A DNA stretch of 42,251 nucleotides, from assembly GCA_018060945.1 (NCBI GenBank), contig JAGOVB010000004.1, positions 1 through 42,251 on the forward strand, given 5' to 3'. The DNA comes from Minisyncoccota bacterium (GTDB lineage: Bacteria > Patescibacteriota > Minisyncoccia > Phycocordibacterales > PALSA-1337). The notes beneath the pieces are model-generated. The model did no database searches and was not told the origin of the DNA. It saw only the letters and a list, made by a program, of their open reading frames with translations. Shown one piece after another: positions 1 to 42,251 of the stretch. Position 1 is the stretch's first letter. Each line of letters opens with the position of its first letter. Made by a program: the position numbers and the translations under genes.

Positions 1-3000
1 TGTCGATGATATGGAGACCTGATGCATTGTCTGCAACGTATGCATATTTGCCTGAGACGTATACACCTTGAGCTTGTCCACTTGTATCATATGTTCCTGC
101 AAGAGTTGGGTTTCCAGCTGCGGTATGTGTAAAGTTACCTCCTGCGAGAGTGAGTTTACTGTTTGCTGTTGATGTGCCGATACCGATGTTACCGTTGAAG
201 ATGGTCGCCCCAGCCAGAGTCGTTGTCCCTGTAGTAGATCCAATCGTTGCAAGTCCTGTAAGTGAGTTGAGGTTAGGTAGTGATGTTGTAGCAGAGAGAA
301 GTACACCGAATGCATATGTATCTGAGGTGGTAGACCATCGTGTCTGTGTTGTTTCCCAGTAGTCTGCTGAGGTGGTTGAGAAGGCACTTCCTCCATCTAC
401 GGTGAGTGCTCCGTTTACTATAGAAAGTCCAGTACCTGTAATATCGTTAAGAAAGTCTGAACCGATGCTCAAGTTTGTAAGTGAGAGGTTTGGGAATGTT
501 GAGGTTGCGGTGGTTGAGGTTGCAGCGAAGATAGAAGCTCTGACTGCACCCGCAAATAAAGCACCTCCATTAACAGAGAGGGTCTCAGAAGGAGATGTGG
601 TACCGATACCTACAGTACCGATTATATAAGCACCGCCTGATACCTGTAGTTTTTGATTTGAAGATGTAGCAGATGCACCGATGACAACCTGATTTGTGGT
701 TGTTGAAACTGAGATTCCTGAACCATTGAAGAATGTCCAATTTACATCTGTGCCCCCACCGCCTCCACCAGAACCGATTGAATCATTTGCACACTGGAGT
801 ACACCATTTGAATCAGTGGTTAACTTTCCTCCATTTGAAAAGAGACTACAGTCGAGCGAGCTGAGTGCGAGTGTAGAACCTGTTGCATTCGTGAATGAAA
901 AGTTTGCCTGGTTTCCGATCGAAATGAGACCTGGAAGACTAGTGGTGGCTGATAGTCTCTGATCAAATGCAAGGTTATCGGTAGTCGTAGACCATACTGA
1001 TGTAATGTATGTTCCGTTGAGTGAGAGTGCGTTTGTTGAAAGGAGTGGGAATGTTGAAGTCGCAGTAGTCGAAGTTGCAGTAAAGTATTCTGATACGGTC
1101 TGACCTACGACAGAGAGCTTAGCGTATGGAGAGGTGGTGCCGAGGCCAACAGAACCCTGCACAAGCAATCCGAATTCTGGAGGAAGAATATTTGCATATG
1201 TAGTAGTTCCTATAGTAACACCATTATACATAGATATTTTTTGTGCTCCTGGTGAATTTGGATCGACAGATATCCCTAGTCCAGCTAACAGTTCATCATC
1301 CCAAGCAAAACTTGCAGTTGTAGTTGCATCAGAATATATAAAAAGACCAGGATCGCCAGTTTTCTCAGTAGAACTTCGATATATTCGAATATTTCTTCCA
1401 CCGACAATATCTGTGTGAGAATTTGGATGTGTTGGTGTATAGAAACTTGCTGTATCAGTTACAACCAATTTACTTGCAGGTGTGCTCGTCCCAATCCCCA
1501 CATTTCCATTAAATATCGTACCGCCAGCAAAAGTAGTGGTTCCAGTAGTAGATCCAATTGTTGCAAGACCTGTTAGCGAGTTGAGGTTAGGTAGTGATGT
1601 AGTAGCAGAGAGAAGTACACCGAATGCATATGTATCTGATGTGGTAGACCAACGTGTTTGTGTTGTTTCCCAGTAGTCTGCTGAGGTGGTTGAGAAAGCT
1701 GCATTTTTATCTACAGTCAACGCACCTGCTGTTATTACAAGTCCGGCGCCAGTAAAATCAGTGATGTAGTCAGAACCAATTGCAAATGAAGTCGTTGTCG
1801 CATTTACTGTGATAATGTCTGTGAGACCTCGCAATGTAGTGAGGTTATTGAGAGTTGTTGTCGCTGCAAGGCGTGTATCGAATGCGTATGAGTCAGAGGT
1901 AGTTGCCCATCTTGTCTGAGTTGTCTCCCAAAAATCTGTTGATGTTGTTGAAAAACCAGAACCAGCAGTTGCAGACAATACACCATCTGTAAGTGTGAGA
2001 CCTGCTCCAACGAAATCTACGACAGTGTCTCCATTAAGAGTAAGTGCGGTAGTTACTTCAAGTCTTGGAATAGTAGTTGTAGAAGTATTGTTGATTGTGA
2101 GGTTATCGAGTGTTGTTGTGGCGTCGATGGTGGTGGTTGTATTTGTTGTAGAATTTCCAGAACTTTTTTTCCGAGCAATTGCATCAAAAATACTTTGTAG
2201 TTGATTATTTTGATACGTCTTGTAACTTGCAAAATCTGTAGTGAGCAAATCCAGAGCACTGCTATTGTCAACAATAATTGGAGCTGCCACCACTGGTGAT
2301 GTATTTCTAACGATAGTTGTTGTTCCGACTTCTCGGACAACTTCTCTAACCACCTCTCTAACAAGAGTTGTGGTTGCAGTTATAACTTTTGGAGGTAGTT
2401 GTACGATAGTAGTTCCTCCCCCACCGATACCAAAAAAATCATTTACACTTTTGTTTACTTTCATTGCAAGAGAACCGAGAGGGGCAATCACACTTGCCTG
2501 CTGATTTTCTTTCTTCAATTCTGGTTTTGCAAAAGAAATGACTCCAGAAATCTTTTTAACAAAAGCAGCTGGGTTGTGGATGCTTGCATAGCTTGTCGAA
2601 AAAAGTGCGAGGACGATAGCAAACCCGACTGCATGCTTGAGTGCGAATGAACTTACCTTTCCAATCGCATCTGCGTATGGAGCAATTTTTGCAGCAACTT
2701 TTGTAACAGCTGTTTTTTGATTCTTGAATTTTGAAACAGGTACTGGAGCAGTTAACACTTTTTTTTGAGCGTACTGCTTAACAACTATTTTGTCTATCTT
2801 GGTAAGTTTTGGAAAAAGAGGAGCTGGTTCTGAAGATAGACTATCTGCCTTCGATGCATTTGCCTGAGCAATAGTTTCAGCAATAGCATTCTTGAAAGAG
2901 TTCTCGACTACCTTTGAGTTTGAGTTCTTAAGTTCGACGTGAGCGAGGAGTGACTCTTCAGATACAAAGAGAACTTTTTCAATGACTTGACCCTTTACCT

Positions 3001-3109
3001 TACCCATACGTACGAGCTGCCCGATATAGTCACGAGCATAGCCAGTGAGAGCAGCTGCCTGCTTTGAGGTGATGAACTTTTTACCGTTGATAACAATTGG
3101 TTCCGGCAT
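1..3109 (-). CDS. Giant Thr/Ser-rich surface/fibre protein, 3' end outside the window (>1036 aa): N-terminal MerR/Xis-like HTH, one TM helix, internal repeats, GIGTxxP motifs, LVIVD repeat at the window edge
   Basis: Manual translation of the minus strand from ATG at 3109 is open to position 2: MPEPIVINGKKFITSKQAAALTGYARDYIGQLVRMGKVKG (HTH-like), VGFAIVLALFSTSYASI (TM), GNVGIGTSTP/GTVGIGTTSP, and GVYVSGKYAYVADNASGLHIID (LVIVD-like). Absent from the ORF track because there is no stop codon in the window. Confidence 0.9.
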   Translation of the reverse strand, partial: MPEPIVINGKKFITSKQAAALTGYARDYIGQLVRMGKVKGQVIEKVLFVSEESLLAHVELKNSNSKVVENSFKNAIAETIAQANASKADSLSSEPAPLFPKLTKIDKIVVKQYAQKKVLTAPVPVSKFKNQKTAVTKVAAKIAPYADAIGKVSSFALKHAVGFAIVLALFSTSYASIHNPAAFVKKISGVISFAKPELKKENQQASVIAPLGSLAMKVNKSVNDFFGIGGGGTTIVQLPPKVITATTTLVREVVREVVREVGTTTIVRNTSPVVAAPIIVDNSSALDLLTTDFASYKTYQNNQLQSIFDAIARKKSSGNSTTNTTTTIDATTTLDNLTINNTSTTTIPRLEVTTALTLNGDTVVDFVGAGLTLTDGVLSATAGSGFSTTSTDFWETTQTRWATTSDSYAFDTRLAATTTLNNLTTLRGLTDIITVNATTTSFAIGSDYITDFTGAGLVITAGALTVDKNAAFSTTSADYWETTQTRWSTTSDTYAFGVLLSATTSLPNLNSLTGLATIGSTTGTTTFAGGTIFNGNVGIGTSTPASKLVVTDTASFYTPTHPNSHTDIVGGRNIRIYRSSTEKTGDPGLFIYSDATTTASFAWDDELLAGLGISVDPNSPGAQKISMYNGVTIGTTTYANILPPEFGLLVQGSVGLGTTSPYAKLSVVGQTVSEYFTATSTTATSTFPLLSTNALSLNGTYITSVWSTTTDNLAFDQRLSATTSLPGLISIGNQANFSFTNATGSTLALSSLDCSLFSNGGKLTTDSNGVLQCANDSIGSGGGGGGTDVNWTFFNGSGISVSTTTNQVVIGASATSSNQKLQVSGGAYIIGTVGIGTTSPSETLSVNGGALFAGAVRASIFAATSTTATSTFPNLSLTNLSIGSDFLNDITGTGLSIVNGALTVDGGSAFSTTSADYWETTQTRWSTTSDTYAFGVLLSATTSLPNLNSLTGLATIGSTTGTTTLAGATIFNGNIGIGTSTANSKLTLAGGNFTHTAAGNPTLAGTYDTSGQAQGVYVSGKYAYVADNASGLHIID
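231..385. repeat. Intragenic repeat copy A (pairs with 1545-1699)
   Basis: 155 bp with 9 mismatches to 1545-1699, offset 1314 bp (438 codons). Encodes AFSTTSADYWETTQTRWSTTSDTYAFGVLLSATTSLPNLNSLTGLATIGSTT. Confidence 0.95.
1545..1699. repeat. Intragenic repeat copy B; more diverged copies at about 1835-1955 and, partially, about 935-995
   Basis: Direct alignment with 231-385. The third copy reads FSTTSTDFWETTQTRWATTSDSYAFDTRLAATTTL. Confidence 0.95.
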
Positions 3110-3124
3110 GTTTTATTTACTAAA

Positions 3125-3196
3125 ATTATAACGCGAATAGTGCCGAGAACCTATTGTAAAACCTTGATATTTTGTGGATAACTCGTGGTGCCGAGA
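3125..3196 (-). promoter_or_regulatory. Promoter region of the giant HTH protein, with a 9-bp direct repeat and one DnaA-box-like 9-mer
   Basis: TATAAT on the minus strand at 3125-3130; GTGCCGAGA at 3140-3148 and 3188-3196; TGTGGATAA at 3173-3181. Confidence 0.45.
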
Positions 3197-3236
3197 TTAT
3201 GTTTCATGCACTTATGAAAAACAAATTTTATACACT

Positions 3237-3266
3237 AAAAAGCCACCACCTATAGTGATGGATTTT
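3237..3266 (-). terminator. Intrinsic terminator downstream of gatB and the candidate structured RNA
   Basis: Minus strand CCATCAC-TATAG-GTGGTGG (7 bp with one G-U) followed by CTTTTT. Confidence 0.6.
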
Positions 3267-3269
3267 TAT

Positions 3270-3410
3270 GCTTCTTAGATCGTAGTCTTATGGCTACTAT
3301 CCAGCCTCAAACAGCGACTCAGGTACCCTGCTCAGACTAACTAAATCATTCACAAGGCATTGGCGGTTTTAAATTTGCAATTTAAGATCAGAGCAGACGA
3401 GATATGTTGG
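3270..3410. ncRNA. Possible structured non-coding element of unknown family
   Basis: No credible ORF. CTGCTC (3328-3333) can pair with GAGCAG (3391-3396) to close a long imperfect stem; hairpin GTAGTC-TTAT-GGCTAC at 3282-3297. No known family recognised. Confidence 0.25.
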
Positions 3411-3438
3411 AAAATAAGGGTAAAAAGCAATTACTATT

Positions 3439-4857
3439 TTATCTAAGGAGTCTTTCGAATATTTCTCTCATTACCTCTGGATTAGCAGTTCCTCTTGTTT
3501 CTTTCATTGCCTGGCCGATGAAGTACTGGAAAACGGAGGTCTTACCAGCTTTATATTCGGTTACAACTTTTGGGCTTTCATCGATGATTTTAGCTGCAAT
3601 TTTCTCCAGTTCCTTGGTGTCATTTAAAACCAAAATGTTTCGTGAAACAGCTAATTCTCGTGGTTTACCCCCCTCCTCCGTCATGATCTTTAGGAGATCT
3701 TTTGCACCTCTTGATGACAGTATCCCCTCTCCAATCATTTGTATTAATTCTGCAAAACTCTCAGCGCTAATTTCTTCGATGTTTTTATCTAGTTTTTTGA
3801 GTAGTCCGATGTAGTCTGAGACCAGATAATTTGTTGCGAGTTTCACTAATTTTTTGTCATTTAATTTACTGACAATTGCTTCAAAATATTTTCCGATTGT
3901 AGGATCGATGACCATGATTTCTGCCTCTTCATTTGTAAGAGAAAAATCTTTTACGAGTCGATTTCTTTTTTCCCAAGGCAATTCTCCAATCTCTTTTTTG
4001 AGAACTTCTTTTGCGAATTCTGGTATCTCGGAGATAAGAAGTTTTGGAATATCTGGATCAGGAAAATATCGATAATCATGTGAGTCTTCCTTTACTCGTT
4101 GTGAAAAAGTTTTGTTCTTTTGTTCATCCCAACCCCGTGTCTCTTGGGCGACCTTATCACCTTCCTCGAGAAGTGCGATCTGTCTATCGATCTCGTATGC
4201 GATAGCACGCTCGACTGACTTAAATGAGTTGAGGTTTTTGACCTCAGTCTTTGTACCAAACTTATCAGTTTTTGAAACTGAAATATTTGCCTCTACACGC
4301 ATCTCCCCTTTTTCAAGATTGGCATGTCCCACTCCCAAGTACCGTAAAAGTAGCTGAAGCTCTTTTGCAAAGTTTGCCGCTTCTTCCCCGCTGTGTATGA
4401 CAGGCTCTGTCACAAGTTCCATGAGTGGAACGCCGGCACGATTAAAGTTCACAAGACTCTTAGTGTCGTGCGTATCGTGAGTCGAGCTCGCAGTGTCTTC
4501 TTCCAAATGTATTCGAGTGATCTTTACTCCTCCGATCTCTCCACCACTTACGAGCGGATATTTGTACTGACTGATCTGGTACCCTTTTGGTATGTCTGGG
4601 TAAAAATAGTTTTTTCGATCCCATTCAGTAAAGTCGGCGAGATTTCCATTTGCAGCGATACCAACCTTCAATACATGTTTAATAGCTTCTTTATTTAAAA
4701 CAGGAAGAGTTCCTGGGTGACCCATACAAACAGGACAAATGTGAGTGTTTGGCTTGTCTTCGTCAGGCAAGTTTGGGCAGCTGCAGAACATCTTAGATTT
4801 GGTTCTAAGTTCTGCGTGGATTTCGAGTCCAATCGTCGCTTTATAGTCATTTTTCAT
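3439..4857 (-). CDS. gatB: Asp-tRNA(Asn)/Glu-tRNA(Gln) amidotransferase subunit B
   Basis: IGLEIHAEL, RKNYFYPDIPKGYQISQ, NRAGVPLMELVTEP, EVKNLNSF, DYRYFPDPD motifs. Confidence 0.98.
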   Translation of the reverse strand: MKNDYKATIGLEIHAELRTKSKMFCSCPNLPDEDKPNTHICPVCMGHPGTLPVLNKEAIKHVLKVGIAANGNLADFTEWDRKNYFYPDIPKGYQISQYKYPLVSGGEIGGVKITRIHLEEDTASSTHDTHDTKSLVNFNRAGVPLMELVTEPVIHSGEEAANFAKELQLLLRYLGVGHANLEKGEMRVEANISVSKTDKFGTKTEVKNLNSFKSVERAIAYEIDRQIALLEEGDKVAQETRGWDEQKNKTFSQRVKEDSHDYRYFPDPDIPKLLISEIPEFAKEVLKKEIGELPWEKRNRLVKDFSLTNEEAEIMVIDPTIGKYFEAIVSKLNDKKLVKLATNYLVSDYIGLLKKLDKNIEEISAESFAELIQMIGEGILSSRGAKDLLKIMTEEGGKPRELAVSRNILVLNDTKELEKIAAKIIDESPKVVTEYKAGKTSVFQYFIGQAMKETRGTANPEVMREIFERLLR

Positions 4858-4887
4858 ACGTATAAACTAGTCTACTCTATATTAGGG

Positions 4888-4919
4888 AAAAGAAAAAGGT
4901 ACTGCAACACAGCACCTTT
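4888..4919 (-). terminator. Intrinsic terminator after the 157 aa orphan
   Basis: Minus strand AAAGGTGCTG-TGTTG-CAGTACCTTT followed by TTCTTTT. Confidence 0.7.
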
Positions 4920-4936
4920 CCTGCGCTCGACACTTA

Positions 4937-5410
4937 TCAGCCGAGCAAAATCTCGAAGCAGTCGCAGTCAAGTCTGAGATACTTCAGAGACCACCAATAG
5001 ACGATAGGTCCCTGACTCACATCAAAAGACAGAACTGGCGCGTGGATTTGACCCGCATGCCAAGATACAGATCTCCAACCGATAACTCTTTTGGAGTATC
5101 GAGTTGCGCAAGGCAATAACTTATTGAGGAAAAAGTCCTCGCCCCTCTCTTTCAGGGCTAAAAGTTCGACCAAACCAAACTGGTTCGATAGACTCTTGTT
5201 GAAGTATGCATCAGTACCGATGATAACACCCTTATCGGCACAGGGTCGCACCTCGCACAATCCCAGATTGATTCTGGTGGGGAGACCTGCATGATCAAGG
5301 TTCGGGTGCACCCGTGGCCGGACAATCCCCAAAGGGTAATGCGTAACTGAATTTCGGTTGAGAGGAGAGAGTATGCAACTCTCCCGACTTGCGAATTGTT
5401 GTGTACTCAT
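4937..5410 (-). CDS. Hypothetical protein (157 aa), possibly a C-type-lectin-like fold
   Basis: ORF with its own promoter and terminator, GC richer than its flanks. C-terminal pattern W-R-S-V..G...P.L....G.V.W..L. Confidence 0.65.
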   Translation of the reverse strand: MSTQQFASRESCILSPLNRNSVTHYPLGIVRPRVHPNLDHAGLPTRINLGLCEVRPCADKGVIIGTDAYFNKSLSNQFGLVELLALKERGEDFFLNKLLPCATRYSKRVIGWRSVSWHAGQIHAPVLSFDVSQGPIVYWWSLKYLRLDCDCFEILLG

Positions 5411-5417
5411 TAAACGC

Positions 5418-5445
5418 AGTATACTCCGCCCTATTAGGGCGTCAA
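5418..5445 (-). promoter_or_regulatory. Sigma70-type promoter with a perfect palindrome in the spacer; probable leaderless transcript
   Basis: TTGACG (5445-5440), 16 bp, TATACT (5423-5418), ATG 7 nt later. Palindrome CGCCCTA-T-TAGGGCG at 5427-5441. Confidence 0.7.
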
Positions 5446-5796
5446 TTATGCAGCTACCTTCTCGAGCTTTGTGACTCTCTTTTCTAGTTTTGCAAAATCC
5501 TGAATTTTGACCATGTTCAAATCTACCTTATCGATCCTTCGATTTACACCCTCAAATCTTGCATTCATATTTGTCTCCAGCCCATCAATTTTATTATCAA
5601 ACTTTTCGTCTATTCTCTCGAATCCTTTAGCCACCATATACGCTAGGCCATTTATCTCTTCTGAAACATGCTCTGTCACAAAATCCACAATAAAAGTCTT
5701 AAGCTTCCCCTCTAGCTCATTATTTGCTTTTGATATTTCCCTGGTTACAACGGTGGTAACTGTCGATGTAATAAATTCTCTATCTAGTTGATTCAT
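5446..5796 (-). CDS. Small coiled-coil hypothetical protein (116 aa)
   Basis: Heptad-like GFERIDEKFDNKIDGLETNMNARFEGVNRRIDKVD; TACAAT 6 nt before the ATG. Confidence 0.8.
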   Translation of the reverse strand: MNQLDREFITSTVTTVVTREISKANNELEGKLKTFIVDFVTEHVSEEINGLAYMVAKGFERIDEKFDNKIDGLETNMNARFEGVNRRIDKVDLNMVKIQDFAKLEKRVTKLEKVAA

Positions 5797-5802
5797 ATGT
5801 AT

Positions 5803-5826
5803 ATTGTAGTATTAAACTTTTAATAC
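5803..5826 (-). promoter_or_regulatory. -10 box with an adjacent operator-like inverted repeat
   Basis: TACAAT at 5808-5803; GTATTAAA-CT-TTTAATAC at 5809-5826. Confidence 0.5.
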
Positions 5827-5876
5827 ACAAGAGTATAGCAAAGACGAAATGAAGGAAATTTTATTTCTGTGGGGGT

Positions 5877-6836
5877 CTATTTGCGGAGCAGCTTAACTAT
5901 GTTGTCTTTTAACACTTTTACAGATTCGTCATCGAGAATTGAGACTGTGAGCGCTTCAGGAAATATCTTCTTTATTTGATCGATTTTATTTTTATCCACA
6001 GTATCTGTCTTTGTTAAAATGATGAGTTCTTGTTTCTTTGCAAGATCTGCGTCGTAGTCAGTAAGCTCCTTGCGAATTGTTTTATAGACTGCTTCTGGAT
6101 CCTCATTTTCGAGTGAAATACAGTGAAAGAGCATTTTTGTTCGCTTTATATGGCGCAAGAAGGCGTGTCCAAGCCCCTTCCCTTCACTAGCACCCTCGAT
6201 GAGTCCTGGAATGTCTGCGAGGATAAACCCACCAGAAAGTGCGCCGAGGTTTGGCTCGAGTGTAGTGAACTGATAGCTTCCTACTTTTGCATCTGCGTTA
6301 GTGAGTGCATTGAGCAAACTAGACTTGCCGGCATTTGGTAATCCGATGAGTCCGGCGTCCGCCACAAGTTCGAGTTCTATATGAAAGTCGGCAAATTCTC
6401 CAGGCTTTCCTTCGGTCGATTCCATCGGTCGCACATTTGTGCTCGCTTTGAAATGCTCGTTACCCAATCCTCCTCGTCCTCCTTTTAAAATACGGACTGT
6501 TTCTCCTTCTGTTAAAAGATTAAAAGAACGCTCGGTTCGAGAGTCAGTAACAATAGCCCCGATAGGTAAATCGATATATAGATCCTCACCATGCTTTCCA
6601 AACATGCTAGAACGCATACCATCCTCTCCGTCCTCTGCTTTAAACTCTTTGGTATTTCGATACCGAGCAAGGATATTCAAATCGCGTACAGCACGTACGT
6701 AGACATCACCCCCGTTTCCTCCGTTTCCGCCGGCTGCCCCAGAGTACTCTTTCCCTTTTTCATGGCGCCAACGCACCACTCCGTCTCCGCCGGATCCTGC
6801 GGCAATATGAAATGTAGCTTCGTCAATAAAGGCCAT
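5877..6836 (-). CDS. obgE: GTPase ObgE/CgtA, short form without a C-terminal extension
   Basis: FIDEATFHIAAGSGGDG glycine-rich Obg fold; GLPNAGKSSL, YQFTTLEPNLG, DIPGLIEGAS. Confidence 0.97.
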   Translation of the reverse strand: MAFIDEATFHIAAGSGGDGVVRWRHEKGKEYSGAAGGNGGNGGDVYVRAVRDLNILARYRNTKEFKAEDGEDGMRSSMFGKHGEDLYIDLPIGAIVTDSRTERSFNLLTEGETVRILKGGRGGLGNEHFKASTNVRPMESTEGKPGEFADFHIELELVADAGLIGLPNAGKSSLLNALTNADAKVGSYQFTTLEPNLGALSGGFILADIPGLIEGASEGKGLGHAFLRHIKRTKMLFHCISLENEDPEAVYKTIRKELTDYDADLAKKQELIILTKTDTVDKNKIDQIKKIFPEALTVSILDDESVKVLKDNIVKLLRK

Positions 6837-7876
6837 TAGTTTTTTAGATGTTGCTGATAGATCTCAAGTAAAGCAAATAAGAGGCTAAGAATCAATGGGC
6901 CGAGGATGAAACCGATAGGACCAAAGAACGAGAGTCCGCCAACTACAGAAAGCAGGATAAGGAACTCATGGATATGCACTCCCTGCTGTACAAGGTAAGG
7001 GCCGAGAAAATTATCGACAAGTCCAACTGCGAGTACTGCCCAGATGAGTAGTCCGACTGACATAACTACGGCACCAGTGACATACAAATAAATAGCTGCA
7101 GGGATGAGGACAAGTGCAGTACCTATTCCAGGGATAAGTGAGGCGATCGCAGCGAGACTTCCCCACAGAACTGGATTTGGTATGCCGAATATCCAAAAAC
7201 CGAGCATCGTCAAAAGTCCCTGCACAACTGACACACCGAGTGATCCTCGTACTACTGAAAATATAGCTCGCTCTAATTTTTCAAATATTTCTTCATCGTA
7301 CGCATCGAGAAGTGGACTCATAGCGATAATGCTCTTCTTGAGATTGCCTCCATCTCGCAGCATATAATACAAAGCGATTAGTAAAATAAATATATGAAAA
7401 CCTATTCGCGCAGTATTTGAGACAATTGAATCGAGATTTGTAAATGACCACGATAACGCATGCTGTGCGTATCCAGCAATATTGAAAGAATCTGTAGTAA
7501 CTTCAGGGTAGTAGCCAAGCACCTTGTGTCCAACTCGTAATACGAGATCATTCATCATGACGATCATCTTTGCTTGATTCCCCTCCGTGGTAATGTACTG
7601 GTATAGGCTTTGGGCTTCGGTCGATATACGTACGCCGAGGAAGCCTAACGGAATAAAGATAATAATAGCTACAACAATGATTGTTCCGAATGCAGCAAAC
7701 GATGACGGGAGTAGCTTTAATAATGAGTTGTGGATCGGTCTAAAGATAACAGAACAGACGAGTGCAATAATAATAGAGCTAATATAAGGAAGGAACACCA
7801 GTATCGCCAACACCCCCACTATCCCAAGTAGAGCAAAAAAGAAATAATGTTGTGTTTTACTGCTGAGGGGTTCCAT
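6836..7876 (-). CDS. AI-2E family (PerM/TqsA-like) transporter
   Basis: Multi-TM protein; LIPGIGTALV, VDNFLGPYLV, GGLSFFGPIGFILGP. Confidence 0.9.
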   Translation of the reverse strand: MEPLSSKTQHYFFFALLGIVGVLAILVFLPYISSIIIALVCSVIFRPIHNSLLKLLPSSFAAFGTIIVVAIIIFIPLGFLGVRISTEAQSLYQYITTEGNQAKMIVMMNDLVLRVGHKVLGYYPEVTTDSFNIAGYAQHALSWSFTNLDSIVSNTARIGFHIFILLIALYYMLRDGGNLKKSIIAMSPLLDAYDEEIFEKLERAIFSVVRGSLGVSVVQGLLTMLGFWIFGIPNPVLWGSLAAIASLIPGIGTALVLIPAAIYLYVTGAVVMSVGLLIWAVLAVGLVDNFLGPYLVQQGVHIHEFLILLSVVGGLSFFGPIGFILGPLILSLLFALLEIYQQHLKN

Positions 7877-10121
7877 GATTTATATTTTGAATAATATTTT
7901 TAATCTGTTCATTGATACCATTTTGCATGTCTTTAAACAGTCGTAATCCTTCCTTCTTATATTCTACCAGAGGATCGCGTTGTCCGTATGCACGCAAATT
8001 CACACTTGAACGTGTATAGTCCATCGCTTCTAGATGATCCATCCAAAACATATCGATTGTCCGGAGCATAAGCTGTCGTACCTGGTCATAATCATATTCT
8101 TTTTCAACAGGCATAATCTCTTCTAGTTTTGCTTTTACTACATCTCTATCTCCCAACAAGATACTGAGACGTCGCTCATAAACTGATTTTCTTTGGGTAT
8201 TCAACACATCATCGTATTCCAAAATATGCTTACGAGAATCAAAGTTGTGACCTTCGATCTTTGTTTGAGCACTTTCCAATGAGCGAGTGATGAGTTTATT
8301 CTCGATCGGTTCGTCATCTTTTACACCGAGGCGTCCCATGAGAGACTTGATTGAATCTCCAGCAAATACACGCATGAGTGGATCTTCGAGTGAAACAAAG
8401 AACTGCGTAGCCCCAGGATCCCCCTGTCGTCCAGCTCGTCCTCGGAGCTGATTGTCGATGCGTCGCGCTTCGTGACGCTCAGTCCCCAATACAAACAACC
8501 CGCCATAACTTTTTATTTCTTCATACAATTCCTTTGAACCTGGATTACCCCCAAGTTTGATATCTACCCCTCGTCCAGCCATGTTTGTTGCAATAGTGAC
8601 CGCACCTTTTTTACCTGCCTGTGCGATGATCTCTCCTTCACGCTCATGGTTCTTTGCATTCAACAGCTCATGCTGAACACCTTCGAGCTTCAAGTACTCT
8701 GAAAGCATTTCATTTTTTTCAATTGAAACTGTACCGATGAGAACTGGCTGACCTTTTTTACTAATCTCTTTTACAGTGCGAGCTATCGCTTTCATTTTTC
8801 CAGCTTCAGTTTTGAAAATCTGATCATTCAAATCCTTTCGATTGATCGTACGATTAGTCGGAACTACATATGTTTCTATACCATATACCTTGTAGAACTC
8901 CTCTTTAGAAGTTTCTGCTGTTCCTGTCATACCTGAAAGCTTTTTGTATAGTCGGAAATAGTTTTGGAAAGTGATAGATGCGAGCGTACGGCTCTCTTTC
9001 TGGACTGGTACACCTTCTTTTGCCTCTATGGCCTGGTGTAGCCCTTCTGACCAACGTCGGCCTGGCTGCATGCGTCCAGTAAATGAGTCCACAATGATAA
9101 TCTCATTGTCTTTCACAACGTATTCATCATCGCGTATATATAGAGCTTTTGCTTTTACGGCATTTTCTAGATGATGCACATATTTAATACCTTTGTCAGT
9201 GTAAATATTTCCAACACCAAGTTTCTTTTCTGCTTTTTCGATACCTGCATTGGTGATCTGAATTGCTTTTAATTTTTCGTCGACAGTATAGTCGACATCT
9301 TTTTCAAAACTCTTTACGATACCTGCAAATATTTTATACAAATTTTCTGATTCTTTTGTCGGTGCAGAAATGATGAGTGGTGTTCGAGCTTCGTCGATCA
9401 AGATAGAGTCGATCTCGTCTACGACTGCATAGTTAAAAGGTCGCTGGCGTAGTGCCTGACCAGTGTACTCGAGATTGTCACGGAGATAGTCAAAACCAAA
9501 TTCGTTGTTTGTCCCGTATGTGATATCTGCATCGTACGCTTCTTTACGGGTGATCGGTCTCAAAAATTCATGGAAAACGTGAAATGACCCGGTAGCATCA
9601 CGCTCTTTGTCGAGCTCAACATGTTTTGGATCGTATGTGTATGAAGTCTCATGATTGATTACAGCAATCGAGAGTCCAAGGAATGCATAAATCTGCCCCA
9701 TCCACACAGCATCTCTGCGTGAAAGATAGTCGTTTACGGTGACCACATGTACTCCTTTTCCAGTGAGTGCGTTTAGATACACAGGTAGTGTAGCAACGAG
9801 TGTCTTTCCTTCTCCTGTTCGCATTTCTGCGATAGCCCCGCTATGCAAAATCATCCCTCCGATGAGTTGCACATCAAAATGTCGCTGACCAAGCGTACGT
9901 CGTGATGCCTCACGAACCACTGCAAATGCTTCAGGTAAAATATCATCAAAAGTCTTCCCTTTTGCTAATTGGTCTTTGAACTCTACGGTCTTTGCTTTGA
10001 GGGCTTCGTCAGATAAAGCTTTTACGCTTTCTTCTAAAGCATTGATAGCGAGAACAGTTTTCTGGTGCTTTTTAATCTCCTTATCGTTTGCACTAGGGAA
10101 TATCGTGTTAAGCCATTTCAT
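7857..10121 (-). CDS. secA: Preprotein translocase ATPase SecA, compact (754 aa)
   Basis: AEMRTGEGKT, VDEIDSILIDEARTPLIIS, TNMAGRGVDI, QLRGRAGRQGDPG, AYGQRDPLVEYK. Confidence 0.98.
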   Translation of the reverse strand: MKWLNTIFPSANDKEIKKHQKTVLAINALEESVKALSDEALKAKTVEFKDQLAKGKTFDDILPEAFAVVREASRRTLGQRHFDVQLIGGMILHSGAIAEMRTGEGKTLVATLPVYLNALTGKGVHVVTVNDYLSRRDAVWMGQIYAFLGLSIAVINHETSYTYDPKHVELDKERDATGSFHVFHEFLRPITRKEAYDADITYGTNNEFGFDYLRDNLEYTGQALRQRPFNYAVVDEIDSILIDEARTPLIISAPTKESENLYKIFAGIVKSFEKDVDYTVDEKLKAIQITNAGIEKAEKKLGVGNIYTDKGIKYVHHLENAVKAKALYIRDDEYVVKDNEIIIVDSFTGRMQPGRRWSEGLHQAIEAKEGVPVQKESRTLASITFQNYFRLYKKLSGMTGTAETSKEEFYKVYGIETYVVPTNRTINRKDLNDQIFKTEAGKMKAIARTVKEISKKGQPVLIGTVSIEKNEMLSEYLKLEGVQHELLNAKNHEREGEIIAQAGKKGAVTIATNMAGRGVDIKLGGNPGSKELYEEIKSYGGLFVLGTERHEARRIDNQLRGRAGRQGDPGATQFFVSLEDPLMRVFAGDSIKSLMGRLGVKDDEPIENKLITRSLESAQTKIEGHNFDSRKHILEYDDVLNTQRKSVYERRLSILLGDRDVVKAKLEEIMPVEKEYDYDQVRQLMLRTIDMFWMDHLEAMDYTRSSVNLRAYGQRDPLVEYKKEGLRLFKDMQNGINEQIKNIIQNINHGTPQQ

Positions 10122-10160
10122 AGGAGCTTATAGTAGCATTTTTAGGCCTAAAAAACAAAG

Positions 10161-11075
10161 CTAAACGATGCTTTCTACTTCTCTTTCGATCGTGAGCCCA
10201 GTCTTTTCAAAGACTACACCTTCTATCTTTTTTGCAAAGTCATCCACCTCTTTTGCACTTGCTCCGCCATGGTTTACGATTACTAGTGCCTGGTTCTTGT
10301 AGGTACCTACATTTCCGATTTTAAAATCTTTCATCCCACAAATTTTATCGATGATGAATGCAAGAGAGACTTTTTCTGTTTTTTCATCTACTGGATACTT
10401 TGGTAAATCTGGATAGTTTATCGAACCTATTGGTACGATTGGATTTTTGAAAAAAGAGCCAGCGGTTCCTAAGATATGCCAGTCAGGCAGTTTTTCTTTT
10501 CGGATCTTGATCACTGCGTCACGAATCTCTTGTGGTGTTTTTAAACCCTCTAGTCCTTTGTAACTCGTATTTATCTCATTTGTAAAATTGAACTCAACAT
10601 GAGTGATGATCCACTGTTTTTCTCTTTTAAAAATACTGTTGCGATAGCTAAACTGGCACTCTTCTTTTGTAAAAATACGTTCTTCGAGTGTGTCAGCATT
10701 GAGGGTATGCACCTTTTCGATTCTGTCTTTGACCTCGACACCATATGCTCCGATATTTTGAACAGGTGCAGCACCGATAGTCCCTGGGATATATGAAAGA
10801 TTTTCTAGTCCATACTTGCCTTCGGCAACACACTTTGCGACAAAATCATCCCAGTTATCGCCGGCATTGCTGATATTCATCTTTATAACTAAACCATCAT
10901 AGTCACCCATCAAGATATTTGAGCCACCGCCGAGGATAAAAAACTTTTTATTTGCTTTCAAAGCTTCTTTTAATTCTTCCACAGTACTAACCTCGCAAAA
11001 AAACCGTGCAGTTCCGCCGGTCTTGAATGTCGTATATGGGATGAGCGAAACGTTTTCTTGAATTTTTATACTCAT
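10161..11075 (-). CDS. murB: UDP-N-acetylmuramate dehydrogenase
   Basis: LGGGSNIL, IPGTIGAAPVQNIGAYG, FSYRNSIFK, AGSFFKNP, LVIVNHGGA. Confidence 0.96.
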   Translation of the reverse strand: MSIKIQENVSLIPYTTFKTGGTARFFCEVSTVEELKEALKANKKFFILGGGSNILMGDYDGLVIKMNISNAGDNWDDFVAKCVAEGKYGLENLSYIPGTIGAAPVQNIGAYGVEVKDRIEKVHTLNADTLEERIFTKEECQFSYRNSIFKREKQWIITHVEFNFTNEINTSYKGLEGLKTPQEIRDAVIKIRKEKLPDWHILGTAGSFFKNPIVPIGSINYPDLPKYPVDEKTEKVSLAFIIDKICGMKDFKIGNVGTYKNQALVIVNHGGASAKEVDDFAKKIEGVVFEKTGLTIEREVESIV

Positions 11076-11140
11076 TGATGGCCGTCGGGTGTGAGCTCCA
11101 AATAATGTCTAATTAAAATGTGAGTACAGCCGACAGCCAT
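11072..11140 (-). CDS. Candidate 22-aa leader peptide (uORF) MAVGCTHILIRHYLELTPDGHQ
   Basis: ATG at 11140; its TGA overlaps the murB ATG as ATGA. It lies entirely within the leader hairpin. No homology evidence. Confidence 0.3.
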   Translation of the reverse strand: MAVGCTHILIRHYLELTPDGHQ

Positions 11141-11141
11141 C
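11077..11141 (-). promoter_or_regulatory. Long leader hairpin abutting the murB start codon
   Basis: Minus strand GATGGCTGTCGG (11141-11130) pairs with CCGACGGCCATC (11088-11077): 12 bp with one G-U that favours the minus strand. The stem ends 1 nt before the ATG. Confidence 0.7.
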
Positions 11142-11159
11142 GATAAGTACAACAAAAAT

Positions 11160-11168
11160 AGTATACCA
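11160..11168 (-). promoter_or_regulatory. Extended -10 promoter for murB
   Basis: TGGTATACT on the minus strand, just downstream of a terminator. Confidence 0.55.
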
Positions 11169-11186
11169 TATACCGAAACGCTGCCC

Positions 11187-11265
11187 AAAAATGCAAAGTC
11201 CCGCCGAGACGGGACGCTTGCATAGACATTATTACTTGGGCTCAACAGATTGTTGTGCTCACACC
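11187..11265 (-). ncRNA. Candidate ~80 nt small RNA with an intrinsic terminator
   Basis: TATAAT at 11276-11271; internal hairpin CAACA-ATC-TGTTG; terminator ATGCAA-GC-GTCCCG-TCTCGG-CGGGAC-T-TTGCAT then TTTT; no ORF; complementary to the murB leader. Confidence 0.55.
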
Positions 11266-11282
11266 AAGATATTATACACCCA

Positions 11283-13160
11283 CTATTTGTTTTGTATAGG
11301 GTTTTTCTTTATGTAATCTATCACAAAACCGTATAGCTTCTGCGCCTCTGGATAGTTTGGGTCTAGATCAAGTGCTTTTTTTGCATTATCGAGCCCACTT
11401 TTATAATCATTTTTATTTAACCCATTGATTGAAAGCTCGAGCAATGGTAACTGCTTGTTTGGGGTGAGTTCATGAGCTTTTTGGAGCAATGGTGACGCTA
11501 GATCAAAAGCACCCATATGATTGTAAAATGACCCACCAAATAGATATCCTCGAGCATCGAGTGGTGCGTACTGTATCTGTTGAGTGATAGCTTGCTGAGC
11601 GAGGATAAAGAAGTCTTGTTTGATTTCTTTTACATCAGTTTTTTTGATAGTACCCTCTGCATTTTGAATAATTTGTTCACGAGCCTCTTGAGAACCCGTC
11701 ACATTGTATGACATAGCTTTCAAATACATCTCGATATTCTTTTTGTACCCTTCTGGGTGCTGACGGAATCCATCGATAATAGCAGTTCCCACACGAATAG
11801 GGACAATACTAGTAAAGTACAGCAAGGCTCCTGAAATAATGATAATTATTGGGGTGACGATAAGATCGCGTACGTCGATATTTATCGTGTATTTATTTAT
11901 ATACTCTTTTGCAGTCTGTGTGTGAAGAAAAGCGAGAAGACTAAAGAAAAGAATGTAGCTTGAGATATTGTCGAACACCGTCATGTTGTGAACTGCATAA
12001 GCTGCTAGTATTCCAACTAATACTGCTTTTTCTTTTAGAGTAAAATCTCCTTTCCATATAGCTCGCAATGCGAGGATGTAGAGTAAAATGTATGCCAAGA
12101 ATCCGAGTAGCCCAGCTGCGATAAACCAGTCGAGGAACACATTGTGTGCTCGATCAAACCACGCCTCTTCTGTCCACATTTTTGGATTGTAGAACTTGTT
12201 AAAGACATAGTTGAAACCATCCTGACCGTATCCAAGAATAGGTTTTTCTTTTATACCCTCTATCGCAATCGGCCAAATATATTTTGCACGCGGATTATCT
12301 AGAAGCTTTTTTACAGAAAGACTCTGTGCTACGCGATTTAGTGTATTGCTATTTTTAACAAAACTAGTTTCTTGTGCAATATATAGTGTTGTCACTGAGA
12401 CAACTACTAACGCGATCACCGCGAACGCTATTCTTCTACCCACGAGGTCTCCTTTGGCCTTCCATGCATAGAGCACTGAAGCGATAAAGAGTCCCACGCC
12501 GATACCGATGATTGTTCCTCGTGTCGCTGTCTTGTAAATGATAAATAATTGCAAAAGAATAACAATACTGTATGTCATATGTGCCCAGACATGTTTACTT
12601 CGCTCTATCCAGACATACAAAGCCAAGCCTATGCTCAAGAGCATATACACCGCAAGATACGCAGCATTTCCCAAAGTTCCGTCGAGTCGATCAGACCCTT
12701 GGCGAATATCGATCGCTCCACCCAACTGGAAGAGTCCATATATGGCGATGATTACTGATACTCCGATAGATGTATTCATCCAGTGATACCAATATTTTTT
12801 TATCATTATTCCTGACGCGACAAAGAAATACATCCAAAGATGAAGGATCATAAAGAATCCTTCCATACGCTCAAAGTTTGACCAAAAGCTCTTGTGAGGA
12901 TTGATACCAAATGAATCTGCTAAGAATGCAACTGTCAGTAAACCAAAAACTGCGAGAGAAATCCAAGATTTCTTTGGACGATACTCTGGATCCCTAACTG
13001 CAAGGATGAGATAAGTAGCAAAAATAATATCGACTACAATTCTAAAGAAAAAAGCTTTTCCAGTGATGAATGGAAAAAGTAAAGATGAAGATATGATAAG
13101 CGGTGTAAAAGGTACTAAAAAAATCCCCGCAATCGTCACCCATTTAAGTATTTTATTCAT
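11283..13160 (-). CDS. O-antigen ligase-like (Wzy_C) membrane oligosaccharyltransferase with C-terminal TPRs
   Basis: About 12 TMs; RLDGTLGNAAYLA, TATRGT, GYGQDGF, RAHNVFLD; TPR-like AKKALDLDPNYPEA. Confidence 0.88.
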   Translation of the reverse strand: MNKILKWVTIAGIFLVPFTPLIISSSLLFPFITGKAFFFRIVVDIIFATYLILAVRDPEYRPKKSWISLAVFGLLTVAFLADSFGINPHKSFWSNFERMEGFFMILHLWMYFFVASGIMIKKYWYHWMNTSIGVSVIIAIYGLFQLGGAIDIRQGSDRLDGTLGNAAYLAVYMLLSIGLALYVWIERSKHVWAHMTYSIVILLQLFIIYKTATRGTIIGIGVGLFIASVLYAWKAKGDLVGRRIAFAVIALVVVSVTTLYIAQETSFVKNSNTLNRVAQSLSVKKLLDNPRAKYIWPIAIEGIKEKPILGYGQDGFNYVFNKFYNPKMWTEEAWFDRAHNVFLDWFIAAGLLGFLAYILLYILALRAIWKGDFTLKEKAVLVGILAAYAVHNMTVFDNISSYILFFSLLAFLHTQTAKEYINKYTINIDVRDLIVTPIIIIISGALLYFTSIVPIRVGTAIIDGFRQHPEGYKKNIEMYLKAMSYNVTGSQEAREQIIQNAEGTIKKTDVKEIKQDFFILAQQAITQQIQYAPLDARGYLFGGSFYNHMGAFDLASPLLQKAHELTPNKQLPLLELSINGLNKNDYKSGLDNAKKALDLDPNYPEAQKLYGFVIDYIKKNPIQNK

Positions 13161-13168
13161 AGAAGGTA

Positions 13169-14113
13169 TTATACTATATTCTTTTTTAATTTTTCAGCCA
13201 TAAACACGTCAGTATCTCTTCGAGATTCATGGGTCATCCCCCCAATATGTGGCACGATGAGGAGATTTCGATTTTTCTTGGCGTATTCGGCAAGTGGATG
13301 ACTGCCAATCTTTGTACCCGCAAAACTAGTCTCGCCGTCGAGTACGTCAGTAGCGTATCCAGCAATTATTTTCTTTTCGAGTGCGTCGATCAAATCTGTC
13401 TCATTTACGAGCTTTCCTCGTGAAGTATTTACGAGGTATGCGTTCGGCTTCATTTTTGAAAATGTAGCTGCATTGAACATATACTCCGTTTCTGGAGTGA
13501 GGTGCACGTGAATAGAGATGACATCACTCTGTGCGAGTAATTCTGCGAAGCTTACTTTTTTGTACGTATCTGACTCCACATTTGGATCAGTAAAAATCAC
13601 CTTCTTGCCCATGGCCTGACCATAGCGCGCCATCCATTTTCCCAATCGGCCCAAGCCAACCACTCCCAAGGTTTTTCCATGAAGCGAGTGTCCTTTGAAA
13701 CTTTCTCGATCCCATTCCCCTTTCAAAACAGCCTCAATTGACTGAGGAATATTGCGAGCTATAGAAATCATCAGGGCCAATGCTAATTCGGCGGTACCTG
13801 TAATTGTATTTAAAAATGCGTCTTCACCTTTTAGGCTCAAAACTTTTATCCCTTTTTGTTCTGCATATTTTACATCGATATGGTCGAGACCAGTGGTTGC
13901 AGTCACAATCGTTTTTAGCTTTGGTGCAGCGTCGATAACTTGAGGGTGAAAAGTAAGTCCAAGTCCAATAAAAGCGATGTCATAGTCTTTTATTTTATTT
14001 ACCAGCTCTTCCTGGGTCGGAATAGTATAGTCAACTGTTCCTAAGGTATCTAGGATTTCTTTTGCTGCTGGGTCAAACGCTTCACCGATTGTATTGAGGA
14101 TGCGATATGTCAT
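13169..14113 (-). CDS. D-2-hydroxyacid dehydrogenase (PGDH-like, no ACT domain); probable start MTYRILN at 14113
   Basis: TGLDHID, GLGRLG, NTSRG, DVLDGE, PHIGG. The 5' extension in the ORF track crosses a terminator. Confidence 0.88.
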   Translation of the reverse strand: MTYRILNTIGEAFDPAAKEILDTLGTVDYTIPTQEELVNKIKDYDIAFIGLGLTFHPQVIDAAPKLKTIVTATTGLDHIDVKYAEQKGIKVLSLKGEDAFLNTITGTAELALALMISIARNIPQSIEAVLKGEWDRESFKGHSLHGKTLGVVGLGRLGKWMARYGQAMGKKVIFTDPNVESDTYKKVSFAELLAQSDVISIHVHLTPETEYMFNAATFSKMKPNAYLVNTSRGKLVNETDLIDALEKKIIAGYATDVLDGETSFAGTKIGSHPLAEYAKKNRNLLIVPHIGGMTHESRRDTDVFMAEKLKKNIV

Positions 14114-14148
14114 AGAGTTATTATCTATTAAATCCAAAAAAAGGCAAG

Positions 14149-14173
14149 AAAAAAGCCCCGCACATTGCAGGGC
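14149..14173 (-). terminator. Intrinsic terminator of the GC-rich GT-B gene
   Basis: GCCCTGCA-ATG-TGCGGGGC followed by TTTTTT. Confidence 0.8.
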
Positions 14174-14197
14174 CTGCGCCATCCATGAAAGATGGTA

Positions 14198-15190
14198 TTA
14201 CTTGATGATCTCTTTGATCATCTTCCGGACCGCTTCGCCGGGCTCTACCGGCGACTGGAAAAACTCGAGCGCCCGATCGGAATAGGGCGCGTAGTCGATC
14301 TTCGCCAGACTCCCCGAGAAGTCCTCGGACAGAGGGCACGAAATCCTCTCAGTGCAGAGTGGCCATTCGTCGCTACCGGTTGCATCCTTGAGACGGGTCT
14401 TTGCCGCCGGTGAAAACCAGGTAAAGACCGGAATGCGCTGGCATGCCGCCTCGATGCCGATACCGGAAGCAGACTCCAGAACCCAATCGACACCGGGAAG
14501 AATGTTCGACCCAGACATGGCAGACGCGGAGATGAGCCGAGTATGCATGCCTGTGCCGACGGCATCCTCATAGGTCTCCACCAAGTTTTTGTCTCCAGGA
14601 TGGAGCGAGATCAGGGCAACAGCGTCACTCAAACGAGCGATCTCAGCCGCCTTCTTGAAATGCAAGAGGTTGACCTCCAGCGACTTTCCGCCGGGGACGA
14701 GGATGAGTTTCTGGTCATTGTCATAGTCCAGAGCGGTGCGAGCTTCTGCCCGTGTCTTCTTGGGATAGAAGAACGTCTCCCACATCGGATTACCGGTGGC
14801 GACGACCCGTGTCGATGTCAGGACTCGCCGAGCATCCCTAGCCTGTGCATCAGAGATGTGGAGCAGAGTAGCCCCTGGCATTAATCCCTGCAACCAGGGC
14901 CGATTGTGGACGCCGAACGTGTCAGCAAAAAAGATAACCCGCACGCGGTATACCATCGCCTGTTTGACAGCTTGAATCTCCACAGCTGCCAACTCGGCCG
15001 AAGAGGACATGCCAACGATGAGCACCTGCGAGCTGATGATCGCTTTGACGTGATCAGCGTTGTTTCCTGGCATTTCCTTGCCTTGGGCGAGGAATCTTAA
15101 GGTGGTGTGACCGGCCACTTCGAGAGCGGTCGCGAGAAGTTGTAGCGCCTGTGAGGGAGCCACGTCCTGTGCGATAAGAGTAATTTGCAT
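14198..15190 (-). CDS. GT-B fold protein (UDP-GlcNAc 2-epimerase/TagF-like superfamily), GC-rich; probable start MQITLIAQD at 15190
   Basis: VATGNPMW, ILVPGGK, SLHPGD, SGIGIEAACQRIPV. Predicted promoter lies at 15229-15257, so the upstream GTG start is unlikely. Confidence 0.7.
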   Translation of the reverse strand: MQITLIAQDVAPSQALQLLATALEVAGHTTLRFLAQGKEMPGNNADHVKAIISSQVLIVGMSSSAELAAVEIQAVKQAMVYRVRVIFFADTFGVHNRPWLQGLMPGATLLHISDAQARDARRVLTSTRVVATGNPMWETFFYPKKTRAEARTALDYDNDQKLILVPGGKSLEVNLLHFKKAAEIARLSDAVALISLHPGDKNLVETYEDAVGTGMHTRLISASAMSGSNILPGVDWVLESASGIGIEAACQRIPVFTWFSPAAKTRLKDATGSDEWPLCTERISCPLSEDFSGSLAKIDYAPYSDRALEFFQSPVEPGEAVRKMIKEIIK

Positions 15191-15208
15191 GTTGTATGTA
15201 GTGTACTT

Positions 15209-15257
15209 ACGCAACGTTGCGTGGCAAAACACTATCACGATTATCCATGTGAGTCAA
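15209..15257 (-). promoter_or_regulatory. Sigma70 promoter with a perfect 14-bp palindrome at the start site
   Basis: TTGACT (15257-15252), 17 bp, TAGTGT (15234-15229); ACGCAACGTTGCGT at 15209-15222. Confidence 0.7.
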
Positions 15258-15259
15258 TA

Positions 15260-15703
15260 TTAGACCTTTGGGACTTTTATGATTGCGAGACGTGCCTTGC
15301 CAGTGGTTTTATGCTGATGTGGTTCCCCTGCTGGTATCCATAGCCAATCACCTTGTTTCAAAACAACCTCAGTTCCTCCTTTTATTTCTTTTGCTTTCCA
15401 TTCCCTATCATCAGTACTACCGTCTGCATTCTTTTTTACCCATGGATCTACCATCTCTCCACCGTATATAAAAGTTACTTCACCATCGAGGCATAGCCAC
15501 AGATCAGCTTCGTGTCTGTGGATTTCTGCTTCATTTGAAATATTTACATCTTCTAAAATATTGAGTGGGACTTTTCCCTCGAGTGATAGAGCACGGAGTG
15601 GTTCCAATAATTTTTTAACGGGAGATTCTGAATACGAAGTATTTAGTGTTTCGTCTATTACTGATTTTTTAATATAGACGCATTTATTAGAATTCATATC
15701 CAT
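15260..15703 (-). CDS. Cupin-fold protein
   Basis: Metal-binding cupin motifs EIHRHEADLWLCLDG and GDWLWIPAGEPH; overlaps the neuA stop. Confidence 0.85.
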   Translation of the reverse strand: MDMNSNKCVYIKKSVIDETLNTSYSESPVKKLLEPLRALSLEGKVPLNILEDVNISNEAEIHRHEADLWLCLDGEVTFIYGGEMVDPWVKKNADGSTDDREWKAKEIKGGTEVVLKQGDWLWIPAGEPHQHKTTGKARLAIIKVPKV

Positions 15704-16400
15704 TCTTTTTTAGTTCTTGTAACATATGTTCTGCTTCGATCCAGTCGAGTGGGTAGTCTATGTCTACTGAGCGCTCTTTTGGAACAACATGACCTGTTAC
15801 AAAATCTCCATACAGTCGATTGTCTTTCATGATGAGGTCACGACGCATTGCATAGACAGCACCGCTGCGACGATACACAGTAGGCAAATCTTGTCGTCGA
15901 GTCCCCTCTTCTTCAGGAATAGAATATGCTATGACGTTGTCACCTTCTATCTTTTTCATTTTGATAGGATGGGCACTGCTCGGAACTTGGACAAGTGAAA
16001 CTGAACTGTCTGCTTTTGTATCAATCAACTTTTGAATAGTTCCATCTAGGTCATCGACTGTTCGGAATGGTGAAGTTGGCTGGAGAATGACCACATGGTC
16101 GACTATTATATTTCGTGCTTTCTCATAAAAATCAATTGCGTGCTGCATCACAGGCAGATGTGGTGTCCCATCAGCCGCCAGTTCTTTTGGACGCATAAAA
16201 GGAACGTCTGCACCATATTTTTTACACACTTCAGCGATCTCGACGTCGTCAGTTGAGACGATGAGGTGATTCATCAATTTACTTTTCTTTGCTACATCGA
16301 TAGTGTATGCGATGAGCGGTTTGTCACCGAGCATCTTTATATTTTTCCCTGGTATTCCTTTTGATCCGCCGCGAGCGGTAATGACGCCTAGAATATTCAT
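15687..16400 (-). CDS. neuA: CMP-nonulosonate (acylneuraminate) cytidylyltransferase
   Basis: ITARGGSKGIPGKNI, VSTDD, LQPTSPFR, RRQDL, SVDID. Confidence 0.93.
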   Translation of the reverse strand: MNILGVITARGGSKGIPGKNIKMLGDKPLIAYTIDVAKKSKLMNHLIVSTDDVEIAEVCKKYGADVPFMRPKELAADGTPHLPVMQHAIDFYEKARNIIVDHVVILQPTSPFRTVDDLDGTIQKLIDTKADSSVSLVQVPSSAHPIKMKKIEGDNVIAYSIPEEEGTRRQDLPTVYRRSGAVYAMRRDLIMKDNRLYGDFVTGHVVPKERSVDIDYPLDWIEAEHMLQELKKNGYEF

Positions 16401-17491
16401 TATATATGTTTTTTATTAATTGGTTCGTACTTTTTTATCGCCTTCTTTGTCTTTTTGTTAAGTATAGTATGAAACTCATTTGAATAGAACCCTTTCAAAT
16501 GCATACGTGGACGCATCGCATATACCATATCAGATGTGATGATGGTACCGGCTGGGATATCTTGTCCTGCTACCAATGTTTTATTGAAATATGGTCTAAA
16601 TTTGTTTTTTGCTCCCTCTAACTGCTTTGTCTTCTTACCATAAAACTTTTTGGTATCGATGTCTTTGTATTTTTTGGTCTTAACTGAATTTACAAGTTCT
16701 TTCATCTCTTCTGGGGTGATAGAAGCTTTATGATCAGATCCCCATAGATTTCGTGAAAAAGAAAAATGCTTTTCGATAACCTGTGCACCCATCTTTACGG
16801 CTGCAAGTGGAATGGTGTTGTCCCCCACTGAATGATCAGAAAAACCAACTGTCACATGCGGATACTTCTCTTTGAACAATTCAATTGTTGAAAGATTAAA
16901 TGCTTCGGGTGGACATGGATAGACACTTACGCAATAGAGCACAATAAGTGGTGATCCTCTTTTTGTAATATACTCCACAACCTCATCGAGTTCAGTATGA
17001 CTCACCATACCAGTCGATATGATGATAGGTTTTTTGGTTTTTGTGATGTAGTCGAGTAACACATGGTCTTGAACATCTCCTGATCCGACTTTCCAGAATG
17101 GAACTCCAATACTATCAAGCTTTACAGCCGCTTTTCGTGACATGGGTGTAGAAAAAAAGATTATTCCTTTTTTCTTTGCATACTCTTTTAATTCTTTAAA
17201 GAAAGACAGTGGAGCTTCTTCGGTATTTCTTTTAACCCAATTGTATCGATCTGCTCCTTTGAAATGCGGAGATACAACAGGGATATTTGCCTGCTCGTCT
17301 TCAACCTCGTGTGTTTGAAACTTTACTGCATGAGCACCTGCTTTTGCTGCCGCATCGATCAGTTTCTTGGCATTCTTTAAATATACTTTGGTCGACTGAG
17401 ACGCTTCGGTTTGAATAAAATTCTTGCCGATTTCAGCAATGATGAATGCGCCGTCTTTTTTTATTATCTTAGGAATTAGCGACTTTGACAT
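16400..17491 (-). CDS. neuB: Nonulosonic acid (N-acylneuraminate) synthase with a C-terminal SAF/antifreeze-like domain
   Basis: AEIG, VKFQT, STPMS, KVGSGD, ISTGM, GFSDH, IEKHF, C-terminal MRP. Confidence 0.92.
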   Translation of the reverse strand: MSKSLIPKIIKKDGAFIIAEIGKNFIQTEASQSTKVYLKNAKKLIDAAAKAGAHAVKFQTHEVEDEQANIPVVSPHFKGADRYNWVKRNTEEAPLSFFKELKEYAKKKGIIFFSTPMSRKAAVKLDSIGVPFWKVGSGDVQDHVLLDYITKTKKPIIISTGMVSHTELDEVVEYITKRGSPLIVLYCVSVYPCPPEAFNLSTIELFKEKYPHVTVGFSDHSVGDNTIPLAAVKMGAQVIEKHFSFSRNLWGSDHKASITPEEMKELVNSVKTKKYKDIDTKKFYGKKTKQLEGAKNKFRPYFNKTLVAGQDIPAGTIITSDMVYAMRPRMHLKGFYSNEFHTILNKKTKKAIKKYEPINKKHI

Positions 17492-17526
17492 ATAAACATC
17501 CTATTCTAGTTTGGATTTTTTGTCCA

Positions 17527-17556
17527 TTGACATAGGCATCTTAAATATGATATTTT
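17527..17556 (+). promoter_or_regulatory. Sigma70-type promoter of the EamA gene
   Basis: TTGACA at 17527-17532; extended -10 TGaTATTTT at 17548-17556. Confidence 0.5.
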
Positions 17557-17582
17557 CATAATAGGATTTCAACAAAAAATAA

Positions 17583-18497
17583 ATGAAAAAAATCGAGAAC
17601 TGGAGAATATGGGCCATCTTGGAAGGCCTCACCAAAACTGTGTCCCGCACGTTTCAACACGTCGTAGGTAATGCTTCGCCCTCACTAGGCACCACCCTAC
17701 TCAGTGCGAGTATTATGGGGTGGGTACAATTCTTGGTGACCGGTGTCTGGGCAAAAAAACGTAAGGTTGCACTACTAAGCCCGGTTGGCATGTTTGGGTC
17801 CATGATGTTTGGACTCTTCGCACTCATCTCAACAGTGTTGGGATTTATTACATTCATGAATGGAGGTGAGATCGCTACCAGCACCTTTATTGTTACCATG
17901 GCTATCGTGCCCGGTATGATCATCGACATTATCTTTTTCAAGCACAAGACAAATGTGCGTGAGTGGATTGGTATGTGTATTGCGATTCTAGGTGGCTGGG
18001 TCATCCTCGGATCTCCCACTTCTGGAATGTCAATGCCACTGTGGATATGGTTTGCGATCTGCAACAGCATAACCGTAGCCATCAACCAAGGAATCTCTCA
18101 GAGTATCAAAGAGGTTGACCCGATGTTTAAAAACTTCTGGGGCGGCGCTGTCACTGCAATCGGCGCGACGACAGCACTACTTATCGTCGGCCAAATCGGT
18201 CTATTGCACTATGACCCAAGCCTACAAAAGCTCTGGATGGCTTCTGTTGCGATGGGGTTCATCACGATTGCGATGTGGAGCTTTAATCTTCTCTCTTACA
18301 GACAAGGCGCAAGCATTGCGCTGAAGAAGCTCGTCATGAATGCAACCTACCTCATCACGGTTATGGTCTCTGGCATCCTTTTCTTCGGAGAGGTGCTTTC
18401 ATGGCAAAAGCTCATTTCAATCCCCCTCTTCTGTGTGGCACTCGTACTCATGGATAAAAACGTGTGGGAATTTATCACAGGAGGTAGAAAAAAGTAA
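17583..18497 (+). CDS. DMT/EamA family transporter (about 10 TM), inverted within the neu genes
   Basis: Two ~5-TM repeats; IFFKHKTNVREWIGMCIAILG and FFGEVLSWQKLISI are typical EamA C-terminal helices. Confidence 0.85.
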   Translation: MKKIENWRIWAILEGLTKTVSRTFQHVVGNASPSLGTTLLSASIMGWVQFLVTGVWAKKRKVALLSPVGMFGSMMFGLFALISTVLGFITFMNGGEIATSTFIVTMAIVPGMIIDIIFFKHKTNVREWIGMCIAILGGWVILGSPTSGMSMPLWIWFAICNSITVAINQGISQSIKEVDPMFKNFWGGAVTAIGATTALLIVGQIGLLHYDPSLQKLWMASVAMGFITIAMWSFNLLSYRQGASIALKKLVMNATYLITVMVSGILFFGEVLSWQKLISIPLFCVALVLMDKNVWEFITGGRKK

Positions 18498-18510
18498 TCC
18501 CTCCACAAAC

Positions 18511-18540
18511 AAAACCCCGGCGCGCGCGCCGGGGTTTTTT
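18511..18540. terminator. Bidirectional terminator between the EamA gene and neuC
   Basis: Perfect 28-bp palindrome AAAACCCCGGCGCGCGCGCCGGGGTTTT. Confidence 0.9.
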
Positions 18541-19698
18541 CTATTCGAAAAACATTTTTTGAGTATATAGAGGAACGGTCGCAATCGTCTTTGCTATATT
18601 TTTACTTGTATCTTTTGCAAAGTACATTGTAGAAGGTTTGTACTTTCCGTTTTTGATTTGTTTTTCGATTGCCTTTCGAATGGCTTTAGTGTCATGAGTT
18701 ACAGTCATTACGTTTTCACCGCGAAGTCGCTGGTTCTGTCGCTTTCCGATGTTTACTACCGGTAGACCGATAAATGAAGATTCTTTGATTCCTGCTGAAG
18801 AGTTTCCGATGAGGCAGAATGCATTTTGAAGTAGCCAGATAAATTCTCGTGGGCCGAGGTATCGCATAAAACGGATCTTGTGTCCTTTTACTTCATCTTT
18901 AAAGTTTCGAAGCTCCTGTGAAATATCCTCGGAACCAGCATCAATATTTGGCCAGAACCAAAGTGTCGGAATACCGAGATCATGGACTGCTTTCAAAATC
19001 TTTCGAGTATTGATGTGTACAGTTTTTACATCCTGGATGTCTGGGTGATACATGACCATCAAATATCCCTTTGTCAGATCAAAGAGCGCTCCGCTTCCAG
19101 TTTTCTTTAAATCAATTTTATTTGTTTTCTTCGAAAGCTTTTCTACCACCTCGATGTCCGGACTACCAAAGTTAAAGACATGTGACGGTGCTTCCCCTAG
19201 TTTTAATATTCTTTTTTTAGCTGGCTCATTTGTAGGAAAATGAATATGCGAAAGTTTAGTTATCGCATGTCGAACGCTTTCATCGATAGAACCAGACAAG
19301 TCACCTCCTTCTATATGTGCGACAGGGATAGACATGTACGCAGCTGCAACAGTTGCAGAAAGTACTTCAAAACGATCACCTCGAACTACAATGACATCTG
19401 GCTTTATTTGGTTGAAAAGCGTAGTGAACTCGATGATACCGAGACCAGTGGTCTTTGCTTTGACGATAGAGTCATTCCCCTCTAGGTTAAAGTGGAGATC
19501 GTAGAGCTGATGGTGTCCGTCTTTTTTGAGGAGTTGTTTAATATCAGCAAATTTCGAAGTAAATTTTGATGAAAGCGCAGGTCCACCTACAATGATGTGC
19601 AAATCGACATCATCGCGCTTTGAGAGCTCTTCGAGCACGAGCAAGCTCCGGCTATAGTGGATAAAGTTAGTTATTACGAAGCAAACCTTTCGTTTCAT
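18541..19698 (-). CDS. neuC: Hydrolysing UDP-N-acetylglucosamine 2-epimerase
   Basis: RGDRFEVL, HIEGGDLSGSIDESVRHAITKLSHIHF, WPNIDAG, GNSSAGIKE, GKRQNQR. Confidence 0.9.
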   Translation of the reverse strand: MKRKVCFVITNFIHYSRSLLVLEELSKRDDVDLHIIVGGPALSSKFTSKFADIKQLLKKDGHHQLYDLHFNLEGNDSIVKAKTTGLGIIEFTTLFNQIKPDVIVVRGDRFEVLSATVAAAYMSIPVAHIEGGDLSGSIDESVRHAITKLSHIHFPTNEPAKKRILKLGEAPSHVFNFGSPDIEVVEKLSKKTNKIDLKKTGSGALFDLTKGYLMVMYHPDIQDVKTVHINTRKILKAVHDLGIPTLWFWPNIDAGSEDISQELRNFKDEVKGHKIRFMRYLGPREFIWLLQNAFCLIGNSSAGIKESSFIGLPVVNIGKRQNQRLRGENVMTVTHDTKAIRKAIEKQIKNGKYKPSTMYFAKDTSKNIAKTIATVPLYTQKMFFE

Positions 19699-19701
19699 GG
19701 T

Positions 19702-20679
19702 TTAGCTAATATGCAATATTTTTCTCAGAAAAGCAAGCCTTTTTGAGTATTTGAAAAGATACACAAATTTAACATATGGCGACCAAAGCTGAAGCCTTGT
19801 TTTGAGGTATAACCACTTTGGAATAGTCAGATTCTGGTTTGATTTTTGAGCAACGAGGCGGATATGGTGAGTATTTAGTCCGTCTGCTTTTTGCTCTGCA
19901 ATATCTTTTTGACTCTTGCCTTCATCGACATCGATATACACGATCTTGAAACCAGCTGCTTCGCAAAGCAACGAAAGAGTCTCTGGAGTAAACATATATA
20001 CATGATCGATCTGGACACCCGAAGTAAGTTTGCCCATCCGTCTGACCTGGTGACGCCAGTTTTTAACAGCGAGGAAAATATGACCCCCAGGCTTTAGATT
20101 TTCATGTGACCATAGTAGAAATTTCTTTGGATCCAAGAGATGATTGAGACTTTGTACACAAATAATATTTGAAGCCTTTCCCTCTGTTTTAATATCGACA
20201 TCTTCAAATAGACCTCGAATGGTCTTGATCCCTTTTGATAGAGCATAGTCTGACTCTTCTATCGAAGGCTCGATACCGAGTGGCTCGATATTTTTACCTG
20301 CCTCCCGCATACCGTACAGTATCCCCCCAGTACTAGAGCCGACATCGATAGTCAGTCCATCCTCGATGTATTTGCCAAGATATTTTACAATTGCTTGGCC
20401 GAAGCGGCGTGCTGATTCAAAATTTTTTTCGAGATTTGCTACGTACTCTCTGTTTTTTATCGTTGCACGATCTTGTCGATAAAAATACATATAGTAATCA
20501 TCGTAGTCTTTGTGAGACATACGAGGATTGATAAAGACGAGGCTACACTTTTTACACATCACGGTTGTCGCTTTTAATCCGTTTGTACTGCGACGAGCAA
20601 TAACTTTAAAGTCGGTACCACCGCAGATGTTACACGAGATAGTCTCTAGTTGTTTTTTGTTGTAGTCAAATTGTTCCAT
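19702..20679 (-). CDS. Class I SAM-dependent methyltransferase with an N-terminal Cys4 motif
   Basis: CNIC...CKKC; IDVGSSTG; QSLNHLLDP. Confidence 0.88.
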   Translation of the reverse strand: MEQFDYNKKQLETISCNICGGTDFKVIARRSTNGLKATTVMCKKCSLVFINPRMSHKDYDDYYMYFYRQDRATIKNREYVANLEKNFESARRFGQAIVKYLGKYIEDGLTIDVGSSTGGILYGMREAGKNIEPLGIEPSIEESDYALSKGIKTIRGLFEDVDIKTEGKASNIICVQSLNHLLDPKKFLLWSHENLKPGGHIFLAVKNWRHQVRRMGKLTSGVQIDHVYMFTPETLSLLCEAAGFKIVYIDVDEGKSQKDIAEQKADGLNTHHIRLVAQKSNQNLTIPKWLYLKTRLQLWSPYVKFVYLFKYSKRLAFLRKILHIS

Positions 20680-21989
20680 ATGTATCTGTATATTCTCTCA
20701 CCTGCAAGGCCATCTGCAAAGGCACACTGCTGGAGCACGAGCGCCTTTCGCTCTTCTTTTTTGTATTCAGGATGCTCTAAATATTTGTTTACCGCATCGA
20801 TGAGTTCGCTTTTGCTTGAGACGAGATCGATCGCATTAGTGCTCAATGCATTTTTATAATGAGCTGATTTGTAGTACTGAGTCGGTGACTTTAACAGTTG
20901 CGCACTCTTTTGGATTTCAAAATTGATATTGATAATCGGTTTATCAAAAACAGCTGCATCGACACTGATGCTCGATGCGTAGCAAACAAGTACAGACATA
21001 GTTTGCAAGGTCTTTTTTAGATGTGCTAGATCTTGGGCATTCATATCCCAGTCTACACCTCGTTTTGAACCAAAACGGATACCTGGTACGTCATACCACA
21101 GATGCGGTCGTTTCTTTAATTCTTCTTGATCGACAAAGTCATTTGGTTGAAAGCGTACAAGCAAATCACATTTTTCACGCAACTGATCTGATGTGACGAT
21201 GGTATACATGAGATCGATCATGTCCCAATCAGATATGCTGAACGCTCTCCCCATCGATGCGTAGACGATAAATTTCTTTTCAGGCGCAGGATACTTTTCT
21301 GGGGTGTAGAAATAATCATACTGCGGTAGACCACTTACATATATATCCTCAGCAGACATTTCGTTGTACGTGATGAGCTCCTGTTTTACCAATTCGTTAA
21401 ATACAATCGCCTTGTCTGGCAAAAGACGCATGATGCAGCGTGAAGTGATCTTGTCCCATGAATTTACAAAACCAATACTTTTTACCTTTCTCTTTTTTGC
21501 TTCGCGAAGCAGTGCTATTTCTGGTTCATCAAAAAGATGCGCAAGAAAGACTAGGTCCGGTTTATATGTATCAAAATACTTTGCATATGTTGCGTCGCTT
21601 ACCAATAGAAAATCAAAAAGACGAGCAATCTTTCTAACCAATGGCCGAGCCAACAGAAAATTCATACAGAGCCCCGTATAATAACGGACATACTCCCCTT
21701 CATACTCGCTCACCATTTTTCTTTTCAAATTAGTTGTCTCTGTTCGGAGTAAGACAAACTTTAGCTTTGTAAAAAAGCGATCGATTGCTGATGGCGATTT
21801 CCATTCGACAACTTCAAACACTATCCGAGGATCATTGAATTCTTTTTTATAATAGTCGACTTTGTCCTGACTCTTTGTGAACAAAACAATTCGAATATCA
21901 CTATTCGTGAGCAAATTTGTTAGGATGGTTGTTCGTAGAATATTCTTGACTTCTACTCCCTCAAATATGGTGATAAAGATTGTCTTCAT
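20646..21989 (-). CDS. CDP-glycerol glycerophosphotransferase-like GT-B protein (paralog 3)
   Basis: NSWDKITS, GLPQYD, VRFQP, SSISVDAAVFDKP. Confidence 0.8.
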   Translation of the reverse strand: MKTIFITIFEGVEVKNILRTTILTNLLTNSDIRIVLFTKSQDKVDYYKKEFNDPRIVFEVVEWKSPSAIDRFFTKLKFVLLRTETTNLKRKMVSEYEGEYVRYYTGLCMNFLLARPLVRKIARLFDFLLVSDATYAKYFDTYKPDLVFLAHLFDEPEIALLREAKKRKVKSIGFVNSWDKITSRCIMRLLPDKAIVFNELVKQELITYNEMSAEDIYVSGLPQYDYFYTPEKYPAPEKKFIVYASMGRAFSISDWDMIDLMYTIVTSDQLREKCDLLVRFQPNDFVDQEELKKRPHLWYDVPGIRFGSKRGVDWDMNAQDLAHLKKTLQTMSVLVCYASSISVDAAVFDKPIININFEIQKSAQLLKSPTQYYKSAHYKNALSTNAIDLVSSKSELIDAVNKYLEHPEYKKEERKALVLQQCAFADGLAGERIYRYIWNNLTTTKNN

Positions 21990-23281
21990 ACCTTAAGTAT
22001 ACTAAAAAGTCGTTCGGTAGATTTTCCATCCAAAAAACCGACTTGCTCCCTAGCTAGATTCTGGATGAGCTTTGCATCGATATGATAATCTGCAACATCT
22101 TTTTTAAATTCTTCCAACGATGTCGCAAACTTCACACCTTTACTTTCAATAATTGGAATAAAGTTACTGTAATCATAGTATCGACGAATACTGTCATAGT
22201 AATCTCTCTTTTGATATCCATCAAAACCAAATAATATAGTTGGTTTATCCATATACGCTGAATCGATGACCATAGTCGATGGACCAGAGACGACTAGATC
22301 AGAGAAAAATAGTGTCTGCGCCAAATGTATATCATCTTCCTTGCGGATCTCAGTGGTTTTTATATTGTCAGGGTTTGTCTGTGCACGGTCATAGAGGACT
22401 TTTATCCGTGAAAACTGTGGACTATGTTCAAGCTCGCGGACATAGTCTCCTGGCGGCAATCGCACCAATATTTGAAAGTTTTCCGGGAGAGTCTTGTCTA
22501 AAATATCTATAATATCTCGATCAACCGTATTTTTCTTTAGGTATCTATCGCCGATCGGAACAAACAAAGCCATCTTCTTTTGTGGATCACCACCGATCTT
22601 TTCAAAATATGCCTGCCTGTTTGTATAGTCCACTGCCTTGTACATATCGTAATGTGGAATACCGATGATGTTGATTATGCTTTGATCGATGTTTTGAACC
22701 TGCACAGCTTCTTTTTTGATTATTTCATTCCACACTACCAACTGATCTGGAATCACTCGTATCAATCCTTTTGACGTGAGATTATCCCATGACCGTACCA
22801 TACCAATTGCTTTCACGCCTTGTTTCTTTGCGTGATTGAGTAGAGCGATATCGATTTCGTTTTGTATATCAGTACAGAACACTGATGTAGGACTATATTT
22901 TTTAAAAAGATCAGTAAAGGCCGGAGCAGAACTATATCGTTCGAAAAGCCGAATGGCTGCAAAAGCGATTTTGTTACTTAGAATTTTTGAAATAAAAAGC
23001 CCACTACCTTGCATCTCTGTTTTTCTTTTTATATCAAGAGTGACCGTATTCAGAGCAGCAAGCGAAAGATATTTCATCAATCCTTCACGCCTACCTTGCT
23101 TGAGTGTTATACCTTCAACGATTGCCTCTGGATATGTCTCTCTAAAATATGCTTGTTTTGATTCTGAAACAATGAGAACAACCTTTATATTTTCTTTCTT
23201 CAGCATAGTCAAAATACCCGTGGAAATGATATTTCTTGAGATGAGTGGGTGGCAACTCGTTATAAATATTGTTCTACTCAT
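21986..23281 (-). CDS. CDP-glycerol glycerophosphotransferase-like GT-B protein (paralog 2)
   Basis: RSWDNLTSKG, GIPHYD, VRLPP, STMVIDSAYMDKP. Confidence 0.8.
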   Translation of the reverse strand: MSRTIFITSCHPLISRNIISTGILTMLKKENIKVVLIVSESKQAYFRETYPEAIVEGITLKQGRREGLMKYLSLAALNTVTLDIKRKTEMQGSGLFISKILSNKIAFAAIRLFERYSSAPAFTDLFKKYSPTSVFCTDIQNEIDIALLNHAKKQGVKAIGMVRSWDNLTSKGLIRVIPDQLVVWNEIIKKEAVQVQNIDQSIINIIGIPHYDMYKAVDYTNRQAYFEKIGGDPQKKMALFVPIGDRYLKKNTVDRDIIDILDKTLPENFQILVRLPPGDYVRELEHSPQFSRIKVLYDRAQTNPDNIKTTEIRKEDDIHLAQTLFFSDLVVSGPSTMVIDSAYMDKPTILFGFDGYQKRDYYDSIRRYYDYSNFIPIIESKGVKFATSLEEFKKDVADYHIDAKLIQNLAREQVGFLDGKSTERLFSILKV

Positions 23282-24625
23282 TTATATGATCGTATCGAGA
23301 AAATCTACACTTCTTTTATATGCCAAGCCGTCTTTGAAAGAGATAAAGTCATTGAACACTTTGTGTCGACCATCTTTTCTAATTTCTGGGTTACGTAGGC
23401 TAGTATTTACATCGGCAATCAATTGCTCCAGACTCTTCGAAACAGCTACCGCGTCGGCTGCAACAATTGGTTTATAGTGGCTAAACGTATAAGCTCGGGC
23501 GTATTTTTCTGGGTAAGAAATATTCACCACCGGCTTATCGAAGACCATTGCCTCGAGACTGATGGTTGAGCAATAGTTGACCACCACATCAGCGTACATA
23601 AGAGTGCTCTTTAGATTTTCAATATCATGTTCATGCATTTCAATGCGGGTACCCATTTCTTCAGACAAAAGTCGACCCGGGAACTCTACACACAAACCTT
23701 TGATACCTGATGTTTTATATTTTTCAAACTTTATAAACTCTTCTTTTGGGTGCATGCGGACAAAAATATTTGGAAATCCATCAAACCTTCCCTTCTCTCG
23801 AGCGCCAATCAGATTTTCCAAAAGAATGTTTTCATCTGGATAATTTCCTTTTGTGACGGTAGTGATGAGAATAGTCTTTTCTTTTGGATCGAGATTCTTA
23901 CTCAATAGAAACTGTTCTCGACTGGTTTTGTTTGGACTAAAGTATGAATCAAAACGAATCGGCCCAGTAACAAAAACACGTTCAGGATTTTGTTTGTACT
24001 GTTCTACGGCTGTATTGCGAATGATCCTATTCCAAACGATGAGACCTTCTGGACGTCGGAAATGCATGCCTCCATTGTGGAGATTATCCCAGCTAAAGTT
24101 TACAGCGGCTGTTTTGACTCCCGCTTTCTTTGCGAGAATGATTGCCTCTGCATCAAAATGACTGAATCCGGGTGTCGAGGTGATCACCAAAGCAGGCTTA
24201 TGCTCTTTTATCTTTTCTAAAAATGCTTGTGACTGAGGAGCAAATCGTACTTCTAATTTAGTAAACAAATCATTTGTCCAAAATGAAGCTGGAGCAATGT
24301 ATGAAACATATCTCAAAAAGCGACGCTTCCAGTCTTTCATTCCCTGTTCCTGGTTTCGAACTATCACTGGCTCAAAATCGTATTTTCGGATTAGTGAATA
24401 ACGGAAATACTTTCCAAACACATTCCAGAATTTTGGAGACTGAATCTTCCACGGTACATAGGTCACATTGGGAGAAGTAAAGTATGGCTTATTATCCTTG
24501 CAAAAAGCTTGGGGCTGCATAAACACAACTACTTTGTATTTGCTTGAGAGGTACTGAATATATTCGGTCCTCAAAAAGTCAGAAGAATAAACGAAATTTG
24601 AGACAAAAAGGAAGACTGTCTTCAT
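23282..24625 (-). CDS. CDP-glycerol glycerophosphotransferase-like GT-B protein (paralog 1); probable start MKTVFLF at 24625
   Basis: FSWDNL, GPIRFD, VRMHP, STISLEAMVFDKP; TAGAAT 8 nt before the ATG. Confidence 0.8.
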   Translation of the reverse strand: MKTVFLFVSNFVYSSDFLRTEYIQYLSSKYKVVVFMQPQAFCKDNKPYFTSPNVTYVPWKIQSPKFWNVFGKYFRYSLIRKYDFEPVIVRNQEQGMKDWKRRFLRYVSYIAPASFWTNDLFTKLEVRFAPQSQAFLEKIKEHKPALVITSTPGFSHFDAEAIILAKKAGVKTAAVNFSWDNLHNGGMHFRRPEGLIVWNRIIRNTAVEQYKQNPERVFVTGPIRFDSYFSPNKTSREQFLLSKNLDPKEKTILITTVTKGNYPDENILLENLIGAREKGRFDGFPNIFVRMHPKEEFIKFEKYKTSGIKGLCVEFPGRLLSEEMGTRIEMHEHDIENLKSTLMYADVVVNYCSTISLEAMVFDKPVVNISYPEKYARAYTFSHYKPIVAADAVAVSKSLEQLIADVNTSLRNPEIRKDGRHKVFNDFISFKDGLAYKRSVDFLDTII

Positions 24626-24664
24626 AGAGAGGTATTCTAACACACATGATATAATAGTAAAATT

Positions 24665-25759
24665 ATGAAATTACTTGTGACTGACACACCGAATCTGGCT
24701 GGATGGAAAAAAATCGAAGTAAAAAATATTGAGCAATTCCAAGCAAATACTTCTTGTATCTGTTGTCTCGGAAGACTCGAAACCCTCGCAACTATTCAAG
24801 ACCCCAAACACAGTCTTCGTATTGGCTGCTGTGACAGTTGCGGCTTTGTCACCCTTATCGACAAACCGAGCCACCAGTGGATTATCGACTTTTATGCAAA
24901 GACCTGGAATGTAGAGGAGGGGCAAAAGAAATTTGCTAATGCAGAACACAAAGAAAGCCGCCTTGCACCCATACTTGAGAAACTGCAAATAAAAAAAGAT
25001 ACACCCATACTCGAAATTGGTACCGGTCGCGGTGGAAATTTTGCTGCGATGAAAAAGATTGGGTATACCAATCTAGTTGGAGTTGAAAACTCAGCACATA
25101 GGGCAAAAGGTGTGGTCGACGCACTTAACATACCAATATATGTCGGAGGTTTTGAAGAAAAATCTGTTCAAGATTCGCTTTTATCGCATTCACCATTCAA
25201 AATGATATACACATCACATGTTATGGAGCACGTCTTTGATCCAGGCCAAATGGTAGAACTTTGCTCAAAACTCCAGTCTGACGGTGACTATGTTATGATC
25301 GAGGTACCAAATGTCGTCGGAGAACCGAGTATGGGAGTACTGATGTTTTTGCCTCACCTGCACTCTTTCTCTGTTCGTAGTGTATCTAGCCTCCTCGCTC
25401 GTTTTGGGTACAAAGTGATCGAAGACAAGTCAACTGATGCTGAGGTTCGCCTCATCGCTCAAAAAACTACAGTGTCACCACTTTCTCCTGGCCAAGGCTT
25501 TTTCAAACAAGTTAAAAACAAACTAGAGAGCGAGCTCATGCTATCAGAACTTTCATCAAAAGAAAGTTATTACACCTTTGCTCGAAAAGATAATCAGGAC
25601 ACTTCGGTACAGAAAAAAGTATTTCCTATTTCATTGATTCAAGATCTTTTTATCAAATATAGAAAAAACCGAAACCGAACTGTTGTAGTCAAAAAGCTAG
25701 CAGATAGTGATACGATCGATATTTGTTTTCCAGAAAAACTGACTCTGTTTTATAAATAA
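24665..25759 (+). CDS. Class I SAM-dependent methyltransferase with N-terminal Cys pairs
   Basis: CICC...CDSC; LEIGTGRG; SHVMEHVFDP; IEVPN. Confidence 0.88.
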   Translation: MKLLVTDTPNLAGWKKIEVKNIEQFQANTSCICCLGRLETLATIQDPKHSLRIGCCDSCGFVTLIDKPSHQWIIDFYAKTWNVEEGQKKFANAEHKESRLAPILEKLQIKKDTPILEIGTGRGGNFAAMKKIGYTNLVGVENSAHRAKGVVDALNIPIYVGGFEEKSVQDSLLSHSPFKMIYTSHVMEHVFDPGQMVELCSKLQSDGDYVMIEVPNVVGEPSMGVLMFLPHLHSFSVRSVSSLLARFGYKVIEDKSTDAEVRLIAQKTTVSPLSPGQGFFKQVKNKLESELMLSELSSKESYYTFARKDNQDTSVQKKVFPISLIQDLFIKYRKNRNRTVVVKKLADSDTIDICFPEKLTLFYK

Positions 25760-26695
25760 CTAGAAGTTATATAGTTTTGGCTCGGCTTTGATCTTGTTGT
25801 CTATTGCATATGCGAGTTGAGGGAAATGCTTTGGATACTTCATGATAACTGGCCAAACAGAAGCTGGTGATTCAAATACAGTTGTGTACATAAAGCGATT
25901 TTTATTCTTTGCATGACCACCACGGTGTAGACCACTCGTATCACAGAAGACTAGTGTCCCCGCCCTTCCTGTACAGACGATTCTGTCTTGATTTGGAATC
26001 TTATCATCTTCACCAGCACTACCGCGAGGTGGTTTCTGAGGGAAAAGATGTCGCCACTTTCCAGTATAGTGTGATTTCTTCAAATAGATAAAAGGACCAG
26101 CTGCATCATCTACATCATTTAGATAAAGGAATACTTTTACCAACTGCTGATCTTCTGGATCACGATGCCACTCTTGTGAAGCGTAGCTTCGCATACCTTC
26201 TGGCATAGGGATAGTCACCTGTAGTCTCCAGTCGATAAATTTTACAAACATTCCCATATACGTATTTACAGTATTGAGTATAATGTCGCTCAAGCTAAAT
26301 TTTGTAAAAGGATGAGAAAGATCGAGGACTCGCTCACCTTTCCAAAGGTCTACAAGGAAAAAGCTTTTGCTTTTTAGTTTGTCTCCATTACGAGACTCTT
26401 CACGTCGTTCATATTGAGATTTTACATCAGCATCTTCCCAGCGAGAAAGGGCAAATTTTTGTAACTCTGCAAAAGTTTCTGGTGGAAATAGTTTGTCGAT
26501 GTGAGTGATTGCAATACCATCTTCGCGCAATGCAGCTACTATTCTTTTTTGTTCCTCATTTAGAGTCGGCACATTTTGTCTGTATCGGATAATGCTTGGT
26601 AGATTGATCATGAGCCACACCGCACGCAAAGATCGTATCTTGTGATAGAATCTAGCCACGGCACCAATCGCCTTTTTAATGAGTTTTTTAATCAT
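25760..26695 (-). CDS. 2OG-Fe(II) dioxygenase, PhyH-like
   Basis: WHRD (HxD); KVFLYLNDV...GPF; GTLVFCDTSGLHRG (distal His). Confidence 0.82.
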   Translation of the reverse strand: MIKKLIKKAIGAVARFYHKIRSLRAVWLMINLPSIIRYRQNVPTLNEEQKRIVAALREDGIAITHIDKLFPPETFAELQKFALSRWEDADVKSQYERREESRNGDKLKSKSFFLVDLWKGERVLDLSHPFTKFSLSDIILNTVNTYMGMFVKFIDWRLQVTIPMPEGMRSYASQEWHRDPEDQQLVKVFLYLNDVDDAAGPFIYLKKSHYTGKWRHLFPQKPPRGSAGEDDKIPNQDRIVCTGRAGTLVFCDTSGLHRGGHAKNKNRFMYTTVFESPASVWPVIMKYPKHFPQLAYAIDNKIKAEPKLYNF

Positions 26696-26719
26696 ATTGA
26701 GGATATTGTAGCATAGCCT

Positions 26720-27832
26720 ATGCCTGATAAAACTATACGGAAAGCACTACATATTGTCTGGATTGGAGCCACTTTTTTAGCCTATCCCCTAGTAACCGTA
26801 CTCAGCAAACGAGGTACAGACAAAAATATTCTATGTATGCCTCAACTTTCACGAATCGGTGACATCGTCTGCTCAACACCCGTTTTTTATAATATTAAAA
26901 AGTCTTATCCTGATTCAAAGCTAACGGTTCTCATTTCAAAAAAAGCACTAGGGATAGTAAGAAACAATCCTCGCATCGATAGCTTTATCATCATTGAAGA
27001 TTATTCTTTTTTTGGATTGATCAATAAATTGAGATCAGAAAAGTTTACCTGGTCTATCAACCTCACCGCAACCTCTATCAATACATGCCTATCACTATGG
27101 GCTGGTATACCAAATCGCATCAAAACAGTCGTCGAGACACCACCAATCACTGAAAGACTAACTGACTGGATGTCGAACTATAGACTTTTGTACAGGAATC
27201 ATACGTATCTTCCGCAACACCACATACACCTGCTAAAGTTTTTGGATATTAAAAATCCGGAAGATAAAAAAGAAGTTTGGACTACAGTTCCAAGCGAAGA
27301 AAAAGTGAATGCATGGAAAAAAAGCTTTGCAGATAAAAAAATCGTTGGGATCAGTATCACTGCTGGAAATAAGATAAAAGAACTGGGCGACGATCGTTTT
27401 GAAATCTTGACCAGGCAACTCATCCAAATCCCAAACGTTATTGTCTGTTGTATCGGTTCTCCAGCTGACAATACACGCATCGACGCATTGGTTGCAAAAA
27501 TAGACAGTCCCCTTTTTATAAAGGCTACACATTTTTCTTTGGAAGAGCTGCCTGCTCTCATGAAAAGCTTTTCGCTCTATATAGCCGTTGATACAGGGCC
27601 TATTTATATTGCCCACGCTTTGGGCGTGCCACTTATCGACATAATCGGACCAGTAGACCCGACTGAGCAGCCACCACGAGATGAAAAAAGTATTCAGATT
27701 CTACCTAAGGGAGACACCCGACCATCTTCTTTTGTATTTAAGAAGAGAGGTACTCCCGATGAGATCCAATCTGCACTACAAGCAACTAGTATCGAAGAAG
27801 TATTTGCCGCATCTGTAAAAATGATTTCTTGA
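26720..27832 (+). CDS. Glycosyltransferase family 9 (heptosyltransferase-like)
   Basis: RIGDIVCSTP...YPDSKLTVL; DTGPIYIAHALGVP. Confidence 0.88.
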   Translation: MPDKTIRKALHIVWIGATFLAYPLVTVLSKRGTDKNILCMPQLSRIGDIVCSTPVFYNIKKSYPDSKLTVLISKKALGIVRNNPRIDSFIIIEDYSFFGLINKLRSEKFTWSINLTATSINTCLSLWAGIPNRIKTVVETPPITERLTDWMSNYRLLYRNHTYLPQHHIHLLKFLDIKNPEDKKEVWTTVPSEEKVNAWKKSFADKKIVGISITAGNKIKELGDDRFEILTRQLIQIPNVIVCCIGSPADNTRIDALVAKIDSPLFIKATHFSLEELPALMKSFSLYIAVDTGPIYIAHALGVPLIDIIGPVDPTEQPPRDEKSIQILPKGDTRPSSFVFKKRGTPDEIQSALQATSIEEVFAASVKMIS

Positions 27833-29135
27833 TAATCTCTCGATCTTGAGCGTTGAAGCTAAATATCACCTTGAAGTCAAAATGAAAACCACGATCCTGG
27901 CTCTGTGTATACCAATAGTTGATACACACGAGCATAAGTGGAACAACAACAAACTCAAGCGCCAAGCCCCACAGACCGACATAGTAAAGACCAACAGTGA
28001 TGATCGTGAGTGAACAAATATTTCTGATTACATGGAGAAAAAGTAAATATCTTTGTTTACGCAAGGCGATAATATAGTTTCCGATAATGATGCCTACAGC
28101 AAATATAGGCAGGTTAAATAGCATAAAGTAAAAATACTGAAGTGAATCATTATATTTTGAAAAGAATATATGAGTAACTGATGGGATGATAAAAGCTGCA
28201 AGAACAGCAAGAACAATACCCATGACCGCATAGTATTTGACCCCGTACGAAAACATCTTTCTGGAGAGTGTGCTATCTTTGACCCAAAGTGGGACAAGCG
28301 ACTGCAGTGTGTTGTTTGGCAATACATCCTGCACCGTAGTGACCATGGTCTCAGCGATAGAGAAAATTGCGACTGCCTCTGTACTTGCAAATATCTTGAT
28401 CAACCACGGTTTGATCCTAAAAGTAACGCGATTGGCAAATTGTCGTGTGACATCCCAAGTTCCATAGGTTAAAAATATATTCCACAACAAAACCTTAGAT
28501 GGTATTTTTACATGATTCCAAGTCGAGTATACTTTAAAAAATTTAAATGAAATGATCACGACACTGATCGCCGAAGAAAAGATAATCGACCAAATCAACT
28601 GCTTCAAACCCAGGTTGCCCTGCAATAAAAAGTACCCGAGAATGAGGAATTGGATAAACTTTGTGATAGTAGTGCGGAGCGCCACAATACCAAACTCAAG
28701 TCGGACCAGACAAAATGTCCTGATGATCATAAACAGCCCCTCGCTCAAAAACAAAAATGAAATGAGGCGCATGTCTTTCACAAAGCTAGTATCATACGCA
28801 CTGAAGAAATGAGTAGCTCCAAAAAATACTGTCACCCAGACACCTATCATGATAACAACTCGGATCAAAGCGTACTCGATAAATATTCTCTTTGCATCAG
28901 CGATACGGTTGTCGCCAATTGCTCTCGATATTTCATTTGATACAAGACCGGAACCGAGATTAAGAAAATCCGATGGTATCCCAGCAAAAGATAGTAGCAG
29001 CTGAAATACTCCGTACTGATACAGAGAAAGCGAGGTAATCGTGATGAATGTATTGACCAAGCCGATACCTTTTGATGAGAAATTCCAAGCCGCCGAGACG
29101 GTCTCGCCCTTTAGAAAAGTGTTCATTACTGACAT
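27786..29135 (-). CDS. Wzx/MATE-like oligosaccharide flippase
   Basis: About 12 TMs; LSLYQYGVFQL and STEAVAIFSIA loop motifs; located in a glycan locus. Confidence 0.8.
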   Translation of the reverse strand: MSVMNTFLKGETVSAAWNFSSKGIGLVNTFITITSLSLYQYGVFQLLLSFAGIPSDFLNLGSGLVSNEISRAIGDNRIADAKRIFIEYALIRVVIMIGVWVTVFFGATHFFSAYDTSFVKDMRLISFLFLSEGLFMIIRTFCLVRLEFGIVALRTTITKFIQFLILGYFLLQGNLGLKQLIWSIIFSSAISVVIISFKFFKVYSTWNHVKIPSKVLLWNIFLTYGTWDVTRQFANRVTFRIKPWLIKIFASTEAVAIFSIAETMVTTVQDVLPNNTLQSLVPLWVKDSTLSRKMFSYGVKYYAVMGIVLAVLAAFIIPSVTHIFFSKYNDSLQYFYFMLFNLPIFAVGIIIGNYIIALRKQRYLLFLHVIRNICSLTIITVGLYYVGLWGLALEFVVVPLMLVCINYWYTQSQDRGFHFDFKVIFSFNAQDREIIKKSFLQMRQILLRY

Positions 29136-29181
29136 ATCCTTATATTATCGCATTTATGCAAACTTTGGTATTATTACGGAA

Positions 29182-30756
29182 ATGCAGAAAAGGCATACAC
29201 TACTACTCATCGCGGTCCTATTGCTAGCTTTTGCTCTGCGTATATCTGGAATCGTGTACGGTTTACCCCTGTGGCTTATCAATGATGAACCCTCTACGGT
29301 CCTAGGAGCACTCAAAATGATGGAGTTAAGGTCAGTCGTCCCCGCACTCCACACTCAGGAGATGTCATCTGTCCTCTACTATCCACCGTATATCTCTTAT
29401 CTATATCTACTCCCTTTTAGTATCATCGCTGGGTTTCAGACTGCAGTCCAAGGACTTTCTGTTTCTGAGATTGTTACAAATTTGTCACCGTATTTTATTG
29501 CCGCGCGTCTTATTAGTATCTTGGCAGGACTCGTTTGTATTTGGCTTATATATAAAATCAGTGAGAGTCTATTTGAATCAAAAAAGGCTGCTTTAGTGTC
29601 TGCTGTCTTTGCAGCAACCAGCCTCATCAATATCTCGCTCTCAATGTCAGCACGTCACTGGATATTTATTTCTTTGATATACAGTCTCGCATTTTATTTT
29701 CTATTTAAAAAAAGGAGTCATTCCTGGTTTAGTATCGTTGCTGCAATCGGGATGGGAGTAAGCAGTATTTCTATATTTTTGTTTGCCTTATTCCCCCTCT
29801 GGTATTTTGTAATAGAAAAAAATACCTTAGCAAATCTAAAAAAAGATCTCTGCACAAAAGAGTTCTGGATTATTGCGATCATTGCTGGAATCATCACTAT
29901 TCTTCCTTCTATTTTATACCCGATGAGCAATGGGTTTATTGTGGACATAACAAGCGGCGCTTCAAAAAGTATTATCGGAATCGTACTTAGTCCATTTAAA
30001 TTTATTGGATTATTAGTGCACTCAGAGCCTGTACTAGTGATATCTTTTCTAATTGGTTTTATTGCACTGTGTATTAAGAATAAAAGACTAGGCCTCACCT
30101 TTGGTGCATTTATTTATTTTTATTCGATTGTATACTATATCCTTTTCCGCTACGAGAGTAGATTCTTACTTCCGATATTACCCCTCATATACAGCATTGC
30201 TGGCTACGCTTTTATTTCAGTTATTAGAAATAAATATTATTTGTTTCTACTTGCCATCCCGCTATGCGCAAGCATCATGCTCTCATATCTTGCCTTGCAT
30301 AACGATTCGCGGATACATGCGATCGACTGGGTATATGAAAATACAGACAAAAAAGAAAAGATCATCACATACGGATCACAGCTGCGAATACCGACTACAG
30401 CAGCTGCGGTCGCCGAGCTACGTTCGATTGAGCCAAATGCTCTCAGAAAGATTGACACTACTGAAGAAAAACTAAATAAAGAAAACTTTCACAGTCTCAA
30501 TATATACACAGTCCAAGACAAGGCATTCCTCGCCAGACTACCTGACTACGTTCGCAAAAATGGGTATACTCTATACGTGATTGAAAAAGGTGACTCTGAA
30601 ATAGGCATTGCTGCAAACAGCATCCCTCAGCAAAAAGTACTCACATATTTTGGTACAAATCCTCGCTACTCTATCGCTACGAGCGAGTTTCCTGGAACTT
30701 TACGCTCACTATTCAAAACAAGCATGCTCGGCCCTATCGTATACATATATCGCTAA
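29182..30756 (+). CDS. GT-C membrane glycosyltransferase (PMT/ArnT-like); probable start MQKRH at 29182
   Basis: LRISGI...DE acidic first loop (NDEP), ARLISIL, RFLLPILP; about 12 TMs and a soluble C-terminal domain. The track's GTG start at 29041 overlaps the flippase. Confidence 0.82.
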   Translation: MQKRHTLLLIAVLLLAFALRISGIVYGLPLWLINDEPSTVLGALKMMELRSVVPALHTQEMSSVLYYPPYISYLYLLPFSIIAGFQTAVQGLSVSEIVTNLSPYFIAARLISILAGLVCIWLIYKISESLFESKKAALVSAVFAATSLINISLSMSARHWIFISLIYSLAFYFLFKKRSHSWFSIVAAIGMGVSSISIFLFALFPLWYFVIEKNTLANLKKDLCTKEFWIIAIIAGIITILPSILYPMSNGFIVDITSGASKSIIGIVLSPFKFIGLLVHSEPVLVISFLIGFIALCIKNKRLGLTFGAFIYFYSIVYYILFRYESRFLLPILPLIYSIAGYAFISVIRNKYYLFLLAIPLCASIMLSYLALHNDSRIHAIDWVYENTDKKEKIITYGSQLRIPTTAAAVAELRSIEPNALRKIDTTEEKLNKENFHSLNIYTVQDKAFLARLPDYVRKNGYTLYVIEKGDSEIGIAANSIPQQKVLTYFGTNPRYSIATSEFPGTLRSLFKTSMLGPIVYIYR

Positions 30757-31481
30757 TGAAAATAACTATTATCATACCGACGCACAATGAAGGAGAAAGT
30801 ATTGGGGCTCTTTTGAATGCAGTTTTCTCCGAACTTGCAAAAATGCCCCAGCACACCTGGAGTATTTTGATTGTAGATGGAAAATCTACCGACAATACCC
30901 TCGACATTGTCCGTACTTTCAAAAACGTGCATGTTATATCTGAAAAAGAAAAACGTGGGCTCGGATACGCATACATAACAGGTATGAACTATGCCATCGA
31001 TACATTACACGCTGATGCATTTTTGGAATTTGATGGAGACTTTCAGCATGATCCAAAAGATATTCCAAAATTGGTCCGAGCTTTTGATGAGGGATACGAG
31101 TACATAATCGGCTCACGATATGTCGAGGGTGGCACTATACCTCAGGAATGGCCTTGGTACAGAAAGTTTCTCAGTAATTTTGGTAACCTCATCATCCACT
31201 ACGGCTTGGGGATCAAAACTCACGACAATACCTCCGGATTCAAGATGACTTCAACAAAATTCAAAGACAAACTCCCTCTAAAACCAGGTGAGGTACTCTC
31301 GCTTCGTCACGCATACAAAATCCATTTCTTGTACGCTATGATCAGTGCAGGAGCGAAGACCACTGAGGTCCCAATCCACTTCCTCAATCGAAATAAAGGT
31401 GTCTCAAAAAGTACAGCCGAAGACATTATCGAATCACTGAAGGTTGTTTACTTGCTCAGATTTAGAAAAAATAAAGATTGA
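30756..31481 (+). CDS. Polyprenol-phosphate glycosyltransferase (GT2, DPM-synthase-like)
   Basis: IIPTHNE, VDGKSTD, KRGLGYAY, FDGDFQHDP, IGSRY, DNTSGFK. Confidence 0.92.
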   Translation: MKITIIIPTHNEGESIGALLNAVFSELAKMPQHTWSILIVDGKSTDNTLDIVRTFKNVHVISEKEKRGLGYAYITGMNYAIDTLHADAFLEFDGDFQHDPKDIPKLVRAFDEGYEYIIGSRYVEGGTIPQEWPWYRKFLSNFGNLIIHYGLGIKTHDNTSGFKMTSTKFKDKLPLKPGEVLSLRHAYKIHFLYAMISAGAKTTEVPIHFLNRNKGVSKSTAEDIIESLKVVYLLRFRKNKD

Positions 31482-31853
31482 GTATATAAAGTAGCTACTA
31501 AATGCGAGAATACCGCTCGCGATGATTTGAGCCACGATATAGTGTATACAAAAATAGTCCACAAAAACATACATGAGTAGTGTGTTTACCCCGAGATTCA
31601 CAACTGATACACAGAAATACAATGTCATTTGTGACTTTACTTTTACTGTAGAACGATCTTGAAATGTCCAAAACTTTTGTAGAGAAAAACTGACAGAAAA
31701 TGCAATCAGAAAAGCAACAATAGCAGCTAGTAGATACCACATATCAGCGTACTTTACTAAGATGTGCAGCATCACTAGATCGACGACTGCAGCCGTTCCA
31801 CCTGAGACAATATATTTGAAAACCTTTTTGATTATTGCTTGATAAGTATGCAT
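31434..31853 (-). CDS. GtrA family polyprenol-P-sugar flippase
   Basis: 4 TMs; KYIVSGGTAAVVDL and FSLQKFWTF. Confidence 0.92.
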   Translation of the reverse strand: MHTYQAIIKKVFKYIVSGGTAAVVDLVMLHILVKYADMWYLLAAIVAFLIAFSVSFSLQKFWTFQDRSTVKVKSQMTLYFCVSVVNLGVNTLLMYVFVDYFCIHYIVAQIIASGILAFSSYFIYSIFIFSKSEQVNNLQ

Positions 31854-32512
31854 TGGCCGACAGTAGTGATGATAGGAACTTCTTTTTTATCTACAAGAAA
31901 CTCATCGAGCGCTTTTTTAACACCGGGAGTATTTTTGCCCATATAGTCGTCAAACATGATAAAGCCCCCTTTCATCAAGCGAGGATAAAAGAAATGGAGC
32001 GAGTCTAGAGTAGACTGATATATATCGACATCGATGTAAACGAAAGAAAATGTTTGATCTTTTGCTGGTGCAGAAGTCTGAGGAAATATCCCCTGACAAA
32101 ATACTGCTCGACTAACTCCTGCAAATACTTTCTTAACATGGTCGATCGAAGTATCAATAAAATCACCTTCTTTATGTAGATCTATATCTGGATTAACCTT
32201 TGGCATACCCTCGAATGTATCGAACACAAAGAAAGGAGTTGTTTGTTTTTCCTGTGCATAAGCGATGAGTCGTGCAGAACCACCACGAAATACACCTACT
32301 TGTGCCGTTGCTCCACCGAGACGTGCTGCCTGTCGAGCAAATTGCCAGAGCATGTACAATCGATCTCGTTCGAGCATGGTAAACGGTTCTACTGCGACTG
32401 ATGCTTTTTCAAAATCAACATCTTTTGCCCACGCCACGAAGTCAGTCCGTACACCAGTGCGGACGATCTGATATCTAAATTTTGCTAACAAATCTTTAAT
32501 TAGTTTTTTCAT
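31832..32512 (-). CDS. TylF/MycF/NovP-like O-methyltransferase
   Basis: QVGVFRGGS, FDTFEGMP, YIDVDIYQST, FDDY. Confidence 0.9.
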   Translation of the reverse strand: MKKLIKDLLAKFRYQIVRTGVRTDFVAWAKDVDFEKASVAVEPFTMLERDRLYMLWQFARQAARLGGATAQVGVFRGGSARLIAYAQEKQTTPFFVFDTFEGMPKVNPDIDLHKEGDFIDTSIDHVKKVFAGVSRAVFCQGIFPQTSAPAKDQTFSFVYIDVDIYQSTLDSLHFFYPRLMKGGFIMFDDYMGKNTPGVKKALDEFLVDKKEVPIITTVGQCILIKQ

Positions 32513-33102
32513 TTTATTGCGTAAAGGAAGTAACCGTATGTAGTTGTTTTCTTTTCTGTCTTAAATACTTTGTCCAAAAATTCGCTGGCTGGTACTAGGA
32601 TAAACTTTAATTTATGCTGAAGTGGAACAAAGTGGATCATCGCTCTGAAATATCCCCCACATTTCATCATCTCAACTTTTGAAAAATCTTCGAACATAAA
32701 CTCGAGTGTATCGTCGAAGAATCTCCAGTAATCATGATATGAACCTTTTCGAGCGTGATATGGATACATAGATGGAACATAGAGAAACAGCTTACCCCCA
32801 GGCTTCAGAACTCGATGCATCTCCTTTACTGCGCGGATCGGGTCTTTTACGTGTTCCAAAACAGAACTGCAAATGATAGCTTCGACAGTAGCGGTCTGAA
32901 GTGGCATATTGTGAATATCGCCAACCACATCTGCCCCAGTTCTTGAATCACTATCCATACTCTTGTATACAGAGTTTTTAAAAAGATCTTTGTACGGAAG
33001 TAACCATTTTTGGAACCGATCTCCCCCACCAATATCGAGAATCATCTTCTCTTTACTTAACAAGAGCATCTTTTCATCAAGAAATTGTTGATATTTAGTC
33101 AT
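32509..33102 (-). CDS. Class I SAM-dependent methyltransferase (type 11)
   Basis: LDIGGG, VLEHV, RVLKPGG, DYWRF. Confidence 0.9.
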   Translation of the reverse strand: MTKYQQFLDEKMLLLSKEKMILDIGGGDRFQKWLLPYKDLFKNSVYKSMDSDSRTGADVVGDIHNMPLQTATVEAIICSSVLEHVKDPIRAVKEMHRVLKPGGKLFLYVPSMYPYHARKGSYHDYWRFFDDTLEFMFEDFSKVEMMKCGGYFRAMIHFVPLQHKLKFILVPASEFLDKVFKTEKKTTTYGYFLYAIK

Positions 33103-33123
33103 AAAATTATACTCACTATACTA

Positions 33124-34125
33124 TCACATCCACAGTATTTTAAATAATTCTCTACCAAGATTTTTTAGACTATGTTTATCGGTGAAGATCTCTAGCGACT
33201 TTCTCAATTCCTCTTTTTGCTGATCAGAATATGCACCTACCTTTTTCAGCTTTTGTGAGAGTTCGAGAGTGTCTCTATTTGAAAATATCAGATCGTCTGG
33301 GATATTCCCTTTTAGATTATCATTTGATGCGAGAACGATGCACCCACATGCCATCGCTTCAAATATAGTCTTGTCGTACATACCGCTCGATGAAAGGTTA
33401 ATAAAAAATTCGTGAGAGGAATATATATCAACTGATTGCTCGAGTAGTGCTGCCTTGTGGAATACGACGTTTGTACCGGCATTTGCTTTTAGATCTTCCA
33501 AATACTGACCATCTTTTGGTAGTGCGTCGCCGTATACATCAAAAGAAAGATCAGGGTTTTGTTTTGCCACTTCGACAAAGATATCAATATTCTTTGATGG
33601 TGCGATCCTCCCCCAAGACAAAACACTTTTTGGTTTTGCGGGCAAAGTTTTTTTGAAAAGATTGGTATCTACCCCAACTGGCATAATCTTGGTCTTTGCA
33701 TATTTTGCTGTATACGAAAATCGAGAAGTACAAAATACATGTGTACAAAAACCAGCAGCTATATCGGTGAGCACTGACCCTGCATGGTGGTTTCGCCACA
33801 TATATATCTTTTTCTTGAGTAGTCTCCAGATGAGACCTGCCAAGACGATATACTCCTGGTTCATATGCACAAAAACTGCATCGTAATTTTTTCTTTCATT
33901 CCATATATATGTGTAAAGATTTTTTATATATGAAAATCTAGACTGCTTTATTTCTTTTCCCAAAGAAAGTACCTTTACATTGCTAGGCAAAGTGTACTCA
34001 CCTTTGTACAGACAAACTACAATGATACTTTCGCAATGTTTTGAAAATTCTTCTACCCAGAGATGAAAGAAGCCTAGTACAGGATCTTTTTTATCGATCT
34101 TCTGTGTAATGATGAGTAGTCTCAT
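33124..34125 (-). CDS. Glycosyltransferase family 4
   Basis: PVGVD, GRIAPSKN, KTIFEAMACG. Confidence 0.9.
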   Translation of the reverse strand: MRLLIITQKIDKKDPVLGFFHLWVEEFSKHCESIIVVCLYKGEYTLPSNVKVLSLGKEIKQSRFSYIKNLYTYIWNERKNYDAVFVHMNQEYIVLAGLIWRLLKKKIYMWRNHHAGSVLTDIAAGFCTHVFCTSRFSYTAKYAKTKIMPVGVDTNLFKKTLPAKPKSVLSWGRIAPSKNIDIFVEVAKQNPDLSFDVYGDALPKDGQYLEDLKANAGTNVVFHKAALLEQSVDIYSSHEFFINLSSSGMYDKTIFEAMACGCIVLASNDNLKGNIPDDLIFSNRDTLELSQKLKKVGAYSDQQKEELRKSLEIFTDKHSLKNLGRELFKILWM

Positions 34126-34946
34126 ATGTTGCCATAAACACTTTTGAGCATAAGTAGGTCTTTTTTACTTGCTTTCAATAGTTCAATATTTTTTGCTTCG
34201 AGCGCCTTGAGTACAGCAATCCCCTTTTTATCTTTAGTTTTTTCATAGACAGACAAGAATGCAGCAAAATCTTTTATAAAGCAGCCTCCACCAGCGCCTC
34301 TACCGCTCTTGTGGATCGGATTTAGATAGTAGTGTGACATCATCGGGTCTGCTTTGATCGCTTCTTTTATTGCATCCCATCCTCCGCCGTGTTTGATAGA
34401 GAGGTCGTACAAAATATTTGAAAAGATAATCTGCATATATCCATGCACATTGTGAGCGTACTTGATGATTTCCGCTTCTTCACTTTTACAAACGAGAGTA
34501 AATGGTGCTTTTGGTAATACTGAAAGAATCTTTTTGGCGATGCTCTGATATTCTTTGTTGTCGACTGGGATACCTACGATATTTCGGTCTGGATGAGCCG
34601 CATCATGTGCTGCGGTAGCTTCAACCAAGAACTCTGGTGAGTGTACTATCTTTATTTTTGGAAACTTTCTTTGCAATGCCACAGTAGTTCCTGGGACGAT
34701 GGTAGACTTGATCACCGCAACTGTTTTTACATTTTTTAGCGCATCTTCGAGAATAGATACATCAAATCCTTTTTTAGTAGTCGGTGTTGGTACTGCAATA
34801 AAAACAAGATCACATGTAGTAATTTTGCTTTTATTTGCCTTGTATTCTGGCTCAATTGAGTAGCGCACGACATCATAGCCGCGATTTACAAAATCATCCG
34901 CATAATTCTTTCCTACCCATCCCTGTCCGATAAAGCCGATTTTCAT
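34122..34946 (-). CDS. UDP-glucose/GDP-mannose dehydrogenase family protein, short form without the C-terminal UDP-binding domain
   Basis: GFIGQGWVG, AVPTP, KSTIVPGT, SPEFL, IKYAHN, GGGCFIKD; 274 aa. Confidence 0.85.
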   Translation of the reverse strand: MKIGFIGQGWVGKNYADDFVNRGYDVVRYSIEPEYKANKSKITTCDLVFIAVPTPTTKKGFDVSILEDALKNVKTVAVIKSTIVPGTTVALQRKFPKIKIVHSPEFLVEATAAHDAAHPDRNIVGIPVDNKEYQSIAKKILSVLPKAPFTLVCKSEEAEIIKYAHNVHGYMQIIFSNILYDLSIKHGGGWDAIKEAIKADPMMSHYYLNPIHKSGRGAGGGCFIKDFAAFLSVYEKTKDKKGIAVLKALEAKNIELLKASKKDLLMLKSVYGNI

Positions 34947-35848
34947 ATATTTTGTATTATGTCGTCAATATTCTGTATTATAGTTGAACCTACGTCCTTG
35001 GCAACTCCGACGTCCGTAGAGAGGATTTTGAGCCCCGCAGCGTGGGCTTCGGCGAGTGTCATGCCGTACCCCTCATAAAGTGACGTATTGATAAAGATAT
35101 CAGCAGTCTTATAGAAAGAAGCAGTATCCTTTCTCCAGCCGAAAAATGAAACTGGTAGCCCTATCGCCTTTTTTTCTAGTAGCCTTCTCTGAGAGCCATC
35201 CCCTACAATAACGAGATGAACATTTTTTAGCTGTCTTACTGCCTCGATCGCCATATCGACCCTTTTTTCTTTTTCTAATCTCGAAATGCAAAGCAGGATT
35301 TTCTTTCCAGGAAATTCTTTATGTAGGTCCACTGTGATCAGAGCATCTTTTATCGTAGACACATCGACGGCGATCGGACGTACCTCTATTTTATCTTGAT
35401 CAACATATCGAGTGATATATTCTTTTATCTTATTTGAAACTACACGAACGTGATCTGCATATGAAAGTGTATACTTTGCCAGATATGTCCTGATTTTATT
35501 TTTTATATTTTCATTTTGGAAATAAGGGCTGCCGATGTCGGTATGTATTTGTAATTCGAGATGGAGTGGGTGTCGCTTTTTTAAAAGCACGCCAATAAGG
35601 CCATTTTCAAAAGGATCTTGGCATGTGACATGCGTGATATTTCTTGTCTTGAGCAAAAATCGAGCCAGTCCATACCTCCACCACGAACAGTAAACCCAGA
35701 CGTTTTGTCCCAAATGCATTTCTCTCGCCTTGCCCCGAAGGAGGATGTGTACTTCTTCAAACTCTTTAGCATATTCAATCTGCCGCAATGCAACAGCGCT
35801 TTGCGGATCGAGTATATTCTTGTCATTTGAGATCATTAAAAGCTTCAT
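34943..35848 (-). CDS. Glycosyltransferase family 4; probable start MKLLMIS at 35848
   Basis: SRLEKEK, EGYGMTLAEA; ATGA overlap with the upstream gene. Confidence 0.9.
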   Translation of the reverse strand: MKLLMISNDKNILDPQSAVALRQIEYAKEFEEVHILLRGKAREMHLGQNVWVYCSWWRYGLARFLLKTRNITHVTCQDPFENGLIGVLLKKRHPLHLELQIHTDIGSPYFQNENIKNKIRTYLAKYTLSYADHVRVVSNKIKEYITRYVDQDKIEVRPIAVDVSTIKDALITVDLHKEFPGKKILLCISRLEKEKRVDMAIEAVRQLKNVHLVIVGDGSQRRLLEKKAIGLPVSFFGWRKDTASFYKTADIFINTSLYEGYGMTLAEAHAAGLKILSTDVGVAKDVGSTIIQNIDDIIQNI

Positions 35849-36789
35849 ATAAGTTTCAAAAATTCTTGAGCTATTTCTTCCCAAGAATGCGTAAAGGTAA
35901 ATGCTTCGACCTTCTTTTTCTGCGCATCGTAATTATTTATTAGCCAATTCACCTTCTCTTCAATTTCAATAGGATTTTTAGGATCTACAAAAATAGCACA
36001 ATCCTTTATCCGCTCAGTCAGGCCATTTTCTTTTGTCAGAATAAACGGTTTATTGCGTGCGATTGCGTCCAAAATCATATTTGGACTAACGTCACCAAGA
36101 GACACGAGGATGACTGCATAACAATCTGACATAGCCCGCATCATTTCTTCATACGTCATCTGCTTTGTCACCACTCCTTCCGGCAAACTATCAAGATTTT
36201 TCCAAACCAATGATCGTGTAGAACCCAAGATTGTCTTGTTTTTAGTTTCGCATGAAATTTTTGGTCCGTAGAAATTTTCAATAATAGAGACTTTCTTTTC
36301 ATCAAGGGAGTATGGTTTTTCCCAAATATCTTTTTGCCAATTTGTACTAAAGACAACCCTACTTGCCCACCGTAGAGTAAATCTTGTTAAAGAAAATATT
36401 ATTTTTTCTTTAACATTTAAGTCTGGTTTGGAATAAAAGTCTTTTAAGAGGATTTTTTGTCTTGTACGCTCAACATGCCCTTCCCAGAGGAAATCTCCCC
36501 CCGTTCGAATGACAACAGGTACTCCTAAAATTTTTCCAGCGAGAACAGCTGGAAAGCCAACAGAGAATGTATCGAGCGCAAGAATAAAGTCCGCTGCCAT
36601 AACTGCGGGTAGAATTTTGAAAAAAAAATATAAATGACGGATACCTGTAGGTAGTTTGTGTTCAAGGTTGTACGTCTTTACTGTCACGTGGTGACCCTGT
36701 TTTGACCAAGTCTCATATAGGCTTTTTGCATATTGCGCAGGTCCACCAATGGAAGGAGGGTATATTCCGGTAGCAATCAAGATATTCAT
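35845..36789 (-). CDS. Glycosyltransferase family 4
   Basis: TGIYPPSIGGPA, DVSPNMILDA. Confidence 0.88.
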   Translation of the reverse strand: MNILIATGIYPPSIGGPAQYAKSLYETWSKQGHHVTVKTYNLEHKLPTGIRHLYFFFKILPAVMAADFILALDTFSVGFPAVLAGKILGVPVVIRTGGDFLWEGHVERTRQKILLKDFYSKPDLNVKEKIIFSLTRFTLRWASRVVFSTNWQKDIWEKPYSLDEKKVSIIENFYGPKISCETKNKTILGSTRSLVWKNLDSLPEGVVTKQMTYEEMMRAMSDCYAVILVSLGDVSPNMILDAIARNKPFILTKENGLTERIKDCAIFVDPKNPIEIEEKVNWLINNYDAQKKKVEAFTFTHSWEEIAQEFLKLI

Positions 36790-36791
36790 GG

Positions 36792-37919
36792 CTACAGTAT
36801 ACTAAATATTCCGCTTTTCATCTTTGCAGCTACAATATCCCAGGTATATTTCTCTTTCACCATAGTATATGCATTTATGATAATGCGACGATATAGCTTT
36901 TCGTCATTGATCAAAAGCTCAACCTGATCAGCAATGCTTTTTGGATTATTTACCTCGCAAAACAAACCAGTCTTTCCTTCTACCAAAAAGTCGACAATTC
37001 CACCCACAGGAGTGGTGATCACGGGTAACCCTGCTGCCATCGCTTCGACAAAAGATACACCGAAGCCTTCAGAAAGTGACGGTCGGATAAAGATATCTGA
37101 CTGATGTAAGTATGCTGGCAATTCTCTGTTTGGCACAAAACCAACAAAATTTACTCGAGACTCTAGATTGAGGCTTTTGGTAAGTACTCTCAATTCTTGT
37201 TCTAATGGACCGATTCCCAAGATCAATAACTTGATATTTGGAGCAAGATGCGTAAGTGATTTTATAATATCCCCCACCGCATTCTTTTTAACCAAACGTG
37301 AGGTAGTGATCAGAAATATTTCACCTTTTTCTTTTTTAAGTGGAAAGACTTTTGTTTCTTGAGAGAAATGTTTGATGTCTACACCATTAGGTACAACAAT
37401 GATTGGACAGGTAGCGCCCATCTCCTTTGCAAAATCTGCTAAATAATTTGAAAGAACTTGTACAACATTTGCTTTTGAAAAAAGCAATTTAAAAAATGGC
37501 CAGATCGGACGAGCTCTTCGCTTGATATAATCAAGAGGATCACCTTCCTGTAGCGTGAGGATAAGCGGGATACTTGGGTATATTAGCTTGAGCAGTACGG
37601 CAGCGACTGAGTGATACGTGGCCATCATCACCCACATACCATCATACTTATGCTGATGTACCAAGGTTAATGCTTCCCAAAAACCGGTAAGCGGGAGAAG
37701 ATATTTTTGTAATTCCTTTGCAAACGTAAAGCCAACTCTATATATCGTCACATTACCAATCTTTTCGACATGCGGCAACCGTGAGTCCATACGAAGCGTG
37801 ATCATGTCAAAATCATAGTCATCACCCAGAAGATCTGTCGTCTCTTTTATCGCGACTTCAGCCCCACCGATATAGCGTGGCAAATACACCAGTGAAAATA
37901 TAAGTATCCGTTTTTTCAT
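36792..37919 (-). CDS. Glycosyltransferase family 4
   Basis: YIGGAE, PNGVD, SRLVKKN, EGFGVSFVEAMAAG. Confidence 0.93.
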   Translation of the reverse strand: MKKRILIFSLVYLPRYIGGAEVAIKETTDLLGDDYDFDMITLRMDSRLPHVEKIGNVTIYRVGFTFAKELQKYLLPLTGFWEALTLVHQHKYDGMWVMMATYHSVAAVLLKLIYPSIPLILTLQEGDPLDYIKRRARPIWPFFKLLFSKANVVQVLSNYLADFAKEMGATCPIIVVPNGVDIKHFSQETKVFPLKKEKGEIFLITTSRLVKKNAVGDIIKSLTHLAPNIKLLILGIGPLEQELRVLTKSLNLESRVNFVGFVPNRELPAYLHQSDIFIRPSLSEGFGVSFVEAMAAGLPVITTPVGGIVDFLVEGKTGLFCEVNNPKSIADQVELLINDEKLYRRIIINAYTMVKEKYTWDIVAAKMKSGIFSIL

Positions 37920-37920
37920 A

Positions 37921-39537
37921 TCAGTCTTTCAGGAGATTCTCGAGGACTTCTTTTGGTACTTCGTGCACAGTTTCATCTTTTTTTGGTTCAGGTTTTGGTT
38001 CTGGTTTTTTTTCTTGAGGTTTTGGTAAATCCTTTAAAACCGCAGCAAGTGCATCTTTCAACTGGTTTTTGTTCTGTTGGCTGATTTCTTTGGGTTTGTT
38101 TACGATCGGGTTTGGCTTTGTTGGTGTGTGAGCTGGCGCAGGTGTTGGTATAGATACAGTTGGTGCAGGAATAGATTTTGCAACCGGTTTCAACTCAGCC
38201 CTTACCTCTACCTTTGGAGCCTCGGCTTTTGGTTGTGGTGTCGGTTTCTTTACTGGTGAATGCCAATCGACAATACTTGTTTCAACGATGCTCTTTGGCG
38301 AAGAGAATTGCTTTCGTGACATCTCGATCACTTCTGCACGGTGTGTTTTTTCTGGGTTAGGTATCGGTGGAAGCGTGGTAGCAGAAAATGGTTGTGAGCT
38401 CACCCCATCGATCATGAGTTTCAAATATATCTGTGCAAAACCAAGGTTTACTAGATCCTCCATAGTAAACTGAGGCGCAAACTCCTTTTCTAGAAATTCA
38501 GCATCAAAAGCACCTACACGAAATACGATCATCGTGCCAACGTTACCGAATACAGCAGAGCTCACTTCCTCCTCCATTTGTTCAATATATTGGTGAGCGA
38601 TAGTTAGATTCAACTTGTATTTTCGAGCCTCAGACAAGATGTCAGCAAATGACTCGTTTGCAAAGTTTTGGAACTCGTCGACAAAGAGATAAAAGTTGGG
38701 CAATGTTTTGAGCACTCGATCTGGTACGTCTGCTCGTGACATCGCTGCAAGATATATTTTGGTGATGAGCATTCCACCCAAGAGATTTGCATTTGCTTCA
38801 CCGATCCGTCCTTTTGAAAGATTGACAATGATGATCTTTTTGGTGTCCATCAGTTTTCGGATATCGAAAGATGACTTTGACTGTCCAATCATGTTTCGAA
38901 TAAGTGGATTTGCAGTAAACTGTCCGATTTTGTTTTGGATTGCAGGCACCGCCTCGGCTGCCATACGTTCGGTATATTTTGCGAACTCATCTACCCAAAA
39001 TGATTTTACTGAAACATCTGAAATATTGTCGACTACTTTTTTTCTAAAATCTTTATCAGAAAGCATGCGGTTTACACCGAGGAGTGTTGCGTCGGGATAC
39101 TCCAACAGTGCAAGTAGTGTGTTGGTCAAAATATATTCCATTCGAGCAGACCACGCATCTTGCCAGATCTTTTTAAAAGTAGACATGAGCCCAGCTACTA
39201 CCAAGTGGCGCTTGTCTGGATCTACACTCTCAAGCACATTAAATGATAAGGGAAAATCGGTATCAAATGGTGCAAAGTACACGACATCCTTTATTCGATT
39301 TTCTGGGATATAGTCGAGGAGGAGCTCTGCTGTCTTGCCGTGAGGGTCGATAAAGGCCATACCTTCACCATTTTTGATATCCTGTACTGCCATATTTTCA
39401 AGTAGGGTCGACTTACCCATACCTGTTTTTCCTATGACATATACATGGCGAGTACGGTCTTTTGCTTTTATACCAAAAGGTACCTTCTTATTTCGAGAAT
39501 CGGTCTCTGCAAAATACGTAACTAGTTCGTCATTCAT
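37921..39537 (-). CDS. VirD4/TrwB/HerA-like P-loop ATPase (DUF87-type) with a Pro/Lys-rich C-terminal tail
   Basis: RHVYVIGKTGMGKS, FIDPHG, YLFVDEFQN, EARKYKL, AHQY. Confidence 0.9.
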   Translation of the reverse strand: MNDELVTYFAETDSRNKKVPFGIKAKDRTRHVYVIGKTGMGKSTLLENMAVQDIKNGEGMAFIDPHGKTAELLLDYIPENRIKDVVYFAPFDTDFPLSFNVLESVDPDKRHLVVAGLMSTFKKIWQDAWSARMEYILTNTLLALLEYPDATLLGVNRMLSDKDFRKKVVDNISDVSVKSFWVDEFAKYTERMAAEAVPAIQNKIGQFTANPLIRNMIGQSKSSFDIRKLMDTKKIIIVNLSKGRIGEANANLLGGMLITKIYLAAMSRADVPDRVLKTLPNFYLFVDEFQNFANESFADILSEARKYKLNLTIAHQYIEQMEEEVSSAVFGNVGTMIVFRVGAFDAEFLEKEFAPQFTMEDLVNLGFAQIYLKLMIDGVSSQPFSATTLPPIPNPEKTHRAEVIEMSRKQFSSPKSIVETSIVDWHSPVKKPTPQPKAEAPKVEVRAELKPVAKSIPAPTVSIPTPAPAHTPTKPNPIVNKPKEISQQNKNQLKDALAAVLKDLPKPQEKKPEPKPEPKKDETVHEVPKEVLENLLKD

Positions 39538-39565
39538 GTTTTTAAAATTGTACCATAAAACAGTT

Positions 39566-39597
39566 AGCGCGGCACACCTTAACAGGTGTGCCGCGCT
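39566..39597. terminator. Perfect 14-bp stem-loop after the 64 aa ORF (terminator-like, weak U tract)
   Basis: AGCGCGGCACACCT-TAAC-AGGTGTGCCGCGCT. Confidence 0.65.
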
Positions 39598-39609
39598 TGA
39601 GGCTTTCGT

Positions 39610-39804
39610 TCAGTTCTCCTTGGGGTAATACTTGACAGGGTTGGCTTCGCCAGGGTTCATGATGACACCCCGGTCACGCGGCTTCATGGACCGTTCTCGA
39701 GGATCATCAGTACCACCGCTCGGCTGCTGATACCCTCCTCCGTAGGAATGAGGGTTCAGGGCTTTGGTTGAGGGACCGACTGAGTTGTTGTCTTGTCGTG
39801 CCAT
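39610..39804 (-). CDS. Small GC-rich hypothetical protein (64 aa, predicted disordered)
   Basis: ATG-to-TGA ORF with many C/G third positions, followed by a strong hairpin. Confidence 0.5.
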   Translation of the reverse strand: MARQDNNSVGPSTKALNPHSYGGGYQQPSGGTDDPRERSMKPRDRGVIMNPGEANPVKYYPKEN

Positions 39805-39888
39805 TGTGGCAAACTTTGATGTGAGTGGACTGTTTTGCGCTACATTTTCTAATGCACGGCGCTAACAGTTATCCGGATATAAATACTA

Positions 39889-41085
39889 TCACTCTATTGT
39901 TGTTGTGGCAAATGTTTTTTCTGGGGAAAGAAACGCGCCAGCTGTGTATCGGTTTGAAGCGTTCCAGATAAGGTAGCTATCGAGACCTACATCGTAGGTA
40001 GCTTTGATCTGAGCTTTTACTTCAGGTGCGCCATATGTCACCCCATAAATACTAAAATCTTGTAGCCACGGACGGAGTTTTTTTATTGAAATTGGAGACG
40101 ACGAGGCAACGGTTGCATTAAGATTCTTTACTTTATTGATACCTCCCTGCATCGCGATTTGTATCACCTCATATGGTTTTGTATTTGGATTTGCGAACCC
40201 GTTAAAGTTTTTTGGATAGTGTGACGGATAGACCATCGGGTAGACATAATCAAAATATATGAGTGCATCCTCCAGTACCTGACCGATACCGAGATCGTCG
40301 CTGTTTGTAGTGGTCATACCGAACAAGTCTGCTGATATTGGAACATTACCCATATGCTTATCGACATATGCGTAAAATCCTTTTAGGACAGCCGACTTAC
40401 TTTTTCCTTCGCTAAATGGATAGCGGATATCTTTCATGTCTCCGTCTGATGGAAAACGAATATAGTCGAAATTTATTTCATCGAAACCGAGTGCATGAGA
40501 CTCTTTTGCAATTGCTACGAGGTATTCCCACATAGGCTCTGCTCCCGCATCGATCCAGCTTATTCCCTTGTGATCTTTCCAAACAGCACCATCACTCGCA
40601 CGCTTTACCGCAAGTTCAGGGTGGACCTTTACCATATGAGCGTCCTGAAAACACGATAGACGACCGATGACGTATATACCTTTTTTGTGTAGTTCGTCGA
40701 TAAACTCTTTTATATCGACAATTCTCCTTTCTGAAGAATTGAATTTACTCAAATACTCCGACGGAATTTCAAAAGAAACTTTTCCTGTGTAGTCCTTGAT
40801 ATCAATAACCACTGCATTGAGCTCCGTATCCTCAATCAATCTTACAAGTGGAGTGCGCAACGAACGTGTTCCTGCAACGTATGAAGTCATATAAATTGCT
40901 TTGACTTGTTCGGGTGGTTTGATATGAGTGACAACAAATGCGGGCTTCTCAGGAGTAGTCGATGCGACCGCGACGACTGTCGTCGCCTCGTAATGCGCAA
41001 CTTCAAATGAAGGTAAAGCCTGAACAAGTACAACCAGTAGGATGAGGAGACAAACAATTCCGAATATCCAAGCGATAGCCTTCAT
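39889..41085 (-). CDS. Putative glycoside hydrolase (DUF4015-like TIM barrel) with an N-terminal membrane anchor
   Basis: VKAIYMT, NAVVIDIKD, GFDEINFDYIRFP, SADLFG, PMVYPSHY, RPWLQDF, WNASNRY. Confidence 0.87.
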   Translation of the reverse strand: MKAIAWIFGIVCLLILLVVLVQALPSFEVAHYEATTVVAVASTTPEKPAFVVTHIKPPEQVKAIYMTSYVAGTRSLRTPLVRLIEDTELNAVVIDIKDYTGKVSFEIPSEYLSKFNSSERRIVDIKEFIDELHKKGIYVIGRLSCFQDAHMVKVHPELAVKRASDGAVWKDHKGISWIDAGAEPMWEYLVAIAKESHALGFDEINFDYIRFPSDGDMKDIRYPFSEGKSKSAVLKGFYAYVDKHMGNVPISADLFGMTTTNSDDLGIGQVLEDALIYFDYVYPMVYPSHYPKNFNGFANPNTKPYEVIQIAMQGGINKVKNLNATVASSSPISIKKLRPWLQDFSIYGVTYGAPEVKAQIKATYDVGLDSYLIWNASNRYTAGAFLSPEKTFATTTIE

Positions 41086-41280
41086 TTATACTGTGTGATT
41101 ATATGATTCAGAAAATGTGTCAACGTGAGTGTGACTTTTCCAATTTCCTTTAAAGGCAACATAGACCAAGCCAAGTCCAATCAATACAAACAAAATACTC
41201 TTCCAAAACATGGGAACTCCAAGCCAAGGCAATATGATAATAGCAACTCCAATCAGTACAAGAATTTGACGTTGTGACAT
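41086..41280 (-). CDS. Small two-TM membrane protein (64 aa); probable start MSQRQIL at 41280
   Basis: ILVLIGVAIIILPWLGVPMFWKSILFVLIGLGLVYV; TATAAT 6 nt before the ATG. Confidence 0.75.
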   Translation of the reverse strand: MSQRQILVLIGVAIIILPWLGVPMFWKSILFVLIGLGLVYVAFKGNWKSHTHVDTFSESYNHTV

Positions 41281-41345
41281 GTGTCTATTATACCTGCATT
41301 TTACAAATGTGGTAGTATATTTGCAGCACAGCCTGTGGAAATGGT

Positions 41346-41660
41346 ATGAACGAGAAATTACATCATCTCCATCCATTCACCGAACGGTTGGGGTTCATTT
41401 TAAAAAGAGGCCAAAAAGCCTACACCGGACAAGGCACCATGCTTGTTTGTGATCCTGTGGAATTGAGCTTTACATGCCGTTGGTGGCGACCAGTGAAATT
41501 GACTCGAGACAGACCAGTCCTGATCAAAGGCAAAGAAATCCGTAAGACCGTCTTTACATTTCGCTTGCGCGACTGGGAAATACTTTCACACGATGGGCAG
41601 ATGGTCGAAATCGCTGACGTCAACAGACGGAACTCAATTATCCTCACTCCGATCACGTAA
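41346..41660 (+). CDS. Hypothetical protein (104 aa)
   Basis: ORF fills the gap between genes, GC richer than its flanks, and ends at a hairpin. Confidence 0.55.
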   Translation: MNEKLHHLHPFTERLGFILKRGQKAYTGQGTMLVCDPVELSFTCRWWRPVKLTRDRPVLIKGKEIRKTVFTFRLRDWEILSHDGQMVEIADVNRRNSIILTPIT

Positions 41661-41690
41661 CGCCTCCACTCTCGAAAAGACTGGTGGCGT
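41660..41690. terminator. Imperfect hairpin between convergent genes
   Basis: ACGCC-T-CCA-C-TCT-CGAAA-AGA-C-TGG-T-GGCGT. Confidence 0.4.
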
Positions 41691-41695
41691 TTACC

Positions 41696-42251
41696 TTAAT
41701 AGACCACCACCACAAACTCTCCCCTCACCTTGTCAGCATTTTTTGTAAAATATGAGAGTACTTCTTCTGGACTGCCTTTTATAACTTGTTCAAACATCTT
41801 CGTCAGTTCGCGTGCGATGCCAATATTCTTTTTTGTTCCCTGCAACGCTTCGAGGCTTTTTATAATACGATGTGGTGATTCATAAAACACAGAAGTCCTT
41901 TCACTTTCTTTTATTTCAGTAAACAAAGTCTGTCGTCCTTTTTTATGCGGCAAAAATCCATAGAAAGTAAACTGATCACACGGAACACCCAAAATAGAGA
42001 GCGCTGTAGTAAGTGCAGAAGCCCCAGGAACTGACTCTACTTTAAAACCTGCTTCCAAAACTTGCTGTACCAAAAAAGATCCTGGGTCAGATATCCCCGG
42101 AGTACCTGCATCAGACACTAGTGCGAGATTTTTCCCCTCTTTTAAATAGTCGATGATCTTTTCTATTTTCCCATCAGTACTGTGCATGTGATAGCTTTCT
42201 GTCGGAGTCTTGATTTCATAGTTAGACAAGAGTACCCGAGTTGTTCTGGTA
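41696..42251 (-). CDS. rsmI: 16S rRNA (cytidine-2'-O)-methyltransferase, 5' end outside the window
   Basis: The frame continues past the track's start (TRTTRVLLSNYEI). ALVSDAGTPGISDPG, GFLP, FYESPHR, RELTKMFE, RGEFVVV. Confidence 0.95.
   Translation of the reverse strand, partial: TRTTRVLLSNYEIKTPTESYHMHSTDGKIEKIIDYLKEGKNLALVSDAGTPGISDPGSFLVQQVLEAGFKVESVPGASALTTALSILGVPCDQFTFYGFLPHKKGRQTLFTEIKESERTSVFYESPHRIIKSLEALQGTKKNIGIARELTKMFEQVIKGSPEEVLSYFTKNADKVRGEFVVVVY

Follow-up and report, generated by a model that had tools for sequence, protein, structure and literature searches.

A predicted small RNA and a long hairpin at murB co-evolve across one order of ultra-small Paceibacteria

Background

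OxyS and fhlA form a two-site kissing complex in which both sites are needed for stability, and OxyS represses by covering the ribosome-binding site. The type I antitoxin sRNAs of the IstR-1/tisB, OhsC/shoB and Zor/Orz systems are encoded beside, not opposite, their targets. In DsrA/RprA/ArcZ-rpoS and GlmZ-glmS (glmS being a cell-wall precursor gene), the ribosome-binding site is freed when the sRNA pairs with the strand occluding it. CopA/CopT and RNA I/RNA II are perfectly complementary cis-antisense systems of plasmid copy-number control, the duplex of which can be cleaved by RNase III. An inhibitory 5' hairpin is removed by RNase III from the adhE transcript of E. coli, and in ssrS-ygfA a stable RNA is co-transcribed with a downstream ORF. 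Because most members of the CPR/Patescibacteria are uncultivated, almost nothing is, to our knowledge, known of RNA-based regulation in these bacteria.

One sRNA is described as acting on murB: PmaR of Agrobacterium tumefaciens binds the 5' UTRs of murB and ampC in trans, with a positive, mRNA-stabilising effect (PMC6234868). PmaR has many targets, is encoded elsewhere, and binds murB very weakly, with a KD of ~700 uM (PMC6234868). The statement in a first-pass annotation of the present locus that no such element was known for murB thus needs amending.

Results and discussion

Organization of the locus

The window (the whole stretch of 42,251 nucleotides that was analysed) carries on its minus strand, at a spacer of 209 nt, an element of ~80 nt (11265-11184), here termed sRNA1, and a hairpin of 87 nt (11152-11066), here termed RNA2. 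Every element listed in the first-pass annotation was recovered on this strand: TATAAT at 11276-11271; GGUGUGAGC (11265-11257) and AAUAAUGUCUA (11233-11223), which an inverted-repeat search found to be complementary to GCUCACACC (11096-11088) and UAGACAUUAUU (11111-11101), respectively; the terminator of the upstream unit, with a stem at 11222-11192 followed by a U-tract; and a second promoter, TGGTATACT at 11168-11160, for which the promoter scan gives TGGGCA-16-TATACT with an upstream TG. The murB hairpin has the 12-bp stem that was proposed (11141-11130/11088-11077, ending 1 nt before the ATG at 11075), but its extent of 65 nt was drawn too short, as an additional 10-bp helix (11152-11143/11075-11066), equivalent to the basal helix P1 of relatives, holds the murB AUG itself. 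The features of the locus are as follows.

11293-11298, minus strand: TATACA, promoter hexamer of sRNA1 (-35-like), lying within the Wzy_C gene at its 3' end; TATACA-16-TATAAT scores 10/12
11271-11276, minus strand: -10 box TATAAT of sRNA1, from the promoter scan; spacing conserved in relatives
11184-11265, minus strand: sRNA1, comprising the 5' a-box, hairpin P1, the single-stranded b-box and an intrinsic terminator (covariance model R2)
11257-11265, minus strand: a-box GGUGUGAGC, the 5' end of sRNA1; pairs with box 1 of RNA2 (one mismatch here) or box 3 (perfect)
11237-11261, minus strand: P1 hairpin of sRNA1 in the minimum-free-energy fold; 6/6 pairs with double changes in relatives
11223-11243, minus strand: b-box GAGCCCAAGUAAUAAUGUCUA (core 11233-11223); pairs with the apical loop of RNA2 and UUGG, cognate duplex -14.3 kcal/mol
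11187-11222, minus strand: intrinsic terminator of sRNA1 (stem and U-tract), from the fold, a terminator scan and covariation
11160-11168, minus strand: extended -10 box TGGTATACT of the RNA2/murB promoter, from the promoter scan
11066-11152, minus strand: RNA2 long hairpin, the murB 5' leader here (model R1)
Parts of RNA2, minus strand: P1 11152-11143/11075-11066; P2 11141-11130/11088-11077; apical region 11129-11089
11119-11127, minus strand: box 1 (a') GUACUCACA, its CUCACA paired to UGGAG when RNA2 is free; site targeted by the 5' end of sRNA1
11101-11111, minus strand: b' UAGACAUUAUU, the apical loop of RNA2
11088-11102, minus strand: UUUGGAG (its UUGGAG part invariant in relatives) and then box 3, GCUCACACC
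10161-11075, minus strand: murB, 304 aa (Pfam MurB_C and FAD_binding_4); its AUG (11075-11073) is paired in P1 of RNA2
11283-13160, minus strand: upstream gene for a Wzy_C (O-antigen-ligase-like) membrane protein, the same neighbour as in many relatives

Among 2000 dinucleotide-shuffled versions of the 209-nt spacer, 7 (0.35%) contained an exact complementary block of at least 11 nt, and folding of the whole spacer gave z = -5.2. The decisive support is comparative, not statistical: the two predicted units and their complementarity recur in more than 100 genomes. Nothing in Rfam 15 matches either of them; when both strands of 10700-11700 were run through cmscan at E values up to 10, the only output was miRNA-type hairpin noise that fell far short of the gathering scores.

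Distribution and gene arrangement

Genomes of the window's order (ultra-small Paceibacteria of the CPR) were searched for both elements, and among 301 of them RNA2 was found in 207 and sRNA1 in 177, the occurrences of RNA2 numbering at least 207 genomes from more than 100 families. RNA2 is restricted to this order: in a phylum-wide sample of 401 genomes, it was present in the window's own genome and in 6 of the 7 other sampled genomes of the order, and outside the order only as one weak match in the same class. sRNA1 accompanies RNA2 in 119 of the 120 genomes where both could be assessed, a count taken from fetched loci with laxer filters than those of the 301-genome counts. Both elements are single-copy and confined to the order, with one copy of RNA2 in the 629-kb assembly.

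The two elements are genetically separate. Of the 119 pairs, 100 are in tandem on the same strand (median gap 42 nt); in 9 the genes are divergent or separated by more than 700 nt, and in 10 the two came from loci fetched separately (on other contigs or kilobases away). The orientation is divergent in 7 genomes, the inserts between sRNA1 and RNA2 vary in length up to 200-700 nt, and in one genome (G066) murB sits between them.

Structure and identity of RNA2

In the window, RNA2 scores 92 bits against model R1 on the sense strand and 34 bits on the antisense strand, and RNA2 scores overall run at 65-100 and 33-42 bits. RNA2 is a hairpin of ~90-100 nt, with a basal stem of ~20 bp, and relatives have TATAAT- or TATACT-like boxes 6-17 nt upstream of the hairpin base. 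The stems are paired in 95% of cells and have double (compensatory) changes at 17 of 27 pairs, values reached by none of 500 shuffles; helix P1, within which the AUG lies in this genus, covaries between the window and genome G002. At the apex, box 1 (CUCACA) pairs with the invariant UGGAG and closes the loop that displays b'. Pairing with sRNA1 leaves several invariant positions of RNA2 unaccounted for, namely GGAG and the basal UUGU...GCAA.

RNA2 is a single-copy hairpin of ~100 nt beside secA, which prompted a reading of it as SRP (4.5S) RNA. This identity was rejected: RF00169 and RF01854 are without a match in 21 genomes of the order, the apex is without domain IV motifs, and no SRP54 M domain, SRP GTPase, Ffh or FtsY is detectable in this genome. 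No match to 6S RNA (RF00013) rose above the cut-off in the 21 genomes, in a search whose control caught 6S RNA in just 5 of 14 known genomes; the ~100 nt of RNA2 compare with a 6S hairpin of ~180 nt with a central bubble. A type I toxin-antitoxin system of the IstR/tisB kind was rejected, as RNA2 contains no conserved toxic-peptide ORF, its frames and stops differing between genera.

sRNA1 as a predicted gene

The upstream unit matches covariance model R2 with 71 bits (E = 3e-13), and its P1 and terminator have compensatory (double) changes at 17 of 20 base pairs, with none of 500 shuffles reaching the observed values. In 116 of 121 genomes a -10-like box precedes sRNA1 at a constant distance, so that transcription is predicted to start at (U)GUGAG, and a -35 hexamer matching TTGACA at 5 or more of 6 positions is found 31-34 nt upstream of the sRNA1 model start in 73 of the 121. 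As the first-pass annotation had proposed, the upstream unit is predicted to be an independent small RNA gene, with conserved -10 and -35 boxes, a 5' end at GUGAG and a covarying terminator stem; at the level of sequence, it has the promoter and terminator of its own that are expected of a trans-encoded sRNA.

The genome was also examined for further targets of sRNA1. No convincing second target emerged from a two-seed scan, in which 8- and 9-mers of b' occurred at random expectation and a CUCACAGACAUUAU site at 1825-1812 was within chance prediction, while a genome-wide duplex-energy scan was swamped by long imperfect duplexes and was uninformative.

Base-pairing between the two RNAs

Conservation and covariation of the complementarity had been proposed as a check on the locus, and both were observed, in permutations of the b-helix and column counts of the a-helix. 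The b-helix has a predicted energy of -14.5 kcal/mol between cognate partners and -10.2 kcal/mol between non-cognate ones, and none of 10,000 permutations was as low; among 50 pairs with non-consensus cores the corresponding values are -14.4 and -8.2 kcal/mol, the cognate partner having a median rank of 1 out of 110. Matched changes convert AAUGUCU/AGACAUU to AAUGACU/AGUCAUU, GUUGUCA/UGACAAC, AAACAUC/GAUGUUU or AAUGCC/GGCAUU. The a-helix, to which sRNA1 contributes its 5' end, has double changes at 8 of 10 pairs (matched by none of 500 shuffles), with matched pairs such as AUGAGUGC/GCACUCAU, GUAAGUGC/GCACUUAC, ACGAGUG/CACUCGU and GUGAGCG/CGCUCAC. Both intermolecular helices have thus co-evolved, as is expected of a trans-encoded sRNA with a dedicated target.

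The pairing sites of sRNA1 are in the apical region of RNA2 (11127-11096); in this genus, box 3 extends into the 12-bp stem by no more than its uppermost base pair. The complementarity of the sRNA1 5' end to the 3'-arm block, which had been taken as one of the two contacts, is perfect in this genus and a few relatives, but most relatives pair box 1 instead (GCACUCAC, in the 5' part of the apical region). In the window, the predicted energy of the a-box is -12.0 kcal/mol with box 1 and -18.9 kcal/mol with box 3. By inspection, the 3' arm of sRNA1 P1 could form a third helix with box 3 (GCUAAC) in some genomes and not in others. The preservation of mutual pairing through many compensating mutations points to an RNA-RNA control system, and no earlier description of such a system was found.

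Comparison with described systems

Like OxyS and fhlA, sRNA1 and RNA2 are structured RNAs that would be joined by two short, separate helices formed by their loops or linkers; unlike those of OxyS and fhlA, their sites lie off the start region, in a host without SD-led initiation. The IstR-1/tisB, OhsC/shoB and Zor/Orz systems offer the likeness of a dedicated adjacent sRNA with a single target, short co-evolving complementarity and a long structured 5' region needing processing, but no toxin ORF exists here, murB is the linked gene where there is one, and the pair is single-copy and fixed across the entire order. As with DsrA/RprA/ArcZ-rpoS and GlmZ-glmS, the sRNA would act on an inhibitory leader hairpin that blocks initiation; however, an anti-antisense activator of the DsrA-rpoS or GlmZ-glmS type found no support, since sRNA1 pairs with the apical region and not with the start-sequestering strand, and the basal stem stays closed in co-folding. 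CopA/CopT and RNA I/RNA II are similar in their loop-first (kissing) recognition, which extends on a structured leader, whereas sRNA1 and RNA2 are trans-encoded and chromosomal. The cutting away of a blocking leader hairpin in adhE, and the stable small RNA from an mRNA 5' end in ssrS-ygfA, would also have parallels here, with the differences that a partner sRNA is present and that processing is putative. PmaR resembles sRNA1 in having the murB 5' UTR as a partner, but the sequences are unrelated, and the partner of sRNA1 is a dedicated co-evolving hairpin that also occurs without murB.

Relationship to murB

RNA2 is directly before murB in 89 of 117 loci and stands alone in the other 28. At the 84 loci with a placeable start codon, the ATG is located a median of 12 nt past the last paired base, without an SD sequence. 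The interpretation of the hairpin as the murB leader is therefore only partly borne out: it is physically the leader here, with the AUG paired, but it stands alone in those 28 loci and persists, together with its pairing to sRNA1, in genomes where no murB was found (e.g. G032 and G038). In the 28 loci without murB downstream the b-helix is as strong (-15.6 vs -14.2 kcal/mol) and RNA2 is kept equally well. Since the pair is equally kept without murB, and in view of the gene order in G066, its core function cannot be control of murB in cis.

Features of translation in this genome were examined as well. A strong leaderless promoter signature, consisting of a -10 box that ends exactly 6 nt before the ATG, is present in 80 of 514 genes; SD sequences are not enriched, and the 3' end of the 16S rRNA is without CCUCC and hence without an anti-SD. 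With its AUG in the lowest helix, and given this combination of a leaderless signature with neither SD nor anti-SD, murB should be untranslatable until the hairpin is removed or remodelled. Nearest-neighbour co-folding in the window leaves the murB AUG paired, with a probability of ~1, with or without sRNA1, so that a translational effect would in any case need a nuclease or helicase step; a gene for RNase III is present on contig C16 of this genome. The strand displacement that had been proposed to free the murB start found no support, as sRNA1 targets the apical region rather than the basal stem and the co-folded AUG stays paired. Kissing contacts, in which a loop pairs with the partner, are beyond the reach of co-folding and duplex folding, which in the window are informative only on the basal stem not opening; displacement that unlocks the start thus lacks support without being disproved.

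Proposed mechanism

On balance, the reading that we somewhat favour is that two separate small-RNA genes act on each other in trans, the binding of sRNA1 deciding the fate of the RNA2-murB transcript. The steps that follow are inferred, beginning with transcription of both genes and including the order of pairing, the part played by RNase III and any consequence for murB. sRNA1 would bind through its extreme 5' end (the a-box, GUGAGUGC-like) and the single-stranded linker before its terminator (the b-box). It would first seed on the RNA2 loop, b pairing with b' over 13-19 bp into UUUGG; seeding would displace the CUCACA:UGGAG helix, and box 1, once freed, would be captured over 8-9 bp by the sRNA1 5' end (a with a'), yielding a two-site crossing (kissing-type) complex with the basal stem intact. 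Binding may then lead to processing of the RNA2-murB transcript, for example by the encoded RNase III, and in turn affect translation or stability, in either direction.

Alternative explanations

RNA2 might instead be mainly a stand-alone small RNA (for example an order-specific ribonucleoprotein RNA, or a sponge) with sRNA1 as its dedicated partner or regulator, in which case murB would share its promoter and be released by processing at the hairpin base, with no murB switch. We regard this as a serious candidate, though a doubtful one. It accommodates the 28 of 117 loci in which RNA2 ends in a terminator of its own or is not followed by murB, with conservation (83-90 bits) and pairing energy unchanged, the occurrence of RNA2 in genomes without detectable murB, and the invariant nucleotides that RNA-RNA pairing does not explain. 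By eye, RNA2 also appears to be followed by a terminator in several loci with long spacers, where murB would have a -10 box of its own 6-9 nt upstream of its ATG, and a looser count of murB promoter boxes separates long from short spacers poorly (11 of 21 vs 18 of 63), the spacers being AT-rich. However, no protein partner or function can be named for such an RNA, restriction to one order is at odds with a universal housekeeping role, and the abutment of the murB ATG on the hairpin in about three-quarters of genomes, with the AUG buried in this genus, suggests selection on coupling to murB.

RNA2 may also be a removable cap, the docking of sRNA1 at its apex gating excision (e.g. by RNase III), so that an untranslatable leadered precursor would yield a leaderless murB mRNA and a stable RNA2 with a second role. 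This seems unlikely, and we know of no description of an sRNA-gated switch from a leadered to a leaderless mRNA.

A 22-codon upstream ORF (AUG 11140 to UGA 11072, with an AUGA overlap with the murB start) exists in this window, and its translation could unwind the hairpin and couple ribosomes into murB by termination-reinitiation, which would suit an organism without SD-led initiation; the hairpin would then be kept as coding sequence. The reading frame is not conserved, differing by a 1-nt loop indel in G002 and, in other genera, stopping after 8-10 codons or being without an AUG, and the substitutions, among them compensatory pairs and G-U intermediates, look like those of RNA stems, all of which makes this explanation very improbable.

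Scarcely any weight can be given to a cis switch, in which a single read-through transcript (sRNA1-RNA2-murB) would choose between alternative folds, as the first-pass annotation had offered as its second reading. The 100 of 119 genomes with both units in tandem on one strand (median gap 42 nt) suit it, and read-through of the terminator is possible in principle. Against it are the complementarity that is kept in divergent (7) and separately fetched (10) loci, the conserved promoter before RNA2, the strong terminator of sRNA1, and inserts of up to 200-700 nt. It fails as a general explanation, since 19 of 119 genomes have the two genes in divergent orientation, at a distance or in loci that were fetched separately, and so without the single transcript on which a cis leader switch or attenuator depends. 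Should read-through transcripts prove dominant here, their folding might yet play a part in this genome.

Complementarity that arose by chance and has no function, or that was left by a MITE or a decayed inverted duplication, can be dismissed. A block of at least 11 nt, at its rate of 0.35% of spacer shuffles, is not impossible across a 42-kb window, but the arrangement is conserved in at least 207 genomes with covarying stems and intermolecular helices, and the presence of a single copy in this genome rules out the MITE or decayed-duplication fallback of the first-pass annotation.

Conclusions

The sRNA1/RNA2 pair has unusually clear comparative support, with more than 100 independent genomes and covariation both inside and between the two RNAs, and it is fixed in one order of bacteria, at a gene for a peptidoglycan precursor. 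Because co-evolution defines the binding partner, compensatory mutants would allow the pairing to be probed directly in vitro, with no need for cultivation. The pair also bears on the broader question of how a leadered, structured mRNA is translated where ribosomes are without an anti-SD and genes carry a leaderless promoter signature.

Two RNA genes upstream of murB

The elements that the first-pass annotation had placed ahead of murB were all found on the minus strand at the coordinates it claimed, and both promoters and the terminator were recovered by a promoter and terminator scan. The features of the locus are as follows.

Upstream flank of the RNA pair: gene for a Wzy_C (O-antigen-ligase-like) membrane protein
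11265-11184, minus strand: sRNA1, a predicted RNA of about 80 nt (5' a-box, hairpin P1, b-box linker, terminator)
11152-11066, minus strand: RNA2, an 87-nt hairpin that is the leader of murB (box 1, a'; apical loop, b')
11096-11088, minus strand: box 3, in the 3' arm of RNA2
11075-10161, minus strand: murB
Downstream flank of the RNA pair: murB, then secA

The complementary blocks are exact, one of 11 nt (11233-11223 with 11111-11101) and one of 9 nt (11265-11257 with 11096-11088), and appear as inverted repeats I4 and I7. The spacer of 226 nt folds with a z-score of -5.2 relative to shuffles, and dinucleotide shuffling of the spacer gave an exact complement of at least 11 nt 7 times in 2000. 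The hairpin had been described as ending 1 nt before the ATG, which is incorrect: an extra 10-bp helix (11152-11143 with 11075-11066) takes in the AUG. No family of Rfam 15 matched at the locus.

Structure of each RNA

Covariance models R1 and R2 were made from alignments of RNA2 (24 sequences) and sRNA1 (19 sequences), respectively. Compensatory double changes are found at 17 of the 27 pairs of RNA2, with 95% of cells paired, values that were reached in 0 of 500 shuffles, and sliding the 3' partners by 1-3 columns makes the pairing collapse; in sRNA1, double changes are found at 17 of the 20 pairs of P1 and the terminator. The strand of RNA2 is fixed, because its model gives 65-100 bits for the sense strand versus 33-42 bits for the antisense strand. 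In the sRNA1 promoter, 116 of 121 genomes have a -10 box at a constant distance, and 73 of 121 have a -35 box (at least 5/6); because of this conserved spacing, sRNA1 is predicted to start at (U)GUGAG, making the a-box its extreme 5' end. When RNA2 is free, box 1 is paired through its invariant CUCACA with an invariant UGGAG, and this helix closes the loop on which b' is displayed; as these pairs are invariant, covariation neither supports nor opposes them. The comparative data indicate that sRNA1 and RNA2 are each real structured RNAs.

Pairing between the two RNAs

The complementarity noted in the window proved to be conserved in related genomes and to covary in both helices. In helix b, the sRNA1 linker just 5' of the terminator pairs with the apical loop of RNA2 and with the UUUGG after it, over 13-19 bp that are usually interrupted by one internal loop or bulge. 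Among 110 non-identical pairs taken in all combinations, its mean duplex energy was -14.5 kcal/mol for cognate versus -10.2 kcal/mol for non-cognate partners, a mean reached by 0 of 10,000 partner permutations. The commonest core is AAUGUCU with AGACAUU; for the 50 pairs with other cores the values were -14.4 versus -8.2, and the cognate partner had a median rank of 1 of 110. Matched cores include AAUGACU with AGUCAUU, GUUGUCA with UGACAAC, AAUGUAU with AUACAUU, CAAAGUAAACAUC with GAUGUUUACUUUG, and ACACAAAUGCC with GGCAUUUGUGU. Helix a forms between the 5' end of sRNA1 (GUGAGUGC) and box 1 (GCACUCAC). Across the 70 distinct rows of an anchored alignment it has double changes at 8 of 10 pairs, matched in 0 of 500 shuffles; the paired share drops from 88% to 19-60% in slid controls, and G-U intermediates are seen (GUGAG with CUCAU), as are completed changes (AUGAG with CUCAU).

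Since the order is a-b in sRNA1 and a'-b' in RNA2, the two helices cross in the manner of a kissing or pseudoknot-like complex. In the proposed mechanism, helix b would extend into UUUGG and helix a would capture box 1, so that full binding would have to replace the apical CUCACA:UGGAG helix. The loop-seeded strand exchange originally suggested is thus retained as a probable reading of these sequences, restricted to the apex of RNA2. In the window's genus and a few relatives, box 3, the 3'-arm block originally spotted, is GCUCACACC, a second, perfect and nested site for the sRNA1 5' end (predicted energy -18.9 versus -12.0 kcal/mol for box 1). A two-seed scan of the window's assembly gave no second sRNA1 target. 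A stretch at 1825-1812 on the minus strand (CUCACAGACAUUAU) has an a'-like 6-mer abutting a 9-nt match to b', which is within chance expectation; no complete ORF of at least 120 aa is listed there, and it may belong to an ORF running off the left end of the window.

Distribution and gene arrangement

With strict filters, RNA2 was found in 207 and sRNA1 in 177 of 301 genomes from more than 110 families across the window's order of Paceibacteria; with laxer filters on fetched loci, sRNA1 was found in 119 of 120 RNA2-bearing genomes, the lone exception lying at a contig end. In a 401-genome sample of the phylum, RNA2 was present in the window's genome and in 6 of 7 other genomes of the order, and beyond the order as one weak 39-bit match in the same class. 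The sole second RNA2-model match in the window's assembly (629 kb, 33 contigs, 89% complete) is an antisense echo of the same hairpin. Thus, the pair is order-specific, essentially obligatory and single-copy. Public records with both RNAs include Parcubacteria GW2011_GWA1_40_21, Candidatus Kaiserbacteria and Candidatus Paceibacterota MAGs. Both units are present in the two same-genus genomes, one (G001) almost identical to the window and the other (G002) with a MurB only 73% identical, yet with a hairpin apex nearly unchanged; the apex change there is matched upstream (AGAC with GUCU in the window, UGAC with GUCA in G002). The units also lie 5' of murB in most other sampled genera and families.

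The first-pass annotation had offered as an alternative that the two units are parts of one read-through transcript with two folds, and 100 of 119 pairs are indeed in tandem, separated by a median of 42 nt. The remaining 19 comprise 9 pairs that are divergent or lie over 700 nt apart and 10 in separately fetched loci on other contigs or kilobases apart; this excludes a single read-through transcript as the general mechanism. The gene order indicates that sRNA1 and RNA2 are two separate genes, whose products would act in trans.

Extra unlinked copies of sRNA1 were noted at G070:C3:71393-71475 and G105:C13:2732-2820 (loci L085 and L087), where the usual tandem copy is also present. At locus L024 (genome G037), sRNA1 and RNA2 are separated by an inserted, near-perfect palindrome (acccccacgccaactttggcat ... 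atgccaaagttggcgtggggg) of about 200 nt. Perfect DnaA boxes (TTATCCACA) are found in AT-rich spacers just 5' of secA at loci L040, L048, L057, L010, L024, L026 and L027, either between a stand-alone RNA2 and secA or 3' of murB; these spacers may be an oriC-like region. No DnaA-box cluster was found near the locus in the window.

Relation to murB

murB lies directly 3' of RNA2 in 89 of 117 assessable loci. In the 84 with a placeable start codon, the ATG is a median of 12 nt past the last paired base (IQR about 6-32) and no SD-like motif was found; in the window and G002, the AUG is within the basal helix, which covaries between the two. In the other 28 loci RNA2 is free-standing, and an intrinsic terminator of its own often follows; the helices of these copies are as strong as those of murB-linked copies (helix b, -15.6 versus -14.2 kcal/mol; helix a, -15.3 versus -15.7 kcal/mol), with conservation unchanged. 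RNA2 occurs also in genomes without any murB found, and in one genome (G066) murB sits between the two RNA genes. Thus, the pair has a role independent of the attached murB, though usually fused to it.

Of 514 long ORFs in the window's assembly, 80 carry a -10-like hexamer ending precisely 6 nt 5' of the ATG, a sharp peak, SD-like tetramers are unenriched (37 of 514), and the 16S rRNA 3' end (C27:61252 onward, ...GGAUUAUUUCAAUUU) lacks the CCUCC anti-SD; together these are a strong signature of leaderless rather than SD-led initiation. murB is an exception to this pattern: its AUG is paired within the very stable hairpin in front of it, which should need to be removed or remodelled. The simple anti-antisense opening of the murB start that had been suggested is unsupported by co-folding, a method that cannot represent kissing contacts: the AUG was paired with a probability of about 1 with or without sRNA1. 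Control of murB by direct freeing of its start codon is accordingly rated very improbable. The assembly encodes RNase III (C16, plus frame, 238-aa open frame, with a NERLEFLGDA signature and a dsRNA-binding domain) and has two beta-CASP (RNase J-like) ORFs (C10 and C25); plausible candidate substrates of RNase III are the basal stem (about 20 bp) and the b duplex (13-19 bp). It is an even call whether, in the window's genome, the fate of the murB transcript is under the control of the pair.

Alternative identities

A 22-codon upstream ORF (11140-11072, minus strand) lies within the hairpin, its terminal AUGA overlapping the murB start, and may matter locally; a conserved upstream ORF was rejected, as frames and stop codons vary between genera. 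A MITE or decayed duplication was rejected, the element being single-copy in the window's assembly. SRP RNA was also rejected: SRP RNA models match nothing in 21 genomes of the order. Neither small or large SRP RNA nor an SRP54 M domain was detected in the window's assembly, in those 21 genomes or in a 151-genome sample of the phylum, where the zero may reflect the first-pass filter of the search, and no Ffh M domain, SRP-type GTPase domain or DTAGR motif was detected in any reading frame of the assembly (89% complete). In 21 genomes, 6S RNA gave no match that passed the cut-off, in a search whose control recovered 6S from 5 of 14 genomes known to have it.

Significance

No published description of the sRNA1-RNA2 pair was found in the literature searched. 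The earlier remark that nothing of the kind is known for murB has to be qualified in one respect: the sRNA PmaR of Agrobacterium tumefaciens binds the murB 5' UTR and stabilises the mRNA (PMC6234868). PmaR acts on many targets and has no sequence relationship to sRNA1. The two RNAs make up a new RNA family of a known kind, namely a dedicated base-pairing sRNA and its structured partner. On the comparative sequence evidence, sRNA1 and RNA2 are very probably a genuine, co-evolving, trans-acting RNA pair. It is unusual in that its two crossing helices involve a hairpin serving as a leader in some genomes and standing alone in others, in that its host does without SD-led initiation, and in that the pair is fixed across a whole order.

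Follow-up and report, generated by a model that had tools for sequence, protein, structure and literature searches.

An intact gene set for a sialic-acid-like sugar is present in a tiny, uncultured bacterium of the candidate phyla. The encoded enzymes fall in a sister clade to the textbook ones that is large and uncharacterised. We tentatively propose that this intact operon makes a CMP-activated nonulosonate of the neuraminic type by means of a distinct, co-inherited clade of enzymes, and that the product most likely differs from Neu5Ac; the sugar is probably related to sialic acid, not identical to it. A Neu-type (5-acetamido) nonulosonate other than Neu5Ac is the product we favour, with plain CMP-Neu5Ac as a serious rival.

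The operon and its conserved partners

The genes concerned lie in the window (the whole stretch analysed, 42,251 nucleotides) as follows:

11283..13160, minus strand: membrane protein with Wzy_C (O-antigen-ligase-like) and TPR regions (Pfam Wzy_C, 75.3 bits)
13169..14182, minus strand: stand-alone D-2-hydroxyacid dehydrogenase, the conserved fourth cassette gene (Pfam 2-Hacid_dh_C, 174 bits)
14198..15238, minus strand: 346-aa protein, probably a GT-B/TagF-like transferase (ESM-Atlas neighbours)
15260..15703, minus strand: small cupin, accessory to the cassette (Pfam Cupin_2; weak DUF386/YhcH and MPI-cupin matches)
15687..16400, minus strand: NeuA, CMP-nonulosonate synthetase (Pfam CTP_transf_3, 86.2 bits)
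16400..17491, minus strand: NeuB, nonulosonic-acid synthase of the variant clade, TIM barrel plus SAF, 363 aa (Pfam NeuB and SAF)
17583..18497, plus strand: EamA/DMT-type membrane transporter between neuC and neuB (Pfam EamA, 29.6 bits)
18541..19698, minus strand: NeuC, hydrolysing NDP-HexNAc 2-epimerase of the partner clade, 385 aa (NCBIfam NeuC_NnaA, Pfam Epimerase_2)
19702..20679, minus strand: SAM methyltransferase directly upstream of neuC (Pfam Methyltransf_23)
20646..24643, minus strand: three TagF-like GT-B paralogues in the same operon, candidate nonulosonate transferases (weak Glyphos_transf and BFO_1060 matches)

The first-pass annotation had assigned 16400-19698 to NeuB and NeuC; both genes are there, but the span also includes the opposite-strand EamA/DMT gene, which sits at the neuC-neuB junction solely in the nearest relatives (L007-L009); 8 of 81 loci have it within 6 kb. 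The gene set given there had also missed the conserved dehydrogenase. Locus comparison covered 81 loci, with homologues of the window's genes as the only queries; 44 of these were well flanked (at least 4 kb on each side), and they contained NeuC (36), NeuA (37), the 2-hydroxyacid dehydrogenase (29), the Wzy_C-TPR gene (20) and a second NeuB (10), with TagF-like genes within 6 kb in about 20. The start of neuA and the stop of neuB share 1 nt, and in some relatives the two proteins are fused (P0007; L008). The genes for the small cupin and the 346-aa protein recur in 10 and 12 of the 81 loci, respectively. Pfam and NCBIfam searches with the 346-aa protein gave no match; its ESM-Atlas neighbours fall in clusters with Glyphos_transf in 13-58% of members. 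Around its gene, positions 14001-16000 have the top G+C of all 2-kb composition windows in the stretch (0.488). The upstream SAM methyltransferase is kept in the nearest relatives (L007-L013), and the window holds several methyltransferases.

The cassette genes are intact and under strong purifying selection, with dN/dS values against L007 of 0.048 for NeuB, 0.021 for NeuC, 0.030 for NeuA and 0.062 for the dehydrogenase. That they are decaying or catalytically dead remnants of a reduced genome is extremely improbable: odd conserved motifs and a NeuB under its equivalog cut-off would fit such an origin, but the frames are intact, over 80 orthologues share the catalytic residues, dN/dS values lie at 0.02-0.06 and coupling between the genes is tight.

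Residue changes in NeuB and NeuC

The altered motifs reported in the first pass were borne out by translation: 16400-17491(-) encodes a NeuB homologue of 363 aa that contains AEIGKNFIQTEASQSTKVY and LYCVSVYP, and 18541-19698(-) a NeuC homologue of 385 aa whose start reads ...VCFVITNFIHYSR. Among 120 database homologues of NeuB (58-94% identity) the corresponding motifs EIGKNFIQ(T/S)..., (L/M/F)YC(I/V)SxYP and K(V/I)GSGD have almost no exceptions, and the NeuC start is mirrored in 62 partner proteins as ITS-x-IHY-(S/A/G)-R. To judge from these homologues, the NeuB motif changes are signatures of a clade, and reflect neither chance nor decay. In the NeuB phylogeny, which the first-pass annotation had suggested as a check, the variant clade is monophyletic and set apart from all others (SH-aLRT 100, stem of ~0.65-0.86 changes per site). 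It occurs in several hundred species genomes or more, most of them from Patescibacteria, and is accompanied by its own NeuC clade (support 99), a NeuA and usually a D-2-hydroxyacid dehydrogenase.

The variant NeuB matches Pfam NeuB at 225.7 bits, together with SAF, but falls under both NCBIfam equivalog cut-offs (NeuB, TIGR03569, 255.6 against 399.65; PseI, 222.7 against 340.25). Its AF2 model (pLDDT 93.3) matches NeuB, SpsE and PseI structures. In the 1XUU alignment all catalytic, metal-binding and PEP-binding residues of Neisseria meningitidis NeuB are retained (residue roles from PMC11339185 and PMC8208679). With the numbering of the variant protein (P0001) in brackets, these comprise catalytic Glu25 (E20) and Glu234 (E240), metal ligands His215 (H220) and His236 (H242), and PEP ligands Lys53 (K57), Lys129 (K134), Ser132 (S137), Ser154 (S159) and Ser213 (S218); the sugar contacts Gln55 (Q59), Tyr186 (Y191), Asp247 (D253) and Arg314 (R327) are also kept, as is Thr110 (T115).

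The differences that define the clade, invariant in 82 members, are K23, F25 (His elsewhere), a 9-residue insert positioned after beta-1, H76, F77 (Asn74 in N. meningitidis), R82, M117 (Phe112), W133, D139 (Glu134), W250, K255, F302, K304 and M326. By the alignment and the secondary structure of the AF2 model, the altered residues appear to fall on the sugar face, in barrel-top loops. Asn74 is a ligand of the ManNAc C6-OH and is said to be conserved in Neu5Ac synthases (PMC11339185, PMC8208679). Of the marker changes, the LHC change noted in the first pass and E134D say little: the histidine of the motif is His181, neither catalytic nor a metal ligand, and its replacement by Tyr is unfixed within the clade, with His still present in outer members; E134D is common among environmental, archaeal and eukaryotic synthases (PMC8208679), and variation at both E134D and N184 is documented in active enzymes (PMC8208679, PMC11339185).

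The variant NeuC exceeds the NCBIfam NeuC_NnaA cut-off (337.5 against 235.9 bits), and its closest solved relatives are Acinetobacter baumannii LegG (5XVS) and the human GNE epimerase domain (4ZHT). Alignment with GNE (residue roles from PMC4793188) shows that the catalytic residues and the hallmarks of a hydrolysing enzyme are all retained, and that Asp112, Arg113, His132, Glu134, Asp143, Arg147, His220, Ser301 and Ser302 are present; Asp112, Arg113, His132, Asp143, Arg147, Asn253, Ser301, Ser302, Glu307 and Arg321 are invariant in the 62 clade members. Arg19 of GNE, which stacks on the uracil and contacts the alpha-phosphate and which hydrolysing and non-hydrolysing enzymes alike reportedly conserve strictly (PMC4793188), aligns with Phe12 of the variant NeuC. 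Across the 62 members this position is occupied by Arg (19), Phe (16), Lys (8), His (6), Gly (4) and others, and that of Asp21 by His in 58. Deep-branching members retain Arg19, so the loss is unconnected with the clade's origin.

Genome content, paired cassettes and the candidate product

Searches of the organism's own assembly (629 kb, 89% complete) gave no DegT_DnrJ_EryC1, NeuD-family, ROK or MOFRL match and no PseH-type acetyltransferase; the sole SDR match, on contig 21, is a generic epimerase/dehydratase of 266 aa. The first pass had described the window as devoid of the dehydratase, aminotransferase and acetyltransferase of the Leg/Pse pathways; this holds, and for the last two the absence extends to the 629-kb, 89% complete assembly, where the DegT and NeuD-family searches revealed no leg/pse genes of the kind it had considered as feeding NeuB from elsewhere. 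Because the genome searches revealed no Leg/Pse feeder genes, the 5-acetamido (neuraminic-type) backbone proposed there is the simplest reading, and it accommodates plain CMP-Neu5Ac as well. The assembly holds enolase, a MurA-family gene and a GlmU-like uridylyltransferase domain; given the first two, the cell should have PEP and UDP-GlcNAc.

It is very unlikely that the variant NeuC and NeuB use a di-amino 6-deoxy sugar of the legionaminic/pseudaminic type, its precursor coming from an unassembled part of the genome or from a host cell. Among solved structures NeuC is closest to a LegG, some homologues are named legionaminate synthase by JGI, non-Neu5Ac synthases likewise lack Asn74, and the assembly is just 89% complete; yet it yielded neither a DegT-type aminotransferase nor a NeuD/PseH-type acetyltransferase, no such gene was noted in L003-L006 and L081, the loci examined beyond homologues of the window's genes, and the LegI-type and PseI references fall outside the variant clade in the tree.

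In L081 the variant cassette (7905-11931) adjoins a second one (13359-16290), whose NeuB has N. meningitidis-type motifs (VIPGN, KIGSGECNNY, WVKRPGT) and scores 391 bits on TIGR03569, and whose NeuC carries RADYSR. L020 and L062 are similar, with the variant cassette beside a second NeuB/NeuC/NeuA set. This pairing argues for different products of the two, although paired cassettes in one locus could differ by regulation or acceptor instead. Taken together, the replaced C6-OH ligand, the loss of Arg19 from NeuC and the paired cassettes suggest that the product most likely differs from Neu5Ac. As a candidate reading, the changed specificity proposed in the first pass gains support, beyond the motifs seen there, from Asn74 to Phe, Phe112 to Met, the new invariant basic barrel-top residues, the NeuC without Arg19 and the pairing.

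Against this, the cassette stands alone in the genome with no other sugar-modifying enzyme, so that the simplest chemistry would be UDP-GlcNAc to ManNAc to Neu5Ac. It is quite conceivable that plain CMP-Neu5Ac is made and that the clade residues are drift or compensated changes on an old, fast-evolving Patescibacteria branch, with specificity unaltered. NeuC is above its family cut-off, the catalytic residues of both enzymes are all retained, Arg314 and an aromatic at 288, which contact the N-acetyl group, are kept, no sugar-modifying enzyme is constantly linked or found in the organism's own genome, and E134D is frequent in working synthases. However, Asn74, reported as conserved in Neu5Ac synthases, is an invariant Phe, about a dozen further barrel-top loop positions are fixed to new residues, NeuB is far under its equivalog cut-off, and Neu5Ac would be redundant with the second cassette of L081 and, similarly, of L020 and L062.

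For the favoured product, a neuraminic-type sugar other than Neu5Ac, NeuC would act on UDP-GlcNAc or a closely related NDP-HexNAc, eliminating the nucleotide and hydrating the glycal to a free 2-acetamido hexose; NeuB would condense this hexose with PEP, the divalent metal being held by His220 and His242, and NeuA would form the CMP-sugar. The TagF-like/GT-B proteins and the Wzy_C-TPR protein, the latter likely performing the final glycan transfer, would place the sugar on a surface glycan, and the dehydrogenase may provide one further step. The sugar could differ from Neu5Ac as a stereoisomer set by NeuC and NeuB, or through a change at its distal end (C7-C9).

The nearest solved relatives of the dehydrogenase are phosphoglycerate dehydrogenases, McyI and glyoxylate reductases. 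It is unlikely, though less so than a Leg/Pse substrate, that it acts on the 2-keto acid (as a GhrB-type 2-ketoaldonate reductase) or supplies D-glycerate or D-lactate for the sugar, the final unit being reduced, or acylated or etherified, with no free nonulosonate. The gene lies within 6 kb of the variant NeuB in 29 of the 44 well-flanked loci, usually directly after NeuA, and is under purifying selection; its relatives use 2-oxo and 2-hydroxy acids, a MOFRL glycerate kinase and an asparagine-synthase-type amidotransferase join the cluster in L006 and L081, and the window's methyltransferases would also fit. However, reduction at C2 would destroy the anomeric hydroxyl that NeuA-type enzymes activate, there is no MOFRL kinase in the organism's own genome, the window showed no acyl-activating enzyme, about a third of the well-flanked loci are without the gene within 6 kb, and a limited literature search brought up no apparent precedent tying such a dehydrogenase to nonulosonate synthesis. 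In L020 it also accompanies the second, non-variant cassette, so the variant NeuB is not its only partner.

Comparison with known systems

The variant NeuB shares the two-domain fold (TIM barrel plus SAF) of N. meningitidis NeuB/SiaC (1XUU/1XUZ), at 33% identity, with the metal, PEP, catalytic and sugar-contact residues listed above. It differs in Asn74 to Phe (preceded by an invariant His), Phe112 to Met, Glu134 to Asp, His181 to Tyr and Asn184 to Ser, in a Phe for the His after AEIGxN followed by the 9-residue insert, and in the gain of invariant Lys23, Arg82, Lys255 and Lys304. With Bacillus subtilis SpsE (1VLI), Campylobacter jejuni PseI (8H2C), the LegI-type synthase of a Sphingomonadaceae leg cluster (L088) and BpsE from Bacillus cereus G9241 it has in common the fold and PEP aldol-type chemistry (29-30% identity), and its GxDH motif after beta-8 is SpsE-like. 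Unlike it, these four all have NH(x)G and no insert, and most keep the (L/M)HC histidine; they sit outside the variant clade in the tree, and their pathways depend on a dehydratase, aminotransferase and acetyltransferase that the searches here did not find.

Compared with the human GNE epimerase domain, NeuC/SiaA and A. baumannii LegG, the variant NeuC has every one of the active-site residues named above, Asn253, Glu307 and Arg321 included, and differs in Arg19, here Phe and unconstrained in the clade, and in the His that replaces Asp21. NeuA is under the NCBIfam PseF cut-off (180.4 against 205.7 bits) and matched no NeuA equivalog in the NCBIfam profile search; it belongs to CTP_transf_3, and its solved relatives, with which it aligns over the full length (E 4e-32 to 6e-24), are the CMP-Neu5Ac synthetases 9FTB, 6IFD and 1EYR.

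The operon and its surroundings

The nonulosonate genes of the window form one tightly packed operon on the minus strand, in which a transporter gene on the plus strand is placed between neuC and neuB.

Genes of the nonulosonate operon, with the transporter gene placed within it
24643-20646, minus strand: three TagF-like GT-B genes
20679-19702, minus strand: methyltransferase
19698-18541, minus strand: neuC
17583-18497, plus strand: EamA/DMT transporter gene
17491-16400, minus strand: neuB
16400-15687, minus strand: neuA, its start sharing 1 base with the neuB stop
15703-15260, minus strand: cupin
15238-14198, minus strand: 346-aa protein, no Pfam match
14182-13169, minus strand: D-2-hydroxyacid dehydrogenase
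13160-11283, minus strand: Wzy_C-TPR protein

The EamA/DMT superfamily includes nucleotide-sugar transporters, and a role for this member in precursor or CMP-sugar traffic is conceivable; the gene occupies the same spot only in the closest relatives (loci L007-L009), while a few others have it at another place in the cluster. The gene for the 346-aa protein lies where the G+C of the window peaks (0.488 versus about 0.40) and is the fastest-changing part of the operon, its product being only 68% identical in L007, one of the nearest relatives, compared with 84-97% for its neighbours. This protein was considered as a hidden tailoring enzyme of the legionaminic or pseudaminic (Leg/Pse) type, an idea that was dropped because its Atlas neighbours suggest a TagF/GT-B-like transferase instead. 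A gene for a type IV coupling-protein ATPase (TrwB/TraG-like; 37921-39537, minus strand) adjoins the glycan island.

A separate clade of NeuB proteins

The first-pass annotation had picked out three altered motifs in NeuB and NeuC, and in the translations all three read exactly as it had quoted them. NeuB of the window matched the Pfam NeuB domain (PF03102) with 225.7 bits (cut-off 22.1) and the SAF domain (PF08666) with 25.7 bits (cut-off 21), and its AlphaFold2 model, built on 29 family members (pLDDT 93.3, pTM 0.91), is a TIM barrel with a SAF domain that matches 1xuu (NeuB), 1vli (SpsE) and 8h2c (PseI). Against the NCBIfam equivalog for NeuB (TIGR03569) it scored 255.6 bits, below the curated cut-off of 399.65, compared with 349-391 bits for the second NeuB copies found in other Patescibacteria loci; its score on the PseI equivalog (TIGR03586) was 222.7 bits, below the cut-off of 340.25.

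The protein database contains more than 120 homologues (58-94% identity) with generic names only, almost all of which come from metagenomes of Patescibacteria, and practically every one of them carries EIGKNF followed by a nine-residue insert, (L/M/F)YC(I/V)SxYP and K(V/I)GSGD. A scan of one genome per species gave at least 580 genomes with a relative, mostly Patescibacteria, together with a few records labelled Gemmatimonadales, Planctomycetota or Woesearchaeota. Among 400 evenly sampled Patescibacteria genomes, some NeuB homologue was present in 57 and the variant clade (E < 1e-100) in only 5, with a clear gap between the clade and the remaining matches (39% identity or less); none of the sampled genomes from the window's own order carried it. 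Thus, the variant NeuB clade is widespread but patchy. In trees built with FastTree and IQ-TREE (quick mode), a phylogeny that had been proposed as a check, the clade made up one side of a long-stem branch with SH-like support of 100, across which lay PseI, a LegI-type reference, BpsE, a haloarchaeal homologue and the other Patescibacteria NeuB copies. Proteins of the clade are currently annotated as "N-acetylneuraminate synthase family" or "legionaminate synthase", and the literature searched on nonulosonic acids or NeuB in Patescibacteria (CPR) yielded no description of it and, judged by title and abstract, no paper on how these bacteria make nonulosonates.

Active-site residues were compared with those of Neisseria meningitidis NeuB solely through the phmmer alignment to PDB entry 1xuu, along which residues were counted, with roles taken from PMC11339185 and PMC8208679. 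The window's NeuB retains both metal ligands, His215 and His236 (SDH and EKHF motifs), together with Glu25, Lys53, Gln55, Thr110, Lys129, Ser132, Ser154, Tyr186, Ser213, Glu234, Asp247 and Arg314. Across 82 clade members the catalytic residues (Glu25, Glu234), the metal ligands, the PEP ligands (Lys53, Lys129, Ser132, Ser154, Ser213) and the SAF residue Arg314 are at least 90% conserved. The His of the "LHC" motif was considered as a metal ligand and rejected: it is His181, which is absent from the catalytic and metal residues listed in the same two papers, and the ligands proper, in SDH and E(K/R)HF, are both kept.

Comparison of the same 82 members with 15 other NeuB-family proteins gave a set of clade-specific invariants: Lys23; Phe25 (elsewhere His); the nine-residue insert, in the beta1-alpha1 loop; His76 and Phe77 (N. 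meningitidis Gly73 and Asn74); Arg82; Met117 (Phe112); Trp133; Asp139 (Glu134); Trp250; Lys255; Phe302; Lys304; and Met326. Asn74, in the beta2-alpha2 loop, binds the C6-OH of ManNAc and is described as present in all Neu5Ac synthases, whereas the rest of the family does not conserve it (PMC11339185). The variant NeuB has Phe77 here, in an invariant P-H-F motif, and P-G-N is present in this region in BpsE and in the second NeuB of locus L081. Phe112 is listed as a residue with a potential role in catalysis or in stabilising the substrate (PMC8208679). Judged by the secondary structure of the model, most of the clade-specific positions would fall in loops that follow beta strands and so face the active site, and it may be speculated that the five gained basic residues go with a distal sugar end that is anionic or differs in some other way. 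The marker changes first noticed in the window are signatures of a whole clade, but two of them carry little weight: E134D, which archaeal and eukaryotic enzymes share with 29% of environmental NeuB (PMC8208679), was rejected as a sign of new chemistry because it is common in working enzymes, and His181 to Tyr is not fixed, since outer members of the clade retain His.

The NeuC of the window scored 337.5 bits on NCBIfam NeuC (TIGR03568), above the cut-off of 235.9. In an alignment to the human GNE epimerase domain (4zht) that covered the N-terminus, Phe12 stands for Arg19, His14 for Asp21 and Ser16 for Ser23. Arg19 stacks on uracil and binds the alpha-phosphate, and it belongs to a group of nine residues that PMC4793188 gives as strictly conserved whether the epimerase is hydrolysing or not. 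Its replacement breaks the set of nine in the window's NeuC, which keeps seven of the other eight (Gly111, Asp112, His132, Gly136, Arg147, His220 and Ser301; Gly182 fell outside the table). Among 62 NeuC partners of the variant NeuB, the Arg19 position holds Arg in 19, Phe in 16, Lys in 8, His in 6, Gly in 4 and other residues in the rest, and the Asp21 position is His in 58. Asp112, Arg113, His132, Asp143, Arg147, Asn253, Ser301, Ser302, Glu307 and Arg321 are invariant in all 62, Arg113 and Ser302 being hallmarks of the hydrolysing type, and the catalytic Glu134 is kept in 58. Because the catalytic residues are kept and the Arg19 position is variable, the variant NeuC appears to be a catalytically complete enzyme of the hydrolysing type in which the nucleotide contact is relaxed. 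These partners form their own clade (support 99), apart from the NeuCs that accompany other NeuB copies. NeuA matched Pfam CTP_transf_3 with 86.2 bits, scored 180.4 bits on PseF (TIGR03584), below the cut-off of 205.7, and could be aligned from end to end with solved CMP-Neu5Ac synthetases; some relatives have the variant NeuB and NeuA fused in a single reading frame (L008, 7926-9806, plus strand; protein P0007). As far as sequence can tell, the sugar pocket of the variant NeuB is remodelled and the variant NeuC binds its nucleotide in an altered way.

Conservation of the cassette and loci with two sets

For synteny, 44 related loci were used in which the variant NeuB has 4 kb or more of flank on each side, and neighbours were counted within 6 kb. 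NeuA was present in 37 of the 44, the variant NeuC in 36, the 2-hydroxyacid dehydrogenase in 29, Wzy_C-TPR in 20, a TagF-like gene in about 20 and a second NeuB in 10, and the commonest gene order was NeuB-NeuC-NeuA-dehydrogenase. Against L007 (94% identical), dN/dS was 0.048 for NeuB, 0.021 for NeuC, 0.030 for NeuA and 0.062 for the dehydrogenase. These values were obtained at dS of 0.5-0.7. The cassette genes are clearly in use, and it is scarcely credible that they are dead.

The 1.23-Mb chromosome record L081 carries a variant cassette (7905-11931), then a TagF-like gene, then a NeuA-NeuB-NeuC set (13359-16290). This second NeuB scored 391 bits on the NeuB equivalog and has motifs of the N. 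meningitidis type (VIPGN, KIGSGECNNY, GPDIV, WVKRPGT), and the second NeuC reads RADYSR. Similar double cassettes are present in L020 and L062, and a further NeuB type is carried by L003 and L015. That a locus should keep two full sets in parallel makes most sense if their products differ, and this was the strongest support found for the earlier idea of changed specificity. That idea had also included a neuraminic backbone, and it is supported in part: the NeuC/NeuB/NeuA pathway is present in a genuine version of its own that is specific to the clade and under selection. We lean towards a Neu-type sugar different from Neu5Ac, at rather less than an even chance. Plain CMP-Neu5Ac, with the retained catalytic residues on its side and the loss of Asn74 and the double cassettes against it, is a lesser but serious possibility.

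Other NeuB-like proteins also occur near the variant cassette. A third, short type (323-336 aa) is found upstream of the variant NeuB in L038 (7015-7983), L040, L043 and L019, directly between a NeuA-dehydrogenase pair and the variant gene; it has the motifs ELCQNHNGD, KVASYD and LHCVTSYP and scores only 136 bits on TIGR03569. In L005 (333-6727) a 239-aa NeuB-domain protein without a SAF domain lies within a phosphonate cassette just upstream of the variant cassette, together with a nitroreductase, a cytidylyltransferase-PEP-mutase fusion, a TPP decarboxylase, an Fe-alcohol dehydrogenase and a B12 radical-SAM enzyme.

Precursors, the dehydrogenase and the likely product

The assembly comprises 629 kb in 33 contigs, the window being contig 7, and is 89% complete. 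As the first-pass annotation had stated, the window holds no Leg/Pse dehydratase, aminotransferase or acetyltransferase, and neither there nor in the 89%-complete assembly was a 4,6-dehydratase of the legionaminic pathway, a LegC aminotransferase or a LegH acetyltransferase found. The same assembly yielded no DegT-type aminotransferase, NeuD-family acetyltransferase, ROK kinase or MOFRL kinase; its only match to a KdsC-type phosphatase was far below the cut-off, and its one SDR is a generic protein of 266 aa. Pseudaminic synthesis in particular finds a TIGR03586 score below the cut-off, neither a DegT aminotransferase nor an acetyltransferase, and PseI references outside the clade. A Leg/Pse-type sugar fed by genes elsewhere, which had been named as a possible refutation, is very improbable, the incompleteness of the assembly being one point in its favour. 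The animal-type ManNAc-6-phosphate route was rejected on a search of the genome that covered ROK kinases, of which there were none, and KdsC/NANP-type phosphatases, of which there were none above cut-off. So was a ManNAcA/uronic route, as the sole UDP-sugar 6-dehydrogenase-like ORF (34122-34946, minus strand) encodes a 274-aa truncated form. Wedged between GT4 glycosyltransferase genes, this UDP-glucose/GDP-mannose-dehydrogenase-like ORF matches only positions 71-181 of the NAD-domain profile plus the central domain; it is without the C-terminal UDP-binding domain, and the upstream space is too small for the missing N-terminus (about 70 profile positions), so it is what remains of a truncated gene or else a short form of an unusual kind.

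The assembly does have enolase, a gene of the MurA family and a uridylyltransferase domain resembling GlmU, and murB lies within the window, so PEP and UDP-GlcNAc should be available in the cell. Since no Leg/Pse feeders were found in an assembly that is 89% complete, the balance tips towards a backbone of the 5-acetamido (neuraminic) type.

The nearest solved relatives of the dehydrogenase are phosphoglycerate dehydrogenases, McyI and glyoxylate/hydroxypyruvate reductases, and the literature searched holds no precedent for a dehydrogenase, 2-hydroxyacid or other, tied to nonulosonate synthesis. Since it also accompanies the second, non-variant cassette in L020, it is a general feature of Patescibacteria nonulosonate cassettes and is not tied to the variant NeuB. 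It could possibly reduce the 2-keto acid, but this would clash with CMP activation. Alternatively, it might supply D-glycerate or D-lactate for a substituent, and here two distant loci are suggestive: in L081 (49-7959) and L006 (340-5633) a MOFRL/DUF4147 glycerate kinase and an asparagine-synthase-type amidotransferase adjoin the variant cassette, L006 additionally having an aminotransferase, an NTP transferase and a CDP-alcohol phosphatidyltransferase-like gene. With the dehydrogenase, these extra genes have the look of a pathway that would end in a glycerate- or glyceramide-phosphate substituent. For the window the glycerate-kinase link was rejected, as the MOFRL kinase is absent from its genome, and we consider it unlikely that the dehydrogenase yields a modified or reduced derivative.

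Nonulosonic acids cap surface glycans and determine whether hosts, phages and immune lectins recognise them. The genomes of Patescibacteria, which live attached to other cells, measure about 0.6-1 Mb, and despite this small size some devote a dozen genes to such a glycan. We tentatively propose that the cassette makes an undescribed nonulosonic acid, a stereoisomer of Neu5Ac or a distally modified form (possibly anionic), built from a common NDP-HexNAc without Leg/Pse amination and displayed on the surface of ultra-small episymbionts, sometimes beside ordinary sialic acid. If the product were only Neu5Ac, the clade would show how far the pocket of a Neu5Ac synthase can drift. In either case it is a natural test of two textbook "invariant" residues, Asn74 of NeuB and Arg19 of the epimerase. 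A genuine leg cluster from Sphingomonadaceae (L088) has the dehydratase, aminotransferase and acetyltransferase set that the window is without. The Neu/Leg/Pse scheme by which sugar structures are predicted from genomes would gain a branch with this discrete synthase/epimerase clade, which at least several hundred species genomes carry.
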